Positions 1 to 64,000 of a stretch of 64,000 nt of DNA are shown here, in pieces. The notes under the pieces are model-generated. The model was not told where the DNA came from and made no database searches. It saw only the letters and a program-made list of their open reading frames with translations. This DNA comes from Desulfobacterales bacterium (GTDB lineage: Bacteria > Desulfobacterota > Desulfobacteria > Desulfobacterales > SpSt-501). A program made the position numbers and the translations under genes. The stretch is taken from contig JAWOHH010000087.1 of assembly GCA_046496215.1 (NCBI GenBank), positions 1,665-65,664 of the forward strand. The letters run 5' to 3'. Within the stretch, counting starts at the first letter, position 1. Each line of letters starts with the position of its first letter.

Positions 1-590
1 TGCTGCGCGACCAGCTGCTGTTCGAGGCCGTTCAGGCCGGCTCGCCCCGGGCCGGGGAGTTCGCACGGCAGCGCTTCGAAGGCCTCACCCGCGGCGGGGC
101 GGTGCACCCGGACATTTTGAAAAGCGTCCTGCAGACCGTCGCCTGGCTCGGCGCCGGCCGCGAGCGGGAGTGGCTGGAGCGCCGCTTCCAGGACTCCCCC
201 AGCGAGCACGAGCGGCTGGTTCTCCTCTCCGCCAGCGGCTGCTTCCGGGAGCGCGCCGAGATCGAACGGGTGCTGGATTGGGTGCTTAAAACCGTGCCGC
301 CGCGCAACAAGTTCATCCCGGTCGTGGCCATGGCCGCCAACCCCCACGCCGCCCCGCTGCTGTGGGACTGGTACCGAGCGCATCTATCCCAGCTCGAGCA
401 GTTTCACCCGATGCTCTACGAGCGCGTCATCGCGGCGATCGTTCCGGTGGTCGGCCCGGGAGATGCCGGCGCCGTGCGCCGGTTCTTCCAGGACTACCTG
501 CAGCGGCACGAAAAACTCGCCGACGCGATCCGACTCTCCCTCGAACGGCTGGAGATCAACCTGCGCCTTCGCGGGCGCAGCGGCCCTTGA
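1..590 (+). CDS. M1-family aminopeptidase, C-terminal fragment (5' end outside window)
   Basis: Frame is open from the window edge to the stop at 588-590. The tail '..NKFIPVVAMAANPHAAPLLWDWYRAHLSQLEQFHP..' resembles the ERAP1_C/aminopeptidase-N C-terminal helical domain. By-eye recognition only. Confidence 0.5.
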   Translation, partial: LRDQLLFEAVQAGSPRAGEFARQRFEGLTRGGAVHPDILKSVLQTVAWLGAGREREWLERRFQDSPSEHERLVLLSASGCFRERAEIERVLDWVLKTVPPRNKFIPVVAMAANPHAAPLLWDWYRAHLSQLEQFHPMLYERVIAAIVPVVGPGDAGAVRRFFQDYLQRHEKLADAIRLSLERLEINLRLRGRSGP

Positions 591-638
591 CAGCCTGAGA
601 CGCTTTTCGATATAGACCCACGGTAACGAGTGCCCATA

Positions 639-3578
639 ATGAATCGACGCACGTTCCTCAAGCTGGCCGGCTGCGGCAGCGTCGCCTTCGCGGCCGGCTG
701 CGGCCCGGAATCCCCGAAACACCTCCACAGCCCGGTGCATGCACCGGAGGACATGGTCACCGGCCAGGCGACCTGGTACGCATCCACCTGCCGGGAGTGT
801 CCGGCGGGTTGCGGCATCCTGGCCAAAAACCGTGAAGGCCGGGCGATCAAGCTCGAAGGCAACCCGCTGCACCCGATCAACCGGGGTGCCCTGTGCATGC
901 GCGGGCAGGCCGCCCTGCAGGCGGTGTATCACCCGGATCGGCTGAGGACCCCGCTTCTGAAGGACGGTTTAGGGTTTCGGCCGGTATCGTTTGCCGAGGC
1001 CCGGGCGCGGCTGGCCGCCGAGGCCCGGGAGGCCGCCCACCGGGGAGCGGGCCGGGTGAGCCTTGTGACCGAGGTCGTGGGCGAGGCCCAGCTGGAGCTT
1101 TTTCGGACCGCCCTGGCCAACTGGAACTCCTCCGGGCCCGTGGTCTTCGAGCCCTTTGCCTACGAGGCCTTGAAGACGGCCAACCGCGTGGTCTTCGGGG
1201 TGGACGGCCTGGTTTCTTACCGCCTCCAGGATGCCGACCTGCTGGTCTCCTTCGGCGCCGATTTCCTGGAAACGTGGCTCTCGCCGGTGGAGTATGCATG
1301 GAAGTTCAAGGCCATGCATGCGCTGCGGGGATCCGAGAAGGGGGCCTTCATCCACATCGGCCCCTGCCAGGCGCTGACGGGCGCAAACGCCGATCACTGG
1401 CTTGCCTGCGCCCCGGGCGGCGAAGCGGCAATCGCCCTGGGCCTGGTGCGGCGGATGATCGCCTCCGGCCGGGCCGCGGGGCTTGAGGCTGAATCCCGCA
1501 ACGCCCTTGCCAAGGCGGTGGCGGATTACACGCCGGAGCGGGTGTCGGCGGTATCCGGCATCCCCGCCGTTCAACTGGACGTGCTGGCCGCGCGCCTCGC
1601 CGAGGCCCGCCGGCCGCTCTTGCTCGGCGCGGGAAGCGGGCATGGGGCGGCCGACGGCCTGAAGGCCGACATCGCCGTCAACCTGCTGAACGGCCTGCTC
1701 GACCCGCAGCTCAAGCGGATCGACGCCGTGGACCGCCACCGCGTGGAGACAGCCGACCGGCGCGCGGTCGTGGCAGACGAATTCAAGCGCGTTGCCGGCG
1801 GAGGGGTGGACCTGCTGCTCCTGAACAACGTCAACCCGGTCTTCTCCCTCCCGGCCGCAAGCGGCATCCGCCAAGCCGTGGAAGAATCCAAGGCCTTCGT
1901 GGTGAGCTTCGGCGCATTCATCGACGAGACCGCACAGCTTGCCGACCTGATTCTGCCCACATCCCTGCCGCTTGAAACCTGGGACGTCTACAGCGGCCGA
2001 ACTTCGACGCTATCGACCCTTCAACCCGCCATGGGGCGGGTTTTCGAGACCCCGAGCTTAGGCGATGTCATCCTGGCGGCCGGGTTCGAAGAAAATAAGC
2101 GGCCGGCGGCGGATTACCGGTCTTTCGTCGCCGATCGGCTTCAGAAGGCGGGCCGGGTCCACGACGAAGTCGCCTGGCTGCGGATGCTGCAGCAGGGCGG
2201 GCTCTTTGCCGAGGCCCCCCCGGGCCCGCCGCCCAAAATGCTGCCGGGCCCCATTCCCCCGAGCCTGCTCGCACCCGGCGAGCCGCCGCCGGCCGGCCTG
2301 GCCTTCGCGGCGCTGCCCTCCCTGCGCTTCTTCGACGGCCGCGGGGCGAACCGGCCCTGGCTTTGCGAAATCCCCGATCCGGTCTCGCGGGTCGCGTGGC
2401 AATCCCCGGTTTGGGTCCACCCGCAGACGGCGCGCGCCCAGGGGCTGGCCCCAGCGGAGATCGTGCGGATCAGCACACCGGAGGGAAGCATCGAAGCCCC
2501 GGTCTACATCACCGAAACGGTGCACCCCGGCCTTGCGACCATGGGTGTAGGACAGGGCCATACCGCTTACGGCCGCTGGGCGCAAAACGTGGGTGGCAAC
2601 CCCTTCGCCGTCCTGCCGGCCGGCCTGGACCCGGCGTGCGGCGGCCCGAGCTTCACCGCCCAAGGGGTGCGCATGGAAAAAACCGGCCGTCGCGTGGAAC
2701 TCGCCCATACCGACGGCAGCAGAACTCAGCACGGCCGCACCTTCCTGCTGACGGTGGCGCTGGAGGAGCTGCGCCGGGGCGCGCCCCGCCCGAAGACCGG
2801 ACTCACCATGGGCGATTTCCCCCTCACCCTGCCCCTGGCCGAAGGCTATGACCCCAGCCGCGATTTCTACCCGCCCCACGCGCACGACGGCTACCGCTGG
2901 GGCATGACCGTGGATCTGGACCGCTGCATCGGCTGCGGGGCCTGCGCCGCGGCCTGCTACGCCGAGAACAGCATCGGCATCGTCGGGGAGAAGTTGATCG
3001 CCCAGGGCCGCGAGATGGCATGGTTGGAAGTCGTGCGCTACCACGATGAGCGCCGCCTGGAGCGGGTGATGTTTCTGCCCATGCTCTGCCAGCACTGCGA
3101 CAACGCCCCCTGCGAGTCGGTCTGCCCCGTCTACGCCCCCCATCACTCGGCCGAGGGGATCAACAACCAGATCTACAACCGCTGCATCGGGACCCGCTTC
3201 TGCTCTCAGAACTGCCCCTACAAGGTGCGGCGCTTCAACTGGTTTGACTGGGAGTGGCCTGAGCCCATGAACCTGCAGCTCAACCCGGATGTCACCGTGC
3301 GCAGCAAGGGGGTCATGGAGAAGTGCTCCTTCTGCATCCAGCGCATCAAGACCGCGCGCACCCGGGCCAAGAACGAGAAGCGGCCGATCGGCGACGGCGA
3401 GATCGTCCCGGCGTGCGTCCAGACCTGCCCGACCGGGGCCCTGGTGTTTGGCAGCCTCATGGACAAGACGAGCCGGGTGCGCCGACTGGCCGAGGACCCC
3501 CGGGCCTACCAGGCCATTGGCTACCTGAATACCAAGCCGGCGGTGATCTATCTCAAGAAAGTGCTGCACGAGATTTAA
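639..3578 (+). CDS. actB: Alternative complex III subunit ActB (MopB-like module fused to a 4x[Fe-S] ferredoxin module), Tat signal
   Basis: Twin-arginine signal 'MNRRTFLKLAG..AAGC'. Large MopB-like N-terminal part, and a C-terminal part with several CxxCxxCxxxCP ferredoxin motifs ('CIGCGACAAAC', 'CQHCDNAPCESVCP', 'CIGTRFCSQNCP', 'CSFC..CVQTCP'). Followed by NrfD-like, DUF3341-like and ActF-like genes. ATG 639 preferred over the GTG at 630. Confidence 0.85.
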   Translation: MNRRTFLKLAGCGSVAFAAGCGPESPKHLHSPVHAPEDMVTGQATWYASTCRECPAGCGILAKNREGRAIKLEGNPLHPINRGALCMRGQAALQAVYHPDRLRTPLLKDGLGFRPVSFAEARARLAAEAREAAHRGAGRVSLVTEVVGEAQLELFRTALANWNSSGPVVFEPFAYEALKTANRVVFGVDGLVSYRLQDADLLVSFGADFLETWLSPVEYAWKFKAMHALRGSEKGAFIHIGPCQALTGANADHWLACAPGGEAAIALGLVRRMIASGRAAGLEAESRNALAKAVADYTPERVSAVSGIPAVQLDVLAARLAEARRPLLLGAGSGHGAADGLKADIAVNLLNGLLDPQLKRIDAVDRHRVETADRRAVVADEFKRVAGGGVDLLLLNNVNPVFSLPAASGIRQAVEESKAFVVSFGAFIDETAQLADLILPTSLPLETWDVYSGRTSTLSTLQPAMGRVFETPSLGDVILAAGFEENKRPAADYRSFVADRLQKAGRVHDEVAWLRMLQQGGLFAEAPPGPPPKMLPGPIPPSLLAPGEPPPAGLAFAALPSLRFFDGRGANRPWLCEIPDPVSRVAWQSPVWVHPQTARAQGLAPAEIVRISTPEGSIEAPVYITETVHPGLATMGVGQGHTAYGRWAQNVGGNPFAVLPAGLDPACGGPSFTAQGVRMEKTGRRVELAHTDGSRTQHGRTFLLTVALEELRRGAPRPKTGLTMGDFPLTLPLAEGYDPSRDFYPPHAHDGYRWGMTVDLDRCIGCGACAAACYAENSIGIVGEKLIAQGREMAWLEVVRYHDERRLERVMFLPMLCQHCDNAPCESVCPVYAPHHSAEGINNQIYNRCIGTRFCSQNCPYKVRRFNWFDWEWPEPMNLQLNPDVTVRSKGVMEKCSFCIQRIKTARTRAKNEKRPIGDGEIVPACVQTCPTGALVFGSLMDKTSRVRRLAEDPRAYQAIGYLNTKPAVIYLKKVLHEI

Positions 3579-3583
3579 AAACA

Positions 3584-3694
3584 GGGTTCAAGGAGTCGAG
3601 GGTCCAAGGGGTCAGGGGTCAAGTGAAAAGCGAAACGCCTGCGGCCATCCAATTGTTTACCCTCGAACCCTTGACCCCCTACACCCTTGTACCC
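3584..3694 (+). repeat. Intercistronic G-rich/C-rich complementary arms (long imperfect hairpin) between actB and actC
   Basis: The 5' arm is built from GGGTYCAAGG-like units (3584-3623) and the 3' arm from the complement (3659-3694). For example, GGGGTCAAG 3615-3623 pairs perfectly with CTTGACCCC 3670-3678, and 3584-3593 pairs 9/10 with 3685-3694. Confidence 0.4.
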
Positions 3695-3704
3695 TGAAAA
3701 AGCC

Positions 3705-5009
3705 ATGACCAAGCTCACCTACGCCACGATCGACCAGACGGTCCTGAAGACCCTCGAGCCGCCGCGCAAATCCTATTGGGTGGCGGTGGCGCTGATGTTC
3801 TGCGGCGTGCTGCTCGGAGCGGGCGCCTGGGCCTACCAGATCGCGACCGGCATCGGCGTGGGCGGCCAGAACATCCCGGTGGCCTGGGGCACCTACCTGA
3901 TCAACTTCGTCTTTTGGGTCGGAATCGCGCACTCCGGGACCCTGATCTCGGCCATTCTGCACCTGTTCCGCGCCGGCTGGCGCAACCCCATCGCACGGGC
4001 GGCCGAAACCATGACCGTGTTTGCCGTCTGCTGCGCCGGACTGTTTCCCTTCATCCACCTGGGCCGGGTCTGGCAGGTCTACTACATGCTCCCGTTTCCC
4101 AACCAGCGGCTGCTCTGGCCGAACCTTCTCTCCCCGCTCATGTTCGACGTGGTGGCCATCAGCACCTATCTCACCGTGAGCTCGCTCTTCTGGTACACGG
4201 GGCTGCTGCCGGATTTGGCCGTCGTGCGCGACCGCTCGACGGGCATCAAGCACAGGGTCTTCCGCGCGCTCTCCCTGGGCTGGACCGGGGCCCACCACCA
4301 GTGGCTCAACTACGGCCGCGGGTATCTCTTTTTTGCCGCGCTGGCCACCCCACTGGTCATCTCGGTGCACAGCGTCGTCTCCTGGGACTTTGCGCTTGGG
4401 GTGATCCCCGGCTGGCACACGACGATCTTCGCTCCCTACTTCGTGGCCGGTGCGATCCACTCGGGCCTGGCCATGGTCTTGACCCTCATGATCCCCCTGC
4501 GGCGCATCTTCCGGTACGAGGCCATCATCACCCTGCACGTGCTGGAAAACGTGGCCAAGACCATGGTGCTGACCGGCCTGATCGTCGGCCTGGCCTACGG
4601 CACGGAGTACTTCATCGCCTGGTACAGCCATAACCCGGTCGAGTGGGAGTCCTTCCGCTGGCGGGCCATGGGCGATTATGCCTACGGGCTGTACTTCATG
4701 GCCATATGCAACGTGCTGGTCCCCCTGCTCTTGCTGATCAAGGCCGTACGGACGAACATCCCCTGGCTCTTCGCGATCTCGCTCGTGGTCAACTTCGGGA
4801 TGTGGTGGGAGCGCTTCGTCATCATCATCGGCGGCGTCGCCCATGATTTCGCGCCCCATGCCTGGGGGCTGTATGCGCCTCGGTTGGTGGAGTACTGCAT
4901 CATGATCGGCAGTTTCAGCCTTTTCTTCTTCCTGTTCCTGCTCTTCTGCAAGCACCTGCCCTCGGTCTCCATGACCGAAATGAAGGAGACCCTCACCCAT
5001 GCCGACTGA
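3705..5009 (+). CDS. actC: ACIII membrane quinol-interacting subunit ActC (NrfD/PsrC family)
   Basis: About 434 aa polytopic membrane protein with NrfD-like sequence, immediately after actB. Start uncertain: ATG 3705, or TTG 3687 as in the ORF track. Confidence 0.8.
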   Translation: MTKLTYATIDQTVLKTLEPPRKSYWVAVALMFCGVLLGAGAWAYQIATGIGVGGQNIPVAWGTYLINFVFWVGIAHSGTLISAILHLFRAGWRNPIARAAETMTVFAVCCAGLFPFIHLGRVWQVYYMLPFPNQRLLWPNLLSPLMFDVVAISTYLTVSSLFWYTGLLPDLAVVRDRSTGIKHRVFRALSLGWTGAHHQWLNYGRGYLFFAALATPLVISVHSVVSWDFALGVIPGWHTTIFAPYFVAGAIHSGLAMVLTLMIPLRRIFRYEAIITLHVLENVAKTMVLTGLIVGLAYGTEYFIAWYSHNPVEWESFRWRAMGDYAYGLYFMAICNVLVPLLLLIKAVRTNIPWLFAISLVVNFGMWWERFVIIIGGVAHDFAPHAWGLYAPRLVEYCIMIGSFSLFFFLFLLFCKHLPSVSMTEMKETLTHAD

Positions 5010-5505
5010 GGCCCACGTCATGGGGCTTTTTCGCGACGAGACCCAGGCGGCAGCGGCCATCATGGAGCTGGCGGCCGCCGGTTTCCGTTTCCGGCGCGCC
5101 CACACCCCGGTCCCGAGCCACCGGATCTTGGAGGCGCTCGGGTCGAAGAAGAGCCGGGTGGGCTGGTTCACCCTGGCGGGCGGGATCGTCGGGTTCTTCG
5201 CGGGCTTTGCTCTGGCCATCTTCACCTCGACCCAGTGGAACCTCATCGTCAGCGGAAAACCGATCGTCTCCCTGATCCCCTTCTTCATCGTGGGGTTCGA
5301 GTTCACGATCCTCTTCTCGGTCTTCGGCAACGTGGTCGGGCTGCTCCTCTGTGCACGGCTGCCGGACCCCCAGGGGCTTGCGATGTACGACCCGCGCTGC
5401 TCGGGCGAGCACTTCGGGGTACTCGCCGCCTGCGAGAGCGGACGCCGGGACGACTTGATGGATTTCTTCCGGGGCAGGGGCGGGGAGGTCAGGTCTTTCG
5501 AATGA
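4999..5505 (+). CDS. actD: ACIII subunit ActD (DUF3341-like)
   Basis: 168 aa. Pattern 'GLF..ETQAAAAI..L..AGF....AHTPVP.H.I.EALG' plus two TM helices '..GKP..S.IPFFIVGFEFTILF' is typical of DUF3341/ActD. Overlaps the actC end by 11 nt, and its stop overlaps the actF start (ATGA). Confidence 0.75.
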   Translation: MPTEAHVMGLFRDETQAAAAIMELAAAGFRFRRAHTPVPSHRILEALGSKKSRVGWFTLAGGIVGFFAGFALAIFTSTQWNLIVSGKPIVSLIPFFIVGFEFTILFSVFGNVVGLLLCARLPDPQGLAMYDPRCSGEHFGVLAACESGRRDDLMDFFRGRGGEVRSFE

Positions 5506-6722
5506 ACATGCACGCCTCATCGTTCTCCGCGGCCGCCCCGGGGCGCCGTGTCTGGGTGCCGGCGGCCGTGCTGGCCGCCGCCGGGATGGCCGCCTTCCTG
5601 TTCGGCGCCGCAGGCGAGCACCCCGGCCGGGCCTGGCAGGCTTATCTCATCAACTTCCTGCTGTGGTCGTCCGTCGCCCAGGGCGCTGTGCTCTTCGCGG
5701 CCGTCACGCGCGTCACGGCCGCGCGCTGGAGCGCTCCGCTGGAGGGGCTGTCGGGCGCGTTCGCAGGCTTCTTCCCGCTCTCCTTGGTGCTGTTTATCGC
5801 CCTGGTCTTCGGCGGCTCCCACGTCTTCCCATGGGTGGCCGAAGACCTGCACGGCAAGGAGTCCTGGCTGAACGTGCCCTTTGTCCTGGCCCGCAACGGG
5901 GCCGGCCTGCTCATCCTCTACGGCGTCGGCTTCATGTTTCTGCGCCAGGCGTTGCGGCTGAGAATGGGGCCCGAACCCGCCCGATCCGGCCTGAGGCGGT
6001 TGTTGGCCGGCAGCGGACCGGGCAGTCCGGATGAAGCCGAGCGCATCCGCGGCCGCATGAACCGCTGGGCCGGGCTCTATTGCTTGCTCTTCGCGCTGGT
6101 GCTCAGCCTGATCGGCTTCGACCTCGTCATGAGCACCGACCCGCACTGGTACTCGACCCTTTTCGGCGCCTACCATTTCGTCAAGGCGTTTTACCTGGGG
6201 CTGGGCGGCCTGATCATCCTGGCCGCCGCGGTCGCGCTGCGGCACGGCCGACACTCCGGCCTCGAACCCCGTCATTTCCACGACATCGGCAAGCTCTTCT
6301 TCGCTTTCTGCCTGCTGTGGGCTGACTTTTTCTACGTCCAGCTGACGGTGATCTGGTACGGCAACATCCCGGAGGAGACCCATTACGTCATCCTGCGGAC
6401 CATGCTGCCCCCCTGGCGGCCGCTGGCCTGGACCGTTTTCACCATCGTTTTCATCATCCCGTTCATCCTCCTGATCAACAAGCGCATCAAGACCGTCCCC
6501 GCAGCGGTCATGGCCCTCTGCAGCTTGGTGATCGTGGGGCTGTGGCTGGAGCTCTTGCTGCTGGTGGGACCGCCGCTGAACCACGGCGCTGCCGAGCTGC
6601 CGCTGGACGTGAGCGATGCCATCGTGTTCCTGGGGTTTTTGGGCCTGATGGTGATGGCCGTCGCCGCCATGCTGCGGACTTTCCCGGAGCTGCTCCCCAC
6701 AGCCCGGTCTCCGAAAGACTAA
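5502..6722 (+). CDS. actF: ACIII second NrfD-like membrane subunit ActF
   Basis: ATG 5502 overlaps the actD stop. 406 aa polytopic protein with 'HWYSTLFGAYHFVKAFY' and 'WYGNIPEE' blocks, typical of quinol:cytochrome c oxidoreductase quinone-binding subunit 2. Confidence 0.75.
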   Translation: MNMHASSFSAAAPGRRVWVPAAVLAAAGMAAFLFGAAGEHPGRAWQAYLINFLLWSSVAQGAVLFAAVTRVTAARWSAPLEGLSGAFAGFFPLSLVLFIALVFGGSHVFPWVAEDLHGKESWLNVPFVLARNGAGLLILYGVGFMFLRQALRLRMGPEPARSGLRRLLAGSGPGSPDEAERIRGRMNRWAGLYCLLFALVLSLIGFDLVMSTDPHWYSTLFGAYHFVKAFYLGLGGLIILAAAVALRHGRHSGLEPRHFHDIGKLFFAFCLLWADFFYVQLTVIWYGNIPEETHYVILRTMLPPWRPLAWTVFTIVFIIPFILLINKRIKTVPAAVMALCSLVIVGLWLELLLLVGPPLNHGAAELPLDVSDAIVFLGFLGLMVMAVAAMLRTFPELLPTARSPKD

Positions 6723-6732
6723 ACGGCGAGCG

Positions 6733-7266
6733 ATGGAACCCGAAAAGAAAGATATGGCCGAACGAACCCGAGCCGGAATTCTGATCAGCCTGGGGGCCGT
6801 TGTCTCCATCGCCGCCTTTCTCTATTTTTTTTATGCCTGGCCGGAGCCGATCGGCCCGGAGCAGCCGATCCCCTTCAGCCACAACGTCCACAGCGGCGTG
6901 AAACTGATCCAGTGCCAGTACTGCCACCCCTACGTGGCCTACTCGAATTTCCCGGGCATGCCGCCGGTGGAGAAGTGCCTGCACTGCCACATCTACATCA
7001 TCCCGGAGTTGCCCTGGATCCGCAAGGAGCACCAGTATTTCAACACCGGCACCCCGACCCCCTGGGTCAAGGTCAACTATGTCGCCGAACACGTGGTGTT
7101 CAACCACCAGCGGCACATCAACAGCGCCGTCGCCTGCGAGCAGTGCCACGGCGAGGTCGGCCGCTCCCAGCGCCTGCCCCAGAAGATCTGGCGCATGGGC
7201 GAGTGCCTGGGGTGCCACCACGAGAAGAAGGCCAGTGTGGACTGCTGGCTGACGTGCCACAATTGA
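6733..7266 (+). CDS. actA: Membrane-anchored multihaem cytochrome c, ActA-like (4 CxxCH + 1 CxxxCH)
   Basis: N-terminal TM helix. Haem motifs CQYCH, CLHCH, CEQCH, CLGCH and a terminal CWLTCH. Last gene of the ACIII block. Confidence 0.8.
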   Translation: MEPEKKDMAERTRAGILISLGAVVSIAAFLYFFYAWPEPIGPEQPIPFSHNVHSGVKLIQCQYCHPYVAYSNFPGMPPVEKCLHCHIYIIPELPWIRKEHQYFNTGTPTPWVKVNYVAEHVVFNHQRHINSAVACEQCHGEVGRSQRLPQKIWRMGECLGCHHEKKASVDCWLTCHN

Positions 7267-7393
7267 GTCTCGCTCCGCCTGGCGGCCAACCTCTGCGTTG
7301 CGCTGCATTTTGCGGTTGCTGCGGCGTACAGGGAGTACGCCTCGCAACGCGAAATTTGCGCGCCTTGATGTTGACCTCCGGGCGAAGCGAGAC
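7267..7393 (+). repeat. 127-bp imperfect palindromic element between actA-like gene and ccoN
   Basis: Nested inverted repeats: GTCTCGCT 7267-7274 / AGCGAGAC 7386-7393; GCGTTGCG 7295-7302 / CGCAACGC 7343-7350; central GGCGTAC-AGGGA-GTACGCC 7323-7341. Confidence 0.45.
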
Positions 7394-7447
7394 AGTGTTA
7401 GGAAAGTTCCAACACCTCTCGGGGCAACCCGGTAACAGGAGTTCGAA

Positions 7448-8818
7448 GTGAGCACCGTGGAAGAGAGCATCGCGCACGGCAACCAGACAGCCAAGGCATT
7501 CACGCTGACCTCGGCCCTGTGGTTCGCCTTCGCCACCACCTTCGGCATGATCGCCGCCGGCTACCTGGTGGCCCCCGATTTCATGGCCAACGTCGAGTAC
7601 ATCCACTTCGGCCGGGTGCGGCCGATGCACGTCAACGCTGTCCTCTTCGGCTTCGTGACGCCGGGGCTCATCGCCGCCGCCTTCTACTACATCCCGCGGC
7701 TCTTGAGGACCCGGCTATACAGTGAGCGGCTGGGGGTTTTCTCGGCGGTGTTCTGGAACATCAGCGTCGCGGCCGGGATGGCGGGAGTCTCCCTCGGCTA
7801 CAGCCAAGGGCGCGAATACGCCGAACTCCCGTGGCTGGTCGACCTCCTGGTAGTGATCAGCTTCGGCCTGGTCATTGTAAACTTTTTAATGACCATCCGG
7901 CGGCGCACCGAGCCGATCCTGTACGTCTCCATCTGGTACGCCGCCGCCGCCGTCGTGCTGACGGCCTGCACCTACTGCCTGGGCAACGTGATCTGGAAAC
8001 CCGACACCGGCGCCCTCTCCGGGATCCCGGACGCCATCCTGCTGTGGTTCTACGGCCACAACGTGTTCGGGCTGCTGCTCTCGCCCATGGCGCTCGCGGT
8101 GGCCTACTACGTGCTGCCCATCGCCACCCGCAGCCCGCTCTACAGCCACACCCTGTCGCTGATCGGCTTCTGGTCGCTCATCATCGTCTACACCCACATC
8201 GGCACCCATCACCTGCTGCAGGTGCCGGTGCCGACCTGGCTCAAGACCATCTCCATCGTGGACAGCGTCGCCATGGTCATCCCGGTCATGGTCTTCCTGA
8301 TCAACATCTGGTACACGGTCAAGGGCAAGCTCGGCGACGTCCATGCCGACATCGGCGCCAAGTTCGTCTTCACGGGCACCATCTACTATTTCTTCGTCAA
8401 CATCCAGGGCTCCATGATGGCCCTGCCGGACGTGCAGCGCATCACCCATTTCAACAACTGGGTGGTCGGCCACGCCCACATGGGGGTGCTGGGGTTCGCC
8501 GGCGTGACAGCTCTGGGCGGGCTTTACTTCATTCTGCCGCGGATCACCGGGCGCCCTCTCTACAGCCGGTTCCTGGCGGATTTTCAGTACTGGCTCGTTT
8601 TGATCGGGATCACGGGCTTCTCCATCGTGCTGACCATCGTCGGCCTGATCCAGGGCCAGGCCTGGTATAATGGGGAGACGCTCTACCGGACCCTGCCGGG
8701 GATCCAGCCCTATTACATCACGCGGCTCTCCTTGGGCCTGCTCATCATGGTGGGAGCCTACACCGGCCTCTACAACGTGGCCCGGTCCCTTTATTTCAAC
8801 CGCGGAGCCGACGCATGA
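7448..8818 (+). CDS. ccoN: cbb3-type cytochrome c oxidase subunit I
   Basis: GTG start preceded by AGGAG. 456 aa, 12-TM haem-copper oxidase with 'FYGHNVFGL', 'THIGTHHLL' and 'WVVGHAHMGVLGF' His-ligand blocks characteristic of CcoN. Confidence 0.9.
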   Translation: MSTVEESIAHGNQTAKAFTLTSALWFAFATTFGMIAAGYLVAPDFMANVEYIHFGRVRPMHVNAVLFGFVTPGLIAAAFYYIPRLLRTRLYSERLGVFSAVFWNISVAAGMAGVSLGYSQGREYAELPWLVDLLVVISFGLVIVNFLMTIRRRTEPILYVSIWYAAAAVVLTACTYCLGNVIWKPDTGALSGIPDAILLWFYGHNVFGLLLSPMALAVAYYVLPIATRSPLYSHTLSLIGFWSLIIVYTHIGTHHLLQVPVPTWLKTISIVDSVAMVIPVMVFLINIWYTVKGKLGDVHADIGAKFVFTGTIYYFFVNIQGSMMALPDVQRITHFNNWVVGHAHMGVLGFAGVTALGGLYFILPRITGRPLYSRFLADFQYWLVLIGITGFSIVLTIVGLIQGQAWYNGETLYRTLPGIQPYYITRLSLGLLIMVGAYTGLYNVARSLYFNRGADA

Positions 8819-9747
8819 GAATGACCCCTGCCGTCATCCTCGTCGGCGTTCTTTCGCTGCTCGCAGCCATCGCCCTGATTATGGTTTACTGGCCCTATGC
8901 GCAGCAGGACCTGACCCCCTCGGAGATTTTCCGGGCGCGCACCATCGAAGAGGAAGCCGGGCGCGCCATCTACATCCAAAACGGATGTGTCTATTGCCAC
9001 AGCCAGTCGGTCCGGGCCTTCGACTGGGACATGGGCTCCGAGCGCATCGCCCAATCCGGGGACTACATCGCCGACGAACCCATTCAGCTCGGCTCGCAGC
9101 GCACCGGCGTGGACCTGTCGCAGGCCGGCGGGGAGCACCCGGACGACTGGCACATCGCCCATTTCATCAACCCGCGCTATACCCGGCCCAGCTCGATCAT
9201 GCCCCCGTTCGAATGGCTGGGGATGGAGCGCATCCGGACCCTGACGCGCTATGTGCAGAGCCTGGGCCTCAAGGCCGCAGACCGGCGCATGGAGCGCCAG
9301 AACCACTGGAAAGCCGAATCGATCAACGCCTACGAGGCCGGGGTGGACGCCAACGTGCGCTGGCTGGCCGAGCAGGTGCCGGAGGGATGGCGCAGCATCC
9401 CGAACCCCTACCCGACCTCGGCCGCCGCCCTGCAGCGCGGCCACAGAATTTACCAATACTACTGCATCGGCTGCCACGGCCCGATCGGGGACGGGATGGG
9501 CCCTGCCCAGCCCTGGATCTACCCGCCGCCGCTCAACTTCACCGCTTTGAAGGGGCGCGAGATCTCAGGCGGCATCATATACTACCAGCTCATGAACGGT
9601 ATCACCGGTACCGCCATGCCCTACTTCAAGCGCGACCTCGAATCCCAAAAGATCTGGGAGGTCGGGGACTACGTCGCCTATTATTTCATCAACCAGAGCG
9701 ATGCCAACCATGAGCCGCGGGGCATCGATGCGGCATGGGAACCCTGA
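8815..9747 (+). CDS. ccoO: CcoO (monohaem subunit II) fused to an extra C-terminal class I cytochrome c domain
   Basis: Start overlaps the ccoN stop. N-terminal TM plus 'NGCVYCHSQ..GSQRTGVDL..HF.NPR...P.SIMPPF' is a CcoO signature. Second domain carries 'CIGCHGP...MP' (CcoP-like haem domain). Confidence 0.8.
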   Translation: MRMTPAVILVGVLSLLAAIALIMVYWPYAQQDLTPSEIFRARTIEEEAGRAIYIQNGCVYCHSQSVRAFDWDMGSERIAQSGDYIADEPIQLGSQRTGVDLSQAGGEHPDDWHIAHFINPRYTRPSSIMPPFEWLGMERIRTLTRYVQSLGLKAADRRMERQNHWKAESINAYEAGVDANVRWLAEQVPEGWRSIPNPYPTSAAALQRGHRIYQYYCIGCHGPIGDGMGPAQPWIYPPPLNFTALKGREISGGIIYYQLMNGITGTAMPYFKRDLESQKIWEVGDYVAYYFINQSDANHEPRGIDAAWEP

Positions 9748-9814
9748 CATACGAGTGATGTGTAATGAGCAACGAGTGAATGCAAACCAAAACCTGAAGT
9801 GAAGGGTGCTTGAG

Positions 9815-10075
9815 ATGTACTTCCCGTATTTCATCGCATACATGGCGGTCGGCTTTGCGGTCAGCCTGGGCGTGTTCTTCTGGGCGCTGAACCGCGGGCA
9901 GTTCAGAGACCAGGAGCGGGCGCGCTATTTGCCCCTCGAGCGCCGGGAAAGCGCCCCGGCGGCCAGGCTGACCCGCAAGGGGCTGATCGAAACCGCCGGG
10001 TTGTTCGCACTCGCCTGCTGTGGCCTGGCCGGCAGCGCCGCGGTGATCGTGTTCGCCCTCACCCACGCCCGGTAG
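9815..10075 (+). CDS. ccoS: CcoS/FixS-like cbb3 oxidase maturation protein with an extra C-terminal TM helix
   Basis: 'FFWALNRGQFRDQERARYLPL' matches the CcoS motif (F.WA..sGQFdD.e). ATG 9815 preferred over GTG 9806. Confidence 0.65.
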   Translation: MYFPYFIAYMAVGFAVSLGVFFWALNRGQFRDQERARYLPLERRESAPAARLTRKGLIETAGLFALACCGLAGSAAVIVFALTHAR

Positions 10076-10094
10076 ACATAGGAACTCTGAGACC

Positions 10095-10370
10095 ATGCGC
10101 ATTTTCGACATATTGAACATCCAGCATTTCGTCCTGTACCTGTTCCCGGCGCTGGCGTTCGTTTTCCTGTTCGCGGCCGGGCTCGGCTACACCGCCACCC
10201 GCCGCAAGGGTTCCGAGGAGCGGCTGACCCGCATCGTCGAGGAGTACCCCGGGGGCATCCAGGGCCGCAACGCACCGTTTCCGCTCTTTCTGACCCTGGT
10301 CATCGCCGGAACCATACTCTGGTCCCTGCTTTACATCATCTTAACTGGCAGGCTGGGAGTGAAAATTTGA
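10095..10370 (+). CDS. Small 2-TM membrane protein resembling the CcoP N-terminal (FixP_N) domain
   Basis: 'EEYPGGIQGRNAPFPLFLTLVIAGTILWSLLY' parallels the FixP_N block 'HEWDGI.E.nNPLPrWWl..FyaTIvf...Y'. By-eye similarity only. Confidence 0.45.
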   Translation: MRIFDILNIQHFVLYLFPALAFVFLFAAGLGYTATRRKGSEERLTRIVEEYPGGIQGRNAPFPLFLTLVIAGTILWSLLYIILTGRLGVKI

Positions 10371-10639
10371 GCATGCACCCGGAACAGAGCGCATCGTCGG
10401 CAAAAACCTGGATCCTGGTCGCAGCCATGCTGGCCGTCGTCTTTTTCCAGGGGTGGCTGGCCCACACCGTCATCGGCGACCTCGGACAGCCCGACTGGGA
10501 CTACCGCCCGATCCCGGATGTCTACGGCGAGTCGGCTTACGCTATGTACCCTGCGCTGCCCTACCCTCAGCATGTCGCGGCCCCCCAGGGGGTGGAGGCC
10601 TATCCCTCCAAGATCCTGCCGATTCAGGGGGTTCCATGA
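10367..10639 (+). CDS. Hypothetical single-TM protein, translationally coupled within the cco cluster
   Basis: 90 aa, one hydrophobic helix. Start overlaps the upstream stop and its stop overlaps the downstream ATG (ATGA). No recognisable family. Confidence 0.4.
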   Translation: MSMHPEQSASSAKTWILVAAMLAVVFFQGWLAHTVIGDLGQPDWDYRPIPDVYGESAYAMYPALPYPQHVAAPQGVEAYPSKILPIQGVP

Positions 10640-11154
10640 AAAAGCTCCTGGGGCTGATCATCGTCCTCGTCGTTATGGTTTTGGCCGCCTACCACGCGCT
10701 GATCACCTACGACAACGAGTTCCGCTACGGCCGCATGCGCGAAACCCCGGCGGTCAAACCGCACGAGGAGCCGCTGCCGGTCATGCCCGCCGGGGTGGTG
10801 CCCGTTTCGGGCGGCGACGCCCTTTACCGCCGGACGCCGGCCGACCGGCTAACGCCCCCCGTGGCGCTTGCGGATGCTGGTGTGACCGCCCGCGGGCAGG
10901 CGGTCTATTTCACCTTCTGCGCCCAGTGCCACGGCCCGCTTCACAACGGCGAGGGTACGGTGGGCCAGAGTTTCAAGCCGCTGCCGACCGACCTGCGCAG
11001 CCAGATGGTGCAGTCGAAGCCGGCCGGCGCACTTTTTCACACCGTCAGCTATGGGATCCCCGGCGGCCGACAGCCTGCGCTCGAAACCACCATCACGGTC
11101 GAGGACCGCTGGAGCGTCGTCGCCTACGTCAAATCACTCGGGCTGCGCCCCTGA
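10636..11154 (+). CDS. Membrane-anchored monohaem class I cytochrome c (ActE-like / electron carrier)
   Basis: ATG 10636 gives 'MKKLLGLIIVLVVMVLAAY' (signal/anchor). Single 'CAQCHG' motif with a distal Met region. The ORF-track start at 10453 overlaps the upstream gene and was rejected. Confidence 0.8.
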   Translation: MKKLLGLIIVLVVMVLAAYHALITYDNEFRYGRMRETPAVKPHEEPLPVMPAGVVPVSGGDALYRRTPADRLTPPVALADAGVTARGQAVYFTFCAQCHGPLHNGEGTVGQSFKPLPTDLRSQMVQSKPAGALFHTVSYGIPGGRQPALETTITVEDRWSVVAYVKSLGLRP

Positions 11155-11169
11155 TCCGAACTCTCTGCC

Positions 11170-13665
11170 ATGCCGAAAACCCGGTCCGCCACCGACCCTG
11201 CCGCCGCCGCCCGGACCGTGTGCGACCTGTGCGGACTGCGTTTAGGCGCCGGCCGCGTCGACGCCGCGTTCTCCGACCGCTCCTATGCGTTCTGCTGCAC
11301 GGGCTGCCGCCAGGTTTTCACCATCCTGATGCAGGCGGCCGGCTCGGCCGAGCCGGCCGCCTTCCGGCAAACCGACCTCTTCCGCAAGTGCCGGGATAGC
11401 GGGATCATCCCCCGCACCGAGGAGGATCTCCCGAGCCGATCCGACCCCGCCAAATTGACGGCCCGCAGCCAGCCGCATCTCGAATCACCTCCCCCGGCGG
11501 AGGCGCTCGGCCTGGCCCTAAAAATCGACGGGATGTGGTGCCCGGCCTGCGCCTGGCTGGTCGAGACCGCTATCCGCGAGAAGCCCGGGGTGATTGCCGC
11601 CTCCTGCAACTTCGCAACCGACCGGCTCAGCGTCAGCTACGACCCCGTGCGCACATCGCCGGAGAAGTTGGCCGCCGTCATCGGCAACTACGGATACCGC
11701 GTCCACGACCCGGCCGGGGAGCAACGCGGGGGCGACCGTCAACGCATGTGGATCCGCTTCGGCGTATCCGCGTTTCTCTCCATGAATGTCATGATGCTTT
11801 CCTTCTCCCTCTACTTCGGGTTTTTTTCAGAACTGCCTGCAGACTCCGTGGCCAGCATCTCCTGGCCGACGGCCGTGCTGGCGGCGGTCGTCTTGGGCTA
11901 CGGCGGCTTTCCGCTCTACACCCGCGCCTGGCAAGGGCTGCGCCGCGCCGCCTTCAGCATGGAGACCCTGGTCCTGGTCGGCGCCCTGAGCGCCTTCGGT
12001 CTGAGCCTCGTCAACCTCTGGGCGGGCAGCATCCACCTTTACTTCGACACGGCGTGCATGCTGGTGACCCTGGTCCTGCTGGGGAAGCTGCTCGAGCACC
12101 AGGCGAAGCAGCGCGTGCTGGAGGGGCTGGAACGATTCCTCTCCCTGATGCCGCTGAAGGTTCGGATCGTCAGCGACGCCTTCCCGGAGGGCCGCTTCGT
12201 CCACTCCCGGCAGCTGGCCGCGGGGGATCTCTTTCGAGTGGTCGCAGACGAGATCGTCGCTGCGGATGGGGCGGTGGTCAGCGGCAGCGGAGCGGTGGAG
12301 GAGTCGGCCCTCTCCGGGGAACCCCTGCCGCTGGCCAAAAAGCCGGGCGACCCGATCCGCAGCGGCAGCCGGGTCCACACCGGCGAGTTCACGGTCTGCG
12401 CCGGTAGCGTCGGCGAGCAATCCACCCTCGGCCAGATGATTGCGATCGTCGAGAAAACCCTATCCGGGAAAACGACCGTCGAGGGGCGCACCGAAAAGTG
12501 GCTGCAGTGGTTCGTGCCGATGATTTTGAGCCTGGCTGCGGTGACCGGCCTCGTCATGATCTGGCGCGGGGCCGGTCTCGAGGAATCGGTTTTGCGGGCG
12601 GTCACCGTCACCGTGATCGCCTGCCCCTGCGCCTTGGGGGTGGCCATTCCACTGGCCCGCGCCACCGGCGTGGCGCTGGCAGCCCGCCAGGGGATGCTGG
12701 TCCGGAATTTTTCCTCCTTCGAGGCCACGGAGCACCTGGACACCGTCGTGCTGGACAAGACCGGCACCGTCACGCGCGGGGAGTGGCGCCTGCTGCGGGT
12801 CGTGCCGCTCGGCGGGATCGGCGAAAATCAGGCCCTGGCGCTCGCCTCCAGTCTCGAACAGGATGCCATCCACCCGATGGCGTTTGAAATCGTGCGCGAA
12901 GCCCGGGACCGCCTGGTGCGGCCCGAACCGTTATCGGCCGTCTACCGTGCCGAAAACGGGGTGACGGGACTCTGGCGGAGCGTTGAGGTCAAAATCGGGT
13001 CAGCCGAATTTGTGGCCGGTGAATTTTCCGGCCGGGGGGGGGTGCCCGGGGCGTCCCCGCTGAGCGAGGCTGGGAACTCCCGCGTCTATCTCGCGGCCGG
13101 CGGCAAACCGGCGGCGGTGTTTGTTTTCGGCGACGAGCTGCGCGACGGCATCGAGAGCGCCATCGACGGGCTGAAGCGGCGCGGGTACCGCCTGGCCCTG
13201 GTCTCCGGGGACGGAGCTGAAACCACGCGGGCCATCGGACAAAGGCTCGGGATCGCCGAGGCCCAGGGCGGCCAGCTGCCCGAAGACAAGGCCGCATTCG
13301 TGGCCGCGCTCCAGCGCCGCGGCCGAAAAGTGGCCATGGTGGGGGACGGGGTCAACGACGCCCCCGCTTTAGCCCAAGCCGACGTGTCGCTGGCCGTCTT
13401 CGCCGGCGGAAGCCTGGGAAAGGAGGTGGCCGACGCCACCCTGATGCGGACCGACCCGGGCCAGATACCGGCCTTCCTCGATTTCGCCCGTGAGGTCAAC
13501 CGAAAGATCCGCCAGAACCTGACCCTGACCTTCATCTACAATGGCATCGGGATCCCGGTGGCCGTCAGCGGCCTGCTCTCGCCCCTGGTCGCCGTCTGTG
13601 CCATGCTCTTGAGCAGCCTGAGCGTCATCGGCAACACGCTGCGCATGGTCCGAAAGCACTCATAA
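11170..13665 (+). CDS. ccoI: Copper-translocating P1B-type ATPase, CcoI/FixI type
   Basis: N-terminal 'CDLCGL..FCCTGCRQVF' metal-binding domain, HMA motif 'GMWCPAC', and 'CPC', 'DKTGT', 'GDGVNDAP' motifs. Sits at the end of the cco cluster. Confidence 0.85.
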   Translation: MPKTRSATDPAAAARTVCDLCGLRLGAGRVDAAFSDRSYAFCCTGCRQVFTILMQAAGSAEPAAFRQTDLFRKCRDSGIIPRTEEDLPSRSDPAKLTARSQPHLESPPPAEALGLALKIDGMWCPACAWLVETAIREKPGVIAASCNFATDRLSVSYDPVRTSPEKLAAVIGNYGYRVHDPAGEQRGGDRQRMWIRFGVSAFLSMNVMMLSFSLYFGFFSELPADSVASISWPTAVLAAVVLGYGGFPLYTRAWQGLRRAAFSMETLVLVGALSAFGLSLVNLWAGSIHLYFDTACMLVTLVLLGKLLEHQAKQRVLEGLERFLSLMPLKVRIVSDAFPEGRFVHSRQLAAGDLFRVVADEIVAADGAVVSGSGAVEESALSGEPLPLAKKPGDPIRSGSRVHTGEFTVCAGSVGEQSTLGQMIAIVEKTLSGKTTVEGRTEKWLQWFVPMILSLAAVTGLVMIWRGAGLEESVLRAVTVTVIACPCALGVAIPLARATGVALAARQGMLVRNFSSFEATEHLDTVVLDKTGTVTRGEWRLLRVVPLGGIGENQALALASSLEQDAIHPMAFEIVREARDRLVRPEPLSAVYRAENGVTGLWRSVEVKIGSAEFVAGEFSGRGGVPGASPLSEAGNSRVYLAAGGKPAAVFVFGDELRDGIESAIDGLKRRGYRLALVSGDGAETTRAIGQRLGIAEAQGGQLPEDKAAFVAALQRRGRKVAMVGDGVNDAPALAQADVSLAVFAGGSLGKEVADATLMRTDPGQIPAFLDFAREVNRKIRQNLTLTFIYNGIGIPVAVSGLLSPLVAVCAMLLSSLSVIGNTLRMVRKHS

Positions 13666-13720
13666 CCCCATCCGTCCCCGCTTTCGCCCTCGCCAAAGAG
13701 CCAACCAAGTGTCCATCAGC

Positions 13721-14641
13721 CTAAAATCCGACTTGGCCGACTCCTTTCAGCCCCAAAATCTGACGGGCCTCATCGGGGGTAGCGGCCTCGATTCCCAACT
13801 CCTTGGCGATTCTCACAATCTTGGCGATTTGCTCGGCGCTGCTCTTGGCCAATACGCCCTTGTTGAGGTAGAGGCTGTCCTCAAGGCCGACGCGGGCATG
13901 TCCCCCCAGGAGGAGGGAACCCGTGCACATGGGGATCTGGTGGCGGCCGGCTGCGCAGACGGAGAACTGGAATTCACCGATCTGCTTGCGAGCGGTATCG
14001 ACGAGAAACACCAGGTTTTCGAGGGTGGCGGGGATTCCCCCCAGGATGCCCATGACGAACTGAAGGTAGACCGGCCTCCGGGCGATGCCTTTCTGGAGCA
14101 GGAATGCGAGGTTGTTGATCATGCCGACGTCGTAAATCTCGAACTCCGGTTTCGCGCCGTTGGCGTAGATGATCTCCAGGTACTGGCGCATGGTTTTGAA
14201 GGTGTTGGGGAAAATGAAATCCTCCGTCGACTCGAGATAGGACTTTTCCCAATCGTATTTCCACTCCTTCACCTGCCCCGCGATGTGGAAAAGGGCAAAG
14301 TTGAGGGACCCGGCGTTCAAGGAGGTCAGTTCGGGCTTTAGATTCGACGCAACCCGGACCCGGTTTTCCACCGGCTCTCCGAGCTTGCCCCCGGTGGTGA
14401 AACACAGGATGATGTCGCAGCGCCGCTTCACCTCCTCGGCGATCTGCCGGTAAATCGACTGGTCGGCGTTGGGCAGGCCCGTCTGAGGGTCTCTGACATG
14501 GATGTGCGCGACGGCGCCGCCGGCCTCGTAGACCCGCAAGGCCTCCTCGATCAACTGCTGGGGGGTGACCGGCAGGTAGGGTGACATGCTGGGGGTGTGA
14601 ATGGCTCCAGTCAAAGCGGCCGTAAAGATTCGTTTGTTCAT
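13721..14641 (-). CDS. BKACE family enzyme (DUF849; 3-keto-5-aminohexanoate cleavage enzyme-like)
   Basis: 'ALTGAIHTPSMSPYLPVTPQQLIEEA..AGGAVAHIHVRDP.TG.P......Y..I...V...CD.I.CFTTGG' is the canonical DUF849 N-terminal pattern. Confidence 0.85.
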   Translation of the reverse strand: MNKRIFTAALTGAIHTPSMSPYLPVTPQQLIEEALRVYEAGGAVAHIHVRDPQTGLPNADQSIYRQIAEEVKRRCDIILCFTTGGKLGEPVENRVRVASNLKPELTSLNAGSLNFALFHIAGQVKEWKYDWEKSYLESTEDFIFPNTFKTMRQYLEIIYANGAKPEFEIYDVGMINNLAFLLQKGIARRPVYLQFVMGILGGIPATLENLVFLVDTARKQIGEFQFSVCAAGRHQIPMCTGSLLLGGHARVGLEDSLYLNKGVLAKSSAEQIAKIVRIAKELGIEAATPDEARQILGLKGVGQVGF

Positions 14642-14895
14642 GATCGTCTCTCGTTATATTGGTAGAAGTTTCTATGTTTTTCGAATTCCGCGATAAAGTC
14701 CGCGACCATCTCATTTAGCGGGTAGGCTGTCTGCAGACCCCACTCGGATCTGGCACAATCGTCGTTGATTTTCAAGCCTTCTTTTACCGAAGGCCCAAGT
14801 CTTCGGAATCAGGCGAAAGCACACTGTGCGTAGTCATGGCCCATGCATTTCGGGGCTCACCGCTGTGGTAGGTGTCAAAAAAGGGGATCCTTTAA

Positions 14896-16389
14896 TCAGA
14901 CAACCCTGTCTTCTTTCACTTTTGACGCCATCTTCAGGAAGGAGGTGACGACGAGGAGAGCTGCCAGGGCCAGCAGAGAAGCCGATATCGGACGGGTGAA
15001 GAAGATGGTGAAATCCCCTCGGGACATTTCAAGCGATTGCCGCAGGGATCTTTCCATGAGCGGCCCTAAAATGACCGTCAAGATCATCGGGGCCAAGGGG
15101 ATGTCCAGTTTTTTGAAGGCATAGCCGACGAAACCGAAGGCCAGTGTCAGGCCAACGTCGAAGACGGAGTTGTGGGCGCTGTATGAGCCGATGACGCAAA
15201 AACCAAGAATCAGGGTGTACAAAATCGGTATCGGGATTCTGAGGAAGGACACCCAAACGGGAATCATGGGAAGGTTCATCACAAGAAGGATCAGGTTGCC
15301 GACATAAAAGCTCGCGATGACCGCCCAGGCGATGTCCGGGTGCTCTTTGAACAAAAACGGCCCCGGGATCAACCCGTTCATCATGAAGGCGCTCATCAAA
15401 ATCGCGATGACGGCAGAACCCGGAACCCCCAGGGTGAACAATGGGATCATGGCCGCATTACAGTAGGCGTTGTTGGCCGTCTCCGGGGCCGCCACCCCTT
15501 CGATCATGCCGGTGCCGAATTTCTCCGGGGTTTTGGATACCTTCTTCTCGACGGCATAGGAGATGAACGTGGGGACCAAAACCCCTACGCCGGGGATGAG
15601 CCCCAAAAAGAATCCAATTCCGGTGCCGCGCGTGATCGGCCAGACCGATGTCTTGAATTCCTGCCATGAGGGCCACATTTCCCGCAGCCGGGTGTGAATG
15701 ACCGATGATTTCGAGCCCTCGGCCGTCAGTAGAAGTTCGCCAATCCCGAACAGTCCCATCGCGATCGGAACGATCCCGATTCCATCCAAAAGCTCTTTTT
15801 GGCCGAAAGCGAATCGGGGCACCCCCATGACCGGGTCAATGCCAATCATCGCCAGCAGCAGACCCAGCACTGCGGAAATGAGGGCCCGGACCACGGATTT
15901 GCTGGCCAAAGCCGTTGCCAGTGCAAGCCCGATCAGCATCAGGCTGAAGAACTCCGGCGGCCCGAATTTAAGGGCAACCGCTGTCAGCGGCAACGCCAGC
16001 AGCACCAATCCCAAAGTGGCGACGTTGCCGCCGATAAAGGAGCCGATTGCGGCAATCGACAGGGCCGCACCGGCGCGTCCCTTCTTGGCCATGGCGTATC
16101 CGTCCAGGCAGGTGATGGCGGAGGCTGCCTCTCCCGGCACGTTAACCAGAACCGAGGTGATGGTTCCCCCGTACATCGATCCGTAGTAGATGGCCGAGAG
16201 CATGATGATGGAGGCAATCGGCGACATGCCGAACGTCAGCGGTAGCAGCATCGCCGTTCCTGCCGCCGGGCCCACGCCCGGGAGCACTCCGATGAGAGTC
16301 CCCACCAGGCAGCCCATGATGGCAAATGCAAGATACTGCCATTGCAGGCAGATAGCGAACCCATCCATCAACGACTGAAAAGCTTCCAT
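14896..16389 (-). CDS. tctA: Tripartite tricarboxylate transporter large permease TctA
   Basis: 497 aa polytopic protein with typical TctA sequence ('GTLIGVLPGVGPAA', 'IPGPFLF'). Operon with tctB and tctC. Confidence 0.9.
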   Translation of the reverse strand: MEAFQSLMDGFAICLQWQYLAFAIMGCLVGTLIGVLPGVGPAAGTAMLLPLTFGMSPIASIIMLSAIYYGSMYGGTITSVLVNVPGEAASAITCLDGYAMAKKGRAGAALSIAAIGSFIGGNVATLGLVLLALPLTAVALKFGPPEFFSLMLIGLALATALASKSVVRALISAVLGLLLAMIGIDPVMGVPRFAFGQKELLDGIGIVPIAMGLFGIGELLLTAEGSKSSVIHTRLREMWPSWQEFKTSVWPITRGTGIGFFLGLIPGVGVLVPTFISYAVEKKVSKTPEKFGTGMIEGVAAPETANNAYCNAAMIPLFTLGVPGSAVIAILMSAFMMNGLIPGPFLFKEHPDIAWAVIASFYVGNLILLVMNLPMIPVWVSFLRIPIPILYTLILGFCVIGSYSAHNSVFDVGLTLAFGFVGYAFKKLDIPLAPMILTVILGPLMERSLRQSLEMSRGDFTIFFTRPISASLLALAALLVVTSFLKMASKVKEDRVV

Positions 16390-16421
16390 GCGAACCCTCT
16401 TTGCTCGAACAGGCAGCCCAC

Positions 16422-16919
16422 TTAGAAAAGGATGTTGTCAAGAGGTCCGAAAACCCAATCAAACGGCCCCACCGGTAGAGGAGCGCTCAGAACAAGCGTG
16501 AAAAGGTAGAACGCGATCAACGCCCCCAGCAGGCTGATCAAGATGACTAGATACCATCTGACGCTTCCAAGCGTTAGCAGAAGAAAAGGGAAAAATACCA
16601 ACATCGTCAGCCGGTACCCCAACCGCTCAAGCATGAAGGTCGCCCAAATCCAGGCCGCGCACATGGCGCATGCCCGCATATACCCGAGGCGGGTATCAAC
16701 AAAATCAATCGGCCGTGGCGGTGCTTTTTTGAAGGTGGCCTGAATAAACATGGCGATGGCCAGAACCGCCAGCGCCAGCGACAGCCAGAAAGGGAAAAAG
16801 CCGGGGCCAGGGCCCAGCGACGTGTAGTATTTGAGCTGCAATGACTCGTAGGCGATCAGAAGGGAGAGAAGGAACAAAATCAACGCCAACAGCTGGTAGG
16901 GGCGTTTCATGGTCAGCAT
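16422..16919 (-). CDS. tctB: Tripartite tricarboxylate transporter small subunit TctB
   Basis: 4-TM small protein between tctC and tctA. ATG 16919 has AAGGTGA 5 nt upstream. The longer ORF-track start was rejected. Confidence 0.7.
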   Translation of the reverse strand: MLTMKRPYQLLALILFLLSLLIAYESLQLKYYTSLGPGPGFFPFWLSLALAVLAIAMFIQATFKKAPPRPIDFVDTRLGYMRACAMCAAWIWATFMLERLGYRLTMLVFFPFLLLTLGSVRWYLVILISLLGALIAFYLFTLVLSAPLPVGPFDWVFGPLDNILF

Positions 16920-16991
16920 GACGTCACCTTGCCGGTCCACGGCGGGCCTTTCGGGAAAAAGACCCGCCGGTTTGCATCGACCCGGATGCAC

Positions 16992-17978
16992 TCACTGCTG
17001 CTTCTTGCGGGCCTCCGTGATCAGCGGTTTGACCTGGTTTTCGAGTTGCGTCAGCCACTGCTCGCTATCCTTGGCCCCCCTGAATTTCACGTTGATTCCC
17101 AGCTGCTTCATCCGCGAGGTATACGCTTCATTGGCGACCGCCTCCTTGATCGCTTCCTCCAGGTACTGAACGATCCCGGGCGGGGTGCCCGCAGGGGCCA
17201 GTATGCCTTCGCTGTTCACCATCAAAACATTGTAACCCTGCTCGGGCATTGTTTTGACTCCAAGCAACTGCTCATTTCCTTGAGTGTCCATGATTCCGAT
17301 CACACGCGCCATGTCGCCCTTAAGCGCCGGGGCGGCTTCCGACACCAGAGCGACCAGTGCGTCGGTATGACCTCCAAGGAATGCGGTGCGACCGGGCGCT
17401 GCGCCATCAAAGTGAACGGTTGCGAATTTGGCGCCTGTCTGCTTTTCAAGCTCCAGGACCGACAGGTGGGGCGGCAGCAGGATCCCGGTCACGGCCACCT
17501 TGAATTTTTCAGGGTTTGACTTGGCGTAATCGACCACTTCCTTGATGCTCTTGTAAGGGCTGTCCTTGGCCACGATAAAGGTAAAGGGTTCGGAAGAGGT
17601 GAAGGCAACCCCGACAAAGTCTTTCCGGCTGTAGGCGGTCTGGCGGGTGGGGTCGAGGTATGTGGTGACGGTGCCGGGGAAATGGCCCAGCAGGAGGGTA
17701 TACCCATCGGGTTTGGCCGAGGTGAGTTCGGTCATCCCCACCTGAGTGCCGGCTCCGGGCTTGTTGACCACCTGGACGGGAATTCCCATTTTCTTCTCGA
17801 GCAGAGGGGCGATGATGCGCGCATCGGTGTCGGCCCCTCCCCCGGCGTTGTAGGGCACAATAATGGTCAGAACGCGTCCTTTCTGCGGATAATTGATCTT
17901 TTCAGCGGCAACCGACGGCTGACCAAAAAACAGTACAAATGCCAAGGACAAGAAAAACACTGCTGATTTTCTGAACAT
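16992..17978 (-). CDS. tctC: Tripartite tricarboxylate transporter substrate-binding protein TctC (Bug family)
   Basis: Signal peptide, then 'YPQKGRVLTIIVPYNAGGGADTDARIIAPLLEKKMG.PV.VVNKPGAG', typical of the Bug/TctC family. Confidence 0.85.
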   Translation of the reverse strand: MFRKSAVFFLSLAFVLFFGQPSVAAEKINYPQKGRVLTIIVPYNAGGGADTDARIIAPLLEKKMGIPVQVVNKPGAGTQVGMTELTSAKPDGYTLLLGHFPGTVTTYLDPTRQTAYSRKDFVGVAFTSSEPFTFIVAKDSPYKSIKEVVDYAKSNPEKFKVAVTGILLPPHLSVLELEKQTGAKFATVHFDGAAPGRTAFLGGHTDALVALVSEAAPALKGDMARVIGIMDTQGNEQLLGVKTMPEQGYNVLMVNSEGILAPAGTPPGIVQYLEEAIKEAVANEAYTSRMKQLGINVKFRGAKDSEQWLTQLENQVKPLITEARKKQQ

Positions 17979-18053
17979 GACGGCCTCCTTTGGGTTGGTA
18001 GGTTGTTGGGTTGTTGCCGTGGCAAGGCATTTCCCCGCATTGGCTGATATCCG

Positions 18054-18971
18054 CTATTGTTCCAGCGGGCATTCCCGATCCAGGCAGTCCCTGTAGAGCG
18101 CTTGGATGCGCTGGGTGGTCCGACCGCGCCGGCCGTTGCCTATCTTCCGGCCGTCCGCTTCCACTGCGGGGATGATGCCGCCAAAAGTGCCGGTCACGAA
18201 AGCCTCCTCCGCGCTGTAGACTTCCACCAGGGAAAACGATTTTTGAAAAACAGAGATGCCGGCTTCACGGCAGATGTCGATCACCACCCCCCGTGTGGTG
18301 CCGTGCAGGCAGTAGTCTCCGGTGGATGTCCAGACTTCCCCCTTTCGCACAATGAAAAAATTGGTAGAGTTGCAGGTGGCGACGAAGCCGTTGGGATCGA
18401 GCATCAGCGCCTCGTCGGCAGCGGCCTGGGTCGCTTGGATCCGGGCGAGGATACAATTGAGTTTGCTCAGCGTGTGCAGCTTGGGATCCAAAACGTCGGG
18501 GCTCCCCCTGCGCACATGAACGGTGAAAAGACGGATGCCATGCTCGGCCACCTTCAGGTTGGGCGCCTTGTACTCGCCGATGATGACCATGGTCGGACCG
18601 CCCACATTGACCCGGGGGTCTTGGTAGGGTGTTTTCTTTATCCCCCGAGTGACGATCAACCGCAAGTGGGCGGTGTCGTCCAGGCGATTCGCTTGAATGG
18701 TCTTCAGCAGCGCCCGATGAATCTCCTCCACCCCGAAAGGTAAGTCCATCGCCAGCGCTTTGGCATTTTCGAGCAACCGTTCCATGTGTCGGCTGAAAAA
18801 GGCCAGCTGGCCGTTGTGGATGCGAAAGCTCTCCCAAAAGCCATCGCCGAGCAGAAAGCCGCTGTCGAAAACCGATATCTTGGCATCGCGGCGCGGGACA
18901 AGCTCCCCGTTGATGTAAATCAGGACATTTTCGTTGCGGGGGTCTTCGATAAAATCATGCGTGGCGGACAT
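18054..18971 (-). CDS. Class IV (branched-chain/D-amino-acid type) aminotransferase
   Basis: 'NGELVPRRDAKISVFDSGFLLGDGFWESFR..NG....F..H..RL..A' and 'GITR..VI' blocks of fold-type IV PLP enzymes. GGAGA RBS. Confidence 0.8.
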   Translation of the reverse strand: MSATHDFIEDPRNENVLIYINGELVPRRDAKISVFDSGFLLGDGFWESFRIHNGQLAFFSRHMERLLENAKALAMDLPFGVEEIHRALLKTIQANRLDDTAHLRLIVTRGIKKTPYQDPRVNVGGPTMVIIGEYKAPNLKVAEHGIRLFTVHVRRGSPDVLDPKLHTLSKLNCILARIQATQAAADEALMLDPNGFVATCNSTNFFIVRKGEVWTSTGDYCLHGTTRGVVIDICREAGISVFQKSFSLVEVYSAEEAFVTGTFGGIIPAVEADGRKIGNGRRGRTTQRIQALYRDCLDRECPLEQ

Positions 18972-19193
18972 TACTATCTCCAGGTTTGAATTCGTTCATG
19001 CTTCAAGGCGCCCGGGCGAGGCGCTAAAAAAAATATATTTAAACATTATCATTATGGTCAAGTAAAACTTTACCAACTTCATTGAAAAATATTAAATATA
19101 GTATACTCATATAGTTATCTATTTTGTTGCCATGATACCGTTTAATAATGTTTGCATTTCATCACTTTTTTTAGTTTACATTTTAAAGAAAAG

Positions 19194-20408
19194 ATGAAGG
19201 GGGGATCGGATCGATTGAAAGCAAAAACCCGGGCCGCAACTACTGTCGGCTTCATCGAGACAGCGGGTGACATCAGCCGCCTACGGAAGACACTTAAAAA
19301 TCGGCTGCGTGATCTGCTCTTTTTTGAACTGGCCATCCAGACCGGCATGCACGCAAAGGATCTTTTGAACTTGAGGGTCGCCGATTTCGAGAACCTGAAA
19401 CCCGGGCAGGAGTTGAGGCTACCGCGCATACCCAAGGCTTCCAACCGGATTGTCGTCAGCCGTGCAACTTACGGGCTCTTTTCAACCTACGTTCGTGAGG
19501 AAAACCTCTCCCGCGTAGATTGCCTGTTCCGCTCGCAGAAGGGCGGCGGGCCACTGACGATCGTCAGCCTTTCTCGCCTGGTCAGTAAATGGTTCAGAAC
19601 AGCGGGCCTTTCGGTGACCGGCGGCGTGTTGGTATTGCGCCGCACATGGGAGCACCACCACCGCAGTGAAAAGCGCAGTGAGAAGTTGCCGGCTCACCCC
19701 GGAAAGGCAACCGGCCAACAACCGGAACAGAACATGTCTCGACGCGACGCTGTCTACGGGGAATTGCAGCGGGCCATCGTCTCGGGAAAAATCGTCCCCG
19801 GCCAGCGCTTTTTCATCGAAAACATCTCGCGCCGCATGGAGGTCAGTGCCATCCCGGTAAGGGAGGCATTGGCCATGCTCGAAGCGAGCGGCTTCGTCCA
19901 CTCCGACCGGAAACGGGGGTACCTCGTTAACGAGCTTTCAGAGCCCAACCTCAGGGAAATCCTCAGGCTCAGGCTTCTTTTGGAATGCACGGCCGCCAAA
20001 GAGGCGGCAAAACGTTTTACCGAGGAAGCCCTGAGCCGGCTCGAGGAATGCCACAACCGCTACGTCATCGCACGCAGGGCGAATGATTACGAGGCGCTGT
20101 TGCGGACCAATAAAGAGTTCCACCACGCCATCTACAACGCAGCGGAGATGCCTATTTTGAAATCGCACATCGACCAGGTCTGGGATCGGGTCAGCCCCTA
20201 CTACCACATCATGTTCCGCCAGGTTGAAAAACCGAACCCCATTGTCGGCATTAATTATCACCAGAAGATGATTGACGCCCTCCGGCATAGAAGTCCAAAC
20301 GAAATCCAGCGCTGGGTCAAAGCAGACCTCAGCGACTCCACCCGGTTTGTCATCGAACTCTTCTGCCTGCACAAAAAGCTGCTGGATTCTTTTCGCCTCA
20401 TCGGCTGA
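19194..20408 (+). CDS. GntR/FadR-family regulator (wHTH + FCD) preceded in frame by a degenerate tyrosine-recombinase-like domain
   Basis: C-terminal 224 aa starting 'MSRRDAVYGELQRAIVSGKIVPGQRF..IPVREAL..LE..G' is a complete FadR-type GntR. The N-terminal ~180 aa carries integrase box-I/box-II-like blocks. The start (19194 vs the internal ATG 19734) is unresolved. Confidence 0.65.
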   Translation: MKGGSDRLKAKTRAATTVGFIETAGDISRLRKTLKNRLRDLLFFELAIQTGMHAKDLLNLRVADFENLKPGQELRLPRIPKASNRIVVSRATYGLFSTYVREENLSRVDCLFRSQKGGGPLTIVSLSRLVSKWFRTAGLSVTGGVLVLRRTWEHHHRSEKRSEKLPAHPGKATGQQPEQNMSRRDAVYGELQRAIVSGKIVPGQRFFIENISRRMEVSAIPVREALAMLEASGFVHSDRKRGYLVNELSEPNLREILRLRLLLECTAAKEAAKRFTEEALSRLEECHNRYVIARRANDYEALLRTNKEFHHAIYNAAEMPILKSHIDQVWDRVSPYYHIMFRQVEKPNPIVGINYHQKMIDALRHRSPNEIQRWVKADLSDSTRFVIELFCLHKKLLDSFRLIG

Positions 20409-20462
20409 TAGGTAATGCAGGCCCGCGACAACCCCCCGATGGGCACCTTTTGAAAATGACCG

Positions 20463-21686
20463 TCACTTGAAATCCGAGAGAATTGCGACCACCCGATCGA
20501 TGTCGCTCTCGGTGTGAGCGGCGTTGACTTGGAACCGAATGGTTTCATCACCACGAGGAACCACCGGGTAGGTCAGACCGACGGCAAGAACGCCGTGGTC
20601 GAAAAAGTGTTTGACCAACCGGTGGGTTCTGGTCGTGTCGCGCACGAGCAAGGGCACGATCGGGTGCGGGCCGGGGATGGTCTGCCACCCCAGGGCTTCT
20701 ACCCCGCGGCGGAAGCGGGCGGTCATGTTGCGAAGCTGTTCGAGCCGCTGCCGTCCCTCGGCGCCGTCGCAGATTGCAAGGGCCTGGATTGCGGCGGCGC
20801 AGTCGGCCACACTGAGGGGGTTGGTGTAAATGTAGGTGTCGGCTCTCTGGCGAACGGCCTCGACCACGGTCGGGCTGGCGGCGATAAACCCCCCGTTGAC
20901 GCCGAAAGCCTTGCCGAAGGTGCCGATGACGACGTCCGGCCGGGCACCGGTGTGCTCTGCAGTGCCACGGCCGGTGGCGCCGTAAGCGCCGATCCCGTGG
21001 GAGTCGTCCACCACCGTGAGAACCCCTTCCCGGAATTTTTCGCCGAAGGCGGAGGAGAGCGCCGTGATGCGGTCGATGGGTGCAAAATCCCCGCGCATGC
21101 TGAAAATGCCGTCGAAGATTACCACCACCCGCTCCATAGCCGCAGGGGCATCCTCCAGGCATCTTTGCAGGTGGTCCATGTCGTTGTGGGTGTAAATGGC
21201 CTTGTTTTCGGAAGGCACATTGGCAATGCGCATGGCGCGAATGATGCTGTTGTGGTTGAGCTGGTCGCCGATCCAATAGGTCTTCGGGGTGGATATGGCC
21301 AGGGCTAGGCCGCAGTTGGCCGTGTAGGCCGAGTTGAAAATTTTAGCGGCCGGTTTACCGACAAAGCGCGCGATACGCTCCTCCAAGGCGACGTGCTGGG
21401 AAAAGGTGCCGTCGATGAAGCGCACAGCACCCGGGCCCACGCCCAGCGCGCGGGTGGCCTCTTCCGCGGCCCGGATGACCTCGGGGTGGTGGGAGAGGGA
21501 GAGGTAGCTGTTGGAGTTCATGCGGATGAACTCCTGAACAGAGCCCTTTAGCCGATAGCGCGGCCCCGTGTCGCCCGCCGGCGGAGTGTAGCCGACGATC
21601 ACCCGCTCGGGCGGTTTGGCGCGCCCCTCGGCTTCCAGCGCAGCCAGTTCCCGTTCCAGTGCGTGATCCAAGGCATCCAGTGGCAT
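20463..21686 (-). CDS. kbl: 2-amino-3-ketobutyrate CoA ligase (glycine C-acetyltransferase)
   Basis: Alpha-oxoamine synthase family ('NSNSYLSLS', 'DDSHGIGAYG', 'GTFGKAFG'). Directly downstream of tdh. ATG 21686 preceded by AAGGGAG. Confidence 0.8.
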   Translation of the reverse strand: MPLDALDHALERELAALEAEGRAKPPERVIVGYTPPAGDTGPRYRLKGSVQEFIRMNSNSYLSLSHHPEVIRAAEEATRALGVGPGAVRFIDGTFSQHVALEERIARFVGKPAAKIFNSAYTANCGLALAISTPKTYWIGDQLNHNSIIRAMRIANVPSENKAIYTHNDMDHLQRCLEDAPAAMERVVVIFDGIFSMRGDFAPIDRITALSSAFGEKFREGVLTVVDDSHGIGAYGATGRGTAEHTGARPDVVIGTFGKAFGVNGGFIAASPTVVEAVRQRADTYIYTNPLSVADCAAAIQALAICDGAEGRQRLEQLRNMTARFRRGVEALGWQTIPGPHPIVPLLVRDTTRTHRLVKHFFDHGVLAVGLTYPVVPRGDETIRFQVNAAHTESDIDRVVAILSDFK

Positions 21687-21750
21687 GTTCGGCTCCCTTG
21701 AAAACCCGATCCGCAAAAGCGCAGAGGGTGTTGGAAAGGATGGGTTTGTT

Positions 21751-22788
21751 TCAACTCCCCCAGGAGAGGATGACTTTTCCCGACTGCCCCGACCGCATCA
21801 CCTCGAACCCTTTTTCGAAGTCCGTGTAGTGGAACCGGTGGGTGATGACCGGCGTGATGTCCAATCCCCCCTGGATCATGACCGTCATCTTGTACCAGGT
21901 CTCGTACATCTCGCGGCCATAGATCCCCTTGAGGGTCAGGCTGTTGAAAATGACGGTGTCCCAGTCGATGGGCGTGTCGTGCGGCAGAATGCCGAGGAGC
22001 GCTATCTTGCCGCCATGGCACATGTTGGCCAGCATGTCGCGGAACGCCTGGGCGTTGCCGGACATTTCAAGCCCCACGTCGAAGCCCTCCTTCATGCCCA
22101 GTTTTTTCTGAACTTCGGCAATGGAGCCCCGGCGGACGTCGAGGGCGACGGTCGCACCCATCTTCGCGGCAATCTCCAGCCGGAACGGGTTCACGTCGGT
22201 CACGACGACGTGGCGTGCGCCGGCGTGCCGGACGATGGCGGCCGCCATGCAGCCGATCGGCCCGGCGCCGGTGATGAGGACATCCTCGCCGAGAACATCG
22301 AAGGAGAGCGCCGTGTGCGTGGCGTTGCCGAGCGGATCGAAACAGGCGAGCACGTCGCTGGGGATCGCCGGGTCGCAGTACCAGACGTTGCTGACCGGTA
22401 TGCAGAGGTATTCCGCAAACGCGCCCGGCCGGCTGACACCGACCCCGCTGGTGTGCGGGCACAGGTGCCTGCGACCCGCCAGGCAGTTGCGGCAGCGGCC
22501 GCACACCAGGTGGCCCTCGCCGGAGACGAGGTCGCCGGCCTTGAAATCGTGCACGTTGCCGCCGACCGCGGCCACGCGGCCGACGAACTCGTGACCGACG
22601 TGCATGGGCACCGGGATCGTTTTCTGCGCCCATTGGTCCCAGTTGTATATGTGGATATCGGTGCCGCAGATGGAGGTCTTCTGGATTTTGATGAGCACAT
22701 CGTTGATGCCCATCTCCGGAACGGGGACCTCCTGCAACCAAAGCCCCGGTGCCGGCTTTGCCTTGACCAGCGCCTTCATGGAGTTCAT
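21751..22788 (-). CDS. tdh: L-threonine 3-dehydrogenase
   Basis: 'MKALVK...[46 protein letters not shown]' is near-colinear with E. coli Tdh. Confidence 0.9.
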
Positions 22789-22823
22789 CAGCTGCTCCAG
22801 ATCGTCATCCCCTCCGCGCCGGA

Positions 22824-23705
22824 TCAGCCGCGGAGGTGTTTTTCGAACCAGGCCAGGCAGCGGGCCCAGGCGTCCTTGGCCTCGTTCTCCCGGTAGCTGG
22901 GACGGTAGTCCGCATGGAAGGCGTGGGGGGCGTTCTCATAGAGGACGATCTCGGCGGTTCGGCCGGCCCCCTTGAGCGCCGCCTCCAGCTGCCTTACATC
23001 GGCCACCGGGATCCCCGCGTCCGCCCCCCCGAAGAGGCCCAGCAGCGGCGCCTTTATCCGCCCCGCCACGTCGAGCGGCCCCGCGCTGCGAACCGGCGGG
23101 GTCATGGCGGGCTTGATCTGCCCATACCACACGACCGCCGCCGTCACATCAGCACTGTGCGCGGCAAACAGCATCGTGTACAACCCCCCGCGGCAGAACC
23201 CGGTCACGCCGACCCGGCCGGCCTGCGCGGATTCATGCCTTTTCGCATAAGCGACGATGGCGTCCAGGTCCGCCATGACCTGGGCATCCGGCACCGCGTT
23301 GACCACTTTCAAGAGCGCCTCCCGGTCCTCGATGTGCAGGACCCCCCCGGTGCGGGCATAGGGTTCGAAGGCGATGGCGAGAAAGCCGCGCTGCGCAAAG
23401 CGGCGCACCACGTCCTGGATGTACTCGTGCATGCCCCAGATCTCAGGGATCACAACCACCACCGGGTATCTACCCGCGGCGGCCGGCCGCGCCTCGTAGA
23501 TCGGAACCTGGAACCCGCCGGAGGCCACCTGGGCCGCGGTGATTCTCAGGCCGTCGGCGGCAGTTTTGATGATCTCTCCCGCCAACGCCCTGGAGGCGAT
23601 CGCAAAACCAGCGATGGCCGCTCCGGCCGCCGACATCTGTGCCAGGAACTGGCGGCGTGACATTCCCTCGTAGGCGTTCGCAATCCAATCTGTTTCTCGT
23701 TCCAT
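22824..23705 (-). CDS. Dienelactone hydrolase family protein with Tat signal
   Basis: '[18 protein letters not shown]' twin-arginine signal. DLH blocks '[22 protein letters not shown]', 'GVTGFCRGG' and 'Y..APHAF'. Confidence 0.8.
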
Positions 23706-23764
23706 GGCAACCCTCCATCGGCTGGCCTTCCGGGCAAAGCAGGCGCAGGCGTTAAGCGGACATT

Positions 23765-23907
23765 ATTAACGGTCTCGAAATCGAATTGACACGTTCTGTA
23801 AAATCTCCCCTGCGCCTCTGTGCCAAAGAGGGGTGATCCCTCCCTTTGGCAAAGGGAGGGTAGGAGGGATTTTCGGAGGGCGTCTTGATATCGATAAGAC
23901 CATTAAT
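23765..23907. repeat. MITE-like inverted-duplication element (two ~70-bp units head to head) containing a perfect 11-bp-stem hairpin
   Basis: Left arm ATTAACGGTCT..ATCGA..GACACG..AAAATCTCCCC..TGCCAAAGAGGGG mirrors right arm CCCTCCCTTTGGCAAAGGGAGGG..AGGAGGGATTTT..CGTCTTGATATCGAT..AGACCATTAAT. Perfect palindrome CCCTCCCTTTG-G-CAAAGGGAGGG at 23838-23860. Confidence 0.5.
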
Positions 23908-24133
23908 TAGCCCCGTTAGGTTTTATTTGTTACGTGTTTTCCGGCGCTGCGTCAATCGTGGGAAAAATGGCTGCCGGGGTCCGGCACACAGGGCCGCACG
24001 CCAAGGCACGGATGGGATGCCCCTTCTTGCGCTGTGCCGCAGATGAGTTATATTATTAGATTAAACTTGCTGATTTCATGAGCAACCGGCTGCTATGGAG
24101 CCGCTTGCGCCTTGCGTCTAAAAGGGGGAGGGC

Positions 24134-25954
24134 ATGGAGAAACATCAAAAATTTTCCATTTGGTATGTCCTGCTGGGCATTTGGGTGGTCCTCATCATTC
24201 AGAACATGATTTTTTCATCATTTCAGGTCAAGGTCATCCCCTACAGCGAATTCTTGAATGCGCTCAACGACGGCCGGGTGACGGAGGTGGCCATCACCTC
24301 CAACCACATCCAGGGGCGGATGAAGTCATCGCCGGGTGGCAGCGATGCGGGCCAGGCCTTCCGTACGATCCGCGTCGACCCTGAGATCTCGGAAAAACTG
24401 GCCATGCAAAACGTGGTCTTCAAGGGGGAGATCGAGTCGACGTTCCTGCGCGACCTGTTCTCCTGGGTATTCCCGGTGGCGATCTTCGTCGGCATCTGGT
24501 TTTTCATGATCAAGCGCATGCAGGGCCAACAGCCGGGCTTCATGAGCCTGGGAAAAAACAAGGCCAAAATCTATATGGAGAACGAGGTCGGCGTGCGCTT
24601 CGACGATGTGGCCGGGGTGGACGAGTCTAAGCAGGAGCTGGTGGAGATCATCGAGTTTCTCAAGGAGCCCGGGCGCTTCACGTCGGTCGGCGGCAAGATG
24701 CCGCGCGGGGTGCTGCTGGTCGGGCCGCCGGGCACCGGCAAAACCCTGCTGGCCAAGGCCGTGGCGGGCGAGAGCGGGGTGCCGTTCTTCATCATGAGCG
24801 GTTCGGAGTTCGTCGAAATGTTCGTGGGGTTGGGAGCGGCCCGGGTGCGGGACCTGTTCACCCAGGCCAAGGCCAAGGCGCCCTGCATCATCTTCATCGA
24901 CGAGCTCGACGCGCTGGGCAAAGCGCGCGGCATGGGCACCATGGGCGGCCACGACGAGCGCGAGCAGACCCTTAACCAGCTGCTGGTGGAGATGGACGGT
25001 TTCGACCCCCAGGTCGGGGTCATCCTGATCGCCGCCACCAACCGCCCCGAGATCCTGGACCCGGCCCTGCTGCGGCCGGGCCGCTTCGACCGCCAGGTGC
25101 TGGTGGACCGTCCCGACAAGAAGGGCCGCGAGGCCATCCTGCGCGTGCATCTGAAGAAGATCAAGTACGAGGAGGGGCTGGATATCGAGAAACTGGCCAA
25201 CATGACCCCGGGCATGGTCGGGGCCGACCTCGCCAACATCGTCAACGAGGCGGCCCTGCTGGCGGTCCGCCGCGGCAAAAGCCAGGCGGGGATGCCCGAA
25301 TTCCAGGAAGCGGTCGAGCGCGTGATCGCCGGCCTGGAGAAAAAGAACCGGGTCATCAACCCGCGCGAAAAAAAGATCGTTGCCTACCACGAGCTGGGCC
25401 ACGCCATCGTGGCCATGTCGCTGCCGGGCACCGACCCGGTTCAAAAAATCACCGTCATCCCGCGCGGGATCGCCGCCCTGGGCTACACCATGCAGGTGCC
25501 CACCGAGGACCGGTTCCTGATGAGCAAGACTGAGCTGGAGAACAAGATCGCCACGTTTCTCGGCGGACGGGCGGCCGAGGAGATCGTCATCGGCGACATC
25601 TCCACCGGCGCCCACAGCGACCTCTCCCGGGCCACCGACATCGCGCGCAGCATGGTGCGCGAATACGGGATGAGCAAGGTGGGCCAGGTCTATTACGCCC
25701 CCAACCGCCGCGCCCAGTTCCTGCCCATGTTGCCGGAGGGCCACGGAGAGTACAGCGAAGCCACGGCCGAGGCCATCGACAAGGAGGTGAACGAAATCAT
25801 CGCGGCGCAGTACCAGAAAGCCGTGGGCATCCTAAAGCAAAAACGAGACATTCTGGAGAAGTCCTTTGCCGTGCTGCTCGAGAAGGAGACGATCGAGGGC
25901 GACGAGTTGAGGCAGCTCATGGCGAACGTTGCCGGGTCCCCGGCTGCGGCCTGA
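24134..25954 (+). CDS. ftsH: ATP-dependent zinc metalloprotease FtsH
   Basis: Walker A 'GPPGTGKT', SRH, zinc motif 'HELGHA', two N-terminal TM helices. GGGGGAGGG RBS. Confidence 0.95.
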
Positions 25955-25969
25955 GCCGTTGGAGGGGCC

Positions 25970-26779
25970 ATGCCATTGAGCAAGCCCTTGTGGCTGGATG
26001 AGGCCGAGCGCAAGCGCCAGGCGCACGCGCCGATGGAGGAGAGCACCTATTTCGGCTACGAGCGCATCCAGGCCCGGGAAAAAACCGAGCGGGTGGTGAA
26101 GCATTTCGACTCGGTGGCCCGGGTCTACGATTGCATGAATTCCCTGCTGAGCTTCGGCATCCACCACGCCTGGAAGCGCGAGGCCGTGCGCCTGCTAAAG
26201 CTGCGGCCCGGGGAGCAGGTCCTGGACGTCTGCGGCGGAACCGGGGATCTCGCGATCCTGGCGGCGCGACGCGCCGGCCCGCAGGGGAGAGTGGTGATTT
26301 ACGACATCAACCGCGCCATGATCACCGCCGGCCTGCATAAGGTGGTCGCGACCCCGCTTGAGGGCCGCATCCGGCATGTTCAAGGCGATGCCGAAGAGAT
26401 TGCCTTCCCCGACCGCAGCTTCGATGCGGTCATGGTGGGCTTCGGCATCCGCAACGTGGCGCGCATGCGCCAGGGGTTCTCCGAGATGTGCCGCGTCCTC
26501 AGGCCCGGCGGCCGGCTCCTGTGCCTTGAGTTTTCTCGCCCGGTCTGGCCGGTGTTCCGCTGGCTCTACGACCTTTATTCGTTTTATGTGATGCCGTTTA
26601 TCGGCGAGCTTGCGGCCGGTTCGCGCAAGGCCTACACCCACCTGCCGGAATCCATCCGCATGTTCCCGCTGCCGGAGGAGCTTTCCGGCATGCTGCGCGA
26701 GGCCGGTTTCTGCCGGGTTGCATACCGTCGTTTCACGAACGGCATCGCCGTGGCCCACCTGGCCGTCAAGGAAAGCTGA
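25970..26779 (+). CDS. ubiE: Demethylmenaquinone/ubiquinone C-methyltransferase
   Basis: 'V..HFDSVA..YD.MN.LLSFG.HH.WKR', 'VLDVCGGTGDLA' and 'FGIRNV' UbiE/MenG signature blocks. Confidence 0.85.
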   Translation: MPLSKPLWLDEAERKRQAHAPMEESTYFGYERIQAREKTERVVKHFDSVARVYDCMNSLLSFGIHHAWKREAVRLLKLRPGEQVLDVCGGTGDLAILAARRAGPQGRVVIYDINRAMITAGLHKVVATPLEGRIRHVQGDAEEIAFPDRSFDAVMVGFGIRNVARMRQGFSEMCRVLRPGGRLLCLEFSRPVWPVFRWLYDLYSFYVMPFIGELAAGSRKAYTHLPESIRMFPLPEELSGMLREAGFCRVAYRRFTNGIAVAHLAVKES

Positions 26780-26833
26780 AAGCGGAATCCACGTTGCAAC
26801 CCCACGATCGTCTCCCCCGATAGGGCGCGGCAG

Positions 26834-27550
26834 CTATTCTTTCTCGACCGGGAAGGTCATCGACGCGCCGTTCCAGCCGACCACGGTGACCATCGCCGAA
26901 AGCGAGAGCACCAGAAAAATGTAGAGCAGCCCGGACCCGCTCAGCGCATCCAGGATGTTCGGGACTTCCAACCGCCAGATGAAAAGGACGATCGAGACCG
27001 CCAGCATCGCCAGGGTGAGGGGGATCTTGATCCTCACCGGCTTGAGCGGTTTGGCCATATAGTTCAACCACCAGGTGTAAAGACCGGTAGCGATTCCGAC
27101 CACGTTAAAGAAAACCCCCGCCCCCAGGCAGTGAAAGGCCGTGGTGTCGAAGGACTTCTCCCCGGTGACGAGATAGAGCAGGCTGAACACCGTTGTGGAG
27201 AACATGAACACGATCGGAAAGTGCACGGTCATGGGGTGCGGGTGGCGCCGCAGAAATGGGAAGGTGTGGATCAGGGTGGCCAGCGCCGCGGGCAAACGCG
27301 GATCTTCGGCCTCTTTTTGCACCGCGAGGACCCCCGCCTGGGGAAAGCGTTGGAGCACCTCCGGGGTGTGGGGCGCAGCCTGAATGTCCGTGGTGAGATC
27401 CCGGCCGGAGGGGTGGCGCTTCATGTGTGAGCCGGTCTTCCACATTTTGCTGGCGCTGACGTCGTAGACCTTGCCCTCATGGGCGACGTAGACCGGCTTT
27501 CCGTTTTCTCCGTTGAACTGCGCCAGCTCCTCGGCGGTGAATTCCTTCAT
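26834..27550 (-). CDS. Cytochrome b5-like haem-binding domain fused to a 4-TM (DUF2231-like) membrane domain
   Basis: N-terminus 'FTAEELAQFNGENGKPVYVAHEGKVYDVS....W..G.H' is a cyt-b5/steroid-binding-like fold motif. C-terminal half has four hydrophobic helices. AAGGAG RBS. Confidence 0.6.
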   Translation of the reverse strand: MKEFTAEELAQFNGENGKPVYVAHEGKVYDVSASKMWKTGSHMKRHPSGRDLTTDIQAAPHTPEVLQRFPQAGVLAVQKEAEDPRLPAALATLIHTFPFLRRHPHPMTVHFPIVFMFSTTVFSLLYLVTGEKSFDTTAFHCLGAGVFFNVVGIATGLYTWWLNYMAKPLKPVRIKIPLTLAMLAVSIVLFIWRLEVPNILDALSGSGLLYIFLVLSLSAMVTVVGWNGASMTFPVEKE

Positions 27551-27565
27551 GTCATCTCCTTTCGG

Positions 27566-28546
27566 TTATCGCCCGGCCATGAACCCCAACAGCACCAGCA
27601 CCAGCAACACCGGCGGGTAATAGCTGGCCCGAATGAAGAGAGCCATCGCCGCAGCCCGGTCCTTTTTTTCGGACAGCCTCACACCGGGCCACGCGAGCAG
27701 CCAAACCCCGGCGGCCACGGCCGGCATCGCCAGAATGTTGGCATGCGTCATCGGGCTCAACTGGAAAACGACCACGATGAGCACCAGGGCCAGGGCCAGC
27801 GCCGATACGGCCAGGGACACGGCCCGCTCGACCCCGCAATGAACCGGGATGGTCCGGGCCTGCATGCGACGGTCCTCTTCGATGTCGGTCAGGTCGTTGG
27901 GGATATTCTGCCCGCCCACTTCCCAGAAGAAAAGCGCGAAAAACAGGGCAGCCATAAAACCGGGCGAGGGACTCGGGTCGACGGCAAACACGGCGGCCAT
28001 GGACCCGGAAGTCTTGACGGCCCCGCTCACAAGGGCCCGGTAGGGGCTCACGCGCCAGAGCCGGCAATAGAGAACCTCCAGCGCGCACCCCCCCAGAAAA
28101 ATGGCCGCACACACCGGGTTGAGCACGAAGGCGCCGGCAAGGGCCACGGCCGACCAGAAACCGACCCAGGCCACCCCCTCCCCAAAGCCGAGAAGCCCCT
28201 GGGCCATGGGGTGCCGGACGATCACCCCGTCGATGTCCCCACCGGCGGCCGCCAGGTCCCCGGCCGCCGCCTTTTCGCGATCGGCCCGGTAGTCCACCGT
28301 GTCGTTCAGCGCGTAGACGGCCGTGTAGCCTGCAAACGTGGTGATCAGGCCGATCACCACCACCGGCATTGCCGGAAATTCTCCCAGCCAGAGCAGGGCG
28401 GCAAATACCGGGGTGCACATGTCCAGCAGGCCGTGGGGGGTCCTGGACAAGGCCCAGAAAAGCTTCAGCCTGGAAAACCCGCTGAACGATTGATGACGCA
28501 CCGGGTCCACCGCTTCATCGTTTCCGATCAGATGCCGGCTTCGCAA
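27566..28546 (-). CDS. UbiA-family aromatic prenyltransferase
   Basis: Polytopic, with two Asp-rich motifs 'NDTVDYRADREK' and 'DIEEDRRMQARTIPV'. Start codon uncertain. Confidence 0.75.
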   Translation of the reverse strand: MRSRHLIGNDEAVDPVRHQSFSGFSRLKLFWALSRTPHGLLDMCTPVFAALLWLGEFPAMPVVVIGLITTFAGYTAVYALNDTVDYRADREKAAAGDLAAAGGDIDGVIVRHPMAQGLLGFGEGVAWVGFWSAVALAGAFVLNPVCAAIFLGGCALEVLYCRLWRVSPYRALVSGAVKTSGSMAAVFAVDPSPSPGFMAALFFALFFWEVGGQNIPNDLTDIEEDRRMQARTIPVHCGVERAVSLAVSALALALVLIVVVFQLSPMTHANILAMPAVAAGVWLLAWPGVRLSEKKDRAAAMALFIRASYYPPVLLVLVLLGFMAGR

Positions 28547-28677
28547 AATGGTGTCTGTCTAACACGTCCGGCGAAAGTGCGTCAACCTCGACTTCGAACA
28601 GAAAAATTGCACTTCTCTGGACGGTCGCAATCTGATAGGGGACTCTTCTGCGAACCGCGGCAAGGAGGCCACAGGCG

Positions 28678-29352
28678 TTGGACGGGGTCGATATCTGGGG
28701 GATGTTCCTGCTGGGGCTGCTCGGCACCGGCCATTGCATCGGGATGTGCGGTCCGCTCATTTTCGCCTTCCCGGGCAGAACCGGCAGATTGCTGCCGCAC
28801 CTGGCATACCACCTCGGCCGAATCGCCACCTACACCGGTGTCGGGGCCGCTCTGGGGGGAATCGGCCAGATGATGGCGGGCTCCGGCGGCGACCCCGGCG
28901 GGGTCGTGGCGGTCAAGGTCGTCCTGTGGTTGGTGGCCGCTTCCCTTCTGCTGGTGCTGGGAGTGGCGCGGCTCGGGATTTTCCCTGAGCCGCGCTGGTT
29001 GAGCCTGGTCGCCCCGGACCGCATTCCCGGGTTCAAAGTCGCCCTCGAGGGCGCGACATCCGGAAGGGGGTTAGCTCCCTTTCTAGTATTGGGGCTGATC
29101 CTGGGTTTTCTGCCGTGCGGGCTCTCCTACGGCGCCTTTGCAAACGCCCTGGGGACCGCCAGCGTTCTCAAGGGCACGGCATCCACCCTGGCATTTGCGG
29201 TTGGGACCGCTCCCGGCCTCATCCTGCTGGGGACCGGGGCCTCAGCGTTGTTCAACCGCTTTCGCCGGCAGTCGGACATCCTCGCCGGCGTCCTGATGAT
29301 CCTCATGGCCGTTAAAATGGCCCACAAGGCCATTTCAATGCTCGGCGCGTAA
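28678..29352 (+). CDS. DsbD_2/UreH-like membrane protein with HCxxMCGP motif
   Basis: TTG start 9 nt after AAGGAGG. 'LLGLLGTGHCIGMCGPL' motif and ~6 TM helices, as in the DsbD_2 (PF13386-like) family. Confidence 0.55.
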   Translation: MDGVDIWGMFLLGLLGTGHCIGMCGPLIFAFPGRTGRLLPHLAYHLGRIATYTGVGAALGGIGQMMAGSGGDPGGVVAVKVVLWLVAASLLLVLGVARLGIFPEPRWLSLVAPDRIPGFKVALEGATSGRGLAPFLVLGLILGFLPCGLSYGAFANALGTASVLKGTASTLAFAVGTAPGLILLGTGASALFNRFRRQSDILAGVLMILMAVKMAHKAISMLGA

Positions 29353-29389
29353 CCCCCGTAAGCCACACGCCCCACTTCCGACCGAGGGC

Positions 29390-29605
29390 TCACTTCTTCA
29401 AGCGGCACTCTTGGTCCCACTCCGGGCAGGCCTCCTTGGCCGGCACGGAAAACTTCGCCATGCATTCCCCGCACTCCATGTCGAAGTTGGGCACGTGGCC
29501 GTAACGCACCTTGAGTTCCTCCTCGCTCAAGACGGTCGCCCCGCTGCAGCCGCACTGGGGGCAGGAGCTCTTGACGGTGTAGCGCTTCTTTTTTTGGGTC
29601 ATCAC
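29390..29605 (-). CDS. Small cysteine-rich (zinc-ribbon-like) protein, unknown function
   Basis: 71 aa, 8 Cys including CPQCGC and CGEC pairs. GC3-rich coding-like frame. No family recognised. Confidence 0.45.
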   Translation of the reverse strand: MMTQKKKRYTVKSSCPQCGCSGATVLSEEELKVRYGHVPNFDMECGECMAKFSVPAKEACPEWDQECRLKK

Positions 29606-29643
29606 GACTCTCCTTTCCTCTGAATCGTTACTTCGGTGCCCTG

Positions 29644-31020
29644 TCAGAACCTCAAGGCCGCATCGATTTCCTCCGGCGAGAGCACCCCCTCTTCCATCAG
29701 CACCTCACGCACGGTCTTGCCTGAATCGTAGGCCCTCTTGGCCACCGCAGCCGCGCGGTCGTAGCCGATGCGCGGTACGAGACCGGTCACCAACGCCAGG
29801 CTTTTTTCGACCGCCGCCGCGCAGACCTCCCGATCGGCTGTGATGCCGCTGACGCACTTCTGCGCGAACGTCAGCGCCGCCGCCGAAAGCAGTTCGATGG
29901 ACTGCAGCAGGTTGTAGGCGATCAACGGGAGCATGGCGTTGAGCTCGAAGTTTCCGCCCATCCCGCTCAAGGCGATCGTGGCGTCGTTGCCCAGCACCTG
30001 GGCGGCGGCCTGGATCACGGCCTCGGGGATGACCGGGTTGACCTTGCCGGGCATGATCGAGGAGCCGGGCTGAAGGGCGGGGATCACGACCTCCCCTAAA
30101 CCGCAGCGGGGGCCCGATCCGAGCCAGCGGATGTCGTTGGCGATCTTAGTGAGGCTGACCGCCACGGCCCGCAGCGCCCCGCTCGTCTCCACGGCCGCAT
30201 CCCGCGCCCCTTGGGCTTCGAAATGGTTTTCCGCCTCGCGGAAGCCGATCCCGGTCTCCTGCGCGATGAGCGCGATGGTCTCGGCGGCAAACCGCGGGTG
30301 CGCGTTGACCCCGGTTCCGACTGCGGTCCCCCCCAATGCCAGCTCCGCCAGGCGCACCGCGGCACTTTGCACCCGCTCGACGCCAAGCTCCACCTGGCGG
30401 GCATAACCCGAGAACTCCTGCCCCAGGCTCATGGGCACGGCGTCCTGCAGATGGGTGCGGCCGATCTTGCGCACGCCGCCAAATTCTAGGGCCTTGGCCG
30501 CGAGCGCGGCGTGCAATCGTTGCAGGGCCGGGATGAGATTTTGCCGAAGGGACACCGCGGCGGAAATGTGGATTGCCGAGGGAATGGCATCGTTGCTCGA
30601 CTGGCAGAGGTTGACGTGGTCGTTGGGATGAACCGGATGGCGGCCGCCCTTGCGGCCGGTCAGGATTTCATTGGCCCGGGAGGCGATGACCTCGTTGAGG
30701 TTCATGTTCGTGGAGGTCCCGGATCCGGTCTGAAACACGCCCACGATGAACTGGTCGTCCAACTTTCCCCGCATGACCTCGTCGGCGGCCGCGGCAATGG
30801 CCTCCGCCAGGTGAGCCTCCAGCAGGCCCAAACGCCGGTTCACCGACGCGGCCGAACGCTTCACCAGAGCCAGGGCCCGGATGAAATCCGACGGCGGCTT
30901 TATTTCAGGGCAGAGGGTGTTGTCCGCGGCGCGCCGGGTCTGGGCTCCGTAATAGGCCGATTCCGGCACCCGCACGACCCCCATGGGGTCTTTCTCTTCG
31001 CGAGTCGAGGCCGCGCTCAT
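29644..31020 (-). CDS. fumC: Class II fumarate hydratase
   Basis: 'FQTGSGTSTNMNLNEVIA' and 'GSSIMPGKVNP' signatures. ATG 31020 chosen because the longer ORF-track N-terminus would overlap the neighbouring gene. Confidence 0.85.
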   Translation of the reverse strand: MSAASTREEKDPMGVVRVPESAYYGAQTRRAADNTLCPEIKPPSDFIRALALVKRSAASVNRRLGLLEAHLAEAIAAAADEVMRGKLDDQFIVGVFQTGSGTSTNMNLNEVIASRANEILTGRKGGRHPVHPNDHVNLCQSSNDAIPSAIHISAAVSLRQNLIPALQRLHAALAAKALEFGGVRKIGRTHLQDAVPMSLGQEFSGYARQVELGVERVQSAAVRLAELALGGTAVGTGVNAHPRFAAETIALIAQETGIGFREAENHFEAQGARDAAVETSGALRAVAVSLTKIANDIRWLGSGPRCGLGEVVIPALQPGSSIMPGKVNPVIPEAVIQAAAQVLGNDATIALSGMGGNFELNAMLPLIAYNLLQSIELLSAAALTFAQKCVSGITADREVCAAAVEKSLALVTGLVPRIGYDRAAAVAKRAYDSGKTVREVLMEEGVLSPEEIDAALRF

Positions 31021-31055
31021 GGCGTGTCGGGTCCTGGAGCCGTTGGATATGGGGG

Positions 31056-31313
31056 TCAGGCTTGCTTCATGCGTTCGATGTTGGCCCTGAGCTGGGCGAT
31101 TTCGATCCCCAGCCCGACGCATTTCTGGCCGAGCATGCACTTCTCGGCATCCCCGTCCTCGAGAAAAGTCTTGAGGCGGGTGGCGCCTTTCTTGAGATTG
31201 ACCACCCAGGATTTCTGTTGGCTGTCGAAATCGACTTCCACGTCGATCCCGCACTCGCCGATGTCGGGGTAGATCTGTCTGATTTTGTCACAAAGCGATT
31301 TTTTGTCGATCAT
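31056..31313 (-). CDS. Small hypothetical protein (85 aa)
   Basis: ATG 31313 preceded by GGAGG at -8. 'MIDKKSLCDKIRQIYPDIGECGIDVEVDFD..' has no family I can name. Confidence 0.45.
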   Translation of the reverse strand: MIDKKSLCDKIRQIYPDIGECGIDVEVDFDSQQKSWVVNLKKGATRLKTFLEDGDAEKCMLGQKCVGLGIEIAQLRANIERMKQA

Positions 31314-31416
31314 CGAACCGCCTCCATTCTGCGGCACAGCGCCGCCATGGGGTGTGATTAATTAATTTAAATGAACATAATGCCGAACGCTTGAAAAGCA
31401 AAGTCGGATCCGGTGA

Positions 31417-34400
31417 TCACCGCCTCGGTTCGGGGGCCCCGCCGGCCTCCCCCCCGGCCGGCGCGGGCCGCAGCTGCTCGCGCTGAATGAAGAACAGGAG
31501 CAGAGAGGGGATCAGGAAAATGGTGAACACCGTTGACACGGTGAGTCCTCCCAGCACGACGCTGCCCACCCCGCGGTAGAACTCCGACCCCGGGCCGGGC
31601 ACCAGCACGAGCGGCAGCATCGCGAACAGGCTGGTGGTCGTGCTCATGTAGATCGGCCTCAGCCGGGTGCGGGTGGATTCAAGCACGGCCTCGCGGTGCC
31701 CCATGCCGTATACGCGGATGTTGTTCAGCGTCTGGTGGACAATCAGGATCGGGTTGTTCACCACAACCCCCACCAGGATCACGAACCCGAGCATGGTCAG
31801 GATGTCCAGGGGTTGCGCGGTGATGGCCAGGTTGACGAGCTTCAGGCCCACGAGCCCGCCCACGGCCGCCAGCGGCACGGAGAACATGATGATCAGGGGG
31901 TAGAGGAAGTTCTCGAACAGGGCCGCCATAAGCAGGTAACAGATCAGGGCGGCGAGAATGAAGTCCCATTGCAGGGTTTGGCGCGCTTCGGTCAGTTTGT
32001 CGGCCACCCCGCTGAAGCCGATCTGGGTCCCCTGGAGCAGCCCCTTGGCCGCCAGGCCGGCCACCACCTTTTCCTGGATGATCTCCATAGCCTCCTGGAG
32101 CGGCACCGTGAAGGGCGGGGTCACCTGCAGGGTGATCGTTCGCTGGCGTTCGAGATGGCGGACCTGGGTGATTCCGTTGGTCCGCTTTAGGCCCGCCAGG
32201 GACGATAGCGGTACCACACGCCCCCCCGGCACGGCCACCGGTGCGCTGTAAAGCGCCTCCGGCGTGTCGATGACGGTTTCCGACCCCATCAGCCTCAGGT
32301 CGATTTTCTTCTGCCCTTCCTGCTTGTAGTCGCCGATGTCTCTGCCGTCCATGAGCACATCCACGATCAGGCCGAAATCCCGTGCGCTCATCCCAAGCGC
32401 CCGCAGCCGGTCGCGGTCGGGGATCAGCCGAACCTCCGGGAAAAGCAGCTCCAGCGAAGGGACCGGCCGGATCTGCGAACCCGGGACGGCCCCCATGATT
32501 TCCCCGAAAAGCATCCCGGCCGTCTGCACCAAGCGGTTCAGGTCCTCGCCGCTCACGTCCACCTCGATCGTGCGGCCGCGGCCGAGGCTGGTCTGAAAGA
32601 CCCCCGCCTGCAGGCTCACCCCCAACATGCCGGGGATCGAGCGGATGGCGCGCTGAAACAAGGGGATGAGTTCCCCGGCGCGCTGCTCGTGGGTGCTGAT
32701 GGCGCCGAAGAGCATGAAGCCTTCCGCGCCGATGTAAAACATGGTCTCAATGCCGGGCAGCCCGTCTTTTTCGACGCCGACGTGGGGCTCGATTTCCCGG
32801 TAGATGCGCTCGCCGATGGTCGTGCGTTCGTCAAAGGAGAGCCCGGGCGGGGGGATGAGCAGGTTGAGCACGAGGTTGCGGTTGCCCTGCGGCAGGTACT
32901 CCATTTTGGGGAACAACAGGATCGCAAAGCTCACCGCCGCGGTTGTGAAGAGCAGCACCGTAGCCAGGCGGGAGGCCGTGCTCCGCGTCGCCGCTCTCAC
33001 GCCGGCCATGATGACGGCCGCCGCAGCCGAGCCAACGGTTCCGATCGACCGGCGGATGCGCTCCGAAAGCGCGTCCTCGCGGATGAGCCGAAAGAGCTGC
33101 CGGGAAAGCATCGGGATGACCAGCACCGACACGACCAGGCTCAAGCCGATGGCAAACGTGATGGCGATGGCGATGTCCCGGAAAAGCTGCCCGGCCTCCT
33201 CGCGCATAAAAATCACCGGCAGGAACACCGACACCGTCGTCAGCGTCGAGGTCAGCACCGCGCCCCACACCTCCCGCGCCCCCTCGTAGGCGGCCAGGAA
33301 CGGGCGTTTGCCCATGCTGCGGTGCCGGTCGATGTTCTCGAGCACCACGATGGCGTTGTCGACGAGCATCCCCGCGGCGAAGGCGATGCCGGCCAGGCTC
33401 ACCACGTTCAGGTTGCGGCCAAGCAGGTCCATGAAGGCGAACGTCCCGATCCCGCTGATCGGGATGGCTGCTGCGACCACGAGCGTGGAGGAGAAACGTC
33501 GCAAAAAAAGCATTAGCACGACCACCGCCAGAACCGAGCCGAGGCCGATGTTGCCCCAGGCCAGGTCGATGGCCCCGCGAATGTAAGGCCGCTGGTCGTA
33601 GGTCCAGTCGATGTAGATCTTTTCGGGCTTGAGCTTCTCCTCGTTCAGCCATTCAACGACTGTCTCCAGCCGATCGGTAAGGTCCAGGATGTTGGCGTCC
33701 GGCTCGGGCTTGACACCGATCGCAATGCCCTCCCGGCCCATGTGCAACGTCGCCGCTTCCCGTTTCTGGTAGCCGTCCCGCACCTGGGCCATCTCGCTCA
33801 GGCGCACACGGCGCTGGCCGTTGGAGAGGACGATCAGCTCTTCGATCTCCTCCTTGGAGCGGAATTCGGCCGTGGTGCGGATGCGGTAGTCGCGTCGCCC
33901 AACGCCCAGGGTGCCGGCGGAGATGTCCACGTTCTCGGAGCGAAGAATCTCGATCAACCGCGGGATCGTCAGCCCGTAAGACGCCAGACGCTCGGCGGAA
34001 ACCTCGATCTGAAGCTCCTTCTCGGTACCGCCCCCGATGAAGAGCTCCGCCACCCCCGGGGTTCGTTCCAGGTACTGGCGGATGTAATTCTCGAAGAAGG
34101 TCCGGTAGGTGTAGGCGGAAGCCGGGTTCCCCTCGGTGGTTTTCAACACCATCCAGACCACCGGGGATGTGGCCGCGCCGGTGGCGGTAATTATCGGCTT
34201 GTCCACGTTTTCCGGATAGGAGGGCACCTCGTCGAGTTTGTTGGAAACCCGCAGCAGGGCGGAGTTCAGGTCCGTGCCGATGGCGAACTTGAGGGTCACC
34301 GTGCCCTGGCTGTTGGAGGAGGTGCTCTCCATCTCGAGCAGCCCGGGGATGCCCTTAAGCACCTTCTCCTGCTCTTCGATGATGTCGCGCTCGACCTCGT

Positions 34401-34569
34401 AGGGCGTGGCGCCCGGCCAGATGGTGGTCACCGAGATTTCAGGCTCGACGACCGTCGGGCTGAGCTGGTAGGGCATGCGCTGCAGGCCGATCCAGCCGAA
34501 CAGCAGGATGAAGGTCACCCCTACTAAAACGGTGACGCGCTTTTCGATGCACAGCTGAATCAGATTCAT
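31417..34569 (-). CDS. RND efflux transporter permease (AcrB/HAE-like)
   Basis: 1050 aa, 12-TM with two large periplasmic loops, typical ACR_tran sequence. Start overlaps the adaptor-gene stop. Confidence 0.9.
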   Translation of the reverse strand: MNLIQLCIEKRVTVLVGVTFILLFGWIGLQRMPYQLSPTVVEPEISVTTIWPGATPYEVERDIIEEQEKVLKGIPGLLEMESTSSNSQGTVTLKFAIGTDLNSALLRVSNKLDEVPSYPENVDKPIITATGAATSPVVWMVLKTTEGNPASAYTYRTFFENYIRQYLERTPGVAELFIGGGTEKELQIEVSAERLASYGLTIPRLIEILRSENVDISAGTLGVGRRDYRIRTTAEFRSKEEIEELIVLSNGQRRVRLSEMAQVRDGYQKREAATLHMGREGIAIGVKPEPDANILDLTDRLETVVEWLNEEKLKPEKIYIDWTYDQRPYIRGAIDLAWGNIGLGSVLAVVVLMLFLRRFSSTLVVAAAIPISGIGTFAFMDLLGRNLNVVSLAGIAFAAGMLVDNAIVVLENIDRHRSMGKRPFLAAYEGAREVWGAVLTSTLTTVSVFLPVIFMREEAGQLFRDIAIAITFAIGLSLVVSVLVIPMLSRQLFRLIREDALSERIRRSIGTVGSAAAAVIMAGVRAATRSTASRLATVLLFTTAAVSFAILLFPKMEYLPQGNRNLVLNLLIPPPGLSFDERTTIGERIYREIEPHVGVEKDGLPGIETMFYIGAEGFMLFGAISTHEQRAGELIPLFQRAIRSIPGMLGVSLQAGVFQTSLGRGRTIEVDVSGEDLNRLVQTAGMLFGEIMGAVPGSQIRPVPSLELLFPEVRLIPDRDRLRALGMSARDFGLIVDVLMDGRDIGDYKQEGQKKIDLRLMGSETVIDTPEALYSAPVAVPGGRVVPLSSLAGLKRTNGITQVRHLERQRTITLQVTPPFTVPLQEAMEIIQEKVVAGLAAKGLLQGTQIGFSGVADKLTEARQTLQWDFILAALICYLLMAALFENFLYPLIIMFSVPLAAVGGLVGLKLVNLAITAQPLDILTMLGFVILVGVVVNNPILIVHQTLNNIRVYGMGHREAVLESTRTRLRPIYMSTTTSLFAMLPLVLVPGPGSEFYRGVGSVVLGGLTVSTVFTIFLIPSLLLFFIQREQLRPAPAGGEAGGAPEPRR

Positions 34570-35660
34570 CGGCTGAGTGCCACCTCCTGCCCGTCCCGCA
34601 ACCGTTCGTTGCCCTTGACCACGACCTGCATGCCCTCGGCCAGGCCGTCCCCGGCCACGCCCGCCGTCAGCCCATCGAAACCCACCACGGAGACCGGGAC
34701 CATTTGCACCTTGGCGTCCTTCACCACGAACACCACCGTCCGGCCCATGCTGGAGATCAGCGCGTCCCGCGGCACGAGAAGCGCCGGGCGGGCGGCGGCG
34801 GTCGGAAGCGTCACCGTGGCGGACTGGCCTTCGAGCAGCCCCTTGCGGTTGGCGGTCCGGACCTTGACGGGAAAAGTGCGAGTCGCCTCGTTCACGCGCG
34901 GGACAACAGCAAAAACCGTGCCGTCAAAATAGGCCTCGCCGGCCGAGACCCGGGCCGGCAGGCCGGGCCGCATCAGCCCGATGGCGGTCTCGGGGACCTC
35001 GACCACGATATCCACCACGTCGTCGCGCGCCAGGACCGCCAGGGCCTTGCCCTTGGCCAGCCACTCCCCGCGGTTGACGCTGCGGCGGATCACAACGCCG
35101 TCGTAGGGGGCTCGAATCACCGTCTTTCGAGTTTCAATCTCCAAGCGCTCCACCTCCGCCTTGAGGGAATCGGCCCGCCGCTCCAGCGCCCTCGCCTTGA
35201 AGCGGCTGTCGTCGTAGTTTCCCTCGGCGATCGAGCCTTTCCGGAACAGCGCCTCTCTGCGGGCGAGATCGAGCCGCGCCACCTCCAGTTCGGCCAAAAC
35301 CTGCTGGTGGGTGGATCGGGTGGCCTCGAGCCGCTTGGTCAACAGATCGGTGTTCAACTCCACCAGCGCCTGGCCGGCCTTCACCCGCTGACCGTCCTCG
35401 ATCTTCACGGCATCCACGATCCCCTCGATTTCGGAGGCGACATCGGAAACCTCGGCGAAGTAAACGGTACCGACGAAATCGGTCTGCGGCGCGATCTCCC
35501 CGGATGTAACCGCGGCCACGTTCACCATCGGTGGGGCGGAAAACGGACCGCTCTGCGCGGCGGCCTGGACCGCCGCTAAAAAAATCGCCCCGAAGAGAAC
35601 CGCCGCCATGGCGGCCCGCAACGACCACCCGGAATCAAGTTTGCGTGGACATCGCTTCAT
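34566..35660 (-). CDS. RND efflux periplasmic adaptor (membrane fusion protein)
   Basis: Signal/anchor, coiled-coil hairpin and beta-barrel segments typical of the HlyD_D23 family. GGGAGG RBS. Confidence 0.85.
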   Translation of the reverse strand: MKRCPRKLDSGWSLRAAMAAVLFGAIFLAAVQAAAQSGPFSAPPMVNVAAVTSGEIAPQTDFVGTVYFAEVSDVASEIEGIVDAVKIEDGQRVKAGQALVELNTDLLTKRLEATRSTHQQVLAELEVARLDLARREALFRKGSIAEGNYDDSRFKARALERRADSLKAEVERLEIETRKTVIRAPYDGVVIRRSVNRGEWLAKGKALAVLARDDVVDIVVEVPETAIGLMRPGLPARVSAGEAYFDGTVFAVVPRVNEATRTFPVKVRTANRKGLLEGQSATVTLPTAAARPALLVPRDALISSMGRTVVFVVKDAKVQMVPVSVVGFDGLTAGVAGDGLAEGMQVVVKGNERLRDGQEVALSR

Positions 35661-35828
35661 GGTGCCTCCCGCTGCATCAGCGTCTGCTCTTCACCCGAGA
35701 GGAGAGCGAAAACCCGACAAGCGCCTTGGTTTAACCCGAAAGTGGTAATAATCACGTCGCGCAGCGCAAATGTCAATATACGGGAAATTCTGTTGCTCCG
35801 GCAAACACCTGTGGAACCGGGCATGGCC

Positions 35829-35848
35829 GCCACGAACCGGTTCGTGGC
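35829..35848. promoter_or_regulatory. Perfect 20-bp palindrome GCCACGAACCGGTTCGTGGC (candidate operator or hairpin)
   Basis: Read directly. Lies between the HD-GYP gene end and the RND operon start, ~55 bp upstream of a TTGACA-N18-ATTATT promoter-like match (minus strand, 35776-35747). Confidence 0.4.
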
Positions 35849-35997
35849 TGAATTCATGGCGGAGAGGGGGTTGCGCAGATCTAAAACGCCGGCTCGGGCC
35901 AAAAGACGCCGTTCCCGGATGGACGATGGCCCGGGTGGCTCGCGCGTTGATGCGGCTGCAGCCGCAAGGCGGCAGGCCGTGAACATGAAACGTTCGG

Positions 35998-37473
35998 TTA
36001 GAACAGGTGGGCGATGTCCTTGGTCACCTCTTTGACCTTCTCCTCGACTCGTCCGATGGCGTCCGCCGAGAGTCCCAGCAGCATGGCGGAAGGGAGCCCG
36101 GCCAGATCGCTGCCGTCCCACTCGAAGGAGCTGTATCCCAATTTGCGCGTGAGCAGGTTCGCCAGATGAACGACCAGTATTTCCTTGTTGGTCTGAGCGG
36201 AAAAGTTTCCACCCTCGTGCAGCGAAACCACCTTCTGGAACTCGTCGCCGAACCCCCAGCGCTTGAGGAGCAGGATGCCGATCGACTGATGGGCCTCCTG
36301 GATGGCGCTCAGGACGGTGTCGATGTGGAGGTTCTTTTCCTGGGAGAGATCGGCAAACGCCCGAAGCAGGATGACTTTGCCGACGTCGTGGGTCAACCCC
36401 ATGAGGAACAAGGTCTCCGGGTCATCCAACAGCAGGGTCTGGGCGAACAGCTTTGAAGCGTATGCGCTTGCGAGCGAATGGCCCCACATCTCGTCGAGTG
36501 CCACCTTGAACTGGGGTTGCTTGGCCTCGTAGAGGCTCTTGTTGGCAATAGCCACGACGATGCTCAGGGTCTCCTTGAAACCCAGTCGCGGGATGGCCGC
36601 CTGAACGCTTTTGATGTCGCCGTATCCCCTATATACCGGGCTCTTTGCAACCGAAATCAACCGCAGGGAGATGACCGGGTCCTTTTCGAGAATCAGCGCC
36701 ACGTCCTTGACCGTCGCCTCCTGGCGCTTGATGGCGCTGCGCAGTTCAAAAACAACCTGAGGCATGGCCGGCGGCTGGATCTTTCCCGCGCTGAACTTCT
36801 GCAACACGGAGGCAAAATGTTGTTTGATCAGATTCGACTGCTTTTTATGCATGAAATCCTCTCCTGCCGCCGGGGTGGATTCCATAAATTTCTTGAAGGC
36901 GGTTACGAGTTCCGGGTCGAACTCCGCTCCGGCCTTTCCCTGGATTTCGGTCAGGGCCTCGCCGGTCGGAAGCCCCTGCGGCCGCCGATAGTTCGATGCC
37001 AGGCCGTCGAAGGCGTCGGCAAGGCAAATGATCCGCGCTGCCAGCGGAATCTCCTCGCCGCGCTGGCCGTCGGGGTAGCCGCTGCCGTCCCACGCCTCGT
37101 GATGGTGCCGGACGGCGGCCAGCAGGTGTTCGAATCTTTGCACGTGGGAAAGAATGCGGACCCCGGTTACGGGGTGTTTCTTAAGCTGTTGTGCCTCTTC
37201 TTCCGTCAGGGGTAAGCTCTTTGCGGCTGGATTTCCCGGCACAGCAACGAGGCCGGCATCATGAAGCAACCCCGCGAGGTAGAGATAATGCAGGTTGTCC
37301 TCGGCCAGAATACCGGCTGATTCAGAAAAATTTGCGCAAATATTGGCCACCCGTTCACAATGCTGCCTGAGGCGCGGCTCCTTCTCCTCAAGTGCGGCCA
37401 GCATCATCCTGGCGATTTCAAGCGACTGCTCCCGATCCGCTGCGGAAAGCGTAGAAAAAGAGTCATTGGACAT
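35998..37473 (-). CDS. HD-GYP domain protein with C-terminal HDOD domain (c-di-GMP phosphodiesterase-like)
   Basis: 'LLHDAGL', 'HHHEAWDGSGYPDG' (HD-GYP), then 'PPAMPQVVFELRSAI......V..VA.ILEKDPV.SLRLI..A.SP.Y' (HDOD). AGGAGA RBS. Confidence 0.8.
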   Translation of the reverse strand: MSNDSFSTLSAADREQSLEIARMMLAALEEKEPRLRQHCERVANICANFSESAGILAEDNLHYLYLAGLLHDAGLVAVPGNPAAKSLPLTEEEAQQLKKHPVTGVRILSHVQRFEHLLAAVRHHHEAWDGSGYPDGQRGEEIPLAARIICLADAFDGLASNYRRPQGLPTGEALTEIQGKAGAEFDPELVTAFKKFMESTPAAGEDFMHKKQSNLIKQHFASVLQKFSAGKIQPPAMPQVVFELRSAIKRQEATVKDVALILEKDPVISLRLISVAKSPVYRGYGDIKSVQAAIPRLGFKETLSIVVAIANKSLYEAKQPQFKVALDEMWGHSLASAYASKLFAQTLLLDDPETLFLMGLTHDVGKVILLRAFADLSQEKNLHIDTVLSAIQEAHQSIGILLLKRWGFGDEFQKVVSLHEGGNFSAQTNKEILVVHLANLLTRKLGYSSFEWDGSDLAGLPSAMLLGLSADAIGRVEEKVKEVTKDIAHLF

Positions 37474-37730
37474 TTATGAAGTCTCCTGGATGGCTGCAAT
37501 GAAAGCAGTCGGTTTTGAGGGCGATGCCGAACGCACCCCCCCCCTCACCTCATGGCCGTCGACCCCGGGTTGGGGGTCGAGGCAGCCGCTGCTGCCGGTT
37601 GCGTGGCTCCTGCCGGGGGGCGGTTCAGCACGGCGACATGAAACAGCCGGTCAATCACCCGAATCTAAATTTTACAACAGATTCCAGTAGGAAGCAAAAT
37701 TCCCGAGGCTTTTCCAGTGGCGATTACAGT

Positions 37731-37759
37731 TTGACACCGATGCGCGATTTCTCTATGAT
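37731..37759 (+). promoter_or_regulatory. Sigma70-type promoter for sucA-sucB-lpd (TTGACA-N17-TATGAT)
   Basis: Exact -35 consensus at 37731-37736, a 17-nt spacer, and -10 TATGAT at 37754-37759, 51 nt upstream of the sucA ATG. Confidence 0.55.
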
Positions 37760-37810
37760 CCGGCTGTTTTTCGGTCTTGCCAAAGAGATCCACCCCAGGA
37801 GCCACCCGCC

Positions 37811-40528
37811 ATGAGTTCATTCATCGCACCCAACCTCGAGCTCATCGAGAAGCAATACAGCCTTTGGAAATCAGATCCCTCCAGGCTCTCGCCGGATTGG
37901 CGGTTTTTTTTCGAGGGGTTCGACCTGGGCGCCTCCGGTCGCTTCCAGGAGCCGGCCGACGGCGACGGCACACAGATGCCCCGGCAGGCGCGTGTCCACT
38001 CCCTGGTGAGCCGCTTCCGCGAAATCGGCCACCTGCTCGCCTGTCTCGACCCCCTGGAGTCCTGCCCGACCGAACACCCGCTGCTGAGCCTCGACGCAGT
38101 CGGCCTGGGCCTGGAGGATCTCGAGCGCCGGTTTGTCGTCCCGGACGCCGCCCCCAACGTCAAAGCGCCCCTCAAAGACATTTTGGCCGGGTTCCGCGAA
38201 ACCTATTGCCGCTCCATCGGGGTCGAGTTCATGCACCTGCAGGACCCGGCCGAGCGGCGCTGGCTGATCGACCGCATGGAGCCGGTGCGCAACCGGCCCG
38301 ACCTGGACCCGGCCGCCCGGCGCCGCGTTCTGGAGAAGTTGGTCCAGTGCAACGTTTTCGAACAGTTTTTAAACACCAAGTATGTCGGCGTCACGCGCTT
38401 CTCCCTCGAAGGCGGGGATGCCCTGATCCCCGGCCTCGACGCCCTGCTCGAGCGCGCCGCTGCGCTGGGGGCTCGGGAGATTATCTTGGGCATGGCCCAC
38501 CGTGGGCGGCTTAACGTCCAGGTTAACATCATCGCCAAGCCGTTCACCGACATCTTCAGCGAATTCGAGAACTGCTACGACCCGGACAACCTCGTGGGGG
38601 CCGGCGATGTCAAGTACCACACGGGCTACCTGAACGACATCCAAACTCCCGGGGAGCGCACGCTGCGGGTGCTCATGATGAACAACCCCAGCCACCTCGA
38701 AGCCGTGGACCCCGTCGTTGAGGGGTTTGCCCGAGCCCGGCAGGAGATTGCGGGGGACGCCTCCGGCAAACAGGTGCTGCCGCTTCTGATCCACGGCGAC
38801 GCCGCGTTCGCCGGCCAGGGCGTGGTGGCCGAAACCCTGAACCTCTCGCAGCTGGCCGGTTACAGGACCGGCGGCACCGTGCACGTCGTCATCAACAACC
38901 AGATCGGCTACACCACCCTGCCCGAGCATGCGCGCTCCACGCGCTACTCGACCGACATCGCCAAGATGCTCATGGTGCCGGTGTTTCACGTGCACGGCGA
39001 AAACCCGGAGGCCGTGGTCCACGTGATGCACCTGGCCGCCGAGTATCGCTGGCGGTTCGGCAAGGACGTGGTCGTCGACCTGGTCTGCTTCCGCCGCTAC
39101 GGCCACAACGAGGGCGACGAGCCCTACTTCACCCAGCCGCTCATGTACGAGCGCATCCGCGAGCGCCCCTCTTTAGAGCAACTCTACGCCGCCGAACTCA
39201 TCGACCAGGGGCTGGTGGCCGCAGCCGATGTCGAGCGCATCGCCGAGCAGATGCGTGGACGCCTGAACGCCGACTACGACTCCGCCCACGGCAGCGTCTG
39301 CGTGTTCCCAGAGCAGCGCACCTATGAGAACTGGGCCCCTTACTCCAGCGTTTATTCGCCCGTCAGCACCGATACCGGTGTGCCCCGCGACACCCTTCTC
39401 GCGCTGGCCCGCAGCCTGAACCGGGTCCCTGAGGGGTTCAATCTGAACCCAAAGCTCGCAAAGCTGCTCGCACGGCGCCTGGACGCCGTCGAAACGGGCG
39501 CCGGCATCGATTGGGCCAACGCCGAAGCCCTGGCCCTTGCCAGCCTCTTGGCCGAGGGGCATCCGGTTCGACTCAGCGGCCAGGACAGCGGCCGCGGCAC
39601 CTTCAGCCAGCGCCACAGCGTGCTGATCGACACCCAAAGCGGCGCCGCCGACACCCCCCTGAACCGCGTCAAAGCGGGCCAAGCCCGCTTTTCCGTCTGG
39701 GACAGCCCGCTGTCCGAAGCCGGGGTGCTCGGCTTCGAATACGGCTACTCGCTCGCGCGGCCCGAGGGTCTGACCCTTTGGGAGGCCCAGTTCGGGGATT
39801 TTGCCAACAACGCCCAGACCGTGATCGACCTGTTCATCGCCAGCGGCGAGGCCAAGTGGCAGCGGCTGAGCGGCCTAACGCTGCTCCTGCCCCACGGCAT
39901 GGAGGGGCTCGGACCGGAACACTCCAGCGCACGCCTGGAGCGCTTCCTGCAGCTGTGCGCCGACGAAAACATCCAGGTCTGCCAGCCCACCACTCCGGCC
40001 CAGTACTTTCATCTGCTGCGCCGGCAGGCGCTCGCCGGGTATCGCAAACCACTCGTCGTCATGACTCCCAAGAGCCTCCTGCGCCTTCCGGCGGTGGTTT
40101 CCACCACCGAGGAGCTCGCCAAGGGCAGCTTTCGCGGAGTGAGGGAGGACCCCGATGCCGACGCCTCCGCGGCCTTGGTCCTCTTCTGCAGCGGCAAGGT
40201 GGTTTACGAGCTGATGCAGCGGCGTAAAGACCTCCAGCGCACGGACCTCGCCGTCCTGAGACTCGAGCAGCTCTACCCGTTTCCTCAGTCGCATTTGAAG
40301 TTCGCCCTCAAGCGCTTCAAGGCGGTCAAGCGCTGGGCCTGGGTGCAGGACGAGCCGGAAAATATGGGCGCCTGGCATTTCATCCGGCCACGGCTGGAGG
40401 CCGTCACCGGCAAGCCGATCGCCTACATCGGACGCCCGGAATCCCCATCGCCGGCAACGGGTTTCCCGCACATCTACCGCCGCCGGCAGGCGGAGATCAT
40501 CGACCGCGCCGTGGGCCCGAAACCCTGA
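37811..40528 (+). CDS. sucA: 2-oxoglutarate dehydrogenase E1 component
   Basis: 905 aa with SucA blocks ('RGH..A.LDPL', 'MAHRGRLNV', 'GDVKYH.G', '[13 protein letters not shown]', 'RR.GHNE.DEP'). Confidence 0.9.
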
Positions 40529-40619
40529 GAGGTGCCTTTTCCGGCCAGCCCGGTTTGAGTTTCAATTGCCGAAATCGCACGGCACGCGGCGCAACATCGA
40601 TCTCAGCAAAGGAGAGGCC

Positions 40620-41957
40620 ATGGCATTGGTCGAAATCAAAGTCCCCGGCGTCGGCGAGTCCATCACCGAGGCGCTTCTGGCCGAGTGGTTTAAAAACGAC
40701 GGGGACTTCGTGCGCAAGGACGAGGCCCTCTTCGCCTTGGAAACCGACAAAGTGACCCTTGAGGTCCTGGCCGAGGCCTCCGGAACGCTCGGCGTCACCG
40801 TGAAAGCCGGGACCACGGTCAAAGTCGGATCGGTGGTGGGCACCATCGATCCGGCCGCCGCCGCAAAGGGGCAAACCACCGCTCCAGAGCCGGCTGCGCC
40901 CCAGGCCGACCCGGCCGCCGCGACGCCCGAGGCTCACAAAGCCCCGGCTCCGGCACCCCCCAAGGCCGAACGCCCGGCGCCGGCACCCAAACCGGTGCCC
41001 GAGCCCCGTGCCGAGGCTGCACCGGAGGCGGCCCGGACCACCGACCCCGGGCGGGATCTGCCGCCCTCCGTGCGGCGCCTGGTGGCCGAACACGGCCTGA
41101 ACGCGAGCCGCATCCCGGGCACGGGCCCGTCCGGGCGCATCACCAAGGGGGACGTGCTGCTTTTCATCGAAACCTCGAAAGCGGCGCCGGCGGCAACACC
41201 CGCGGCACTCGATGCCCCGGCAGCCGATGCGGCCTGCCCGCCCTGCGACGGCCCTGAGGAAGAGACCACGCGCAAACCCATGAGCCCCATCCGCAAGCGC
41301 ATCGCCGAGCGGCTGCTCAAAGCGCGACAGAATACGGCCATGCTCACCACCTTCAACGACATCGACATGAGTGCTGTTATCGAGCTGCGCCAGCGCTATA
41401 AGGAGTCGTTCCAGAAAAAATACGGGGTGTCCCTGGGGTTCATGTCCTTTTTCGTCAAGGCCAGCGTAGAGGCCCTGAAAGCCGTCCCCGAGATCAACGC
41501 CTTCATCGACGGCCCGGACATCCTTTACCACAGCTACTACCACATCGGGGTCGCCGTCGGCTCCGAAAAAGGGCTGGTCGTGCCGGTCATCCGCCACGCG
41601 GACCGCCTCTCTTTCGCCCAGATCGAGCAGGCCATCGGTGCGGTCGTGGCCAGGATCAGGGAAAACAAACTCCAGCTCTCCGATCTGGAGGGCGGCACCT
41701 TTACGATCACCAACGGCGGCGTCTTCGGCTCGCTTCTGAGCACTCCCATTCTGAACACGCCCCAGAGCGGCATTCTCGGCATGCACCGCGTGGACCGCCG
41801 CCCGGTGGCGATCGACGACGCGGTGGTGATCCGGCCGATGATGTATGTGGCCCTCAGCTACGACCACCGCATCGTCGACGGCCGTGAGGCCGTCACCTTC
41901 CTCAAGCACATCAAGGAGTGCATCGAGAACCCGGAACGGATCATGATGGGGATCTGA
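40620..41957 (+). CDS. sucB: Dihydrolipoyllysine-residue succinyltransferase E2
   Basis: Lipoyl domain 'LETDKV', Ala/Pro linker, PSBD '[12 protein letters not shown]', catalytic 'SYDHRIVDG'. AAGGAGAGG RBS before ATG 40620. Confidence 0.9.
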
Positions 41958-41959
41958 GC

Positions 41960-43351
41960 ATGGCCGACAGCAACGCCTACGACGTGGTCATCATCGGCAG
42001 CGGCCCGGGAGGTTATGTCGCCGCGGTGCGCGCCGCCCAACTCGGTTTGAAAACGGCCTGCGTCGAGCGATGGCCGCGCCTGGGCGGGGTGTGCCTGAAC
42101 GTCGGCTGCATCCCGAGCAAGGCGCTCCTGGATTCGAGCGAGCATTTCCACCTCGCCCGCACCGCGCTGGCCGGCCACGGGATAACGACCGGCGAGGTCG
42201 GCATGGATCTGGCCAAGATGATGGCCCGCAAGGAGCTGGTGGTCAAAGAGCTGACCGACAACGTGCGCAAGCTCCTTGAAAACCACAAGGTCGCCATCGT
42301 TCAGGGCACCGCCCGGCTCGCCGGCAGCCAGCGGGTCGAGGTCGAAACCGGGGCAGGGGCCCAAACGCTTTCGGCGCCGAACATCATCCTGGCCACCGGC
42401 AGCGAGCCGGTCGCACCGGCCGGCCTGGCCTTCGACGGCAAGACCATCCTCAGCTCCACTGAAGCCCTCCGGCTCGACGCCGTCCCAAAACGACTGGGCA
42501 TCGTCGGCGGCGGCTACATCGGGCTCGAGCTGGGTTCGGTCTGGATGCGGCTTGGCTCCCGGGTGACCGTCATCGAGATGCTCCCGGAGATCGCCCCCTC
42601 CCTGGACGGCCAGGTGCGGCGCCGGCTGCAGAGCCTTTTAAAAAAGCAGGGGTTCACCTTCCGGTTGGGCACCCGCGTCGCGCGTGCCACGGTCACCCGC
42701 GGCATCGCCGCGGTCGAGGTCGAATCGGAAAACACCTCCGACACTCTGGAGTTCGACACGCTCCTGGTCAGTGTGGGCCGCCGTCCGCTCACCCGTGGGC
42801 TCGGACTTGAGGCGGTCGGCGTGGAAACCGAGGCGGAGACCGGATGTGTGCGCGTGGACGCCTCGCTGCAAACGAGTGCACCCGGCATCTTCGCCATCGG
42901 GGACCTCGTGCCGGGCCCCATGCTCGCCCACAAGGCATCGGCCGAGGGCCGGGCCGCGGCGGAAATCATCGCCGGGAAACCGGGGGAGGTCAACTACGAC
43001 GCCATCCCGGCCATCATCTACACCGCTCCCGAGGTCGCCGGCGTGGGCCTGACCGAGGAGCAGGTCAAAGAACGCGGGATCCCCTATGCCACGGGCGTCT
43101 ACCCGTTTGCCGGAGCGGGCCGGGCCCGCTGCCTCGGCGCCACCGAGGGCTTTGTCAAGGTCATCGCACACAAATCGACCGACCGCCTGCTCGGCGTGCA
43201 CGTCATCGGCGCCCGGGCCTCCGAGATGATCGCCGAGGCGGTGATCGCACTCGAGTTCGGCGCCAGCGCCGAAGACATCGCCCGGACCGTTCACGGCCAC
43301 CCGACTTTTTCCGAAGCCCTGATGGAGGCCGCCGCAGCCGTGCGCGCATGA
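41960..43351 (+). CDS. lpdA: Dihydrolipoyl dehydrogenase E3
   Basis: 'YDVVIIGSGPGGY', redox-active 'GGVCLNVGCIPSK', C-terminal 'HGHPTFSEA'. ATG 41960. Confidence 0.9.
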   Translation: MADSNAYDVVIIGSGPGGYVAAVRAAQLGLKTACVERWPRLGGVCLNVGCIPSKALLDSSEHFHLARTALAGHGITTGEVGMDLAKMMARKELVVKELTDNVRKLLENHKVAIVQGTARLAGSQRVEVETGAGAQTLSAPNIILATGSEPVAPAGLAFDGKTILSSTEALRLDAVPKRLGIVGGGYIGLELGSVWMRLGSRVTVIEMLPEIAPSLDGQVRRRLQSLLKKQGFTFRLGTRVARATVTRGIAAVEVESENTSDTLEFDTLLVSVGRRPLTRGLGLEAVGVETEAETGCVRVDASLQTSAPGIFAIGDLVPGPMLAHKASAEGRAAAEIIAGKPGEVNYDAIPAIIYTAPEVAGVGLTEEQVKERGIPYATGVYPFAGAGRARCLGATEGFVKVIAHKSTDRLLGVHVIGARASEMIAEAVIALEFGASAEDIARTVHGHPTFSEALMEAAAAVRA

Positions 43352-43384
43352 AATGCCACTCTTTGCAATCGGGGTGCTTCCGAC

Positions 43385-44359
43385 GTGGCCAACAAGAGCT
43401 CATCCTTCGCTGAAGTCCAGGGGCGCAAGCAGCGGGCAGCGCTGATATCGGTCCTGTCCAACGCCACCCTGGTGGTAGCCAAGCTCAGCATCGGGTTTAT
43501 GATCGGTTCGGTGTCGGTCATCTCCGAGGCCATCCACTCGGGCGTGGACCTAGTGGCAGCGGCCATTGCCCTTTACTCGGTTCGCACCTCGAGCATACCG
43601 GCCGACCGCGGCCACCCGTTCGGCCACGGCAAGATCGAAAACGTATCCGGCACCATCGAAGCGCTGCTTATCTTTGCGGCCGCCGGCTGGATCATTTACG
43701 AGGCCATCCACAAGCTCATCCACCCCGAACCCATGGAGGCCCCGCTGCTCGGCGTCGCCGTGATGCTGGTATCCGCAGTCGCCAACATTGCCGTGTCGCA
43801 GCTGCTTTTCAAGGTGGGGCGCGAAACCGACTCCATTGCCCTTTTGGCCGACGCCTGGCACCTTCGGACCGATGTCTACACCTCGCTGGGCGTCATGACC
43901 GGGCTCGGCATCATCTGGCTGGGGCAAGGGGTGCTGCCCGGCACCGACCTGCACTGGATCGACCCGGTCTGTGCCATCGGGGTGGCGGTTCTGATCATCA
44001 AAGCGGCCTATGACCTGACCCGGCAGGCCGCGCGCGATCTTCTGGATGCCAGCCTCCCGCCGCAGGAGGAGGAGTGGATCCAAAAAAGCGTCGAAGCCGA
44101 GCGCAGCATCGTCAACGGCTACCACGCGCTGCGCACGCGCAAGGCGGGCCACTTCCGCTTCGTGGAATTTCACATCCAGGTCGACCCGCTGATGAGTGTG
44201 GCCGAGTCCCATGCCCTGACGCAGAAGCTCAGCGAGACCATTCAAGCACGGATACCGAACGCGAGCGTCACGATCCACGTGGAGCCCTGCACCATGGAGT
44301 GCACCGAAAAGTGTTTGCAAGGTTGCCTGGTCCCGGGGACGAAGGTCGATCAGCGGTGA
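43385..44359 (+). CDS. Cation diffusion facilitator (CDF) metal efflux transporter
   Basis: Six TM helices, 'SEAIHSGVDL' and 'ADAWHLRTD' motifs, C-terminal cytoplasmic domain. GTG start. Confidence 0.85.
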   Translation: MANKSSSFAEVQGRKQRAALISVLSNATLVVAKLSIGFMIGSVSVISEAIHSGVDLVAAAIALYSVRTSSIPADRGHPFGHGKIENVSGTIEALLIFAAAGWIIYEAIHKLIHPEPMEAPLLGVAVMLVSAVANIAVSQLLFKVGRETDSIALLADAWHLRTDVYTSLGVMTGLGIIWLGQGVLPGTDLHWIDPVCAIGVAVLIIKAAYDLTRQAARDLLDASLPPQEEEWIQKSVEAERSIVNGYHALRTRKAGHFRFVEFHIQVDPLMSVAESHALTQKLSETIQARIPNASVTIHVEPCTMECTEKCLQGCLVPGTKVDQR

Positions 44360-44421
44360 CGGCCTGAAGGATCGAAGAGGGCAACGATCCACCCCGATTC
44401 AATTAAACGAGGAGAGCCGAC

Positions 44422-45384
44422 ATGATCACCGAGGTTAAGGCGAAAGGGCTGAACACAAAAAAATTCATAGAGGAAAGGGTTGCCGAAATCCGCAGGGCCG
44501 TGGGCGACGGATTGGCCATCAACGCGCTCTCCGGCGGCGTCGACTCGTCCACCGTCACCCTGCTCGGCCACCGTGCGTTGGGAAAGCGGCTCACGACGGT
44601 CTTCATCGAAAACGGACTGATGCGGGACGGTGAGCCCCGGCAGGTGGTGGCGCTTTTTAGAAAGCTCAAGGTGCCGGTCGAGATCGTGGAGGCACGCGCG
44701 GAGTTCTTTGCGGCGCTGCGGGGGCTCACGGACCCGGAGGAGAAGCGCGAGGCGATCACCCAGACCTTCTACCGGCATGTCTTCGGCCGCATCGTCAAAC
44801 AAAGCGGCGCTCGTTTTTTGCTCCAGGGCACCATTTTGACCGACGTCGACGAGACCGTGGCCGGCATCAAGCGCCAGCACAACGTTTTTGCCCAGCTCGG
44901 CATCGACCCGCAGGAGGCCTTCGGCTATGGGATCATCGAGCCCCTGCTCCAGCTGCGCAAGGACGGGGTACGCAAAGTGGGCATGGCCCTCGGCTTGCCT
45001 GAATCGACCTGCCGGCGCATCCCGTTCCCCGGGCCGGCCCTGGCCGCCCGGGTGATCGGCGAGGCGACCCCCGATCGTATCGAGACGGTGCGCAAGGCCA
45101 CGGCCGTGGTGGAAAAACACCTTAAGAGCACCCGGGCATTTCAGTACCTGGCGATCCTGCATGCAGACCGCGTGACCGGCATGCGCGCGGGCCGGCGCGA
45201 GTTCGGCCAGCAGATCGAGATCCGCTGCTGGGACAGTATCGACGCCCGCGTGGCCACCCCCACCCGGCTGCCGTTCGCCGCTTTGCAGAATATGGCGAGC
45301 GAGATCACCCAAAAGGTGCCGGGGGTCGTCAGCGTCACTTACAACATCACCCCCAAGCCGCCCTCCACGATCGAGGCGGTTTAA
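44422..45384 (+). CDS. Stand-alone GMP synthase ATP-pyrophosphatase/dimerisation module (GuaA subunit-B-like)
   Basis: PP-loop 'LSGGVDSS', 'DPEEKR', 'LLQGTI..DV.E', 'PFPGPALAARV', C-terminus 'YNITPKPPSTIE', colinear with the C-terminal half of E. coli GuaA. No GATase domain. Confidence 0.75.
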   Translation: MITEVKAKGLNTKKFIEERVAEIRRAVGDGLAINALSGGVDSSTVTLLGHRALGKRLTTVFIENGLMRDGEPRQVVALFRKLKVPVEIVEARAEFFAALRGLTDPEEKREAITQTFYRHVFGRIVKQSGARFLLQGTILTDVDETVAGIKRQHNVFAQLGIDPQEAFGYGIIEPLLQLRKDGVRKVGMALGLPESTCRRIPFPGPALAARVIGEATPDRIETVRKATAVVEKHLKSTRAFQYLAILHADRVTGMRAGRREFGQQIEIRCWDSIDARVATPTRLPFAALQNMASEITQKVPGVVSVTYNITPKPPSTIEAV

Positions 45385-45576
45385 AAACGGCCTCGCGCTG
45401 CCCGAGGATGGCCGCCGGGATCGCAGAGATAGCCCTCGCAGTCGCTGACCCAGACGAGGCGGGCAGCCGGCAGCCGCTGTTTCAACAGACGGGCGGTATG
45501 GGCCCCAACGGCCCTGAAGCCTTGGATATGGCTTGGAGCGGGTTTTCCACGGCAAGCGTCGGAAGCGGGGAAATGA

Positions 45577-46431
45577 TCAGCTCTTGCCGAGCAGCGGCTT
45601 CTGAATCAGCGGAACGGCAGCCGGGGCGATGTTCTGGGGATTGGATAGCAGCGAGGTCGAGAAGGCCACCAAAATCGTCACGCGCCGGTTGGAGAAGTCG
45701 TGCGGCTTTTCGGGGCTTTTCAACCGCCGGTCGGCGTAGCCGTTGACGCCGGTGATCTGGTGGTCGCGGACCCCGCCCTCCTCCAAAACCCGCCGGGCGG
45801 CATTGGCACGGTCCGAGCTCAAGTCCCAGTTGTTGTAGCCGGGCCGGACATAGGGCCGGCTGTCGGTGTGGCCTTCGATCACCACGTCGTTGGGAAAGGC
45901 CCCGATCCGCGAGGCGATCAGCTTGAGCAGCTTCACGGAATCGGCCTTGAGGTGCGAGCTGCCGATGTCGAAGAACAACCCTTCCGACTGCTCGATCAGT
46001 TCGATGCGCAACCCCTCGTTTGTGATCGTGATCTGGATCTGGTCCTTGAATTTGGCTAGATCGGGAAGCGCCGCGATGGCCTTGATCAGCTTTTCGCCCA
46101 CCTCGCGCAACTGATCCACCTCGGACTGCTCGGGGAGGGTTGGTTGCACGGCCGGCACCGCCGGCCGCGGGTCTGAAAACGGTTTGATCGAGTCGATGCC
46201 GTTCAGCACGCCGGAGGCGGTCTTGTGCACCGCCCCGGGGTCCCTGAAATAGTCGGCCACGGAGCTGCGGATGGTCACGTTGTTGGCGATGATCCACAGC
46301 ACGATGAAGAGCGCCATCATGGCGGTGACGAAATCGGCGTAGGCCACTTTCCAGGCCCCCCCGTGGTGTCCCTCGTGCCCGCCCCGCTTCTTGACCTTCT
46401 TGATGATGGTGTATTTTTCCGCGTCGCTCAC
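45577..46431 (-). CDS. motB: Flagellar motor stator protein MotB (OmpA-like C-terminus)
   Basis: 'HGGAWKVAYADFVTAMMALFIVLW' plug/TM with the conserved Asp. OmpA-like 'GHTD..P......NW.LS..RA..'. Overlaps the motA stop. Confidence 0.85.
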   Translation of the reverse strand: MSDAEKYTIIKKVKKRGGHEGHHGGAWKVAYADFVTAMMALFIVLWIIANNVTIRSSVADYFRDPGAVHKTASGVLNGIDSIKPFSDPRPAVPAVQPTLPEQSEVDQLREVGEKLIKAIAALPDLAKFKDQIQITITNEGLRIELIEQSEGLFFDIGSSHLKADSVKLLKLIASRIGAFPNDVVIEGHTDSRPYVRPGYNNWDLSSDRANAARRVLEEGGVRDHQITGVNGYADRRLKSPEKPHDFSNRRVTILVAFSTSLLSNPQNIAPAAVPLIQKPLLGKS

Positions 46432-47282
46432 GACTTGTCCTTCACATGGGACTCCATTTCCGAAAATTCAGGTCGGGTTTCGCTCGGGATGCTGCGCCGC
46501 GCGAACTCCACGCAGACCAGAGGGCTGAAGCCCCTGGCAAAAGCTGCGATGGCTGATTTCACCGCCTCGAACACCTGGATTTCGGTCTCACTGGCGATGT
46601 CGAGGTTCGAGGCCAGGGGCTGAACAAACCCGTAACACAAAAAGATGCCCAGAAAGGTCCCGACCAGGGCCGCAGCGACTTTTTTGCCGATCTCTCCCGC
46701 AGGGCCGTCGATCGCCTGCATGGTGATGACGATCCCGAGGACCGCCGCAACGATCCCCAGGCCCGGCAGCGTGTCGGCGATCTTCGATAGGACGATGCTC
46801 GGCTTTTTCATGTCGTTGTGGTGCGTGTCGATGTCGCCCTCCATCAGCGATTCCAGGTCATGGGAGGCGATGCCGCCGATGATGACCATGCGGAAGGTGT
46901 CGGTCATGAAGTCGATCAGCGGTTTGTGTGCGAGAATTTCTGCATACTTTGAAAAAATGGGGCTCTCGGCCGGTGCTTCGATATGCTTCTCCAGAGCGAT
47001 GAGGCCTTCTTTTTGGGCCATGTAGAGCAGCTCGTAGAGGAGCTTCAACACCGAGAGGTAGGTCGTCTTGGTGACGGTCTCCCCTTTCAGGGCGCCGATC
47101 GATTTGGTCAGGATCCGTTGCAGAACATTTTTCGGCGCCGAGGCGAGCAGAGCGCCCAGCGCCGCACCTCCGATGATGATGAATTCGGCCGGCTGAACGA
47201 GGACCATGAAGGGTCCTCCAGCCTCCCAGAACCCCCCCAGAACGGACACGATGACGACTGTGAATCCGATAATGACAAACAC
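46428..47282 (-). CDS. motA: Flagellar motor stator protein MotA
   Basis: GTG start. 4-TM MotA/ExbB-type with the typical large cytoplasmic loop. Followed by motB with a 4-nt overlap. Confidence 0.85.
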   Translation of the reverse strand: MFVIIGFTVVIVSVLGGFWEAGGPFMVLVQPAEFIIIGGAALGALLASAPKNVLQRILTKSIGALKGETVTKTTYLSVLKLLYELLYMAQKEGLIALEKHIEAPAESPIFSKYAEILAHKPLIDFMTDTFRMVIIGGIASHDLESLMEGDIDTHHNDMKKPSIVLSKIADTLPGLGIVAAVLGIVITMQAIDGPAGEIGKKVAAALVGTFLGIFLCYGFVQPLASNLDIASETEIQVFEAVKSAIAAFARGFSPLVCVEFARRSIPSETRPEFSEMESHVKDKS

Positions 47283-47358
47283 GAGTTCCCTCAGGTTTGG
47301 TCGAATTGCTCCGGCAAAGCATGGGGCTGAAGTTTGCCGCGAATATCCTGCTAAGGGA

Positions 47359-47385
47359 ATATCGGTTCTGAGGCCGGAAACTTTA
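47359..47385 (-). promoter_or_regulatory. Sigma28 (FliA)-type promoter upstream of motAB
   Basis: The minus strand reads TAAAGTTT-N11-ACCGATAT versus the consensus TAAAGTTT-N11-GCCGATAA. The -10 ends 76 nt upstream of the motA start. Confidence 0.6.
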
Positions 47386-47521
47386 GCAAAGCCGGAGCGC
47401 TGCGGGTGGGAAAACAGTGGATTTTGGCGGGATGGGATTTATCTGTATTAATTACAACAGGTTTTGTCTGGTCGGCGACAGAGAGTCATCGTCCGGGCGA
47501 TGCGTCGCGGCAGGGTCCGGA

Positions 47522-47977
47522 TCAATGTTCCACCTGACCGGCCGGCGGCTCGAGTACCTCGATGGGGTCTCCGCAGCGAATGGTGCCTTCTTCGATCACC
47601 CGACCGAAAACCCCTTCGCGGGGCATGATGCAATCACCGGCCTTGTAATAGATGGCGCAGCGGGTGTGGCACTCCTTGCCGATCTGGGTCACTTCGATGA
47701 GGGCCTTCGGCCCCAAACGCACACGGGTGCCGACGGGGAGGCTTTTCCAGTCGATGCCTACCGTGGCCACATTCTCTGCGAAATCGCCAAAACCCACGTC
47801 GAGGCCCTGCTGCCGCGCCGATTCGATACTCTCTGAGGCTAAAAAACTCACCTGGCGGTGCCATGCCCCGGCATGGGCGTCGCCTTCGAGGCCATGGTCT
47901 TTCGAAAGGAAGGCCTCCTCCACCGGGGTTTTGACCGTACCTTTCTTTCGGCTGACAGCGATCGAAACGATCCTCAT
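47522..47977 (-). CDS. MOSC domain-containing protein
   Basis: 151 aa. 'GLEGDAHAG.WHRQVS' and 'G.F.ENV...G.D' are typical of the MOSC beta-barrel. AGGAGA RBS. Confidence 0.8.
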   Translation of the reverse strand: MRIVSIAVSRKKGTVKTPVEEAFLSKDHGLEGDAHAGAWHRQVSFLASESIESARQQGLDVGFGDFAENVATVGIDWKSLPVGTRVRLGPKALIEVTQIGKECHTRCAIYYKAGDCIMPREGVFGRVIEEGTIRCGDPIEVLEPPAGQVEH

Positions 47978-47990
47978 GGGTGTCTCCTGT

Positions 47991-48614
47991 TCATCGGCTT
48001 TTAGCGATCATGTAGATGCCGTAGGTCGCTCTCAGGTTCGGGAAAAACCGAGTGATGCGTCCGTAGCGGTCCTGGGAGTTGGTGTTGATGGCCGCCTCCT
48101 TCAAAACCCGCAGATCGACGGCAACCGCAAATTTCCTGAAATCCTTCAGGGTGATGACCCGGATGTTGGGAGTGTCGTGCCATTGGTAAGGCAGCTGACG
48201 GGACACCGGAGCGGAGCCGGTCAACAGCAGCTGGAGCCTCAACTTCCAGTGGCTGAAGTTTGGAAAGCTCACGATCCCCCTCTGGCCCACGTGCAGCATG
48301 GAGCGGATGAGGGCGGCCGGCGCATAGACTTGCTGGAGCGTCTGGCTCAGGATGACATAATCGAAGGCGTTCTGCGGGTAATCGAGAATCTCCTGGTTGA
48401 TGTCACCCTGCAGAACCGACAACCCCTTTTCGATGCAGCGGGCGACCTTCTCTTCGTTGTGCTCGATGCCGGTCCCGGCCACCCGTTTCTGTGTGATCAG
48501 GTGCTGGAGCAGGTCGCCCTCCCCGCAACCCAGGTCCAACACCCGCGACCCCGGCTCGATCCAGGAGGCAACGATCTGCAGGTCGTAGCGGATGAAGTTA
48601 TGCGCGGAACTCAT
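47991..48614 (-). CDS. metW: Methionine biosynthesis protein MetW
   Basis: 'D...I..WI.PGSRVLDLGCG.G.LL..L' and 'FD.VILSQTLQ' blocks. Overlaps the metX end. Confidence 0.85.
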   Translation of the reverse strand: MSSAHNFIRYDLQIVASWIEPGSRVLDLGCGEGDLLQHLITQKRVAGTGIEHNEEKVARCIEKGLSVLQGDINQEILDYPQNAFDYVILSQTLQQVYAPAALIRSMLHVGQRGIVSFPNFSHWKLRLQLLLTGSAPVSRQLPYQWHDTPNIRVITLKDFRKFAVAVDLRVLKEAAINTNSQDRYGRITRFFPNLRATYGIYMIAKSR

Positions 48615-49782
48615 CGTGCACCCGCTGGAGAAATCCGTGGATCAGGCTTTTCAGGCGCGCACCGGGGAGCAGGAAGGCATCGTGCCCCCATTGGGCCTCG
48701 ATTTCGCAAAAACTCACGTCCCGGCCGCATTTTTTCAGGGCTTTGACGATGCTGCGGGCCTGGTAAGTCGGGTAGAGCCAGTCCGATGTGAAGGAGATCA
48801 CCAGGAATTTGGCGCGGGCTTTGGAGCAGGCTTTTACGTCCGAGCCGTCTCCGTGCTGCTTGCCCAGGTCGAAATAGTCCGCCGCCTTGGTGATGAACAG
48901 AAACGAGTTGGCATCGAAGCGGTCGACGAATTTGCGCCCCTGGTAGCGCAGGTAGCTCTCCACCTGGAAATCGGCATCGAAATTGAAGGAGAAATCGCTC
49001 TTGTCCTGAAGGCGGCGGCCGAACTTCAGGCGCATGGATTCGTCCGACAGATAGGTAATGTGCCCGATCATGCGCGCCACCGCCAGCCCCAGCGCGGGCT
49101 TCGGGCCGTTGTAATAGTCGCCGTGGTTCCAGTGGGGGTCCGCCATGATGGACTGGCGGGCGACCTCGTTGAACGCGATGGCCAGCGCCGAATGCCGCAT
49201 GGTGGTGGCCAGCGGGATGGCGGAGAACACCGCCTGCGGGTAGCGCACGCACCATTCCAGGACCTGCATCCCACCGATGGACCCGCCCACGACGCACAGC
49301 AGCTGCTCGATGCCCAGGTGATCCACGAGGGCTTTCTGGGCCGCGACCATGTCGCCGATGGTCACCACCGGGAACTCCAGTCCGTAAGGCTTTCCAGTAG
49401 CCGGGTTGGTGCTGGCGGGGCCGGTGGATCCCATGCAGCTGCCGATGATGTTGGAGCAGACGACGAAATAGCGATCGGTGTCGATGCCTTTTCCGGGTCC
49501 TACCATGCAGTCCCACCAGCCGGGTTTCTCGTCCTGCGGCGTGTAGACCCCGGCAGCGTGCGAATCCCCCGAGAGGGCGTGTAGGACCAGGACGGCATTG
49601 CGCCGGTCCGGCGCCAGGGTCCCGTAGGTCTCATACGCGAGGCTCAGAGGGCCGATCCGGGCCCCGCTTTCGAGCACCATCGGGTGCGGTGGCTCGGCGA
49701 AGGTGAAGTGCTTCTTTGCGACGATGCCGACCGATATGGAATCCGGTGTGTGTTCGATGTATTCGCTCATGGGTTCTTGCAC
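48598..49782 (-). CDS. metX: Homoserine O-acetyltransferase
   Basis: 'NAVLVLHALSGDSHAAG', nucleophile elbow 'GGSIGGMQ', 'D.LYP'. Adjacent metW. Confidence 0.9.
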   Translation of the reverse strand: MQEPMSEYIEHTPDSISVGIVAKKHFTFAEPPHPMVLESGARIGPLSLAYETYGTLAPDRRNAVLVLHALSGDSHAAGVYTPQDEKPGWWDCMVGPGKGIDTDRYFVVCSNIIGSCMGSTGPASTNPATGKPYGLEFPVVTIGDMVAAQKALVDHLGIEQLLCVVGGSIGGMQVLEWCVRYPQAVFSAIPLATTMRHSALAIAFNEVARQSIMADPHWNHGDYYNGPKPALGLAVARMIGHITYLSDESMRLKFGRRLQDKSDFSFNFDADFQVESYLRYQGRKFVDRFDANSFLFITKAADYFDLGKQHGDGSDVKACSKARAKFLVISFTSDWLYPTYQARSIVKALKKCGRDVSFCEIEAQWGHDAFLLPGARLKSLIHGFLQRVHDEFRA

Positions 49783-49858
49783 TGCGCCGCTGACGTGTCA
49801 CCGCCGCCGGGCCCGTGCCGGAGTTAAGTATCTATATTCCGACAGGACCGGAAACCTG

Positions 49859-51079
49859 TCAATCCGGCTGCGATTGCCGCCCGGACCCCTGCTGAGCCCG
49901 ATGGGGAGCGCCGCCGGCCGGCTTCAGCGTGAACGCGACGATTTCCGCCGGCGCCCCGGTGCGCATCGGCGGGCCCCAAGTGCCGACCCCGCTGGTGATG
50001 TAAATGGAGAAACCGTCTTCGCGGTGCAGCCCGTACTCATAGCCGTTGTAAATCCAGCGCGTCAGCAGGCCGAAGGGGAAGAACTGGCCCCGGTGGGTAT
50101 GGCCCGAGAGCTGCAGCGAAACCCCTAGCTGCCGGGCCAGCGCGAAAGAGGTGTCCGGGCGCCAATAGGTCGCCGAGCGGCCTTCACGCATGGCTGGCCG
50201 CAGGATATTCGACGGGGTGTGAAACAGCAGGATGGAGGGCGGGCGAAGCCCGCTTTCGGCCGAGAGCAGCTCAAGACCGCGGATATCCGCTTCGCCGCCG
50301 ATGCCGGGGTAGGCAATGCCCATCAGGGCGAGCCCGCCGATATCGACCACTTCGTTGGACAGCACCCGGATTCCGGCCTGCTCCACGATCTCTAAACAGC
50401 GGCGCTGGCCCGCGTAGACCTCGTGGTTGCCGGTCACGAAGAAAACGCCGTTTTTCGCCCTCAACCGGCTGAGCGGGGCGACGAACGTCGGCAACCCGTC
50501 GATCATGCCGTCGAACAGGTCCCCGGTGATCACCACCAGATCCGGGGAGAGGGCGTTGACCTGCTCGGCCAGCCGATCCATGGCGGCGGCGGTGTGGAAG
50601 TGGCCCAGGTGGACGTCGGAGAGCTGCACGATGGTCCCGTTGCGCCAGGTCTCCGGCAGGTGATCGAACGTAAGTTCGACGCGCCGGACGACGGGGTGAA
50701 ACGCGCTCCAGAAGCCGTAAAGCGCCCAACCCAGGCCGAGCAGGACACACACCGCCGCGATCGTGCGGAAGCTCGTGGCGGTGAACCCCAACGCGTGCAG
50801 GAGGCCGTAAATCGACCATGTCGCCCCGACGGCCAGCGCGAGTTTGATGAACAGGGCAAACCAAACGGCCGACACCTTGTAGAGTCCGACGGTCAGCGGG
50901 TTCTCATCCCAGCGCAGGAGAAAAAACGCCGCCATGAAGCTCACGCCCAGCAGCATGAAGACAAACAGGCCCCCCCCGCGGGCAACCGGGTGGGCGACCT
51001 CCAGGCACCGAACGGCAAAGCGGTACAGCATGAAGTGCGCGCAGACGGTGATCACAAACGCCATGGATAGAAATATCAT
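49859..51079 (-). CDS. Membrane-anchored metallophosphoesterase
   Basis: About 4 N-terminal TM helices, then calcineurin-like motifs 'QLSDVHLG', 'GDLFD', 'GNHE', 'GHTH'. Confidence 0.75.
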   Translation of the reverse strand: MIFLSMAFVITVCAHFMLYRFAVRCLEVAHPVARGGGLFVFMLLGVSFMAAFFLLRWDENPLTVGLYKVSAVWFALFIKLALAVGATWSIYGLLHALGFTATSFRTIAAVCVLLGLGWALYGFWSAFHPVVRRVELTFDHLPETWRNGTIVQLSDVHLGHFHTAAAMDRLAEQVNALSPDLVVITGDLFDGMIDGLPTFVAPLSRLRAKNGVFFVTGNHEVYAGQRRCLEIVEQAGIRVLSNEVVDIGGLALMGIAYPGIGGEADIRGLELLSAESGLRPPSILLFHTPSNILRPAMREGRSATYWRPDTSFALARQLGVSLQLSGHTHRGQFFPFGLLTRWIYNGYEYGLHREDGFSIYITSGVGTWGPPMRTGAPAEIVAFTLKPAGGAPHRAQQGSGRQSQPD

Positions 51080-51189
51080 CGGGCGACCCTGCCGGCGCTC
51101 GTGCAGCGGGCTGTGCGGGGCCTTTGACCTTCCGGCGCCCGCCGTGCTAATGTGATTTGCTGTTTCTTTTCGGAAAACACTTGCGAGTT

Positions 51190-51969
51190 ATGAGCCGCCA
51201 TCCACACACCTTTGCGCTGATCCGGGAAAACGGTAAGGTCCGGCGCTGCCTGTCCTGCGGGACGACCGAAAACATGAAGCGCCGGCGATACTGTTCCATC
51301 GAGTGCCGCCAGAAACTGCGCCACAACCTCAATATCCGCACCGGCCTGCTGCAGACGCTGCAGACCCGTTATGCCACGTTCTACTTCACCGAAACCCACA
51401 TCGCCCTGGATATCCTGCGCTACGGGTCCACCGAATTGCTGAGTTTCATCTTTCCCCGGTCCAACGGCAAGAAGCCGGTGGAGGATTTTTCCCGCATGCT
51501 CAACCTGCTGGGCAATGCCTGGTGGGCGGAGGTGCACCGGACCAAGAAGCGCTACCTGGCCACGCGCCACATCCTGGCCAAAGCCAGCCCGGTCGAGGGG
51601 GACATCAACTCCGTGCGGCCGTTGGAGGTGCGCGAGCCGGCGCGCATGGCTCGCTCCATGACCCATCTCAAGCTCAAGCACAAAGATTTGTACTCGCCCA
51701 ACCTGCAGCAGATCATCAAGCGTGCCTTCCGCCGGCAGGCTAAGCAGCACCACCCGGACCAGGGCGGCAACCCCGCTCTGTTCCGCAAGCTGCGGGACGC
51801 CTACGAGCAGCTGATCCGCTGGTCCGAGAAACCCACCTTCACCACCCGCAGGGGGTTCCCCGACAAGTGGTTCTACGAGGGCGGCCTGGACCGCTGGACG
51901 CAACCCGCCCCGCTGCGACGGCTGCGCACCGCCGATGGACCCGGGCGTTCGGGTTCCCGCAGAGCCTGA
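51190..51969 (+). CDS. Hypothetical protein with N-terminal CxxC..CxxxC zinc-ribbon-like motif and C-terminal J-domain-like HPD segment
   Basis: 'CLSCGTTENMKRRRYCSIEC' near the N-terminus. 'IIKRAFRRQAKQHHPDQGGNPALFRKLRDAYEQL' resembles DnaJ helices II-III. Start uncertain (ATG 51190 vs TTG 51157). Confidence 0.5.
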   Translation: MSRHPHTFALIRENGKVRRCLSCGTTENMKRRRYCSIECRQKLRHNLNIRTGLLQTLQTRYATFYFTETHIALDILRYGSTELLSFIFPRSNGKKPVEDFSRMLNLLGNAWWAEVHRTKKRYLATRHILAKASPVEGDINSVRPLEVREPARMARSMTHLKLKHKDLYSPNLQQIIKRAFRRQAKQHHPDQGGNPALFRKLRDAYEQLIRWSEKPTFTTRRGFPDKWFYEGGLDRWTQPAPLRRLRTADGPGRSGSRRA

Positions 51970-51970
51970 C

Positions 51971-53644
51971 CTATCGGGGAAACACGGCCCCTTTGTCCGC
52001 GCTGGAGACGATGGCGGCGTAGCGGGCCAGATAGCCCGTCCGGATCTTGGACTTGAACTCAGGCAGCGACGCCAGGCGCCTCTTGATCTCATCGGCTGCA
52101 AGCTTGACGTTTAGACGCTTGGCCGGGATGTCAATGGCGATGGTGTCCCCCTCCCGCAGCGCGGCGATCGGCCCGCGCGCCGCCGCCTCGGGGGAGATGT
52201 GGCCGATGGCGGCCCCGCGGCTCGCCCCCGAAAAGCGGCCGTCGGTGATCAGCGCCACATCCTTGTCCAACCCCATTCCGGCCAGGGCCGCCGTGGGCGA
52301 GAGCATCTCCTGCATGCCGGGGCCTCCCCGCGGCCCCTCGTAACGCACCACCACCACATCGCCCTTGCGGACCTTGCCGCCGACGATGGCCTTGAAGGCC
52401 TCCTCCTCCGAATTGAAGATCCGTGCCGGTCCGCTGTGTTTCAGCATCTCCTGGGAGACCGCCGCCTGCTTGACGACCGCCCCCTGCGGGGCGAGGTTGC
52501 CTTTGAGGACGGCCAGCCCCCCGGTAGGATGCACGGGGTTTTTCAGGGTCCGGATGACCTCCTTGTCCTTGCTGCCGGCCTTGATGGCGTCGAGCATCTT
52601 GCCCACCGGCTTGCCGAAGACGGTCATGGCTTTCTCGTTGATCAGGCCGCCTTTGCGCAGTTCCGCCATGACGGCCGGGACCCCGCCGGCATGGAAGAGA
52701 TCCACGACATGGTGCGGTCCGGCCGGCGCAAGCGACGTCAGGTGCGGGGTTGAGTCCGTGAACCTCCCGAAGTCCGACAGGGTGATGTCCAGACCGGCGT
52801 AGTAGGCGATCGCCGGCAGGTGCAGCGCGCTGTTGGTGGAGCCGCCCAGGGCCATGTCGGTAACGATGGCGTTGTGGAATGCCGCGCGCGTCAGGATGTC
52901 CAGGGGGCGGGTCCTGGATTTAACCAGCTGCACCGCCGCCTGCCCGGTCTGCTTGGCCATCCAGACGCGTTCGGCGTAAACCGCGGGGATGCTCCCGCCC
53001 AGCGGCAGGGTCATGCCCAGGGCCTCGGAGAGGTTGCACATCGTGTTGGCGGTGAACATGCCGGCGCACGAACCAGCGCCGGGGCAGGCGGCGCACTCGT
53101 ATTTTTTGAGCTCGCCGGCGCTGATCTTTCCACCCTTGTAACGGCCGACGGCCTCGAACACCTTGTCCAGCCCGGTCTCCTTGCCGTGAACGCGCCCCGG
53201 CAGCATCGGCCCGCCCGGCAGGAAGATCGAGGGGATGTTCAGCCGCGCCGCCGCGATCAGCATCCCGGGGATGATCTTGTCGCAGGAGGCCATCAGCACC
53301 AGCCCGTCGAAGGGGTGGGCCATGGCCATGATCTCGAGCGAGTCGGCAATGAGTTCGCGGCTGGGAAGCGAGTACTTCATGCCGACGTGGTTCATGGCGA
53401 TCCCGTCGCAGACCCCGATGGTGTTGAAGACCACCGGTGTCCCGCCGGCGGCGTAAATCCCGGCCTTGACGGCGTCCACCAGTTTGTCCAGATGGATGTG
53501 GCCGGGGATGATCTCGTTGAAGGAGTTGGCGACGCCGATGATCGGCCGTTCCATCTCCCAGTCCGTGAAGCCCTCCGCGCGCAGCAGCGAGCGGTGGGGC
53601 GCCCGTTCAGGACCTTTGGTCATTAAATCGCTGCGTTTGGCCAT
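51971..53644 (-). CDS. ilvD: Dihydroxy-acid dehydratase
   Basis: '[10 protein letters not shown]', 'CDK..PGML', 'LITDGRFSG' IlvD signatures. 557 aa. Confidence 0.95.
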
Positions 53645-53662
53645 GATGGCAACTCCTTTTGC

Positions 53663-55672
53663 TTAGTAGGTTTCAACCGTGCGGCCCGCCTCGAACCCCT
53701 GGTGGATCGCATCGAAAGCCCACCCGGGCTTACCGGCATCGCCCACCACCCTGCAGGGGATGCCCTTTTGCTTCAGAACCTCCTCCAGGGGGTTGTGGGA
53801 CTGAGCGCCGACCGCCAGGACAATGGTGTCCGCCTGTATCTCCTCGGTGACCCCGTCGGACTCGATTCTCAGCCCCTTGGGGGTGATTTCCAGAACCCGG
53901 GCCGAGGTCCGCGTGCGCACCCCCGAGCGGGTGAGATCCTGGAGCATGCCCCAGCGCGTCGTGCGGCCGATGTCCTTTCCGAGTTTGTCGACCATTTCAA
54001 CGAGCGTGACCGTCTTGGTCCCGCGTGTCGCCAGATCATAAAGGGTTTTGGGCTCCTCGGCCCGGTTTACCAGCAGAAACTTGACGGCTTCACCGGAGAG
54101 GGTCCCCTTTTCGGCCAGGAACAATGCCGTTTCGACGCCCACCGCGCCTCCGCCGACAACCACCACCTGCCGGCCCGTCGACACCCGGTCGCGCAGCACG
54201 TCCCAGGCCTGGACCACATGCGGCAGGTTGGCACCAGCAAGCAGCGGTTTCACGGGGACGGCGCCGGTGGCGAGGATGACGGCATCCGGCTTTTCCGTTT
54301 CGATCAGGGCCGGGTCGACGGGCCGGTTCAGGACGACCGCAACACCGCTCTGGGCAACCTGCTGCTGGAGGTTCCGGGCAAGCTCGACGAACTCTCCCCG
54401 GCCGGGAGGGGCGCCGGCCAGATGCAACTGGCCCCCAAGCCGATCCCCCTTTTCGTAAAGGGTGACCGCATGGCCCGCCTCCCAGGCCGCGAGCGCCGCG
54501 CTCATGCCCCCGGCCCCGCCGCCCACCACCATCACCTTCCGGGGAATCCGGGCCTTGCGCAACGCCGTTTTGCCTTCGCGACCCGCCCTGGGGTTGCAGA
54601 GGCATTCGACCGGCTTCAAAAGGAAGAGGTTGTCGAAGCAGCCCTGGGCACAGGCGATGCAATGCAGGATCTTCTCTTCCCGGCCCTCGGCCGCCTTGAC
54701 AGGCAGAAACGGATCGGCGATCAGCGAGCGGCCCATGGCCACGAAATCGCACATGCCCTCGGCGATCATGTCGCGCGCGGTCTGCGGGTCGTTGATCCGG
54801 TGGCCGGCGGCGACCGGCACATCCACCAGCTCCTTGATCCCGCGCGCGAGGTAGGCGTACACCCCGCGGGGCACGGCGGTCACGATCTGGGGCACGCGCG
54901 CCTCGTGCCAGCCGACGTTGATGTTGAGGGCGTCCGTGCCGGCGGCGACGAGTGCCTGGGCGAACGCCTGAAGATCGGCGCGGCCGTTTCCGCCGGGCAT
55001 GAAATCGTTTCCGTTCATGCGCACGAGAATCGGGTAGTCCGCGCCGACCGCGCGGCGAACGGCCTGGATCACCTCGACCCCGAAGCGCATCCGGTTCTCG
55101 CGCGACCCGCCGTAGGCGTCGGCGCGCAGGTTGGTCAGGGGCGAGAAGAACTCGCTGATGAGGTAGCCGGTTCCGGCAAGCACCTCGACCGCGTCGTATC
55201 CGGCTTGCCGAGCCCGCCGCGCCGCCGCGGCGAAACGGCCGATCACCTCGGGGATCTCGTCGAGGCCGAGCTCCCGCGGGGTTTCGCCGGTCATGCGCGA
55301 GGCGACGGCCGAGGGCGCGACGGGCTGCTTTCCGTCAATGAAGAAGGAGAAATTGTAGCGGCCGGCATGGTTGATCTGCAACACGGCGCGCGCACCGTTG
55401 TCGCGGATGGCGGAGGCAAGGCGGGTCAGGCCCGGGATGAACGCGTCCTGGTGCGCACCGATGTTGGTGGTGCCCCCGGAGAGTTCGTCCACCGTGGCGT
55501 AGCCCACGGCAATCATGCCCGCGCCGCCCCGGGCGCGTTCGGCGTAGAACTCGACCAACTGGTCGGTGACCTCGTAATCTTTCGCCATATTCATGTGCAT
55601 GGCGGGCATGTAGATGCGGTTCTTGATTTCCATCCGGTTGATCCGGAGTGTCTGGAACAGCGGATCGCGCAT
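53663..55672 (-). CDS. 2,4-dienoyl-CoA reductase-like flavoprotein (OYE domain + Fe-S + FAD/NAD(P) domain)
   Basis: OYE N-terminus 'I.NRI.M.AMH', Cys cluster 'CIACAQGC...C.CNP', 'VVGGGAGGM' and 'VVVGGGAVG' dinucleotide folds. AAGGAGGAAG RBS. Confidence 0.85.
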   Translation of the reverse strand: MRDPLFQTLRINRMEIKNRIYMPAMHMNMAKDYEVTDQLVEFYAERARGGAGMIAVGYATVDELSGGTTNIGAHQDAFIPGLTRLASAIRDNGARAVLQINHAGRYNFSFFIDGKQPVAPSAVASRMTGETPRELGLDEIPEVIGRFAAAARRARQAGYDAVEVLAGTGYLISEFFSPLTNLRADAYGGSRENRMRFGVEVIQAVRRAVGADYPILVRMNGNDFMPGGNGRADLQAFAQALVAAGTDALNINVGWHEARVPQIVTAVPRGVYAYLARGIKELVDVPVAAGHRINDPQTARDMIAEGMCDFVAMGRSLIADPFLPVKAAEGREEKILHCIACAQGCFDNLFLLKPVECLCNPRAGREGKTALRKARIPRKVMVVGGGAGGMSAALAAWEAGHAVTLYEKGDRLGGQLHLAGAPPGRGEFVELARNLQQQVAQSGVAVVLNRPVDPALIETEKPDAVILATGAVPVKPLLAGANLPHVVQAWDVLRDRVSTGRQVVVVGGGAVGVETALFLAEKGTLSGEAVKFLLVNRAEEPKTLYDLATRGTKTVTLVEMVDKLGKDIGRTTRWGMLQDLTRSGVRTRTSARVLEITPKGLRIESDGVTEEIQADTIVLAVGAQSHNPLEEVLKQKGIPCRVVGDAGKPGWAFDAIHQGFEAGRTVETY

Positions 55673-55699
55673 GCTTCCTCCTTGTTTAAAAAATAAATT

Positions 55700-56701
55700 T
55701 CAAGGCCTTGGCCCAAAACCGGTGACCAGTAGGGATTCGACCGGCAGCCCGGCCGGGATCAGCTGCTGGGCCGCCATGATCTCGGCGGTCTGCTTCCAGG
55801 CTTCGGCGTCGATTTTCCCGAACGCGACGCCTGCGGCCGGCAGCATCACTTCGCGGGTCACCGTGAGCTGGCGGCGCACGACCGCCTCCGGCGTCTCTCG
55901 ATCCATTTGCGCCAGCACCCGCACGGCCTGGTCCTCGTTGCGCGGGTCCAGGGCATCCCGCCACCCCTGGAGTAGTGCCCCAAGAAAGCGCTTGACGGTG
56001 TCGGGATGGTCTTCCACCATCTGCCGGGTGGTCACCACCGAGTTGGCCACGAACTTGACCCCGAGCCGGTCCGGGCTGACGAAGTCGAAGCTCTCGCCGG
56101 CCTGGGCCAGCTTGTCGCCGATGATGACGGCCTGGGCGTTCAGATAGAGCGGCCAAAAGGCCACCCGGCCCTCGTAGAAGGGCGTGTAGTCGTAGCGCAC
56201 GCTGAAGAGATTGACCTCGGCCTCGGCGATGTTGTAGCGGGCCATGAGCGCCCGCATGATGGTCTCGTCGTTGCCGCCGAAGGTGACCCCGATCGTCATG
56301 CCTTTCCAGTCCGCCGGGGAGGTAAACGGGGTTCGGTCCGGCCGGTAGATCCAGTTGAGCGGGTTGACCTGGAACAGCTGCGCCACCACAACGATCGGCG
56401 CCCCCTTGGCCACGGCCCGAAACACCTGGTCGGCCGAAGCGACCCCGAAGTGGGCATGGCCGAGCTCCAGCTCCTTGAGCGCGTCGCGCTCGGGGCCGCC
56501 GGGCTTTACATGCACCTTTAATCCGTTGCGCTCGAAATGGCCAAGGGCATCGGCATAGAGGTCGCCCACCGTGCTGACGTTGTAGAGCCACTTGAGCCGG
56601 TAGTTGACCTCCTCTTTTTCTTTTTGCCCGCAGGCAAAAAGAAAAAATAGTGTTAAAAACATGATACTTGGAAAGGAAAAAATGAATGGTTTTCTTTCCA
56701 T
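55700..56701 (-). CDS. ABC transporter substrate-binding lipoprotein (NMT1/SsuA-like, NitT/TauT family)
   Basis: 'FLTLFFLFACGQ' lipobox, SsuA/NMT1-like body. Start at ATG 56701 assumed. Confidence 0.7.
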   Translation of the reverse strand: MERKPFIFSFPSIMFLTLFFLFACGQKEKEEVNYRLKWLYNVSTVGDLYADALGHFERNGLKVHVKPGGPERDALKELELGHAHFGVASADQVFRAVAKGAPIVVVAQLFQVNPLNWIYRPDRTPFTSPADWKGMTIGVTFGGNDETIMRALMARYNIAEAEVNLFSVRYDYTPFYEGRVAFWPLYLNAQAVIIGDKLAQAGESFDFVSPDRLGVKFVANSVVTTRQMVEDHPDTVKRFLGALLQGWRDALDPRNEDQAVRVLAQMDRETPEAVVRRQLTVTREVMLPAAGVAFGKIDAEAWKQTAEIMAAQQLIPAGLPVESLLVTGFGPRP

Positions 56702-56855
56702 TCCCGGTCCCGACCGTCTGGTGATCCATTGCGGCGGCATATTGCACACATCTTCGGTTGAGCCAGTCGAGCCGCGCAGCGGGTTCAACTCCACCGGGAA
56801 TTGTCCGGTTGACTCTGACCCGCCTTCTTTTCAATCCTCTTTCATGGCAAAACCA

Positions 56856-57605
56856 TCACAAGCTCTTCAGTCTTTTCTGGAGGGCGTTGCCGAACCCCTC
56901 CAGGCTCACCAGGTAGATCGAGGTGCCGACACCGATCAAAAACAGCGCGACCAGAATCTTGGCCAGATCGCTCTGGTAGAGGGCAATGCGGATGCTGTAG
57001 CCGATGCCTGCCGTCGCGGCGATGAACTCCGCCACGATGGTGCCGACCATGGCCATGGTGGCGCTGCCCACCACCACGGTGCTGATCTTGTGGATGTTCT
57101 CGAAGGCCCGGATTTTCACCTGCAGCCGCCAGGTCATCCGCCGGGTCGACTCGTAGAAGTGCTCGATCTCGGACACCGGTTCGGAGAAAATCCCGATGAA
57201 GGAGAGCAGCAGCGGAAAATAGCAGATCATGGCGGCGATCAAAAGCCGGGAGCCTATCCCGTCGCCGAGCAGGATGAAAATGATCGGGGCCACCGCCACG
57301 ATCGGGTAGGCCTGGATGTTGTAGGCCGCGGTGCGGATGAAGGAACCGACCCAGGCGGTCAGCCGGCCCAGAATCGCCACCACCGTCGCCAGGCCGATGG
57401 AAAGCAGGTGGCCGAGGATCGCCACCGCCAGGGTGTTCAACACGGCCAGAAGATAGGGGCCGGCATAGACCGCGGCGGTCCGGCCGATCTCCGCCGGGCC
57501 GGGGACGACGTAATCCGAGAGCCCCAGGCTGTATTTAAGCGCAAACAACAGCGCGATCCCCAGGGCATAGATCATGAAGAACTGGTATATGCGCCTAAGC
57601 AGCAT
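56856..57605 (-). CDS. ABC transporter permease (NitT/TauT family)
   Basis: 6-TM BPD_transp_1-like protein. ATG 57605 is preceded by GGAG and overlaps the ATPase gene end. Confidence 0.75.
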   Translation of the reverse strand: MLLRRIYQFFMIYALGIALLFALKYSLGLSDYVVPGPAEIGRTAAVYAGPYLLAVLNTLAVAILGHLLSIGLATVVAILGRLTAWVGSFIRTAAYNIQAYPIVAVAPIIFILLGDGIGSRLLIAAMICYFPLLLSFIGIFSEPVSEIEHFYESTRRMTWRLQVKIRAFENIHKISTVVVGSATMAMVGTIVAEFIAATAGIGYSIRIALYQSDLAKILVALFLIGVGTSIYLVSLEGFGNALQKRLKSL

Positions 57606-58290
57606 GAACGATCTCCAGCAGGGTCCGCTCCAATCGCTCCGGTTGAGGGGCGGGGTGCTCCTGCGCCTGATCGGCGCCGCGGACACAGGCGATCTGCGGG
57701 GTCTTCGACGCTGCGCGCAGGACCAGGACCCGGCTGCAAAACCGGGCCACCTCGGCCACGTTGTGGGAGATGTATAGAAAACAGCGCTCCGGGAACACGG
57801 CCTTGATCTTCAGGATGATTCTTTCGCGGGTGGATTCATCGACGTTCGCCAGGCTCTCGTCCATGATGAGTAGGTCGAAATCCTGCAGGAGGTAGCGCAC
57901 CAGGTTGGCGCGGTTCTGCTGTCCCATGGAGAGGCGGCTGAAGCGCGAGTCGACGCAGCCGTCGATCCCGAACTCGGCGATCAATTCCTCGGCATGCAGA
58001 CGGCGCTCGGGCGGCGTGGTCTCCTCTATGTGGCGCCGCACGCTCGACCAGCCGGGCAGCCGCTCAAGGTTGTAGGTGTAGAGAACGCGCCGGCTTCCGT
58101 TCAAGGAGATCTGCCCGCTGAAGCCCCGGATCTCCCCGGTGAGCATCCGGGCGAGCGTGGTCTTTCCCACCCCGGAGGGCCCGAACAGTGCGTGGAATCC
58201 CGCCGCCGGCAGCTCGAAGCTCAGGTCGGAAAACAGGTTGCCGGTCGCGTTGGGATAGCGAAACGCCAGCTGGCGAACTTCCAAATTCAT
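57595..58290 (-). CDS. ABC transporter ATP-binding protein (NitT/TauT family)
   Basis: ATG 58290 gives 'MNLEVRQLAFRY'. Walker A 'GPSGVGKTT', signature 'LSMGQQNR', Walker B 'LLIMDE'. The long ORF-track N-terminus was rejected. Confidence 0.85.
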   Translation of the reverse strand: MNLEVRQLAFRYPNATGNLFSDLSFELPAAGFHALFGPSGVGKTTLARMLTGEIRGFSGQISLNGSRRVLYTYNLERLPGWSSVRRHIEETTPPERRLHAEELIAEFGIDGCVDSRFSRLSMGQQNRANLVRYLLQDFDLLIMDESLANVDESTRERIILKIKAVFPERCFLYISHNVAEVARFCSRVLVLRAASKTPQIACVRGADQAQEHPAPQPERLERTLLEIVHAA

Positions 58291-58397
58291 TCGACGCGGG
58301 CGATGGTAATAAAGTTGGGTTTGCCCTCGACGATGACGCCGACGATAACGGTCGGGGTCGGGTAGAGCGCGTTGACGCCTCCTAGTGTGCGTTTCAT
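58287..58397 (-). pseudogene. 36-codon remnant of a flavin reductase-like (Flavin_Reduct) gene, coupled to the ABC ATPase start
   Basis: AGGAGG 7 nt upstream of ATG 58397. 'MKRTLGGVNALYPTPTVIVGVIVEGKPNFITIARVE*' matches the N-terminus of ~190-aa flavin reductase family proteins. The stop overlaps the next ATG (ATGA). Confidence 0.5.
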
Positions 58398-58583
58398 CGG
58401 ATGCCTCCTGCACGGGCACGGCGGACCCCTCACCGGACACTCCTACCCGCGAGTTCTGGGTGCGCTTAGGTGCCGGATGAATAGCCCGATGAAAGTGTAT
58501 AGCAGCAACCCGTTTGATTCTCAACCGGGACGGCGCCTTTCTTGCCAAATGGCGCCCCGCGGGGTAATGGATAAGCCGGATAG

Positions 58584-60434
58584 GTGATGAAAATGGCCAT
58601 TCGACCCTTCAGCCTACAGGGGCGCTTTACGCTCTATCTGATCTTGCCCGTCTTGACTCTTCTGTTCGTCATAGGGCTCATCGGCTTTTTCTTCGCCCGC
58701 GACCTTTTGCTGGATCAGTGGCAGGAGTCGGCGATTCTCAAGCTCGAGCGGGCCGCTCATCAAATGGACATGCACCTGGCAGCCGTCAAGCAAGGGATCC
58801 TCCTGTTCCATGACATTTCCGGCAGCCGTCACGACGATGCGTTTCATGCGTGGGCCTTGGATCGGCTGCGGCGTCAGGAAGGCATCATCGACGCCAGGCT
58901 GAATTGGAATAGCCCCCAAGAGCAGCCCAATTCGGCCGCAGAGTCCCACCCGCCGGCGACAGGCATGGGGCACGGTGTGCGTGCCATGGGCACGGCCGGC
59001 GGCATGCGCCGCTTTCAAAGTGCGCGCATCCGCGAAATCACCGCCCCTCGTTTTGATGCCAGCGGCGCCCACGGCACCATCAGCATGGTATCGGAGCTGC
59101 TCGATGAGACCGGGGCAGACATCGGCCGGCTCGAGGTGATCGCCGACTTCGATCTGATGTTCGGCCACGTGGTGGAATCGGGCTGGTGGCAGAGCAGCAA
59201 GGCTTTTCTGGTGGACGAAAACGGGCAGATCCTCGTCTGCACGGTGCCGGGACGCCATGGAAAGATCAACGACACCGGCGACCCGCTTGAAAAAGCGACG
59301 TTTGCGGCCATGGCCGATGAAACGCGGGGCACGGTGTGGGGCGAGGGCTATCCCCCATCGGAGATCGGCGGTTTTTTCCGTCTTACCGAAGCACCGTGGT
59401 TCCTGGTGATGATCGCCCCCGGCCGCGAGATTCTATCCCCCATCATCCAGTTCCGGTGGGTCTATTCGATTGCAGTCATCGGGTTGATCCTGCTGGTCAC
59501 GGCCCTGATCCGGCTGGTCACGGGGCGCGTGGCCTCCGAGATAAAAACCGTTTCCGAAGCAGCCCTACAGCTTTCGAAGGGAAACTTCGGCGATCCTCTC
59601 CAGGTCAAAAGCCGTGATGAAGTGGGCGAGTTGACCCGCAGCTTCAACCTCATGACCAGCGATCTGCGGGAGCGTCTGCAGCTGAAGCAGGCCATGGGTC
59701 TTGCCATGGAGGTCCAGCAAAACCTGCTGCCGGCCGCAGCCCCGTCGCTGGCCGGATTCGACATCGCCGGCCGCAGCGTCTACTGCCAGGAAACGGGCGG
59801 GGACTACTTCGATTACATCTTCCGGACCGGGGACGCAGGCATTCGGCATCTGTGCATAGCCGTGGGCGATGTGGTCGGCCATGGGATATCGGCCGCCCTG
59901 CTGATGACCACCGTGCGGGCCTTGCTGCGTATCCGCCTCGACGGTCCGGGCCCCATCGGCGAGGCAGTGACCGATGTGAACCGCCTGCTGTGCCGGGACA
60001 CGGAGCCCAGCGGGAGCTTTGTGACGCTATTTCTGTTGCAGGTCGAAGAAGCCACGGGCCGCCTCGCATGGGTGCGGGCCGGTCACGACCCGGCGCTCTT
60101 TTTCTGCGCAGCGAGCGGGGAGATCCAGGAGTTGGGCGGCCCGGGAATGGCGCTGGGGGTCGAAGAGGCCTTCTCCTATCCGGTCGCCAGCCTCCCGGGA
60201 TTGGCCTCCGGCGACATCGTGCTGATCGGCACAGACGGTATCTGGGAGACCCGGAACGCGCGCTCGGAAAAATTCGGAAAAATTCGTTCCGGCGAGATCA
60301 TGCGCCGGCATCGCCAAGAGCCGTCAGCGGTGATTTTAGGGGCCGTCCTGCACTCCCTGGAGGAGTTCCGCGGAGACATGCCGCAGGAGGACGACATCAC
60401 CCTGGTCGTGTTGAAGACCGCATTCCCTGAATGA
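58584..60434 (+). CDS. Membrane sensor with periplasmic domain, HAMP domain and PP2C/SpoIIE-type serine phosphatase domain
   Basis: Two TM helices flank a ~250-aa extracytoplasmic region. HAMP '[16 protein letters not shown]'. SpoIIE blocks 'GGDYFDY', 'GDVVGHG', 'GTDGIWE', 'DDITLVVLK'. Start among GTG 58584, ATG 58587 and ATG 58593. Confidence 0.8.
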
Positions 60435-61491
60435 GCGCCAGGTCGGCCAACACCAGAGCCGCCATGCTCTCCACGATCGGCACGGCACGGGGGACGACGC
60501 AGGGGTCGTGGCGGCCCCTGGCCTCCAGGGTAACCAGCCGCCCCTCGGTATCCAGGGTTTGCTGAGCCCGGCCGATGGTGGCCGGCGGCTTGAAAGCCAC
60601 CCGGAAGAGGACGGGCTCGCCGTTGGTGATCCCGCCCTGCACCCCGCCGCTTCTGTTGGTGAGGGTCCCCAGACGCCCCTCTTTCAGCACGAACGGGTCG
60701 TTGTGTGCGCTGCCACGCATGCGGGCCCCGGCAAACCCTGAGCCGATCTCGAAGCCCTTGGTGGCCGGAATCGAGAGCATGGCCTGGGCCAGCAGGGCCT
60801 CGGCCTTGCCGAACACAGGCTCCCCCAGCCCGGCGGGCACGTTGCGGCAGACGCAAGTGACGACCCCGCCGACCGAGTCCGCCGCCTCGCGCACACGGGT
60901 GATCTCCGCGATCATGCGCTGCGCGGTTTCCGCGTGCGGGCAGCGGATATCCGTCTGGTCCACCGCCGTCCGGTCGATGCTCCGCGCATCCGTCTCCGGC
61001 GAATCGATTTCACCCACTGCGCTTACCCAGGCGACGATCTCGACTCCATATCGCATGCGCAGAAATTTTTCCGCCACCGCGCCGGCCGCCACCCGGCCGA
61101 TGGTCTCGCGCGCACTCGACCGGCCCCCGCCGCTCGCCGCCCGGATGCCGTATTTCGCCTGATAGGTGAAATCGGCATGCGAGGGACGGGGGATGCGGCT
61201 CAAATTCTCGTAGTCGGCGGGCCGCTGATCCCGGTTCAGCACGAGCAGGCCGATGGGAGTCCCCAGGGTGAGGCCGTTTTCGGTGCCGCTCAGGATGACG
61301 ACCCGGTCGGGCTCATCACGCTCGCTGGCAAGCCGGCTCTGGCCGGGCCGACGGCGGTCGAGCTGGCGCTGAATGTCGGCCTCGGAGAGCTCGAGCGTAG
61401 AGGGGCAGCCGTCGATGACGACCCCAACCCCCCGCGCGTGGGACTCCCCGAACGTGGTTGCCCGAAACAGGGTCCCGATCGTGCTGAACAT
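60397..61491 (-). CDS. aroC: Chorismate synthase
   Basis: ATG 61491 gives '[30 protein letters not shown]'. 'GRSSARET' and 'RHDPCV' blocks. Confidence 0.9.
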
Positions 61492-61684
61492 TGGCTTGAC
61501 CCCTTCCATCGCGGCAGGATGCCGCTCCCACACATGGTTTGACAGCAGTCCCCCTGATACCCCCGGTCGAGGGATTGTGGAGCTCTCGTTCAGGCTTATA
61601 GTAGGGTAAAGGGTTTTGCAAACGGTTTAGAACATCAGCAAAATTTCATCAAGTCGATAATCCAAACGCCATGAGGCTCTCGAT

Positions 61685-62425
61685 ATGAAACGTTATTTCG
61701 ATATTGCGTTGTTAGCGATCGCCGGCGCGTTGGGGGCTGCCCAGCCGGCCGCCGGCCAGACTGCCGCCACGGGCGCAGTGATTCCTGCTATCGATGCGGC
61801 GGCGCCGGCCTCTTTTGAAACCGCCACCTTCGCCTTGGGCTGATTCTGGGGCCCGGACTCCAGGTTCGGAGTCCTCGACGGGGTGATCCGCACGCGGGTC
61901 GGCTATGCCGGCGGCAGGCTGGAAAACCCGACTTACCACAAGCTCGGCGACCACACCGAGACCCTGCAGTTGGACTACGATCCTTCGAAAATATCCTATG
62001 AGAGGCTATTAGAAATCTTCTGGCAGGAGCACGACCCCGCCAGCCGGTCGTGGTCCGCGCAGTACAAGGCGGCCGTGTTCTTTCAGGGGGACGAGCAGAA
62101 GCGCCTGGCGCTTGAAACCCGCGATCGAGTGGCGGCCAAGCTCGGAAAGCCGATCCGCACCGAAATAATCCCCTTCAGCCGGTTCTACCCGGCCGAGGCC
62201 TACCACCAGAAATACTACCTGAGGGGCAACAAGCGCTTTCTGAAGGAGCTCCAACGCTATTTCCCGCAGGAGGTCGACCTTATGAACTCAACCGCAGCCG
62301 CGCGGCTCAATGGATATTTGGGCCGCAGCGGCAGCACCGAAGCCCTCGAGGCCGAGATCGACCGCTATGTCCTTTCCGAGGAGGGGCGCAGCGAGCTCTT
62401 GCGCCTGGCGGGAGCCAAGCGGTAA
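61685..62425 (+). CDS. msrA: Peptide-methionine (S)-S-oxide reductase MsrA, predicted selenoprotein (UGA at 61841-61843) with N-terminal signal peptide
   Basis: ATG 61685 and the ORF-track fragment 61883-62425 are in the same frame, interrupted only by TGA 61841. Read-through gives 'ATFALG-U-FWGPDSRFGVLDGVIRTRVGYAGG', i.e. TGA replaces the catalytic Cys of GCFWG. Downstream hairpin. 'MKRYFDIALLAIAGALGAA' is signal-like. Confidence 0.75.
61855..61874 (+). promoter_or_regulatory. Candidate bacterial SECIS hairpin for msrA UGA
   Basis: GGACTCC-AGGTTC-GGAGTCC: perfect 7-bp stem, 6-nt apical loop containing GGU. The loop begins 18 nt after the UGA. Confidence 0.55.
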
Positions 62426-62435
62426 GAAGGTATTG

Positions 62436-63113
62436 ATGAAACCGGCCACCGACACCCCAACCGCTGCGGTGCCTTGCGGATCCTGTGCGGAGATGCCTGC
62501 AACCGCCGGGGAGATCCTGGTAGCCGGCGTTTATGCCGCCGTGGACGAGGCAGCCGGCCGTGAAATTGCCCGGTTGAAGCGCGAGGAGGGGATCGTCCCC
62601 AGCTGCAGGCGGGGCTGTTCCGGCTGCTGCTGCGGGCAGCACATCCAGACAAATGCCCTGGAAGCCCACGTTTTGGGTCGATTCATCAAGCGCACCTTCT
62701 CGCCGCGGCAGATCGAAGGACTCAAGCGGCGGACCCATGCTTGGCATCTCACCGATGAGGCTCGCCGCGGCCGGCCAGGGGATGCCATCATACACGAAGA
62801 ATACCTGCCCAGTGACACCCTTTGCTGCCCAATGCTGGTCGAGCAGGTCTGCAGCGCCTACCAGGTTCGGCCGGTCATCTGCCGGACGCATTATGTCAGT
62901 TCGAACCCCTCCGCGTGCCAGCCGCCCAACGGGCGCCACCCGGCCGGTGACGCGCCGGTGACACTCACTTCCATCATCGAGGCAACCTCTCCCCTTGCGG
63001 ACGCCTTGCGGGCCGGAATCGAAACCACCGGCTGCGACTATTCCCGGTCCATCATGCTCCTGCCGCATTGGTTGGCGATCGAGCTGGGATGGGATTTATC
63101 CGAACCAGGTTGA
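62436..63113 (+). CDS. YkgJ/UPF0153-like Cys-rich putative Fe-S/zinc-binding protein
   Basis: 'CRRGCSGCCC' (CxxCxxCC-type) and later 'CCPML....C..Y..RP.ICR' motifs of the PF03692-like family. ATG 62436 after GAAGG. Confidence 0.6.
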   Translation: MKPATDTPTAAVPCGSCAEMPATAGEILVAGVYAAVDEAAGREIARLKREEGIVPSCRRGCSGCCCGQHIQTNALEAHVLGRFIKRTFSPRQIEGLKRRTHAWHLTDEARRGRPGDAIIHEEYLPSDTLCCPMLVEQVCSAYQVRPVICRTHYVSSNPSACQPPNGRHPAGDAPVTLTSIIEATSPLADALRAGIETTGCDYSRSIMLLPHWLAIELGWDLSEPG

Positions 63114-63180
63114 CCTACCGCTTCAGCCATCGATGCAGGCTGCACAGCATCAAAGCCGATTCATTTGATAATACGGTTTT

Positions 63181-63975
63181 TCAAAAAGCCCCCCATATCA
63201 TCCTCAACGCCACGACGGCCAGGAAAGCGGCAAACACACGCTTAAGCGCAGGCAGGGGCAGTCGGTGCGCGAGCCGGGCTCCAAGCGGCGCGGTGAACAT
63301 GCTGGCCATGGCGATGCCGAAGAGCGCCGGAAGGTTGATGTACCCCAAATTGTGGGCCGGAAGGTTCGGAGCCGACCAGCCGTTGACGACATATCCGAAG
63401 GCCCCCGACACCGCGATGGGCATCCCGATGGCGGCTGAAGTGCCAATGGCATGATGCAACGGCAGGTTGCACCAGGTCATGAACGGCACCGAAAGGGTGC
63501 CCCCGCCGATCCCCACCAGACTCGAGATGATTCCGATGAACCCGCCGACGCCGAAAACCCCGGCCGGCTTCGGGAGCTGCCGGGTCGGTTTCGGTGTCAG
63601 ATTCAGGATCATTTGCAACGCCACGTAGAGCAGAAAAGCGGCGAAAATGCCCTTGAGCCACAGTGCAGGGAGCCTTGTGGCCACCCAGCTGCCTGAAAAG
63701 GTCCCAAGCAGGATGCCGGGGGTGATGCGCTTGACGATATCCCAATGAACGGCCCCGTGGCGCTGATGGGCCCGCAGGCTGGAAAATGAGGTGAACATGA
63801 TAGTGCCCAAGGAGGTGCCAAGCGCCATGGGCATGATGTGCTCGGGAACGACCCCCTGAGCGGTAAACAGAAACACCATGATAGGGATCACGATGACTCC
63901 GCCGCCGATGCCGAGAAGCCCGGCAAAAACGCCTGCCACGGCCCCGGCCAGCGGATAGAGAAGGTATAGCGTCAT
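63181..63975 (-). CDS. TauE/SafE (TSUP) family anion exporter-like membrane protein
   Basis: 264 aa, ~8 TM helices, duplicated 'G..GIGGG....P' motifs. Confidence 0.8.
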   Translation of the reverse strand: MTLYLLYPLAGAVAGVFAGLLGIGGGVIVIPIMVFLFTAQGVVPEHIMPMALGTSLGTIMFTSFSSLRAHQRHGAVHWDIVKRITPGILLGTFSGSWVATRLPALWLKGIFAAFLLYVALQMILNLTPKPTRQLPKPAGVFGVGGFIGIISSLVGIGGGTLSVPFMTWCNLPLHHAIGTSAAIGMPIAVSGAFGYVVNGWSAPNLPAHNLGYINLPALFGIAMASMFTAPLGARLAHRLPLPALKRVFAAFLAVVALRMIWGAF

Positions 63976-64000
63976 CTTTGTCCTCGAGATTGGGTGCCGC

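Follow-up and report, generated by a model that had tools for sequence, protein, structure and literature searches.

The window, i.e. the whole 64-kb stretch of DNA that was analysed, contains a gene for a GntR-type regulator whose reading frame extends far beyond the part needed for such a protein. The original prediction pointed out that the frame stays open for about 180 codons 5′ of ATG 19734 and that this upstream part resembles the catalytic core of an integrase. Two readings were offered: an integrase remnant that has been domesticated, or a decayed integrase that stays in frame as a 5′ leader. Does the upstream part belong to the regulator, and if so, what might a recombinase domain contribute to it?

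Architecture of the fusion protein

The frame on the + strand is indeed open upstream of ATG 19734: the ORF list and the sequence show that it reaches back to a first ATG at 19194 and even to TTG 19152, and ends with the stop codon at 20406-20408. TTG 19215 is likely the true start, which would yield a product of 397 aa. In the homologue alignment the N-termini line up with ‘LKAKT’, beginning at 19215, and the close orthologues L024, L026 and L027 have a TTG start after a GAGGA Shine-Dalgarno sequence. The ORF consists of three parts, a recombinase-like domain of about 140 residues, a disordered linker of about 20 residues, and a GntR winged helix with an FCD domain:

19194-20408, + strand: gene for the fusion regulator, encoding 404 aa if read from ATG 19194 (open frame from TTG 19152)
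19197-19204, + strand: Shine-Dalgarno-like AAGGGGGG, 10 nt 5′ of TTG 19215 (inferred from sequence and orthologue alignment)
19254-19667, + strand: residues 21-158, catalytically dead, C-terminally truncated homologue of the tyrosine recombinase catalytic domain (from profile, fold, selection and charge data)
19668-19739, + strand: residues 159-182, variable, disordered linker, taking the place of the segment with His/Trp III and Tyr
19746-19928, + strand: residues 185-245, GntR-type winged helix-turn-helix (wHTH) DNA-binding domain (PF00392)
19956-20330, + strand: residues 255-379, FCD effector-binding and dimerisation domain (PF07729)

The C-terminal 224 aa form a complete regulator, as had been proposed. 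PF00392 scores 43.6-45.7 bits (cut-off 27), and the FCD profile PF07729, which matches behind the wHTH, 83.5 bits (cut-off 24.3); the isolated C-terminal part, read from ATG 19734, scores equally. The model of this half matches McbR, VanR, PmiR and TM0439 with TMt values of 0.8-0.89; for E. coli McbR/YncC (PDB 4P9F) the Foldseek E-value is 3.6e-11 and TMt 0.88, and the wHTH fold matches McbR/YncC and VanR. The protein is a one-component GntR-family regulator of the FCD subfamily, McbR/VanR-like, whose C-terminal 220 aa share architecture and fold with McbR/YncC, VanR/Atu1419 and PmiR. It is not an McbR orthologue, since it stays far below the McbR equivalog cut-off (NF008504; 97.8 versus 225 bits), and unlike the fusion protein, McbR/YncC, VanR/Atu1419 and PmiR all are without a recombinase-derived N-terminal domain.

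Profile and structure comparisons agree that the upstream part is related to the integrase catalytic core. Phage_integrase (PF00589) matches the N-terminal 180 aa with E = 2.8e-4 over profile positions 7-124 of 172. The score of the window protein (19.2-21.2 bits) is under the gathering threshold of 27.1, and for several family members a PF00589 match is on record in the precomputed Pfam list. The NCBIfam XerA match to the same 180 aa has E = 7e-8, and a profile of 34 N-domains found XerH (1.4e-7), an XerC-like protein (4.3e-6) and XerA (2e-5) in the PDB. In the PDB, the 50 best matches of the AF2 model of the N-domain (pLDDT 89.3, pTM 0.82) are all tyrosine recombinases (XerA: TMq 0.64, rmsd 2.8-3.2 Å), and only about the first three-quarters of the recombinase catalytic fold are present. 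The full-length model has a pTM of 0.55 and does not define where the N-domain lies with respect to the other domains.

HMM alignments to XerH confirmed that the first catalytic Arg is replaced by His and that the box II His is lost: His53 (19350-19352) occupies the Arg I position and Leu146 the His II position, and Arg149 corresponds to a retained Arg II. The β-hairpin Lys is missing, with no conserved Lys found, and the protein lacks the segment that would bear His/Trp III and the Tyr nucleophile, leaving Arg II as the sole catalytic residue. The place of this segment is taken, as the original prediction had it, by a His/Lys/Ser-rich linker (residues 159-179), which is predicted to be disordered (pLDDT < 50). 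Across 197 fusions the Arg I position holds P, H, T or K (R in 12 only), the six commonest residues at His II are L, R, K, S, T and P, with H not among them, and the Tyr segment is absent throughout (197/197). Arg II is retained in 163 of these proteins (83%), and the SRKG loop is also kept. Judged by its residues, the N-domain is unable to cleave or rejoin DNA. It is strongly basic, with a family median pI of 9.98 and a net charge of +8 (93% of the members above pI 9); the values for the window protein are pI 11.06 and +12.

The fusion is real, old and under purifying selection

A search for the same two-domain architecture in other genomes revealed about 200 full-length proteins, 31-72% identical, with identical architecture and an identical truncation point. 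Altogether 306 homologues were found, and among the clusters listed more than 100 cover more than 90% of the query. The N-domain alone matches 395 representatives of 50%-identity clusters, the majority of which are fusions of about 390 aa. The named source genomes are all Desulfobacterota MAGs except for two records, which are probably mis-binned. R39, L121, S125, S127, W133 and L148 of the N-domain are invariant in a 29-sequence alignment. The dN/dS of the N-domain is 0.08-0.5 (about 0.2) compared to 0.05-0.38 for the FCD domain, and is higher in the linker (up to about 1-2); mean pairwise identities are 0.42 for the N-domain, 0.44 for FCD and 0.165 for the linker. Together with the confident recombinase fold, the shared architecture and the purifying selection support the reading that an integrase remnant was domesticated.

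The fusion N-domains form one clade in a neighbour-joining tree, and the fusion apparently has a single origin. Three short homologues (P0121, P0125 and P0131) fall within this clade, are without the Tyr-bearing segment and were taken as fragments. Outside the clade are intact recombinases of 183-197 aa that consist of the catalytic domain only and have R, K, HxLRKTW, H and Y. An N-domain profile search of a word-indexed database, which gave 8 matches only, served to name the nearest of them, e.g., UniRef I2Q6I0, a ‘Site-specific recombinase XerD’ from Desulfovibrio sp. U5L. The N-domain is 30-33% identical to these small Desulfobacterota proteins and shares their ‘LRKTW’ signature and fold; it is likewise homologous to XerH, XerA, Cre and lambda Int, with the same fold. 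All of these keep R, K, HxLR, H, Y and the C-terminal helices, whereas the fusion domain keeps Arg II only and stops directly after the box II helix.

P0247, a further relative, combines two PAS sensor domains with a degenerate recombinase domain, its sole candidate for DNA binding. This architecture suggests that the recombinase fold can work as a DNA-binding output module. P0247 and P0281 are located in plasmid or ICE-like contexts and may therefore have functions unrelated to transcription.

The divergent operon and the intergenic region

The regulator gene is transcribed divergently from a putative catabolic operon, and the two are separated by a 222-bp region:

13721-18971, − strand: putative target operon, divergently transcribed (Pfam and NCBIfam)
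18054-18971, − strand: class-IV aminotransferase, putative target operon
16992-17978, − strand: TctC, putative target operon
16422-16991, − strand: TctB, putative target operon
14896-16389, − strand: TctA, putative target operon
13721-14641, − strand: BKACE, putative target operon
19032-19061, − strand: sigma-70-type promoter of the divergent operon, TTGACC-18-TATATT (consensus scan, 10/12 matches)
19046-19061, no strand assigned: candidate operator TTATCAT-TA-TGGTCAA, overlapping the −35 of the divergent promoter
19150-19181, + strand: two conserved boxes, GTTTGCAT (19150-19157) and GTTTACAT (19174-19181), 24 bp apart

Among the 18 loci whose sequence extends upstream of the regulator, 15 have it divergent from a catabolic operon, and synteny with TctCBA or the aminotransferase is seen also in L001, L002, L003, L007, L013 and L104. 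As the original prediction noted, the gene lies at the edge of a low-GC catabolic block (GC 0.52-0.58 at 14-20 kb of the window versus about 0.65 around). The additional idea of a former integrative element is not supported: no tRNA and no att-like flanking direct repeats were found in the 64-kb window, the synteny of TctCBA and regulator is conserved in orthologues, and the host itself is Desulfobacterales-like. An association with recombination sites or mobile elements (att, dif, invertible segment) is not seen, the synteny with catabolic operons being chromosomal and conserved. Because the fusion is old and apparently of single origin, it is no local relic.

The promoter block of the divergent operon is conserved in 13-14 orthologous intergenic regions. 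The candidate operator is a degenerate version of the family palindrome TTGACAT-N2/3-ATGTCAA, from whose consensus it departs at 4 positions. Many paralogues have a TTGACAT-N3-ATGTCAA palindrome at their own promoter, and in L007 and L045 it is perfect. All 14 orthologous upstream regions keep the two-box pattern, spaced 22-24 bp apart. The boxes might represent −35 and −10 elements from which the regulator itself is transcribed, sites of autoregulation, or both; ordinary promoter elements (−35, −10 and UP) would be enough to account for them. TTGACA occurs 4.0 times per kb upstream of the regulators versus 0.51 elsewhere, with biased flanks. The dominant enriched k-mer, CTTGACA, resolves into the −35s of two back-to-back promoters; since −35 elements explain it, we do not claim it alone as a regulator site. 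Three direct RTTWDCAT boxes were considered as N-domain sites and kept as candidates only, because Box1 and Box2 are spaced by 22-24 bp, which corresponds to a promoter spacer of 16-18 bp and makes them inseparable from a −35/−10 reading. Only the flank bias and the palindromic pairs reach further than a promoter signal. A further palindrome, TGGTCAAGTAAAACTTTACCA (19055-19075), was rejected as an operator, being unconserved in orthologues beyond GGTCAAG, and an Rfam scan of the intergenic region found nothing.

Proposed function and related systems

We propose, with a probability of about 0.6, that the protein is a GntR/FCD regulator with a domesticated dead recombinase N-domain, acting as a local, effector-released repressor in which the N-domain is an extra non-covalent DNA clamp or architectural module. 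The regulator would dimerise via its FCD domains, and the winged helices would bind palindromes of the TTGACAT-N2/3-ATGTCAA type that overlap the −35s of the two back-to-back promoters, repressing the divergent aminotransferase-TctCBA(-BKACE) operon and the regulator's own gene. Effector and regulon are proposed here from the gene neighbourhood: a small carboxylate or amino-acid-derived effector might bind the FCD domain and release the repressor. The divergent arrangement of a local regulator resembles that of McbR, VanR and PmiR. The dead recombinase module is probably an extra non-covalent DNA-binding or architectural domain, for which its positive charge and fold are suggestive. On their flexible linkers of about 20 residues, the two modules of a dimer would provide extra DNA clamps or architectural contacts, which might extend the footprint or connect the two promoters, which lie about 100 bp from each other.

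An N-terminal addition is also known from E. coli NanR, an FCD-type GntR regulator with an extension of about 30 residues and cooperative binding of repeated sites. As in NanR, the extra part of the fusion would alter dimer assembly on repeated operator elements; unlike the short NanR peptide, it is a folded, recombinase-derived domain of 140 residues.

The closest analogue of the N-domain is eukaryotic DUF3504, which is alike as a dead recombinase domain within a regulator but does not belong to the same family. DUF3504 is derived from Cryptons and found in KCTD1, KIAA1958, ZMYM2-4, QRICH1 and WOC; it is a conserved recombinase catalytic domain that has lost most catalytic residues and is part of transcription regulators with another DNA-binding domain (Kojima and Jurka, 2011; PMC3212892). 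Unlike the fusion N-domain, it arose independently in eukaryotes from Crypton transposons, and it does not share the truncation. The window protein has no Pfam match to DUF3504 at E ≤ 1, and for its N-terminal 180 aa only Phage_integrase is listed.

A more specific version of the proposed function, which we consider possible and put forward tentatively, is that the truncated inactive domain is a second DNA-reading module, which bacteria domesticated from the tyrosine recombinase of a mobile element as a non-covalent, possibly sequence- or shape-specific DNA-binding output domain. If true, the GntR dimer would gain two DNA contacts that set paralogue-specific site choice, e.g., of the direct RTTWDCAT or TATCGWAA boxes, or that bring the two divergent promoters into a loop, and PAS sensors such as P0247 would use the same module for their output. 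DUF3504 would then have its first prokaryotic counterpart, and an experimentally tractable one.

The dead domain could instead be a protein-protein module that does not bind DNA and makes dimer-dimer contacts for cooperative assembly or looping, or recruits a partner. Tyrosine recombinases multimerise on DNA, NanR assembles cooperatively by means of its N-terminal extension, the orthologue group has two promoter-proximal site clusters 101-106 bp apart, and three direct TATCGWAA repeats in group-2 paralogues suit cooperative binding of several dimers, between which the flexible linker would permit reach. However, the cyclic protomer contacts of tyrosine recombinases are made by C-terminal helices, as the Cre and lambda Int structures show, and these fall in the deleted region. 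The very basic nature of the domain and its preserved Arg II and SRKG loop fit nucleic-acid contact better, and we regard the protein-protein module as rather unlikely.

Far less probable is that the 180 codons upstream are what is left of a decaying integrase, or an untranslated leader, and that only the 224 aa starting with ATG 19734 make up the functional protein, although this part alone is a complete GntR and FCD protein and the window N-domain is under the Pfam threshold. This reading is already contradicted by the conservation of the N-domain, which is kept in frame by about 200 homologues down to 31% identity, under the low dN/dS given above and with a confident fold. Homologues do not share the internal Met but have I, T, S or P in its place, no Shine-Dalgarno sequence stands before 19734, and no internal + strand promoter was found. 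No close homologue without the N-domain was found among the homologues searched. The sole apparent short form, P0118 (235 aa), is a frameshifted full-length gene. P0297 was rejected as evidence for an ancestor without the domain, being a truncated gene that adjoins phage-like genes, and P0198, in which the N-domain runs into the GntR start, is probably a fragment.

It is hardly credible that the domain still works within an active recombinase or nicking enzyme, e.g., one in which a partner protein provides catalytic residues in trans: Arg II is kept in most members, and Flp and some other recombinases build their active sites in trans, but Arg I, Lys and His II are all lost without conservation of any single residue, the Tyr segment is nowhere in the protein, and neither a conserved partner recombinase gene in the 100+ loci examined nor an invertible segment flanked by inverted repeats was seen.

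In the literature, no integrase-GntR or dead-recombinase bacterial regulator was found, only eukaryotic DUF3504 and ALOG papers being relevant; in agreement with the original prediction, the domesticated architecture common to about 200 Desulfobacterota proteins is apparently undescribed. That enzymes of mobile elements can be domesticated as regulators is well established for eukaryotes, DUF3504 being an example. The large bacterial family joins a dead recombinase domain to a type of repressor that is well understood, and both its DNA target, the divergent promoter region, and its target genes are obvious, which makes the role of the recombinase fold after the loss of recombination testable. 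It also marks the regulators of operons for breaking down amino acids, organic acids and methylated amines in sulfate reducers, a group of environmental importance. At present, its members are annotated only as “FCD domain-containing protein” or “GntR family regulator,” and are sometimes mis-split, with fragments named “integrase.”

Reading frame and domain layout of the fusion regulator

The gene encodes a single protein in which a flexible linker connects a conserved, dead recombinase fold to a GntR/FCD regulator. On the plus strand an uninterrupted frame runs from TTG 19152 to the stop codon at 20406-20408, and the first ATG, from which residues are counted here, lies at 19194. The original prediction placed the upstream end of the frame at this ATG and the start of a complete GntR/FCD regulator at the internal ATG 19734. 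Both coordinates proved accurate in the ORF list and in Pfam, where the 224 aa from 19734 give unchanged GntR and FCD scores on their own.

Pfam domains of the fusion regulator, both well above cut-off
residues 185-245, + strand, GntR winged helix (wHTH)
residues 255-379, + strand, FCD domain

In the full-length model it is the C-terminal half that matches FCD regulators, among them McbR/YncC, VanR and PmiR (TMt up to 0.89). It is a bona fide FCD-type GntR regulator but not an McbR orthologue (97.8 bits against a cut-off of 225). The His/Lys/Ser-rich linker described earlier in place of the Tyr segment was recovered as well, and residues 159-179 are disordered in the AlphaFold model (pLDDT <50).

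The true product is likely a protein of 397 aa starting at TTG 19215, because ATG 19194 would lack a ribosome-binding site on a transcript from the candidate promoter boxes, AAGGGGGG (19197-19204) lies ahead of TTG 19215, close orthologues have a TTG start after GAGGA, and the N-termini of homologues align at this TTG. The whole folded N-domain (residues 21-158) is retained with either start.

The recombinase fold and its lost active site

The first 180 residues match the Pfam Phage_integrase profile with E = 2.8e-4 over profile positions 7-124 of 172, at a score (21.2 bits) below the gathering cut-off of 27.1, and the NCBIfam archaeal XerA model with 7e-8. A profile built from 34 N-domains of the family retrieved XerH (1.4e-7), a XerC-like protein (4.3e-6) and XerA (2e-5) from the PDB. 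The AF2 model of residues 1-165 is confident (pLDDT 89.3, pTM 0.82), and its best 50 PDB matches are all tyrosine recombinases, including XerA, XerH, Tn1549 Int, Cre and lambda Int, with TMq values of 0.51-0.67 except for one at 0.43. Profiles and predicted structure thus indicate that the likeness to tyrosine recombinases is more than chance.

The alignment to XerH (phmmer, PDB 5JJV) fixes the register of the catalytic residues. 'TGMH' pairs with 'TGMR' of XerH, which places His53 at Arg I, and 'GGVLVLRR' pairs with 'GAHMLRH', which places Leu146 at His II and shows that Arg II survives as Arg149. In the window protein nothing beyond the box II helix corresponds to the segment with His/Trp III and Tyr, so all three losses read from the sequence at the outset hold. 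Across 197 aligned fusions, position 53 is P in 60, H in 27, T in 22, K in 19 and R in 12, and position 146 is L in 84, R in 60 and K in 18, with H absent among the six commonest residues. Arg II is R in 163 of the 197; W133 is kept in all of them, and in all of them the recombinase part ends at the identical place. The N-terminal half is a homologue of tyrosine recombinases, but it does not have the set of catalytic features that defines them and should not be filed as an integrase.

The N-domain probably serves as an accessory, non-covalent DNA-binding or architectural module, because it is basic, with a median pI of 9.98 and a net charge of +8 that reaches +12 in the window protein, because Arg II and the S-R-K-G loop are retained across the fusions, and because there is a relative, P0247, where a degenerate recombinase domain is the only candidate DNA-binding domain beside two PAS sensors. 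In Cre-DNA structures the counterpart of the S-R-K-G loop would be a segment that contacts the DNA backbone. The charge is similar to that of the wHTH domain and of active small recombinases. The main rival is a purely protein-protein role, for example in cooperative assembly or looping. An enzyme completed in trans is effectively excluded.

Conservation, selection and origin of the family

The same architecture was found in other genomes: 306 of 5.8 billion proteins searched matched the fusion regulator, and more than 100 clusters among those listed are 370-410 aa long and cover >90% of the query, with identity down to 34%. Annotation calls them no more than 'FCD domain-containing protein' or 'GntR family transcriptional regulator'. 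When the N-domain by itself was the query, an exhaustive phmmer search gave 395 representatives at E <= 1e-3, mostly fusions of ~390 aa. In a 29-sequence alignment R39, L121, S125, S127, W133 and L148 are invariant, and the internal Met at 19734 is replaced by I, T, S or P in homologues; no close homologue without the N-domain was found. P0118 (235 aa), the sole apparent short homologue on a long contig, was rejected as a genuine short form, since tblastn showed L108:3513-4708 to be one full-length fusion gene with a frameshift near 3740-3779. The gene had been called as a 96-aa ORF and a 235-aa GntR protein, and split calls of this kind can disguise members of the family as ordinary short GntR regulators in databases.

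For 80 coding sequences, Nei-Gojobori dN/dS in pairs with usable dS was 0.08-0.5 for the N-domain (median ~0.2), similar to the FCD domain (0.05-0.38), and up to 1-2 for the linker. Mean pairwise identity was 0.42 for the N-domain, 0.17 for the linker, 0.51 for the wHTH and 0.44 for the FCD domain. The conserved fusion and this dN/dS pattern argue that the N-domain is a functional, selected part of the protein. A decayed integrase that merely stays in frame as a 5' leader is effectively excluded: the low dN/dS, the unconserved internal Met and the frameshift in P0118 refute it. Domestication, the other reading offered originally, is well supported by the 197 aligned fusions, the median dN/dS and the confident recombinase fold.

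The closest intact relatives are recombinases of 183-197 aa that consist of the catalytic domain alone (e.g., UniRef I2Q6I0, 'Site-specific recombinase XerD', Desulfovibrio sp. U5L) and keep Arg I, the Lys of the hairpin, H-x-L-R-K-T-W, the second His and the Tyr. A neighbour-joining tree of the domain places fusions and fusion fragments in one clade with all intact small recombinases outside; this clade and the common truncation point indicate that the fusion arose once and long ago. Where source genomes are named, they are Desulfobacterota MAGs (Desulfatibacillum, Desulfosarcinaceae, Desulfococcaceae, Desulfarculaceae and an Olavius symbiont). Two records labelled 'archaeon' (L004) and 'Pseudomonadota bacterium' (P0282) are probably mis-binned. 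The window FtsH is 82-86% identical to named Desulfobacterales MAG proteins and up to 94% to metagenome proteins, which points to a Desulfobacterales-like host.

Degenerate active sites also occur in relatives beyond the fusion clade. P0247 (536 aa; L105:5001-6611) lies outside the clade, with Arg I = Pro, Tyr = Phe and two PAS domains. P0281 (L107:5001-5678), also outside, clusters with the 225-aa stand-alone P0174, in which Arg I is Cys. P0247 and P0281 both lie next to genes for T4SS coupling proteins, and P0247 adjoins a ParM-like gene as well; these contexts resemble plasmids or ICEs. The orthologue P0297 (172 aa) breaks off at about residue 131, and phage-like genes come after it. At its site (L104:5001-5519; GCA_041320545.1, JBGLNX010000001.1) the regulator adjoins TctCBA, and an unrelated tail precedes Phage_cap_E and DUF6706; the gene looks interrupted by an inserted element. 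In P0199 (767 aa) a Peripla_BP_6 solute-binding domain comes after the N-domain, GntR and FCD, which reflects either another fusion or the merging of two gene calls; at locus L016 a separate Peripla_BP_6 gene is divergent from its regulator.

The closest conceptual precedent is eukaryotic DUF3504, Crypton recombinase domains that have lost their catalytic residues and are now part of transcription regulators in which further DNA-binding domains are present (PMC3212892). No bacterial recombinase-GntR fusion or similar dead-recombinase regulator turned up in literature searches, in agreement with the original prediction, although absence from the searchable literature is not proof. No such case appears at the six mentions of 'tyrosine recombinase', 'integrase' or 'inactivated' in a review on prokaryotic mobile-element exaptation (PMC8987985), and neither 'GntR' nor 'inactive' occurs in a tyrosine-recombinase classification paper (PMC8138268). 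Some members are already recorded with PF00589, GntR and FCD in domain databases. The family is a tractable system for studying the role of dead recombinase domains.

Divergent operons and candidate operators

The regulator is divergent from a putative target operon, and a kbl-like gene, tdh and a dienelactone hydrolase gene lie downstream, convergent with it.

Genes divergent from the regulator
18054-18971, - strand, class-IV aminotransferase
16992-17978, - strand, TctC
16422-16991, - strand, TctB
14896-16389, - strand, TctA
13721-14641, - strand, BKACE enzyme

The BKACE gene is at the far end of the operon, 254 bp from TctA, and its product reaches 401.7 bits with the NCBIfam model '3,5-dioxohexanoate:acetyl-CoA acetone transferase', slightly short of the 430-bit cut-off. 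In a survey of 23 genome and 80 metagenome loci a catabolic or transport operon nearly always lay divergent from the regulator (15 of 18 loci with upstream sequence), which is classic for a local GntR repressor. TctCBA is the partner in the closest orthologues (L001, L002, L104) and the window-type aminotransferase in L003, L007 and L013. Other paralogue groups have a TPP enzyme, an epimerase, URO-D-type and MttB-type methyltransferases, a corrinoid protein with MtmB-like methyltransferase, a periplasmic binding protein or a CoA ligase. By family knowledge of FadR/VanR-type regulators and by context, an FCD-dimerised repressor would act on the divergent operon and its own gene, and a small carboxylate or amino-acid-derived ligand would relieve repression.

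Some paralogues are divergent from corrinoid-dependent methyltransferase operons (MttB superfamily, MtmB-like, URO-D/MtaA-like, B12-binding protein), so that in Desulfobacterales the family may regulate the catabolism of methylated or quaternary amines. MttB-type genes lie upstream of the regulator in L006, L008, L017 and L022, and MtmB-like genes with a corrinoid protein in L018, L020 and L021.

The low-GC block noted originally is real: GC is 0.52-0.58 at 14-20 kb, covering BKACE, TctABC, aminotransferase and regulator, against ~0.65 around it. Its interpretation as a former integrative element is without support, as there is no tRNA within the 64-kb window, there are no att-like repeats around the block, and the synteny of the block itself is kept in orthologues; such an origin could not explain a fusion this old anyway. 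For TctA and TctC the closest orthologues (86% identity) come from a Desulfatibacillum MAG, and whole-cassette transfer within the phylum is possible.

Predicted promoter elements and candidate operator
19061-19032, - strand, sigma-70-type promoter of the divergent operon, TTGACC-18-TATATT, 10/12 matches
19150-19157, box GTTTGCAT, kept in 14/14 orthologous regions
19174-19181, box GTTTACAT, kept in 14/14 orthologous regions
19046-19061, candidate operator TTATCAT-TA-TGGTCAA, 4 mismatches to consensus

The predicted divergent promoter lies inside the best-conserved block of 14 orthologous intergenic regions. The two boxes, spaced 22-24 bp in all 14, fit as candidate -35 and -10 elements of the regulator's own promoter. 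TTGACA occurs 4.0 times per kb in 59 non-redundant upstream regions against 0.51 in the rest of the loci, preceded by C in 54% against 25% and followed by T in 48% against 30%. The palindrome TTGACAT-N3-ATGTCAA lies on the own promoter of many paralogues (perfect in L007 and L045, <=2 mismatches in about ten others) and is a plausible candidate operator for a wHTH dimer competing with the sigma factor at the -35 element. In the window's group the matching element is on the divergent -35 (TTAACAT-TT-ATGTCAA in L037). Promoter and operator assignments overlap and are inseparable by sequence alone; all are candidates. In the paralogue group L018, L020, L021 and L081-L090, three direct TATCGWAA copies lie upstream: two are close to the divergent promoter, and the third falls within the spacer of the regulator-proximal promoter. 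These copies are unlike the RTTWDCAT boxes in the group to which the window's regulator belongs.

Follow-up and report, generated by a model that had tools for sequence, protein, structure and literature searches.

The locus at 61685-62425 of a 64-kb stretch of Desulfobacterales DNA (64,000 nucleotides, analysed at its full length and referred to below as the window) raises the question of whether an in-frame TGA codon in a gene for methionine sulfoxide reductase A (msrA) ends translation or is read as selenocysteine (Sec), and where in the cell the resulting enzyme would act. The ORF listing of the locus contained only two short frames, 61685-61843 (52 aa) and 61883-62425 (180 aa, GTG start). 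When we translated the region from the ATG at 61685 to the TAA at 62423-62425 we obtained a single frame of 247 codons with the TGA at 61841-61843 as its sole interruption. A preliminary description of the locus had already joined the two frames into one gene, and on re-reading all its coordinates and sequences for msrA were correct. Based on the comparative evidence below, we consider it likely, at a probability of roughly 0.8, that 61685-62425 is one intact Sec-MsrA gene encoding a precursor with a cleavable signal peptide (features in Table 1).

Table 1. Features of the msrA locus (positions in the window; predicted features are marked as such)
Feature	Position	Strand	Basis or remark
Shine-Dalgarno-like GAGG	61673..61676	+	read from sequence; 8-nt spacer to ATG 61685
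Full msrA CDS (predicted)	61685..62425	+	246 aa, selenocysteine = residue 53, then TAA
Predicted Sec-type (SPase I) signal peptide, residues 1-19 or 1-24	61685..61756	+	by inspection
IPAIDAAAP motif (consensus [IL]PP[IL]DxxxP), start of mature domain	61781..61807	+	alignment A3
MsrA catalytic domain, residues 46-184	61820..62236	+	Pfam PF01625
UGA predicted to be read as selenocysteine (residue 53), nucleophile of G-U-FWG	61841..61843	+	TGA conserved across related loci
Putative SECIS hairpin	61855..61874	+	7-bp stem GGACUCC/GGAGUCC, loop AGGUUC
C-terminal helical domain, core residues 198-232	62276..62380	+	PF20939 E = 1e-06
Cys-rich 225-aa ORF	62436..63113	+	begins 10 nt past msrA stop

The msrA product and its relatives

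With the TGA replaced by Cys in the query, the full-length product matched the MsrA family PF01625 with 144.3 bits (cut-off 23.7, E = 4.7e-42) and TIGR00401 with 128.1 bits (cut-off 108.1), and there was a further match of 28.8 bits (cut-off 23.7) to PF20939, the 'Selenoprotein MsrA helical domain'. The best PDB match was to the selenoprotein MsrA of C. oremlandii (CoMsrA; 4u66/4lwj, E = 1.3e-54), in an alignment that continued through residue 240. The codon context, FETATFALG-TGA-FWGPDSRFG, places the TGA where MsrA has the Cys of its GCFWG motif, giving the active-site motif G52-U53-F54-W55-G56, and residues Y84, E92, Q126, Y127, H174 and Y177 correspond to CoMsrA Y47, E55, Q89, Y90, H137 and Y140. 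There is no Cys anywhere in the 246-aa product, hence no resolving cysteine. The IPAIDAAAP motif lies upstream of the part that can be aligned with CoMsrA, and in alignment A3 its P41 was invariant and its P34, I36 and D37 nearly so. In a model built with AF2 for P0071, a Cys homologue of 53% identity, this region was ordered (pLDDT about 86-97), and the model matched the CoMsrA structure with a TM of 0.90. The gene most likely encodes a real Sec-containing peptide-methionine (S)-S-oxide reductase of the known Sec-MsrA family, a 1-Cys enzyme that carries a helical domain at its C-terminus; the placement in this family, proposed earlier, gains support from the PDB match together with the Pfam selenoprotein domain.

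Searches for related loci identified 73 with TGA at the same codon, 29 in a collection of species-representative genomes and 44 in metagenomes, covering at least eight bacterial lineages, and in all of them the in-frame protein sequence was conserved on both sides of the TGA. The 29 genomes belong to Desulfobacterales, Dehalococcoidia, Synergistaceae, Bacillota/Clostridia, Chloroflexia/Anaerolineales, Myxococcales, Akkermansiaceae/Verrucomicrobiales and Proteobacteria. The motif context and the alignment of relatives bear out the earlier assignment of the TGA to the catalytic Cys position of MsrA, and the codon most likely specifies selenocysteine at the catalytic residue. The preliminary description had called Sec-MsrA a known but rare family; known it is, but Sec forms are common among the members of this clade. 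No Cys at all was found in 36 of 65 Sec forms, and the 28 Cys forms all had the catalytic Cys as their only one.

The predicted N-terminal export signal and the gene neighbourhood

By inspection, using as our guide a positive n-region, a hydrophobic h-region of 7-15 residues and a polar c-region, we identified an n-region MKRYFD, an h-region IALLAIAGALGAA and a c-region QPAAG, with candidate cleavage sites GAA↓QP and AAG↓QT that have small residues at -3/-1. The signal was conserved at the amino-acid level, with synonymous changes, in loci L001, L002, L003 and L007, which also keep the ATG and the ribosome-binding site (GAGG or GGAG stands at the matching site of the closest relatives in the upstream-sequence comparison). 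Over the segment DIALLAIAG, for instance, six codons differ between the window and L007, and all six differences are synonymous. An in-frame GTG at 61778 (V32) could in principle yield a cytoplasmic product.

N-termini resembling export signals (signal peptides, lipoboxes or twin-arginine motifs) were present in ~59 of 63 Sec forms: 53 N-termini were strongly hydrophobic and six more weakly so, some of the latter with a twin-arginine (L011, L142, L145) or lipobox-like motif, and four (L016, L020, L032, L128) lacked a hydrophobic segment. The Cys paralogues bear clear lipoboxes. The signal peptide that had been read from the window alone is borne out by its n-h-c layout, its retention through synonymous changes and its counterparts in the clade (lipoboxes and Tat motifs), but it is not the unusual feature it was first taken for; it is instead the norm of the clade. 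This Sec-MsrA is probably a periplasmic variant, and in the literature that we searched we found no description of an extracytoplasmic location for Sec-MsrA.

The neighbourhoods of the related genes were also informative. The commonest neighbour of msrA is an MsrB gene with a lipobox or Tat signal of its own (18 loci), often directly upstream and in some relatives fused to msrA, while sensor kinases adjoin it in seven loci. No conserved redox partner (no Trx, DsbD or CcdA cluster) was found beside msrA in the relatives, nor was there a thioredoxin-like partner near msrA in the window, where the only CcdA/DsbD-like gene (28678-29352) lies 33 kb away. The arrangement of the window, with aroC upstream and the Cys-rich ORF downstream, was limited to L001, L002, L003 and L007. 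No terminator-like site was found between msrA and the Cys-rich ORF, which is probably co-transcribed with it; this ORF had a weak, sub-threshold match to PF03692 (CxxCxxCC, E = 0.025).

The alternative that best survives these comparisons is a real Sec-MsrA that is not a soluble periplasmic protein, being either held in the membrane by an uncleaved anchor or made in the cytoplasm from GTG 61778, and we regard it as unlikely. It would be consistent with candidate cleavage sites (GAA↓Q and AAG↓Q) that are acceptable though not of the textbook AXA type, with the four relatives that have no hydrophobic N-terminus, and with the lack of a periplasmic reductant gene nearby. It would also agree with the C. 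oremlandii enzyme, to our knowledge the only bacterial Sec-MsrA characterised, which is cytoplasmic and glutaredoxin-dependent. However, the h-region has only 13 residues, short for a membrane-spanning helix, and no clear ribosome-binding site precedes GTG 61778. Moreover, the layout of MKR followed by a hydrophobic segment is kept in the closest relatives, where synonymous-only substitutions show that this segment is translated, and the clade has three kinds of export signal and adjacent MsrB genes that are exported too.

The TGA codon and the downstream hairpin

The sequence downstream of the TGA was compared with the four bSECIS criteria given in PMC13188914: an apical loop of 3-9 nt on an upper stem of 4-16 bp; a G within loop positions 1-2, with G or U as the usual next base; a distance of 16-37 nt from the UGA to the apical loop; and a free energy of -7.5 kcal/mol or lower. 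The hairpin at 61855-61874, which is the minimum-free-energy element of the local fold, agrees with all four, having a 6-nt loop (A-G-G-U-U-C, with G at position 2 and then G and U), a 7-bp stem, a loop 18 nt after the UGA and a dG of -11.8 kcal/mol. Like the bSECISearch model and the E. coli fdhF prototype it lies immediately downstream of the UGA, and its stem begins 11 nt after this codon, the same spacing as in the minimal fdhF element; unlike the fdhF SECIS it has no bulged U. A strict version of the criteria was passed by 48 of 65 unique Sec sequences. Searches of Rfam at gathering and permissive thresholds gave chance-level matches only, with no family covering the hairpin.

A dinucleotide shuffle of the whole segment was not significant (z = -0.89) because GC-rich sequence folds anyway, and we therefore prefer a synonymous recoding test that draws on the window's own codon usage. 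In this test (n = 5000) the native sequence folded at -13.2 kcal/mol versus -7.78 ± 2.41 for the recoded ones, only 0.62% of which were as stable, and the stem requires two codons that are rare in the window, AGG (6% of those for Arg) and GGA (11% of those for Gly). Sec forms overall behaved in the same way, with a mean of -12.5 kcal/mol for native folds versus about -7.6 for recoded sequences. The loop GU (alignment columns 24-25) was present in 65 of 65 Sec forms versus 3 of 23 Cys forms. RNAalifold gave no meaningful consensus helix (-1.8 kcal/mol) on a raw codon alignment of 30 sequences because two pairing registers coexist: window-type sequences pair one column off the register of the other relatives, whose loop is GUU or GGUUC, unlike that of the window. 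Hairpins were consequently analysed sequence by sequence, and pairs were counted separately on the 52 sequences of the other register, which gave 17 double-change cells versus 5.5 ± 1.8 after shuffling, with the best register at slide 0.

The claim of a SECIS-like hairpin with the right geometry held up in these comparisons, the element having a conserved position, compensatory changes, rare codons and the loop GU besides its agreement with the bSECIS criteria. The results point to a hairpin kept by selection beyond coding, with the caveats that there are two registers and that one Cys group retains the stem. This last group, a lipoprotein with TGC-Cys in GCFWAPD, has a stable stem at the same place and has lost the loop G. 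The preliminary description had asked whether orthologues share the TGA, and had named close Cys orthologues without a conserved hairpin as a refuting result; the TGA is indeed conserved, and the second test gives a less than clean answer on account of this group. Given the stem in the Cys group, the stem may partly reflect inherited sequence or coding constraint and not present SECIS function.

Reading of the UGA by a near-cognate tRNA (Trp or Cys) in place of selenocysteine is very improbable. Some pipelines do give W at this codon, and the 'GWFWG' proteins from JGI have the identical TGA translated as Trp; however, these W calls also run past a true TGA stop, which marks them as artefacts. 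TGA is a genuine stop in this genome, terminating 34 of the 51 genes called in the window, as expected of a genome without a general TGA-sense code. Furthermore, the hairpin with its invariant loop GU goes specifically with TGA, and Trp as the nucleophile would be inactive.

A nonsense mutation or sequencing error in what is now a pseudogene would fit the splitting of the gene by standard ORF calling and the lack of selA, selB, selD and tRNA-Sec in the 64-kb window (Pfam scans of the 51 called genes; ARAGORN, 0 tRNAs), but is scarcely credible against 73 independent TGA loci in many phyla with frames intact on both sides, a conserved and codon-constrained hairpin, and no further disruption of the frame. 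Sixty related loci, short as they are, likewise yielded no tRNA-Sec. It is just as hard to credit that the cell makes the 180-aa ORF (GTG 61883-62425) as its actual MsrA, with 61685-61843 encoding a small secreted peptide of its own. Both ORFs do have start codons, and many database entries are 175-180 aa long. The 180-aa protein, however, would lack the first beta-strand of the fold as well as the GxFWG motif and the nucleophile, and in every relative the residues before the TGA, IPPIDxxAPxxETATFALG, are conserved at the protein level; in Cys forms they run on unbroken into the domain.

We saw no other evident selenoprotein genes in the window after gene calling and Pfam annotation; a six-frame screen for in-frame TGA returned 94 candidates in this 63% GC sequence and was too noisy for use.

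Proposed function and relation to known reductases

Insertion of selenocysteine through a SelB-bound hairpin is the established mechanism for bacterial SECIS elements. For an intact Sec-MsrA precursor with a cleavable signal peptide, as we favour, translation would begin at ATG 61685, judging from the ribosome-binding site and conservation, and the hairpin would, on the comparative evidence, recruit SelB-GTP-Sec-tRNA(Sec) at UGA 61841, so that selenocysteine is inserted and the chain is not terminated. The signal peptide would then route the chain through SecYEG, with signal peptidase I presumably cutting near residue 19 or 24. In the resulting periplasmic enzyme of ~222-227 aa the Sec53 selenolate would attack Met-S-sulfoxide of envelope proteins, and by homology with C. 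oremlandii MsrA a selenenic acid would form at Sec53. Since the protein has no cysteine, an external thiol donor would have to reduce this selenenic acid directly.

The closest counterpart is CoMsrA of Clostridium (Alkaliphilus) oremlandii OhILAs (PDB 4LWJ, 4U66), which likewise has Sec at the GCFWG Cys position, belongs to the 1-Cys type without any further cysteine, and shares the catalytic residues as well as the PF20939 helical domain at its C-terminus. CoMsrA is a 209-aa protein with Sec at residue 16, no signal peptide and glutaredoxin recycling (PMC4333827), whereas the window protein is longer by 44 residues at its N-terminus (signal peptide, linker and IPAIDAAAP) and, unlike cytoplasmic CoMsrA, is predicted to act outside the cytoplasm. 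Selenoproteome surveys include, in Table 3 of PMC1794560 and in a passage of PMC13188914, Sec-MsrA entries with a GUFWG/H motif, e.g., in Syntrophobacter fumaroxidans; these are of the same family and come from similar hosts, anaerobic selenoprotein-rich Deltaproteobacteria. In the passages of these surveys and of reviews that we searched, neither export signals (signal peptides, lipoboxes, Tat motifs) nor any association with an exported MsrB is mentioned.

Outside the cytoplasm, Cys-type enzymes such as Neisseria PilB, Haemophilus influenzae MsrAB and Streptococcus pneumoniae MsrAB2 are exported or surface-anchored and repair envelope proteins (PMC9404787, PMC3914529). These enzymes use Cys and usually join MsrA to MsrB in one protein, and DsbD/CcdA supplies their thioredoxin-like partner, which is either fused or dedicated. 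Among the relatives of the window gene, several resemble them in adjoining or being fused with an exported MsrB; the window gene itself differs in encoding a Sec enzyme that stands alone, lacks a Trx domain and has no partner next to it. The periplasmic MsrP (the molybdoenzyme of MsrPQ) also repairs methionine sulfoxide of envelope proteins (PMC10653988), the presumed job of the window enzyme, but it is a functional analogue only, unrelated in fold and cofactor and with electrons from the quinone pool via MsrQ.

It is possible, although at somewhat less than even odds, that the gene represents a large undescribed clade of extracytoplasmic Sec-MsrAs whose recycling does not depend on glutaredoxin or GSH. 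The members of such a clade would be secreted, lipid-anchored or Tat-exported, would often be encoded just downstream of an exported MsrB, and would be widespread among anaerobic sediment and soil bacteria of many phyla. In most of them the lone selenocysteine would be the only redox-active residue, so the selenenic acid would be recycled outside the cytoplasm by another reductant, which would amount to a new envelope electron pathway supplying a selenoenzyme. Should most of the relatives be exported, Sec-MsrA would have its usual place in the cell envelope of anaerobes, which raises the question of what reduces a periplasmic selenenic acid.

As had been predicted for this gene, annotation pipelines truncate it: in public databases, dozens of homologues appear as fragments of 175-180 aa that lack the active site, or with Trp at the catalytic position. 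Such records imply that selenoproteomes and Msr counts are underestimated in Desulfobacterales, Dehalococcoidia, Verrucomicrobia and other groups. The TGC-Cys relatives, in which the stem is kept and the loop G lost, offer a clean natural series for the study of Sec-to-Cys conversion.

The probable selenocysteine codon of msrA

The msrA frame of the window is open over 247 codons save for one internal TGA, at which ORF calling splits it in two (see table); in the read-through product this codon has the context ..TATFALG-[TGA]-FWGPDSRFG... A re-reading of the sequence reproduced the coordinates of frame, TGA and downstream hairpin in the preliminary description. As 34 of the 51 called genes in the window end in TGA, the triplet is an ordinary stop codon in this genome rather than one that encodes an amino acid under an alternative code.

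Profile and structure searches with the 246-residue read-through product, Cys being placed at the TGA, gave a Pfam PMSR match over residues 46–184 (E = 4.7e-42), a TIGR00401 (msrA) score of 128 bits against a cut-off of 108, and a match scoring above cut-off to PF20939 ('Selenoprotein methionine sulfoxide reductase A, helical domain') at residues 198–232. The top solved-structure matches were to the natively Sec-containing MsrA of Clostridium oremlandii, CoMsrA (4u66, 4lwj and others; E ~1e-54), with window residues 45–240 aligned to chain residues 8–203. At this offset of +37, Cys/Sec16 of CoMsrA corresponds to U53, so that the TGA does occupy the nucleophile position, as had been proposed, and Tyr47, Glu55, Gln89, Tyr90, His137 and Tyr140 correspond to Y84, E92, Q126, Y127, H174 and Y177; all of these active-site residues are invariant or nearly so in a 34-member family alignment. 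CoMsrA is a 209-residue selenoprotein of the 1-Cys type with Sec16 as its sole redox residue and an additional, essential C-terminal helical domain; the Cys mutant is ~20-fold less active, and glutaredoxin, not thioredoxin, recycles the enzyme (PMC4333827). The window protein, which contains no cysteine, shows all those defining features of the CoMsrA-type subfamily that are testable; unlike CoMsrA, it has a predicted N-terminal export signal and an IPPID extension. The AlphaFold model of P0071, a Cys homologue 53% identical to it, has a mean pLDDT of 91.7 and superposes on CoMsrA with a TM of 0.90.

Aligning orthologues at the TGA column, a check named beforehand, showed TGA at exactly the nucleophile codon in 29 loci of a species-representative genome collection (Desulfobacterales, Dehalococcoidia, Synergistaceae, Bacillota/Clostridia, Chloroflexia, Anaerolineales, Myxococcales, Akkermansiaceae/Verrucomicrobiales and unclassified Proteobacteria) and GGA in one other locus, and a metagenome scan seeded with a Cys form returned 44 loci with TGA, 29 with TGC and 7 with TGT. 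Every TGA locus has an open frame 5' of the TGA encoding the conserved ..[IL]PP[IL]DxxAPxxxETATFALG, a segment that in Cys forms runs on into the MsrA domain. A nonsense mutation or sequencing error cannot account for this recurrence of TGA at one codon behind open, conserved frames.

Two individual loci stood apart. A Desulfohalobiaceae MAG (L018, CAZUBS010000277.1) has GGA (Gly) at 2193–2195 of the locus, where all relatives have TGA or TGY, and keeps the downstream hairpin; either a T-to-G error of assembly or polishing is behind this, perhaps, or the copy may be inactive. In the close relative L007 (JBFYWX010000267.1) the read-through product appears to end ~56 residues after the Sec codon, although tblastn matches residues 1–176, pointing to a frameshift or to faulty assembly of the MAG.

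The truncation by annotation foreseen in the preliminary description is widespread: dozens of close protein-database entries have 175–180 residues, the same shortening as in the window ORF, and cover only the C-terminal 70–73% of the query. Other matches are full-length (~230–320 residues) with GCFWG or 'GWFWG', and fetching the DNA showed the latter to be Sec-TGA rendered as Trp by the gene caller. Such Trp calls are from JGI (P0027, P0029, P0056, P0066 and others; L082:851–1810), those of P0029 and L082 also passing the true TGA stop, with a spurious 50-residue tail in P0029; the shortened entries are in NCBI, ENA and JGI.

Features of the window discussed in the text
Feature	Position	Strand	Remarks
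Respiratory gene cluster	630–11154	+	
CcdA/DsbD_2-family membrane protein	28678–29352	+	PF13386, E = 3e-38
Chorismate synthase	60397–61533	-	flanks msrA
GAGG	61673–61676		precedes msrA ATG
msrA	61685–62425		ATG 61685, TAA 62423–62425
Called ORF, 5' part of msrA	61685–61843		52 aa
[IL]PP[IL]DxxxP motif	61781–61807		IPAIDAAAP in the window; IPPIDASAP in alignment A3
In-frame TGA	61841–61843		
Hairpin	61855–61874		GGACTCC/GGAGTCC, loop AGGTTC
Called ORF, 3' part of msrA	61883–62425		180 aa, GTG start
Cys-rich ORF	62436–63113	+	225 aa, begins 10 nt past msrA stop
TauE-family gene	after the Cys-rich ORF	-	

The putative SECIS element

The perfect 7-bp hairpin starts 11 nt after the TGA. In the bacterial SECIS consensus an apical loop of 3–9 nt, with G within the first two positions and usually then G or U, tops a stem of 4–16 bp, with a UGA-loop spacing of 16–37 nt and a free energy of at most -7.5 kcal/mol (PMC13188914). 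The window element falls within all of these limits (6-nt loop AGGUUC, 7-bp stem, 18 nt spacing, -11.8 kcal/mol), bearing out the SECIS-like geometry first described, and at the equivalent position strict no-mismatch rules are passed by 48 of 65 distinct Sec-type sequences, most of the remainder having a mismatched hairpin there. No Rfam model exists for the element.

A whole-segment shuffle of the fold was uninformative (z = -0.89). When the ten codons around the hairpin were recoded 5000 times with the window's own codon usage and the protein held constant, the native fold had -13.2 kcal/mol against -7.78 ± 2.41, and 0.62% of recodings were as stable; AGG and GGA, both rare (6% of Arg codons and 11% of Gly codons), stand in the native sequence at precisely the places that the loop G and the stem demand. 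Over all Sec forms the native mean was -12.5 against ~-7.6 for uniform recodings. The codon before the Phe codon ends in G in 65 of 65 Sec sequences regardless of the residue encoded (AGG, CGG, CAG, GAG or CTG), so that the loop GU (alignment columns 24–25) is invariant in Sec forms, compared with 3 of 23 distinct Cys sequences.

Because two pairing registers coexist, the window type with loop AGGUUC and a commoner type with loop G(G)UU(C), RNAalifold fails on the raw alignment. Within the second register (52 sequences) the share of paired cells is 78%, and no slid register exceeds 64%; three pairs have compensatory changes, and the check for co-variation gave 17 double-change cells against 5.5 ± 1.8 in shuffles; the encoded residues co-vary with the stem (DS..GV, DS..GS, DA..GL/GQ/GH).

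The possibility raised at the outset, that Cys orthologues would have no conserved hairpin, applied in part: TGT-Cys forms have lost it, whereas a TGC-Cys lipoprotein group (GCFWAPD; metagenome loci L085–L121) keeps a stable stem, GACUCC/GGAGUC, in the first 45 nt after the TGC, with only the loop G missing. This looks like a 'fossil' SECIS, which would have outlasted a recent Sec-to-Cys switch, and stem stability alone is thus no proof of current SECIS function. We put the probability that the window gene truly encodes a Sec-MsrA and has a working SECIS, as predicted, at about 93%.

Predicted export and its setting

Residues 1–24 (MKRYFD-IALLAIAGALGAA-QPAAG) are on inspection arranged in n-, h- and c-regions like a Sec-type signal peptide, with a 13-residue h-region and small residues at the candidate -3/-1 positions. 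In the four closest relatives an ATG with a purine-rich ribosome-binding site is kept at the equivalent place, and the six codon differences between the window and L007 across DIALLAIAG are all synonymous, showing that the segment is translated. Of 63 distinct Sec forms with a complete upstream frame, 53 have a strongly hydrophobic segment 40–70 residues ahead of Sec, and four have none. In the other six the segment is weaker, in some of them accompanied by a twin-arginine motif (e.g. SRRIFLKG in L142/L145) or by a lipobox-like Cys. Lipoboxes are present in many forms, among them LHACD, LYGCD and AAGCS (Sec forms) and LAGAC and ILPGC (Cys forms). The signal peptide of the preliminary description holds up as a prediction, with counterparts across the clade.

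In the P0071 model residues 1–24 make up a detached helix, followed by a low-confidence linker (residues 25–46). The conserved [IL]PP[IL]DxxxP motif (family alignment A3), ~13 residues before Sec and 5' of the segment alignable to CoMsrA, is predicted to be ordered against the catalytic domain. Together the export signal and IPPID extension would place the enzyme in the envelope. The predicted export is well supported by comparison. That the product is exported is probable, and the joint reading of a genuine Sec-MsrA with functional SECIS and exported product is about equally so.

MsrA is an established bacterial selenoprotein family (motif GUFWG/H), recorded for Syntrophobacter fumaroxidans (PMC13188914, PMC1794560) and studied in C. 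oremlandii (PMC4333827). A Sec-MsrA is itself no surprise to selenoprotein specialists. The parts of two reviews and a 2006 survey covered by a limited literature search mention no signal peptide, periplasm or secretion for Sec-MsrA, and a full-text search of limited scope returned nothing relevant on periplasmic selenoproteins or Sec-MsrA with a signal peptide. Exported Msr enzymes of the Cys type are familiar from Neisseria, Haemophilus and the pneumococcus (MsrAB; PMC9404787, PMC3914529); another familiar exported Msr, MsrP, is unrelated to MsrA (PMC10653988). The window gene thus truly belongs to a selenoprotein family already described and is a variant, relative to the characterised example, in its predicted localisation and hence its reductant. 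Three points deserve note: how broad the predicted exported clade is, how systematically it is mis-annotated, and by what means a selenoenzyme devoid of cysteine would be recycled in the periplasm.

Between msrA and the Cys-rich ORF there is no terminator-like site. The ORF has the motifs CGSC.., GCSGCCCG and LCCP.. and a weak, sub-threshold CxxCxxCC (YkgJ-like) match; the placing of msrA between chorismate synthase and this ORF is common only to the four closest Desulfobacterales/Desulfobacteraceae MAGs. The commonest neighbour in relatives is MsrB, directly upstream on the same strand with its own lipobox/Tat signal (18 loci), and some loci have MsrB-MsrA(Sec) fusions or a membrane-anchored canonical MsrAB with a sensor kinase. 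The fusions with an in-frame TGA in the MsrA half (L139, L141, L144, L147) are bifunctional MsrBA selenoproteins. At L134:273–2635 and L145:210–2572 a lipobox/Tat-type Sec-MsrA is directly preceded by a HAMP/HisKA sensor kinase and a membrane-anchored canonical Cys MsrA-MsrB fusion; one such locus therefore codes for two distinct MsrA enzymes, both predicted to be extracytoplasmic, which two-component control may govern.

The 64-kb window has no tRNA genes, and its 51 called genes include no selA, selB, selD or thioredoxin-like gene. Its sole candidate for moving reducing power across the membrane is the CcdA/DsbD_2 protein, encoded 33 kb from msrA and with no thioredoxin-like neighbour. The respiratory cluster encodes a 982-residue molybdopterin/4Fe-4S protein, an NrfD-type membrane subunit, a multihaem cytochrome c, haem-copper oxidase subunit I and FixO/cbb3-type cytochrome c subunits; in a genome of Desulfobacterales type, a chain that reduces oxygen would be in keeping with a need to repair oxidative damage in the envelope.
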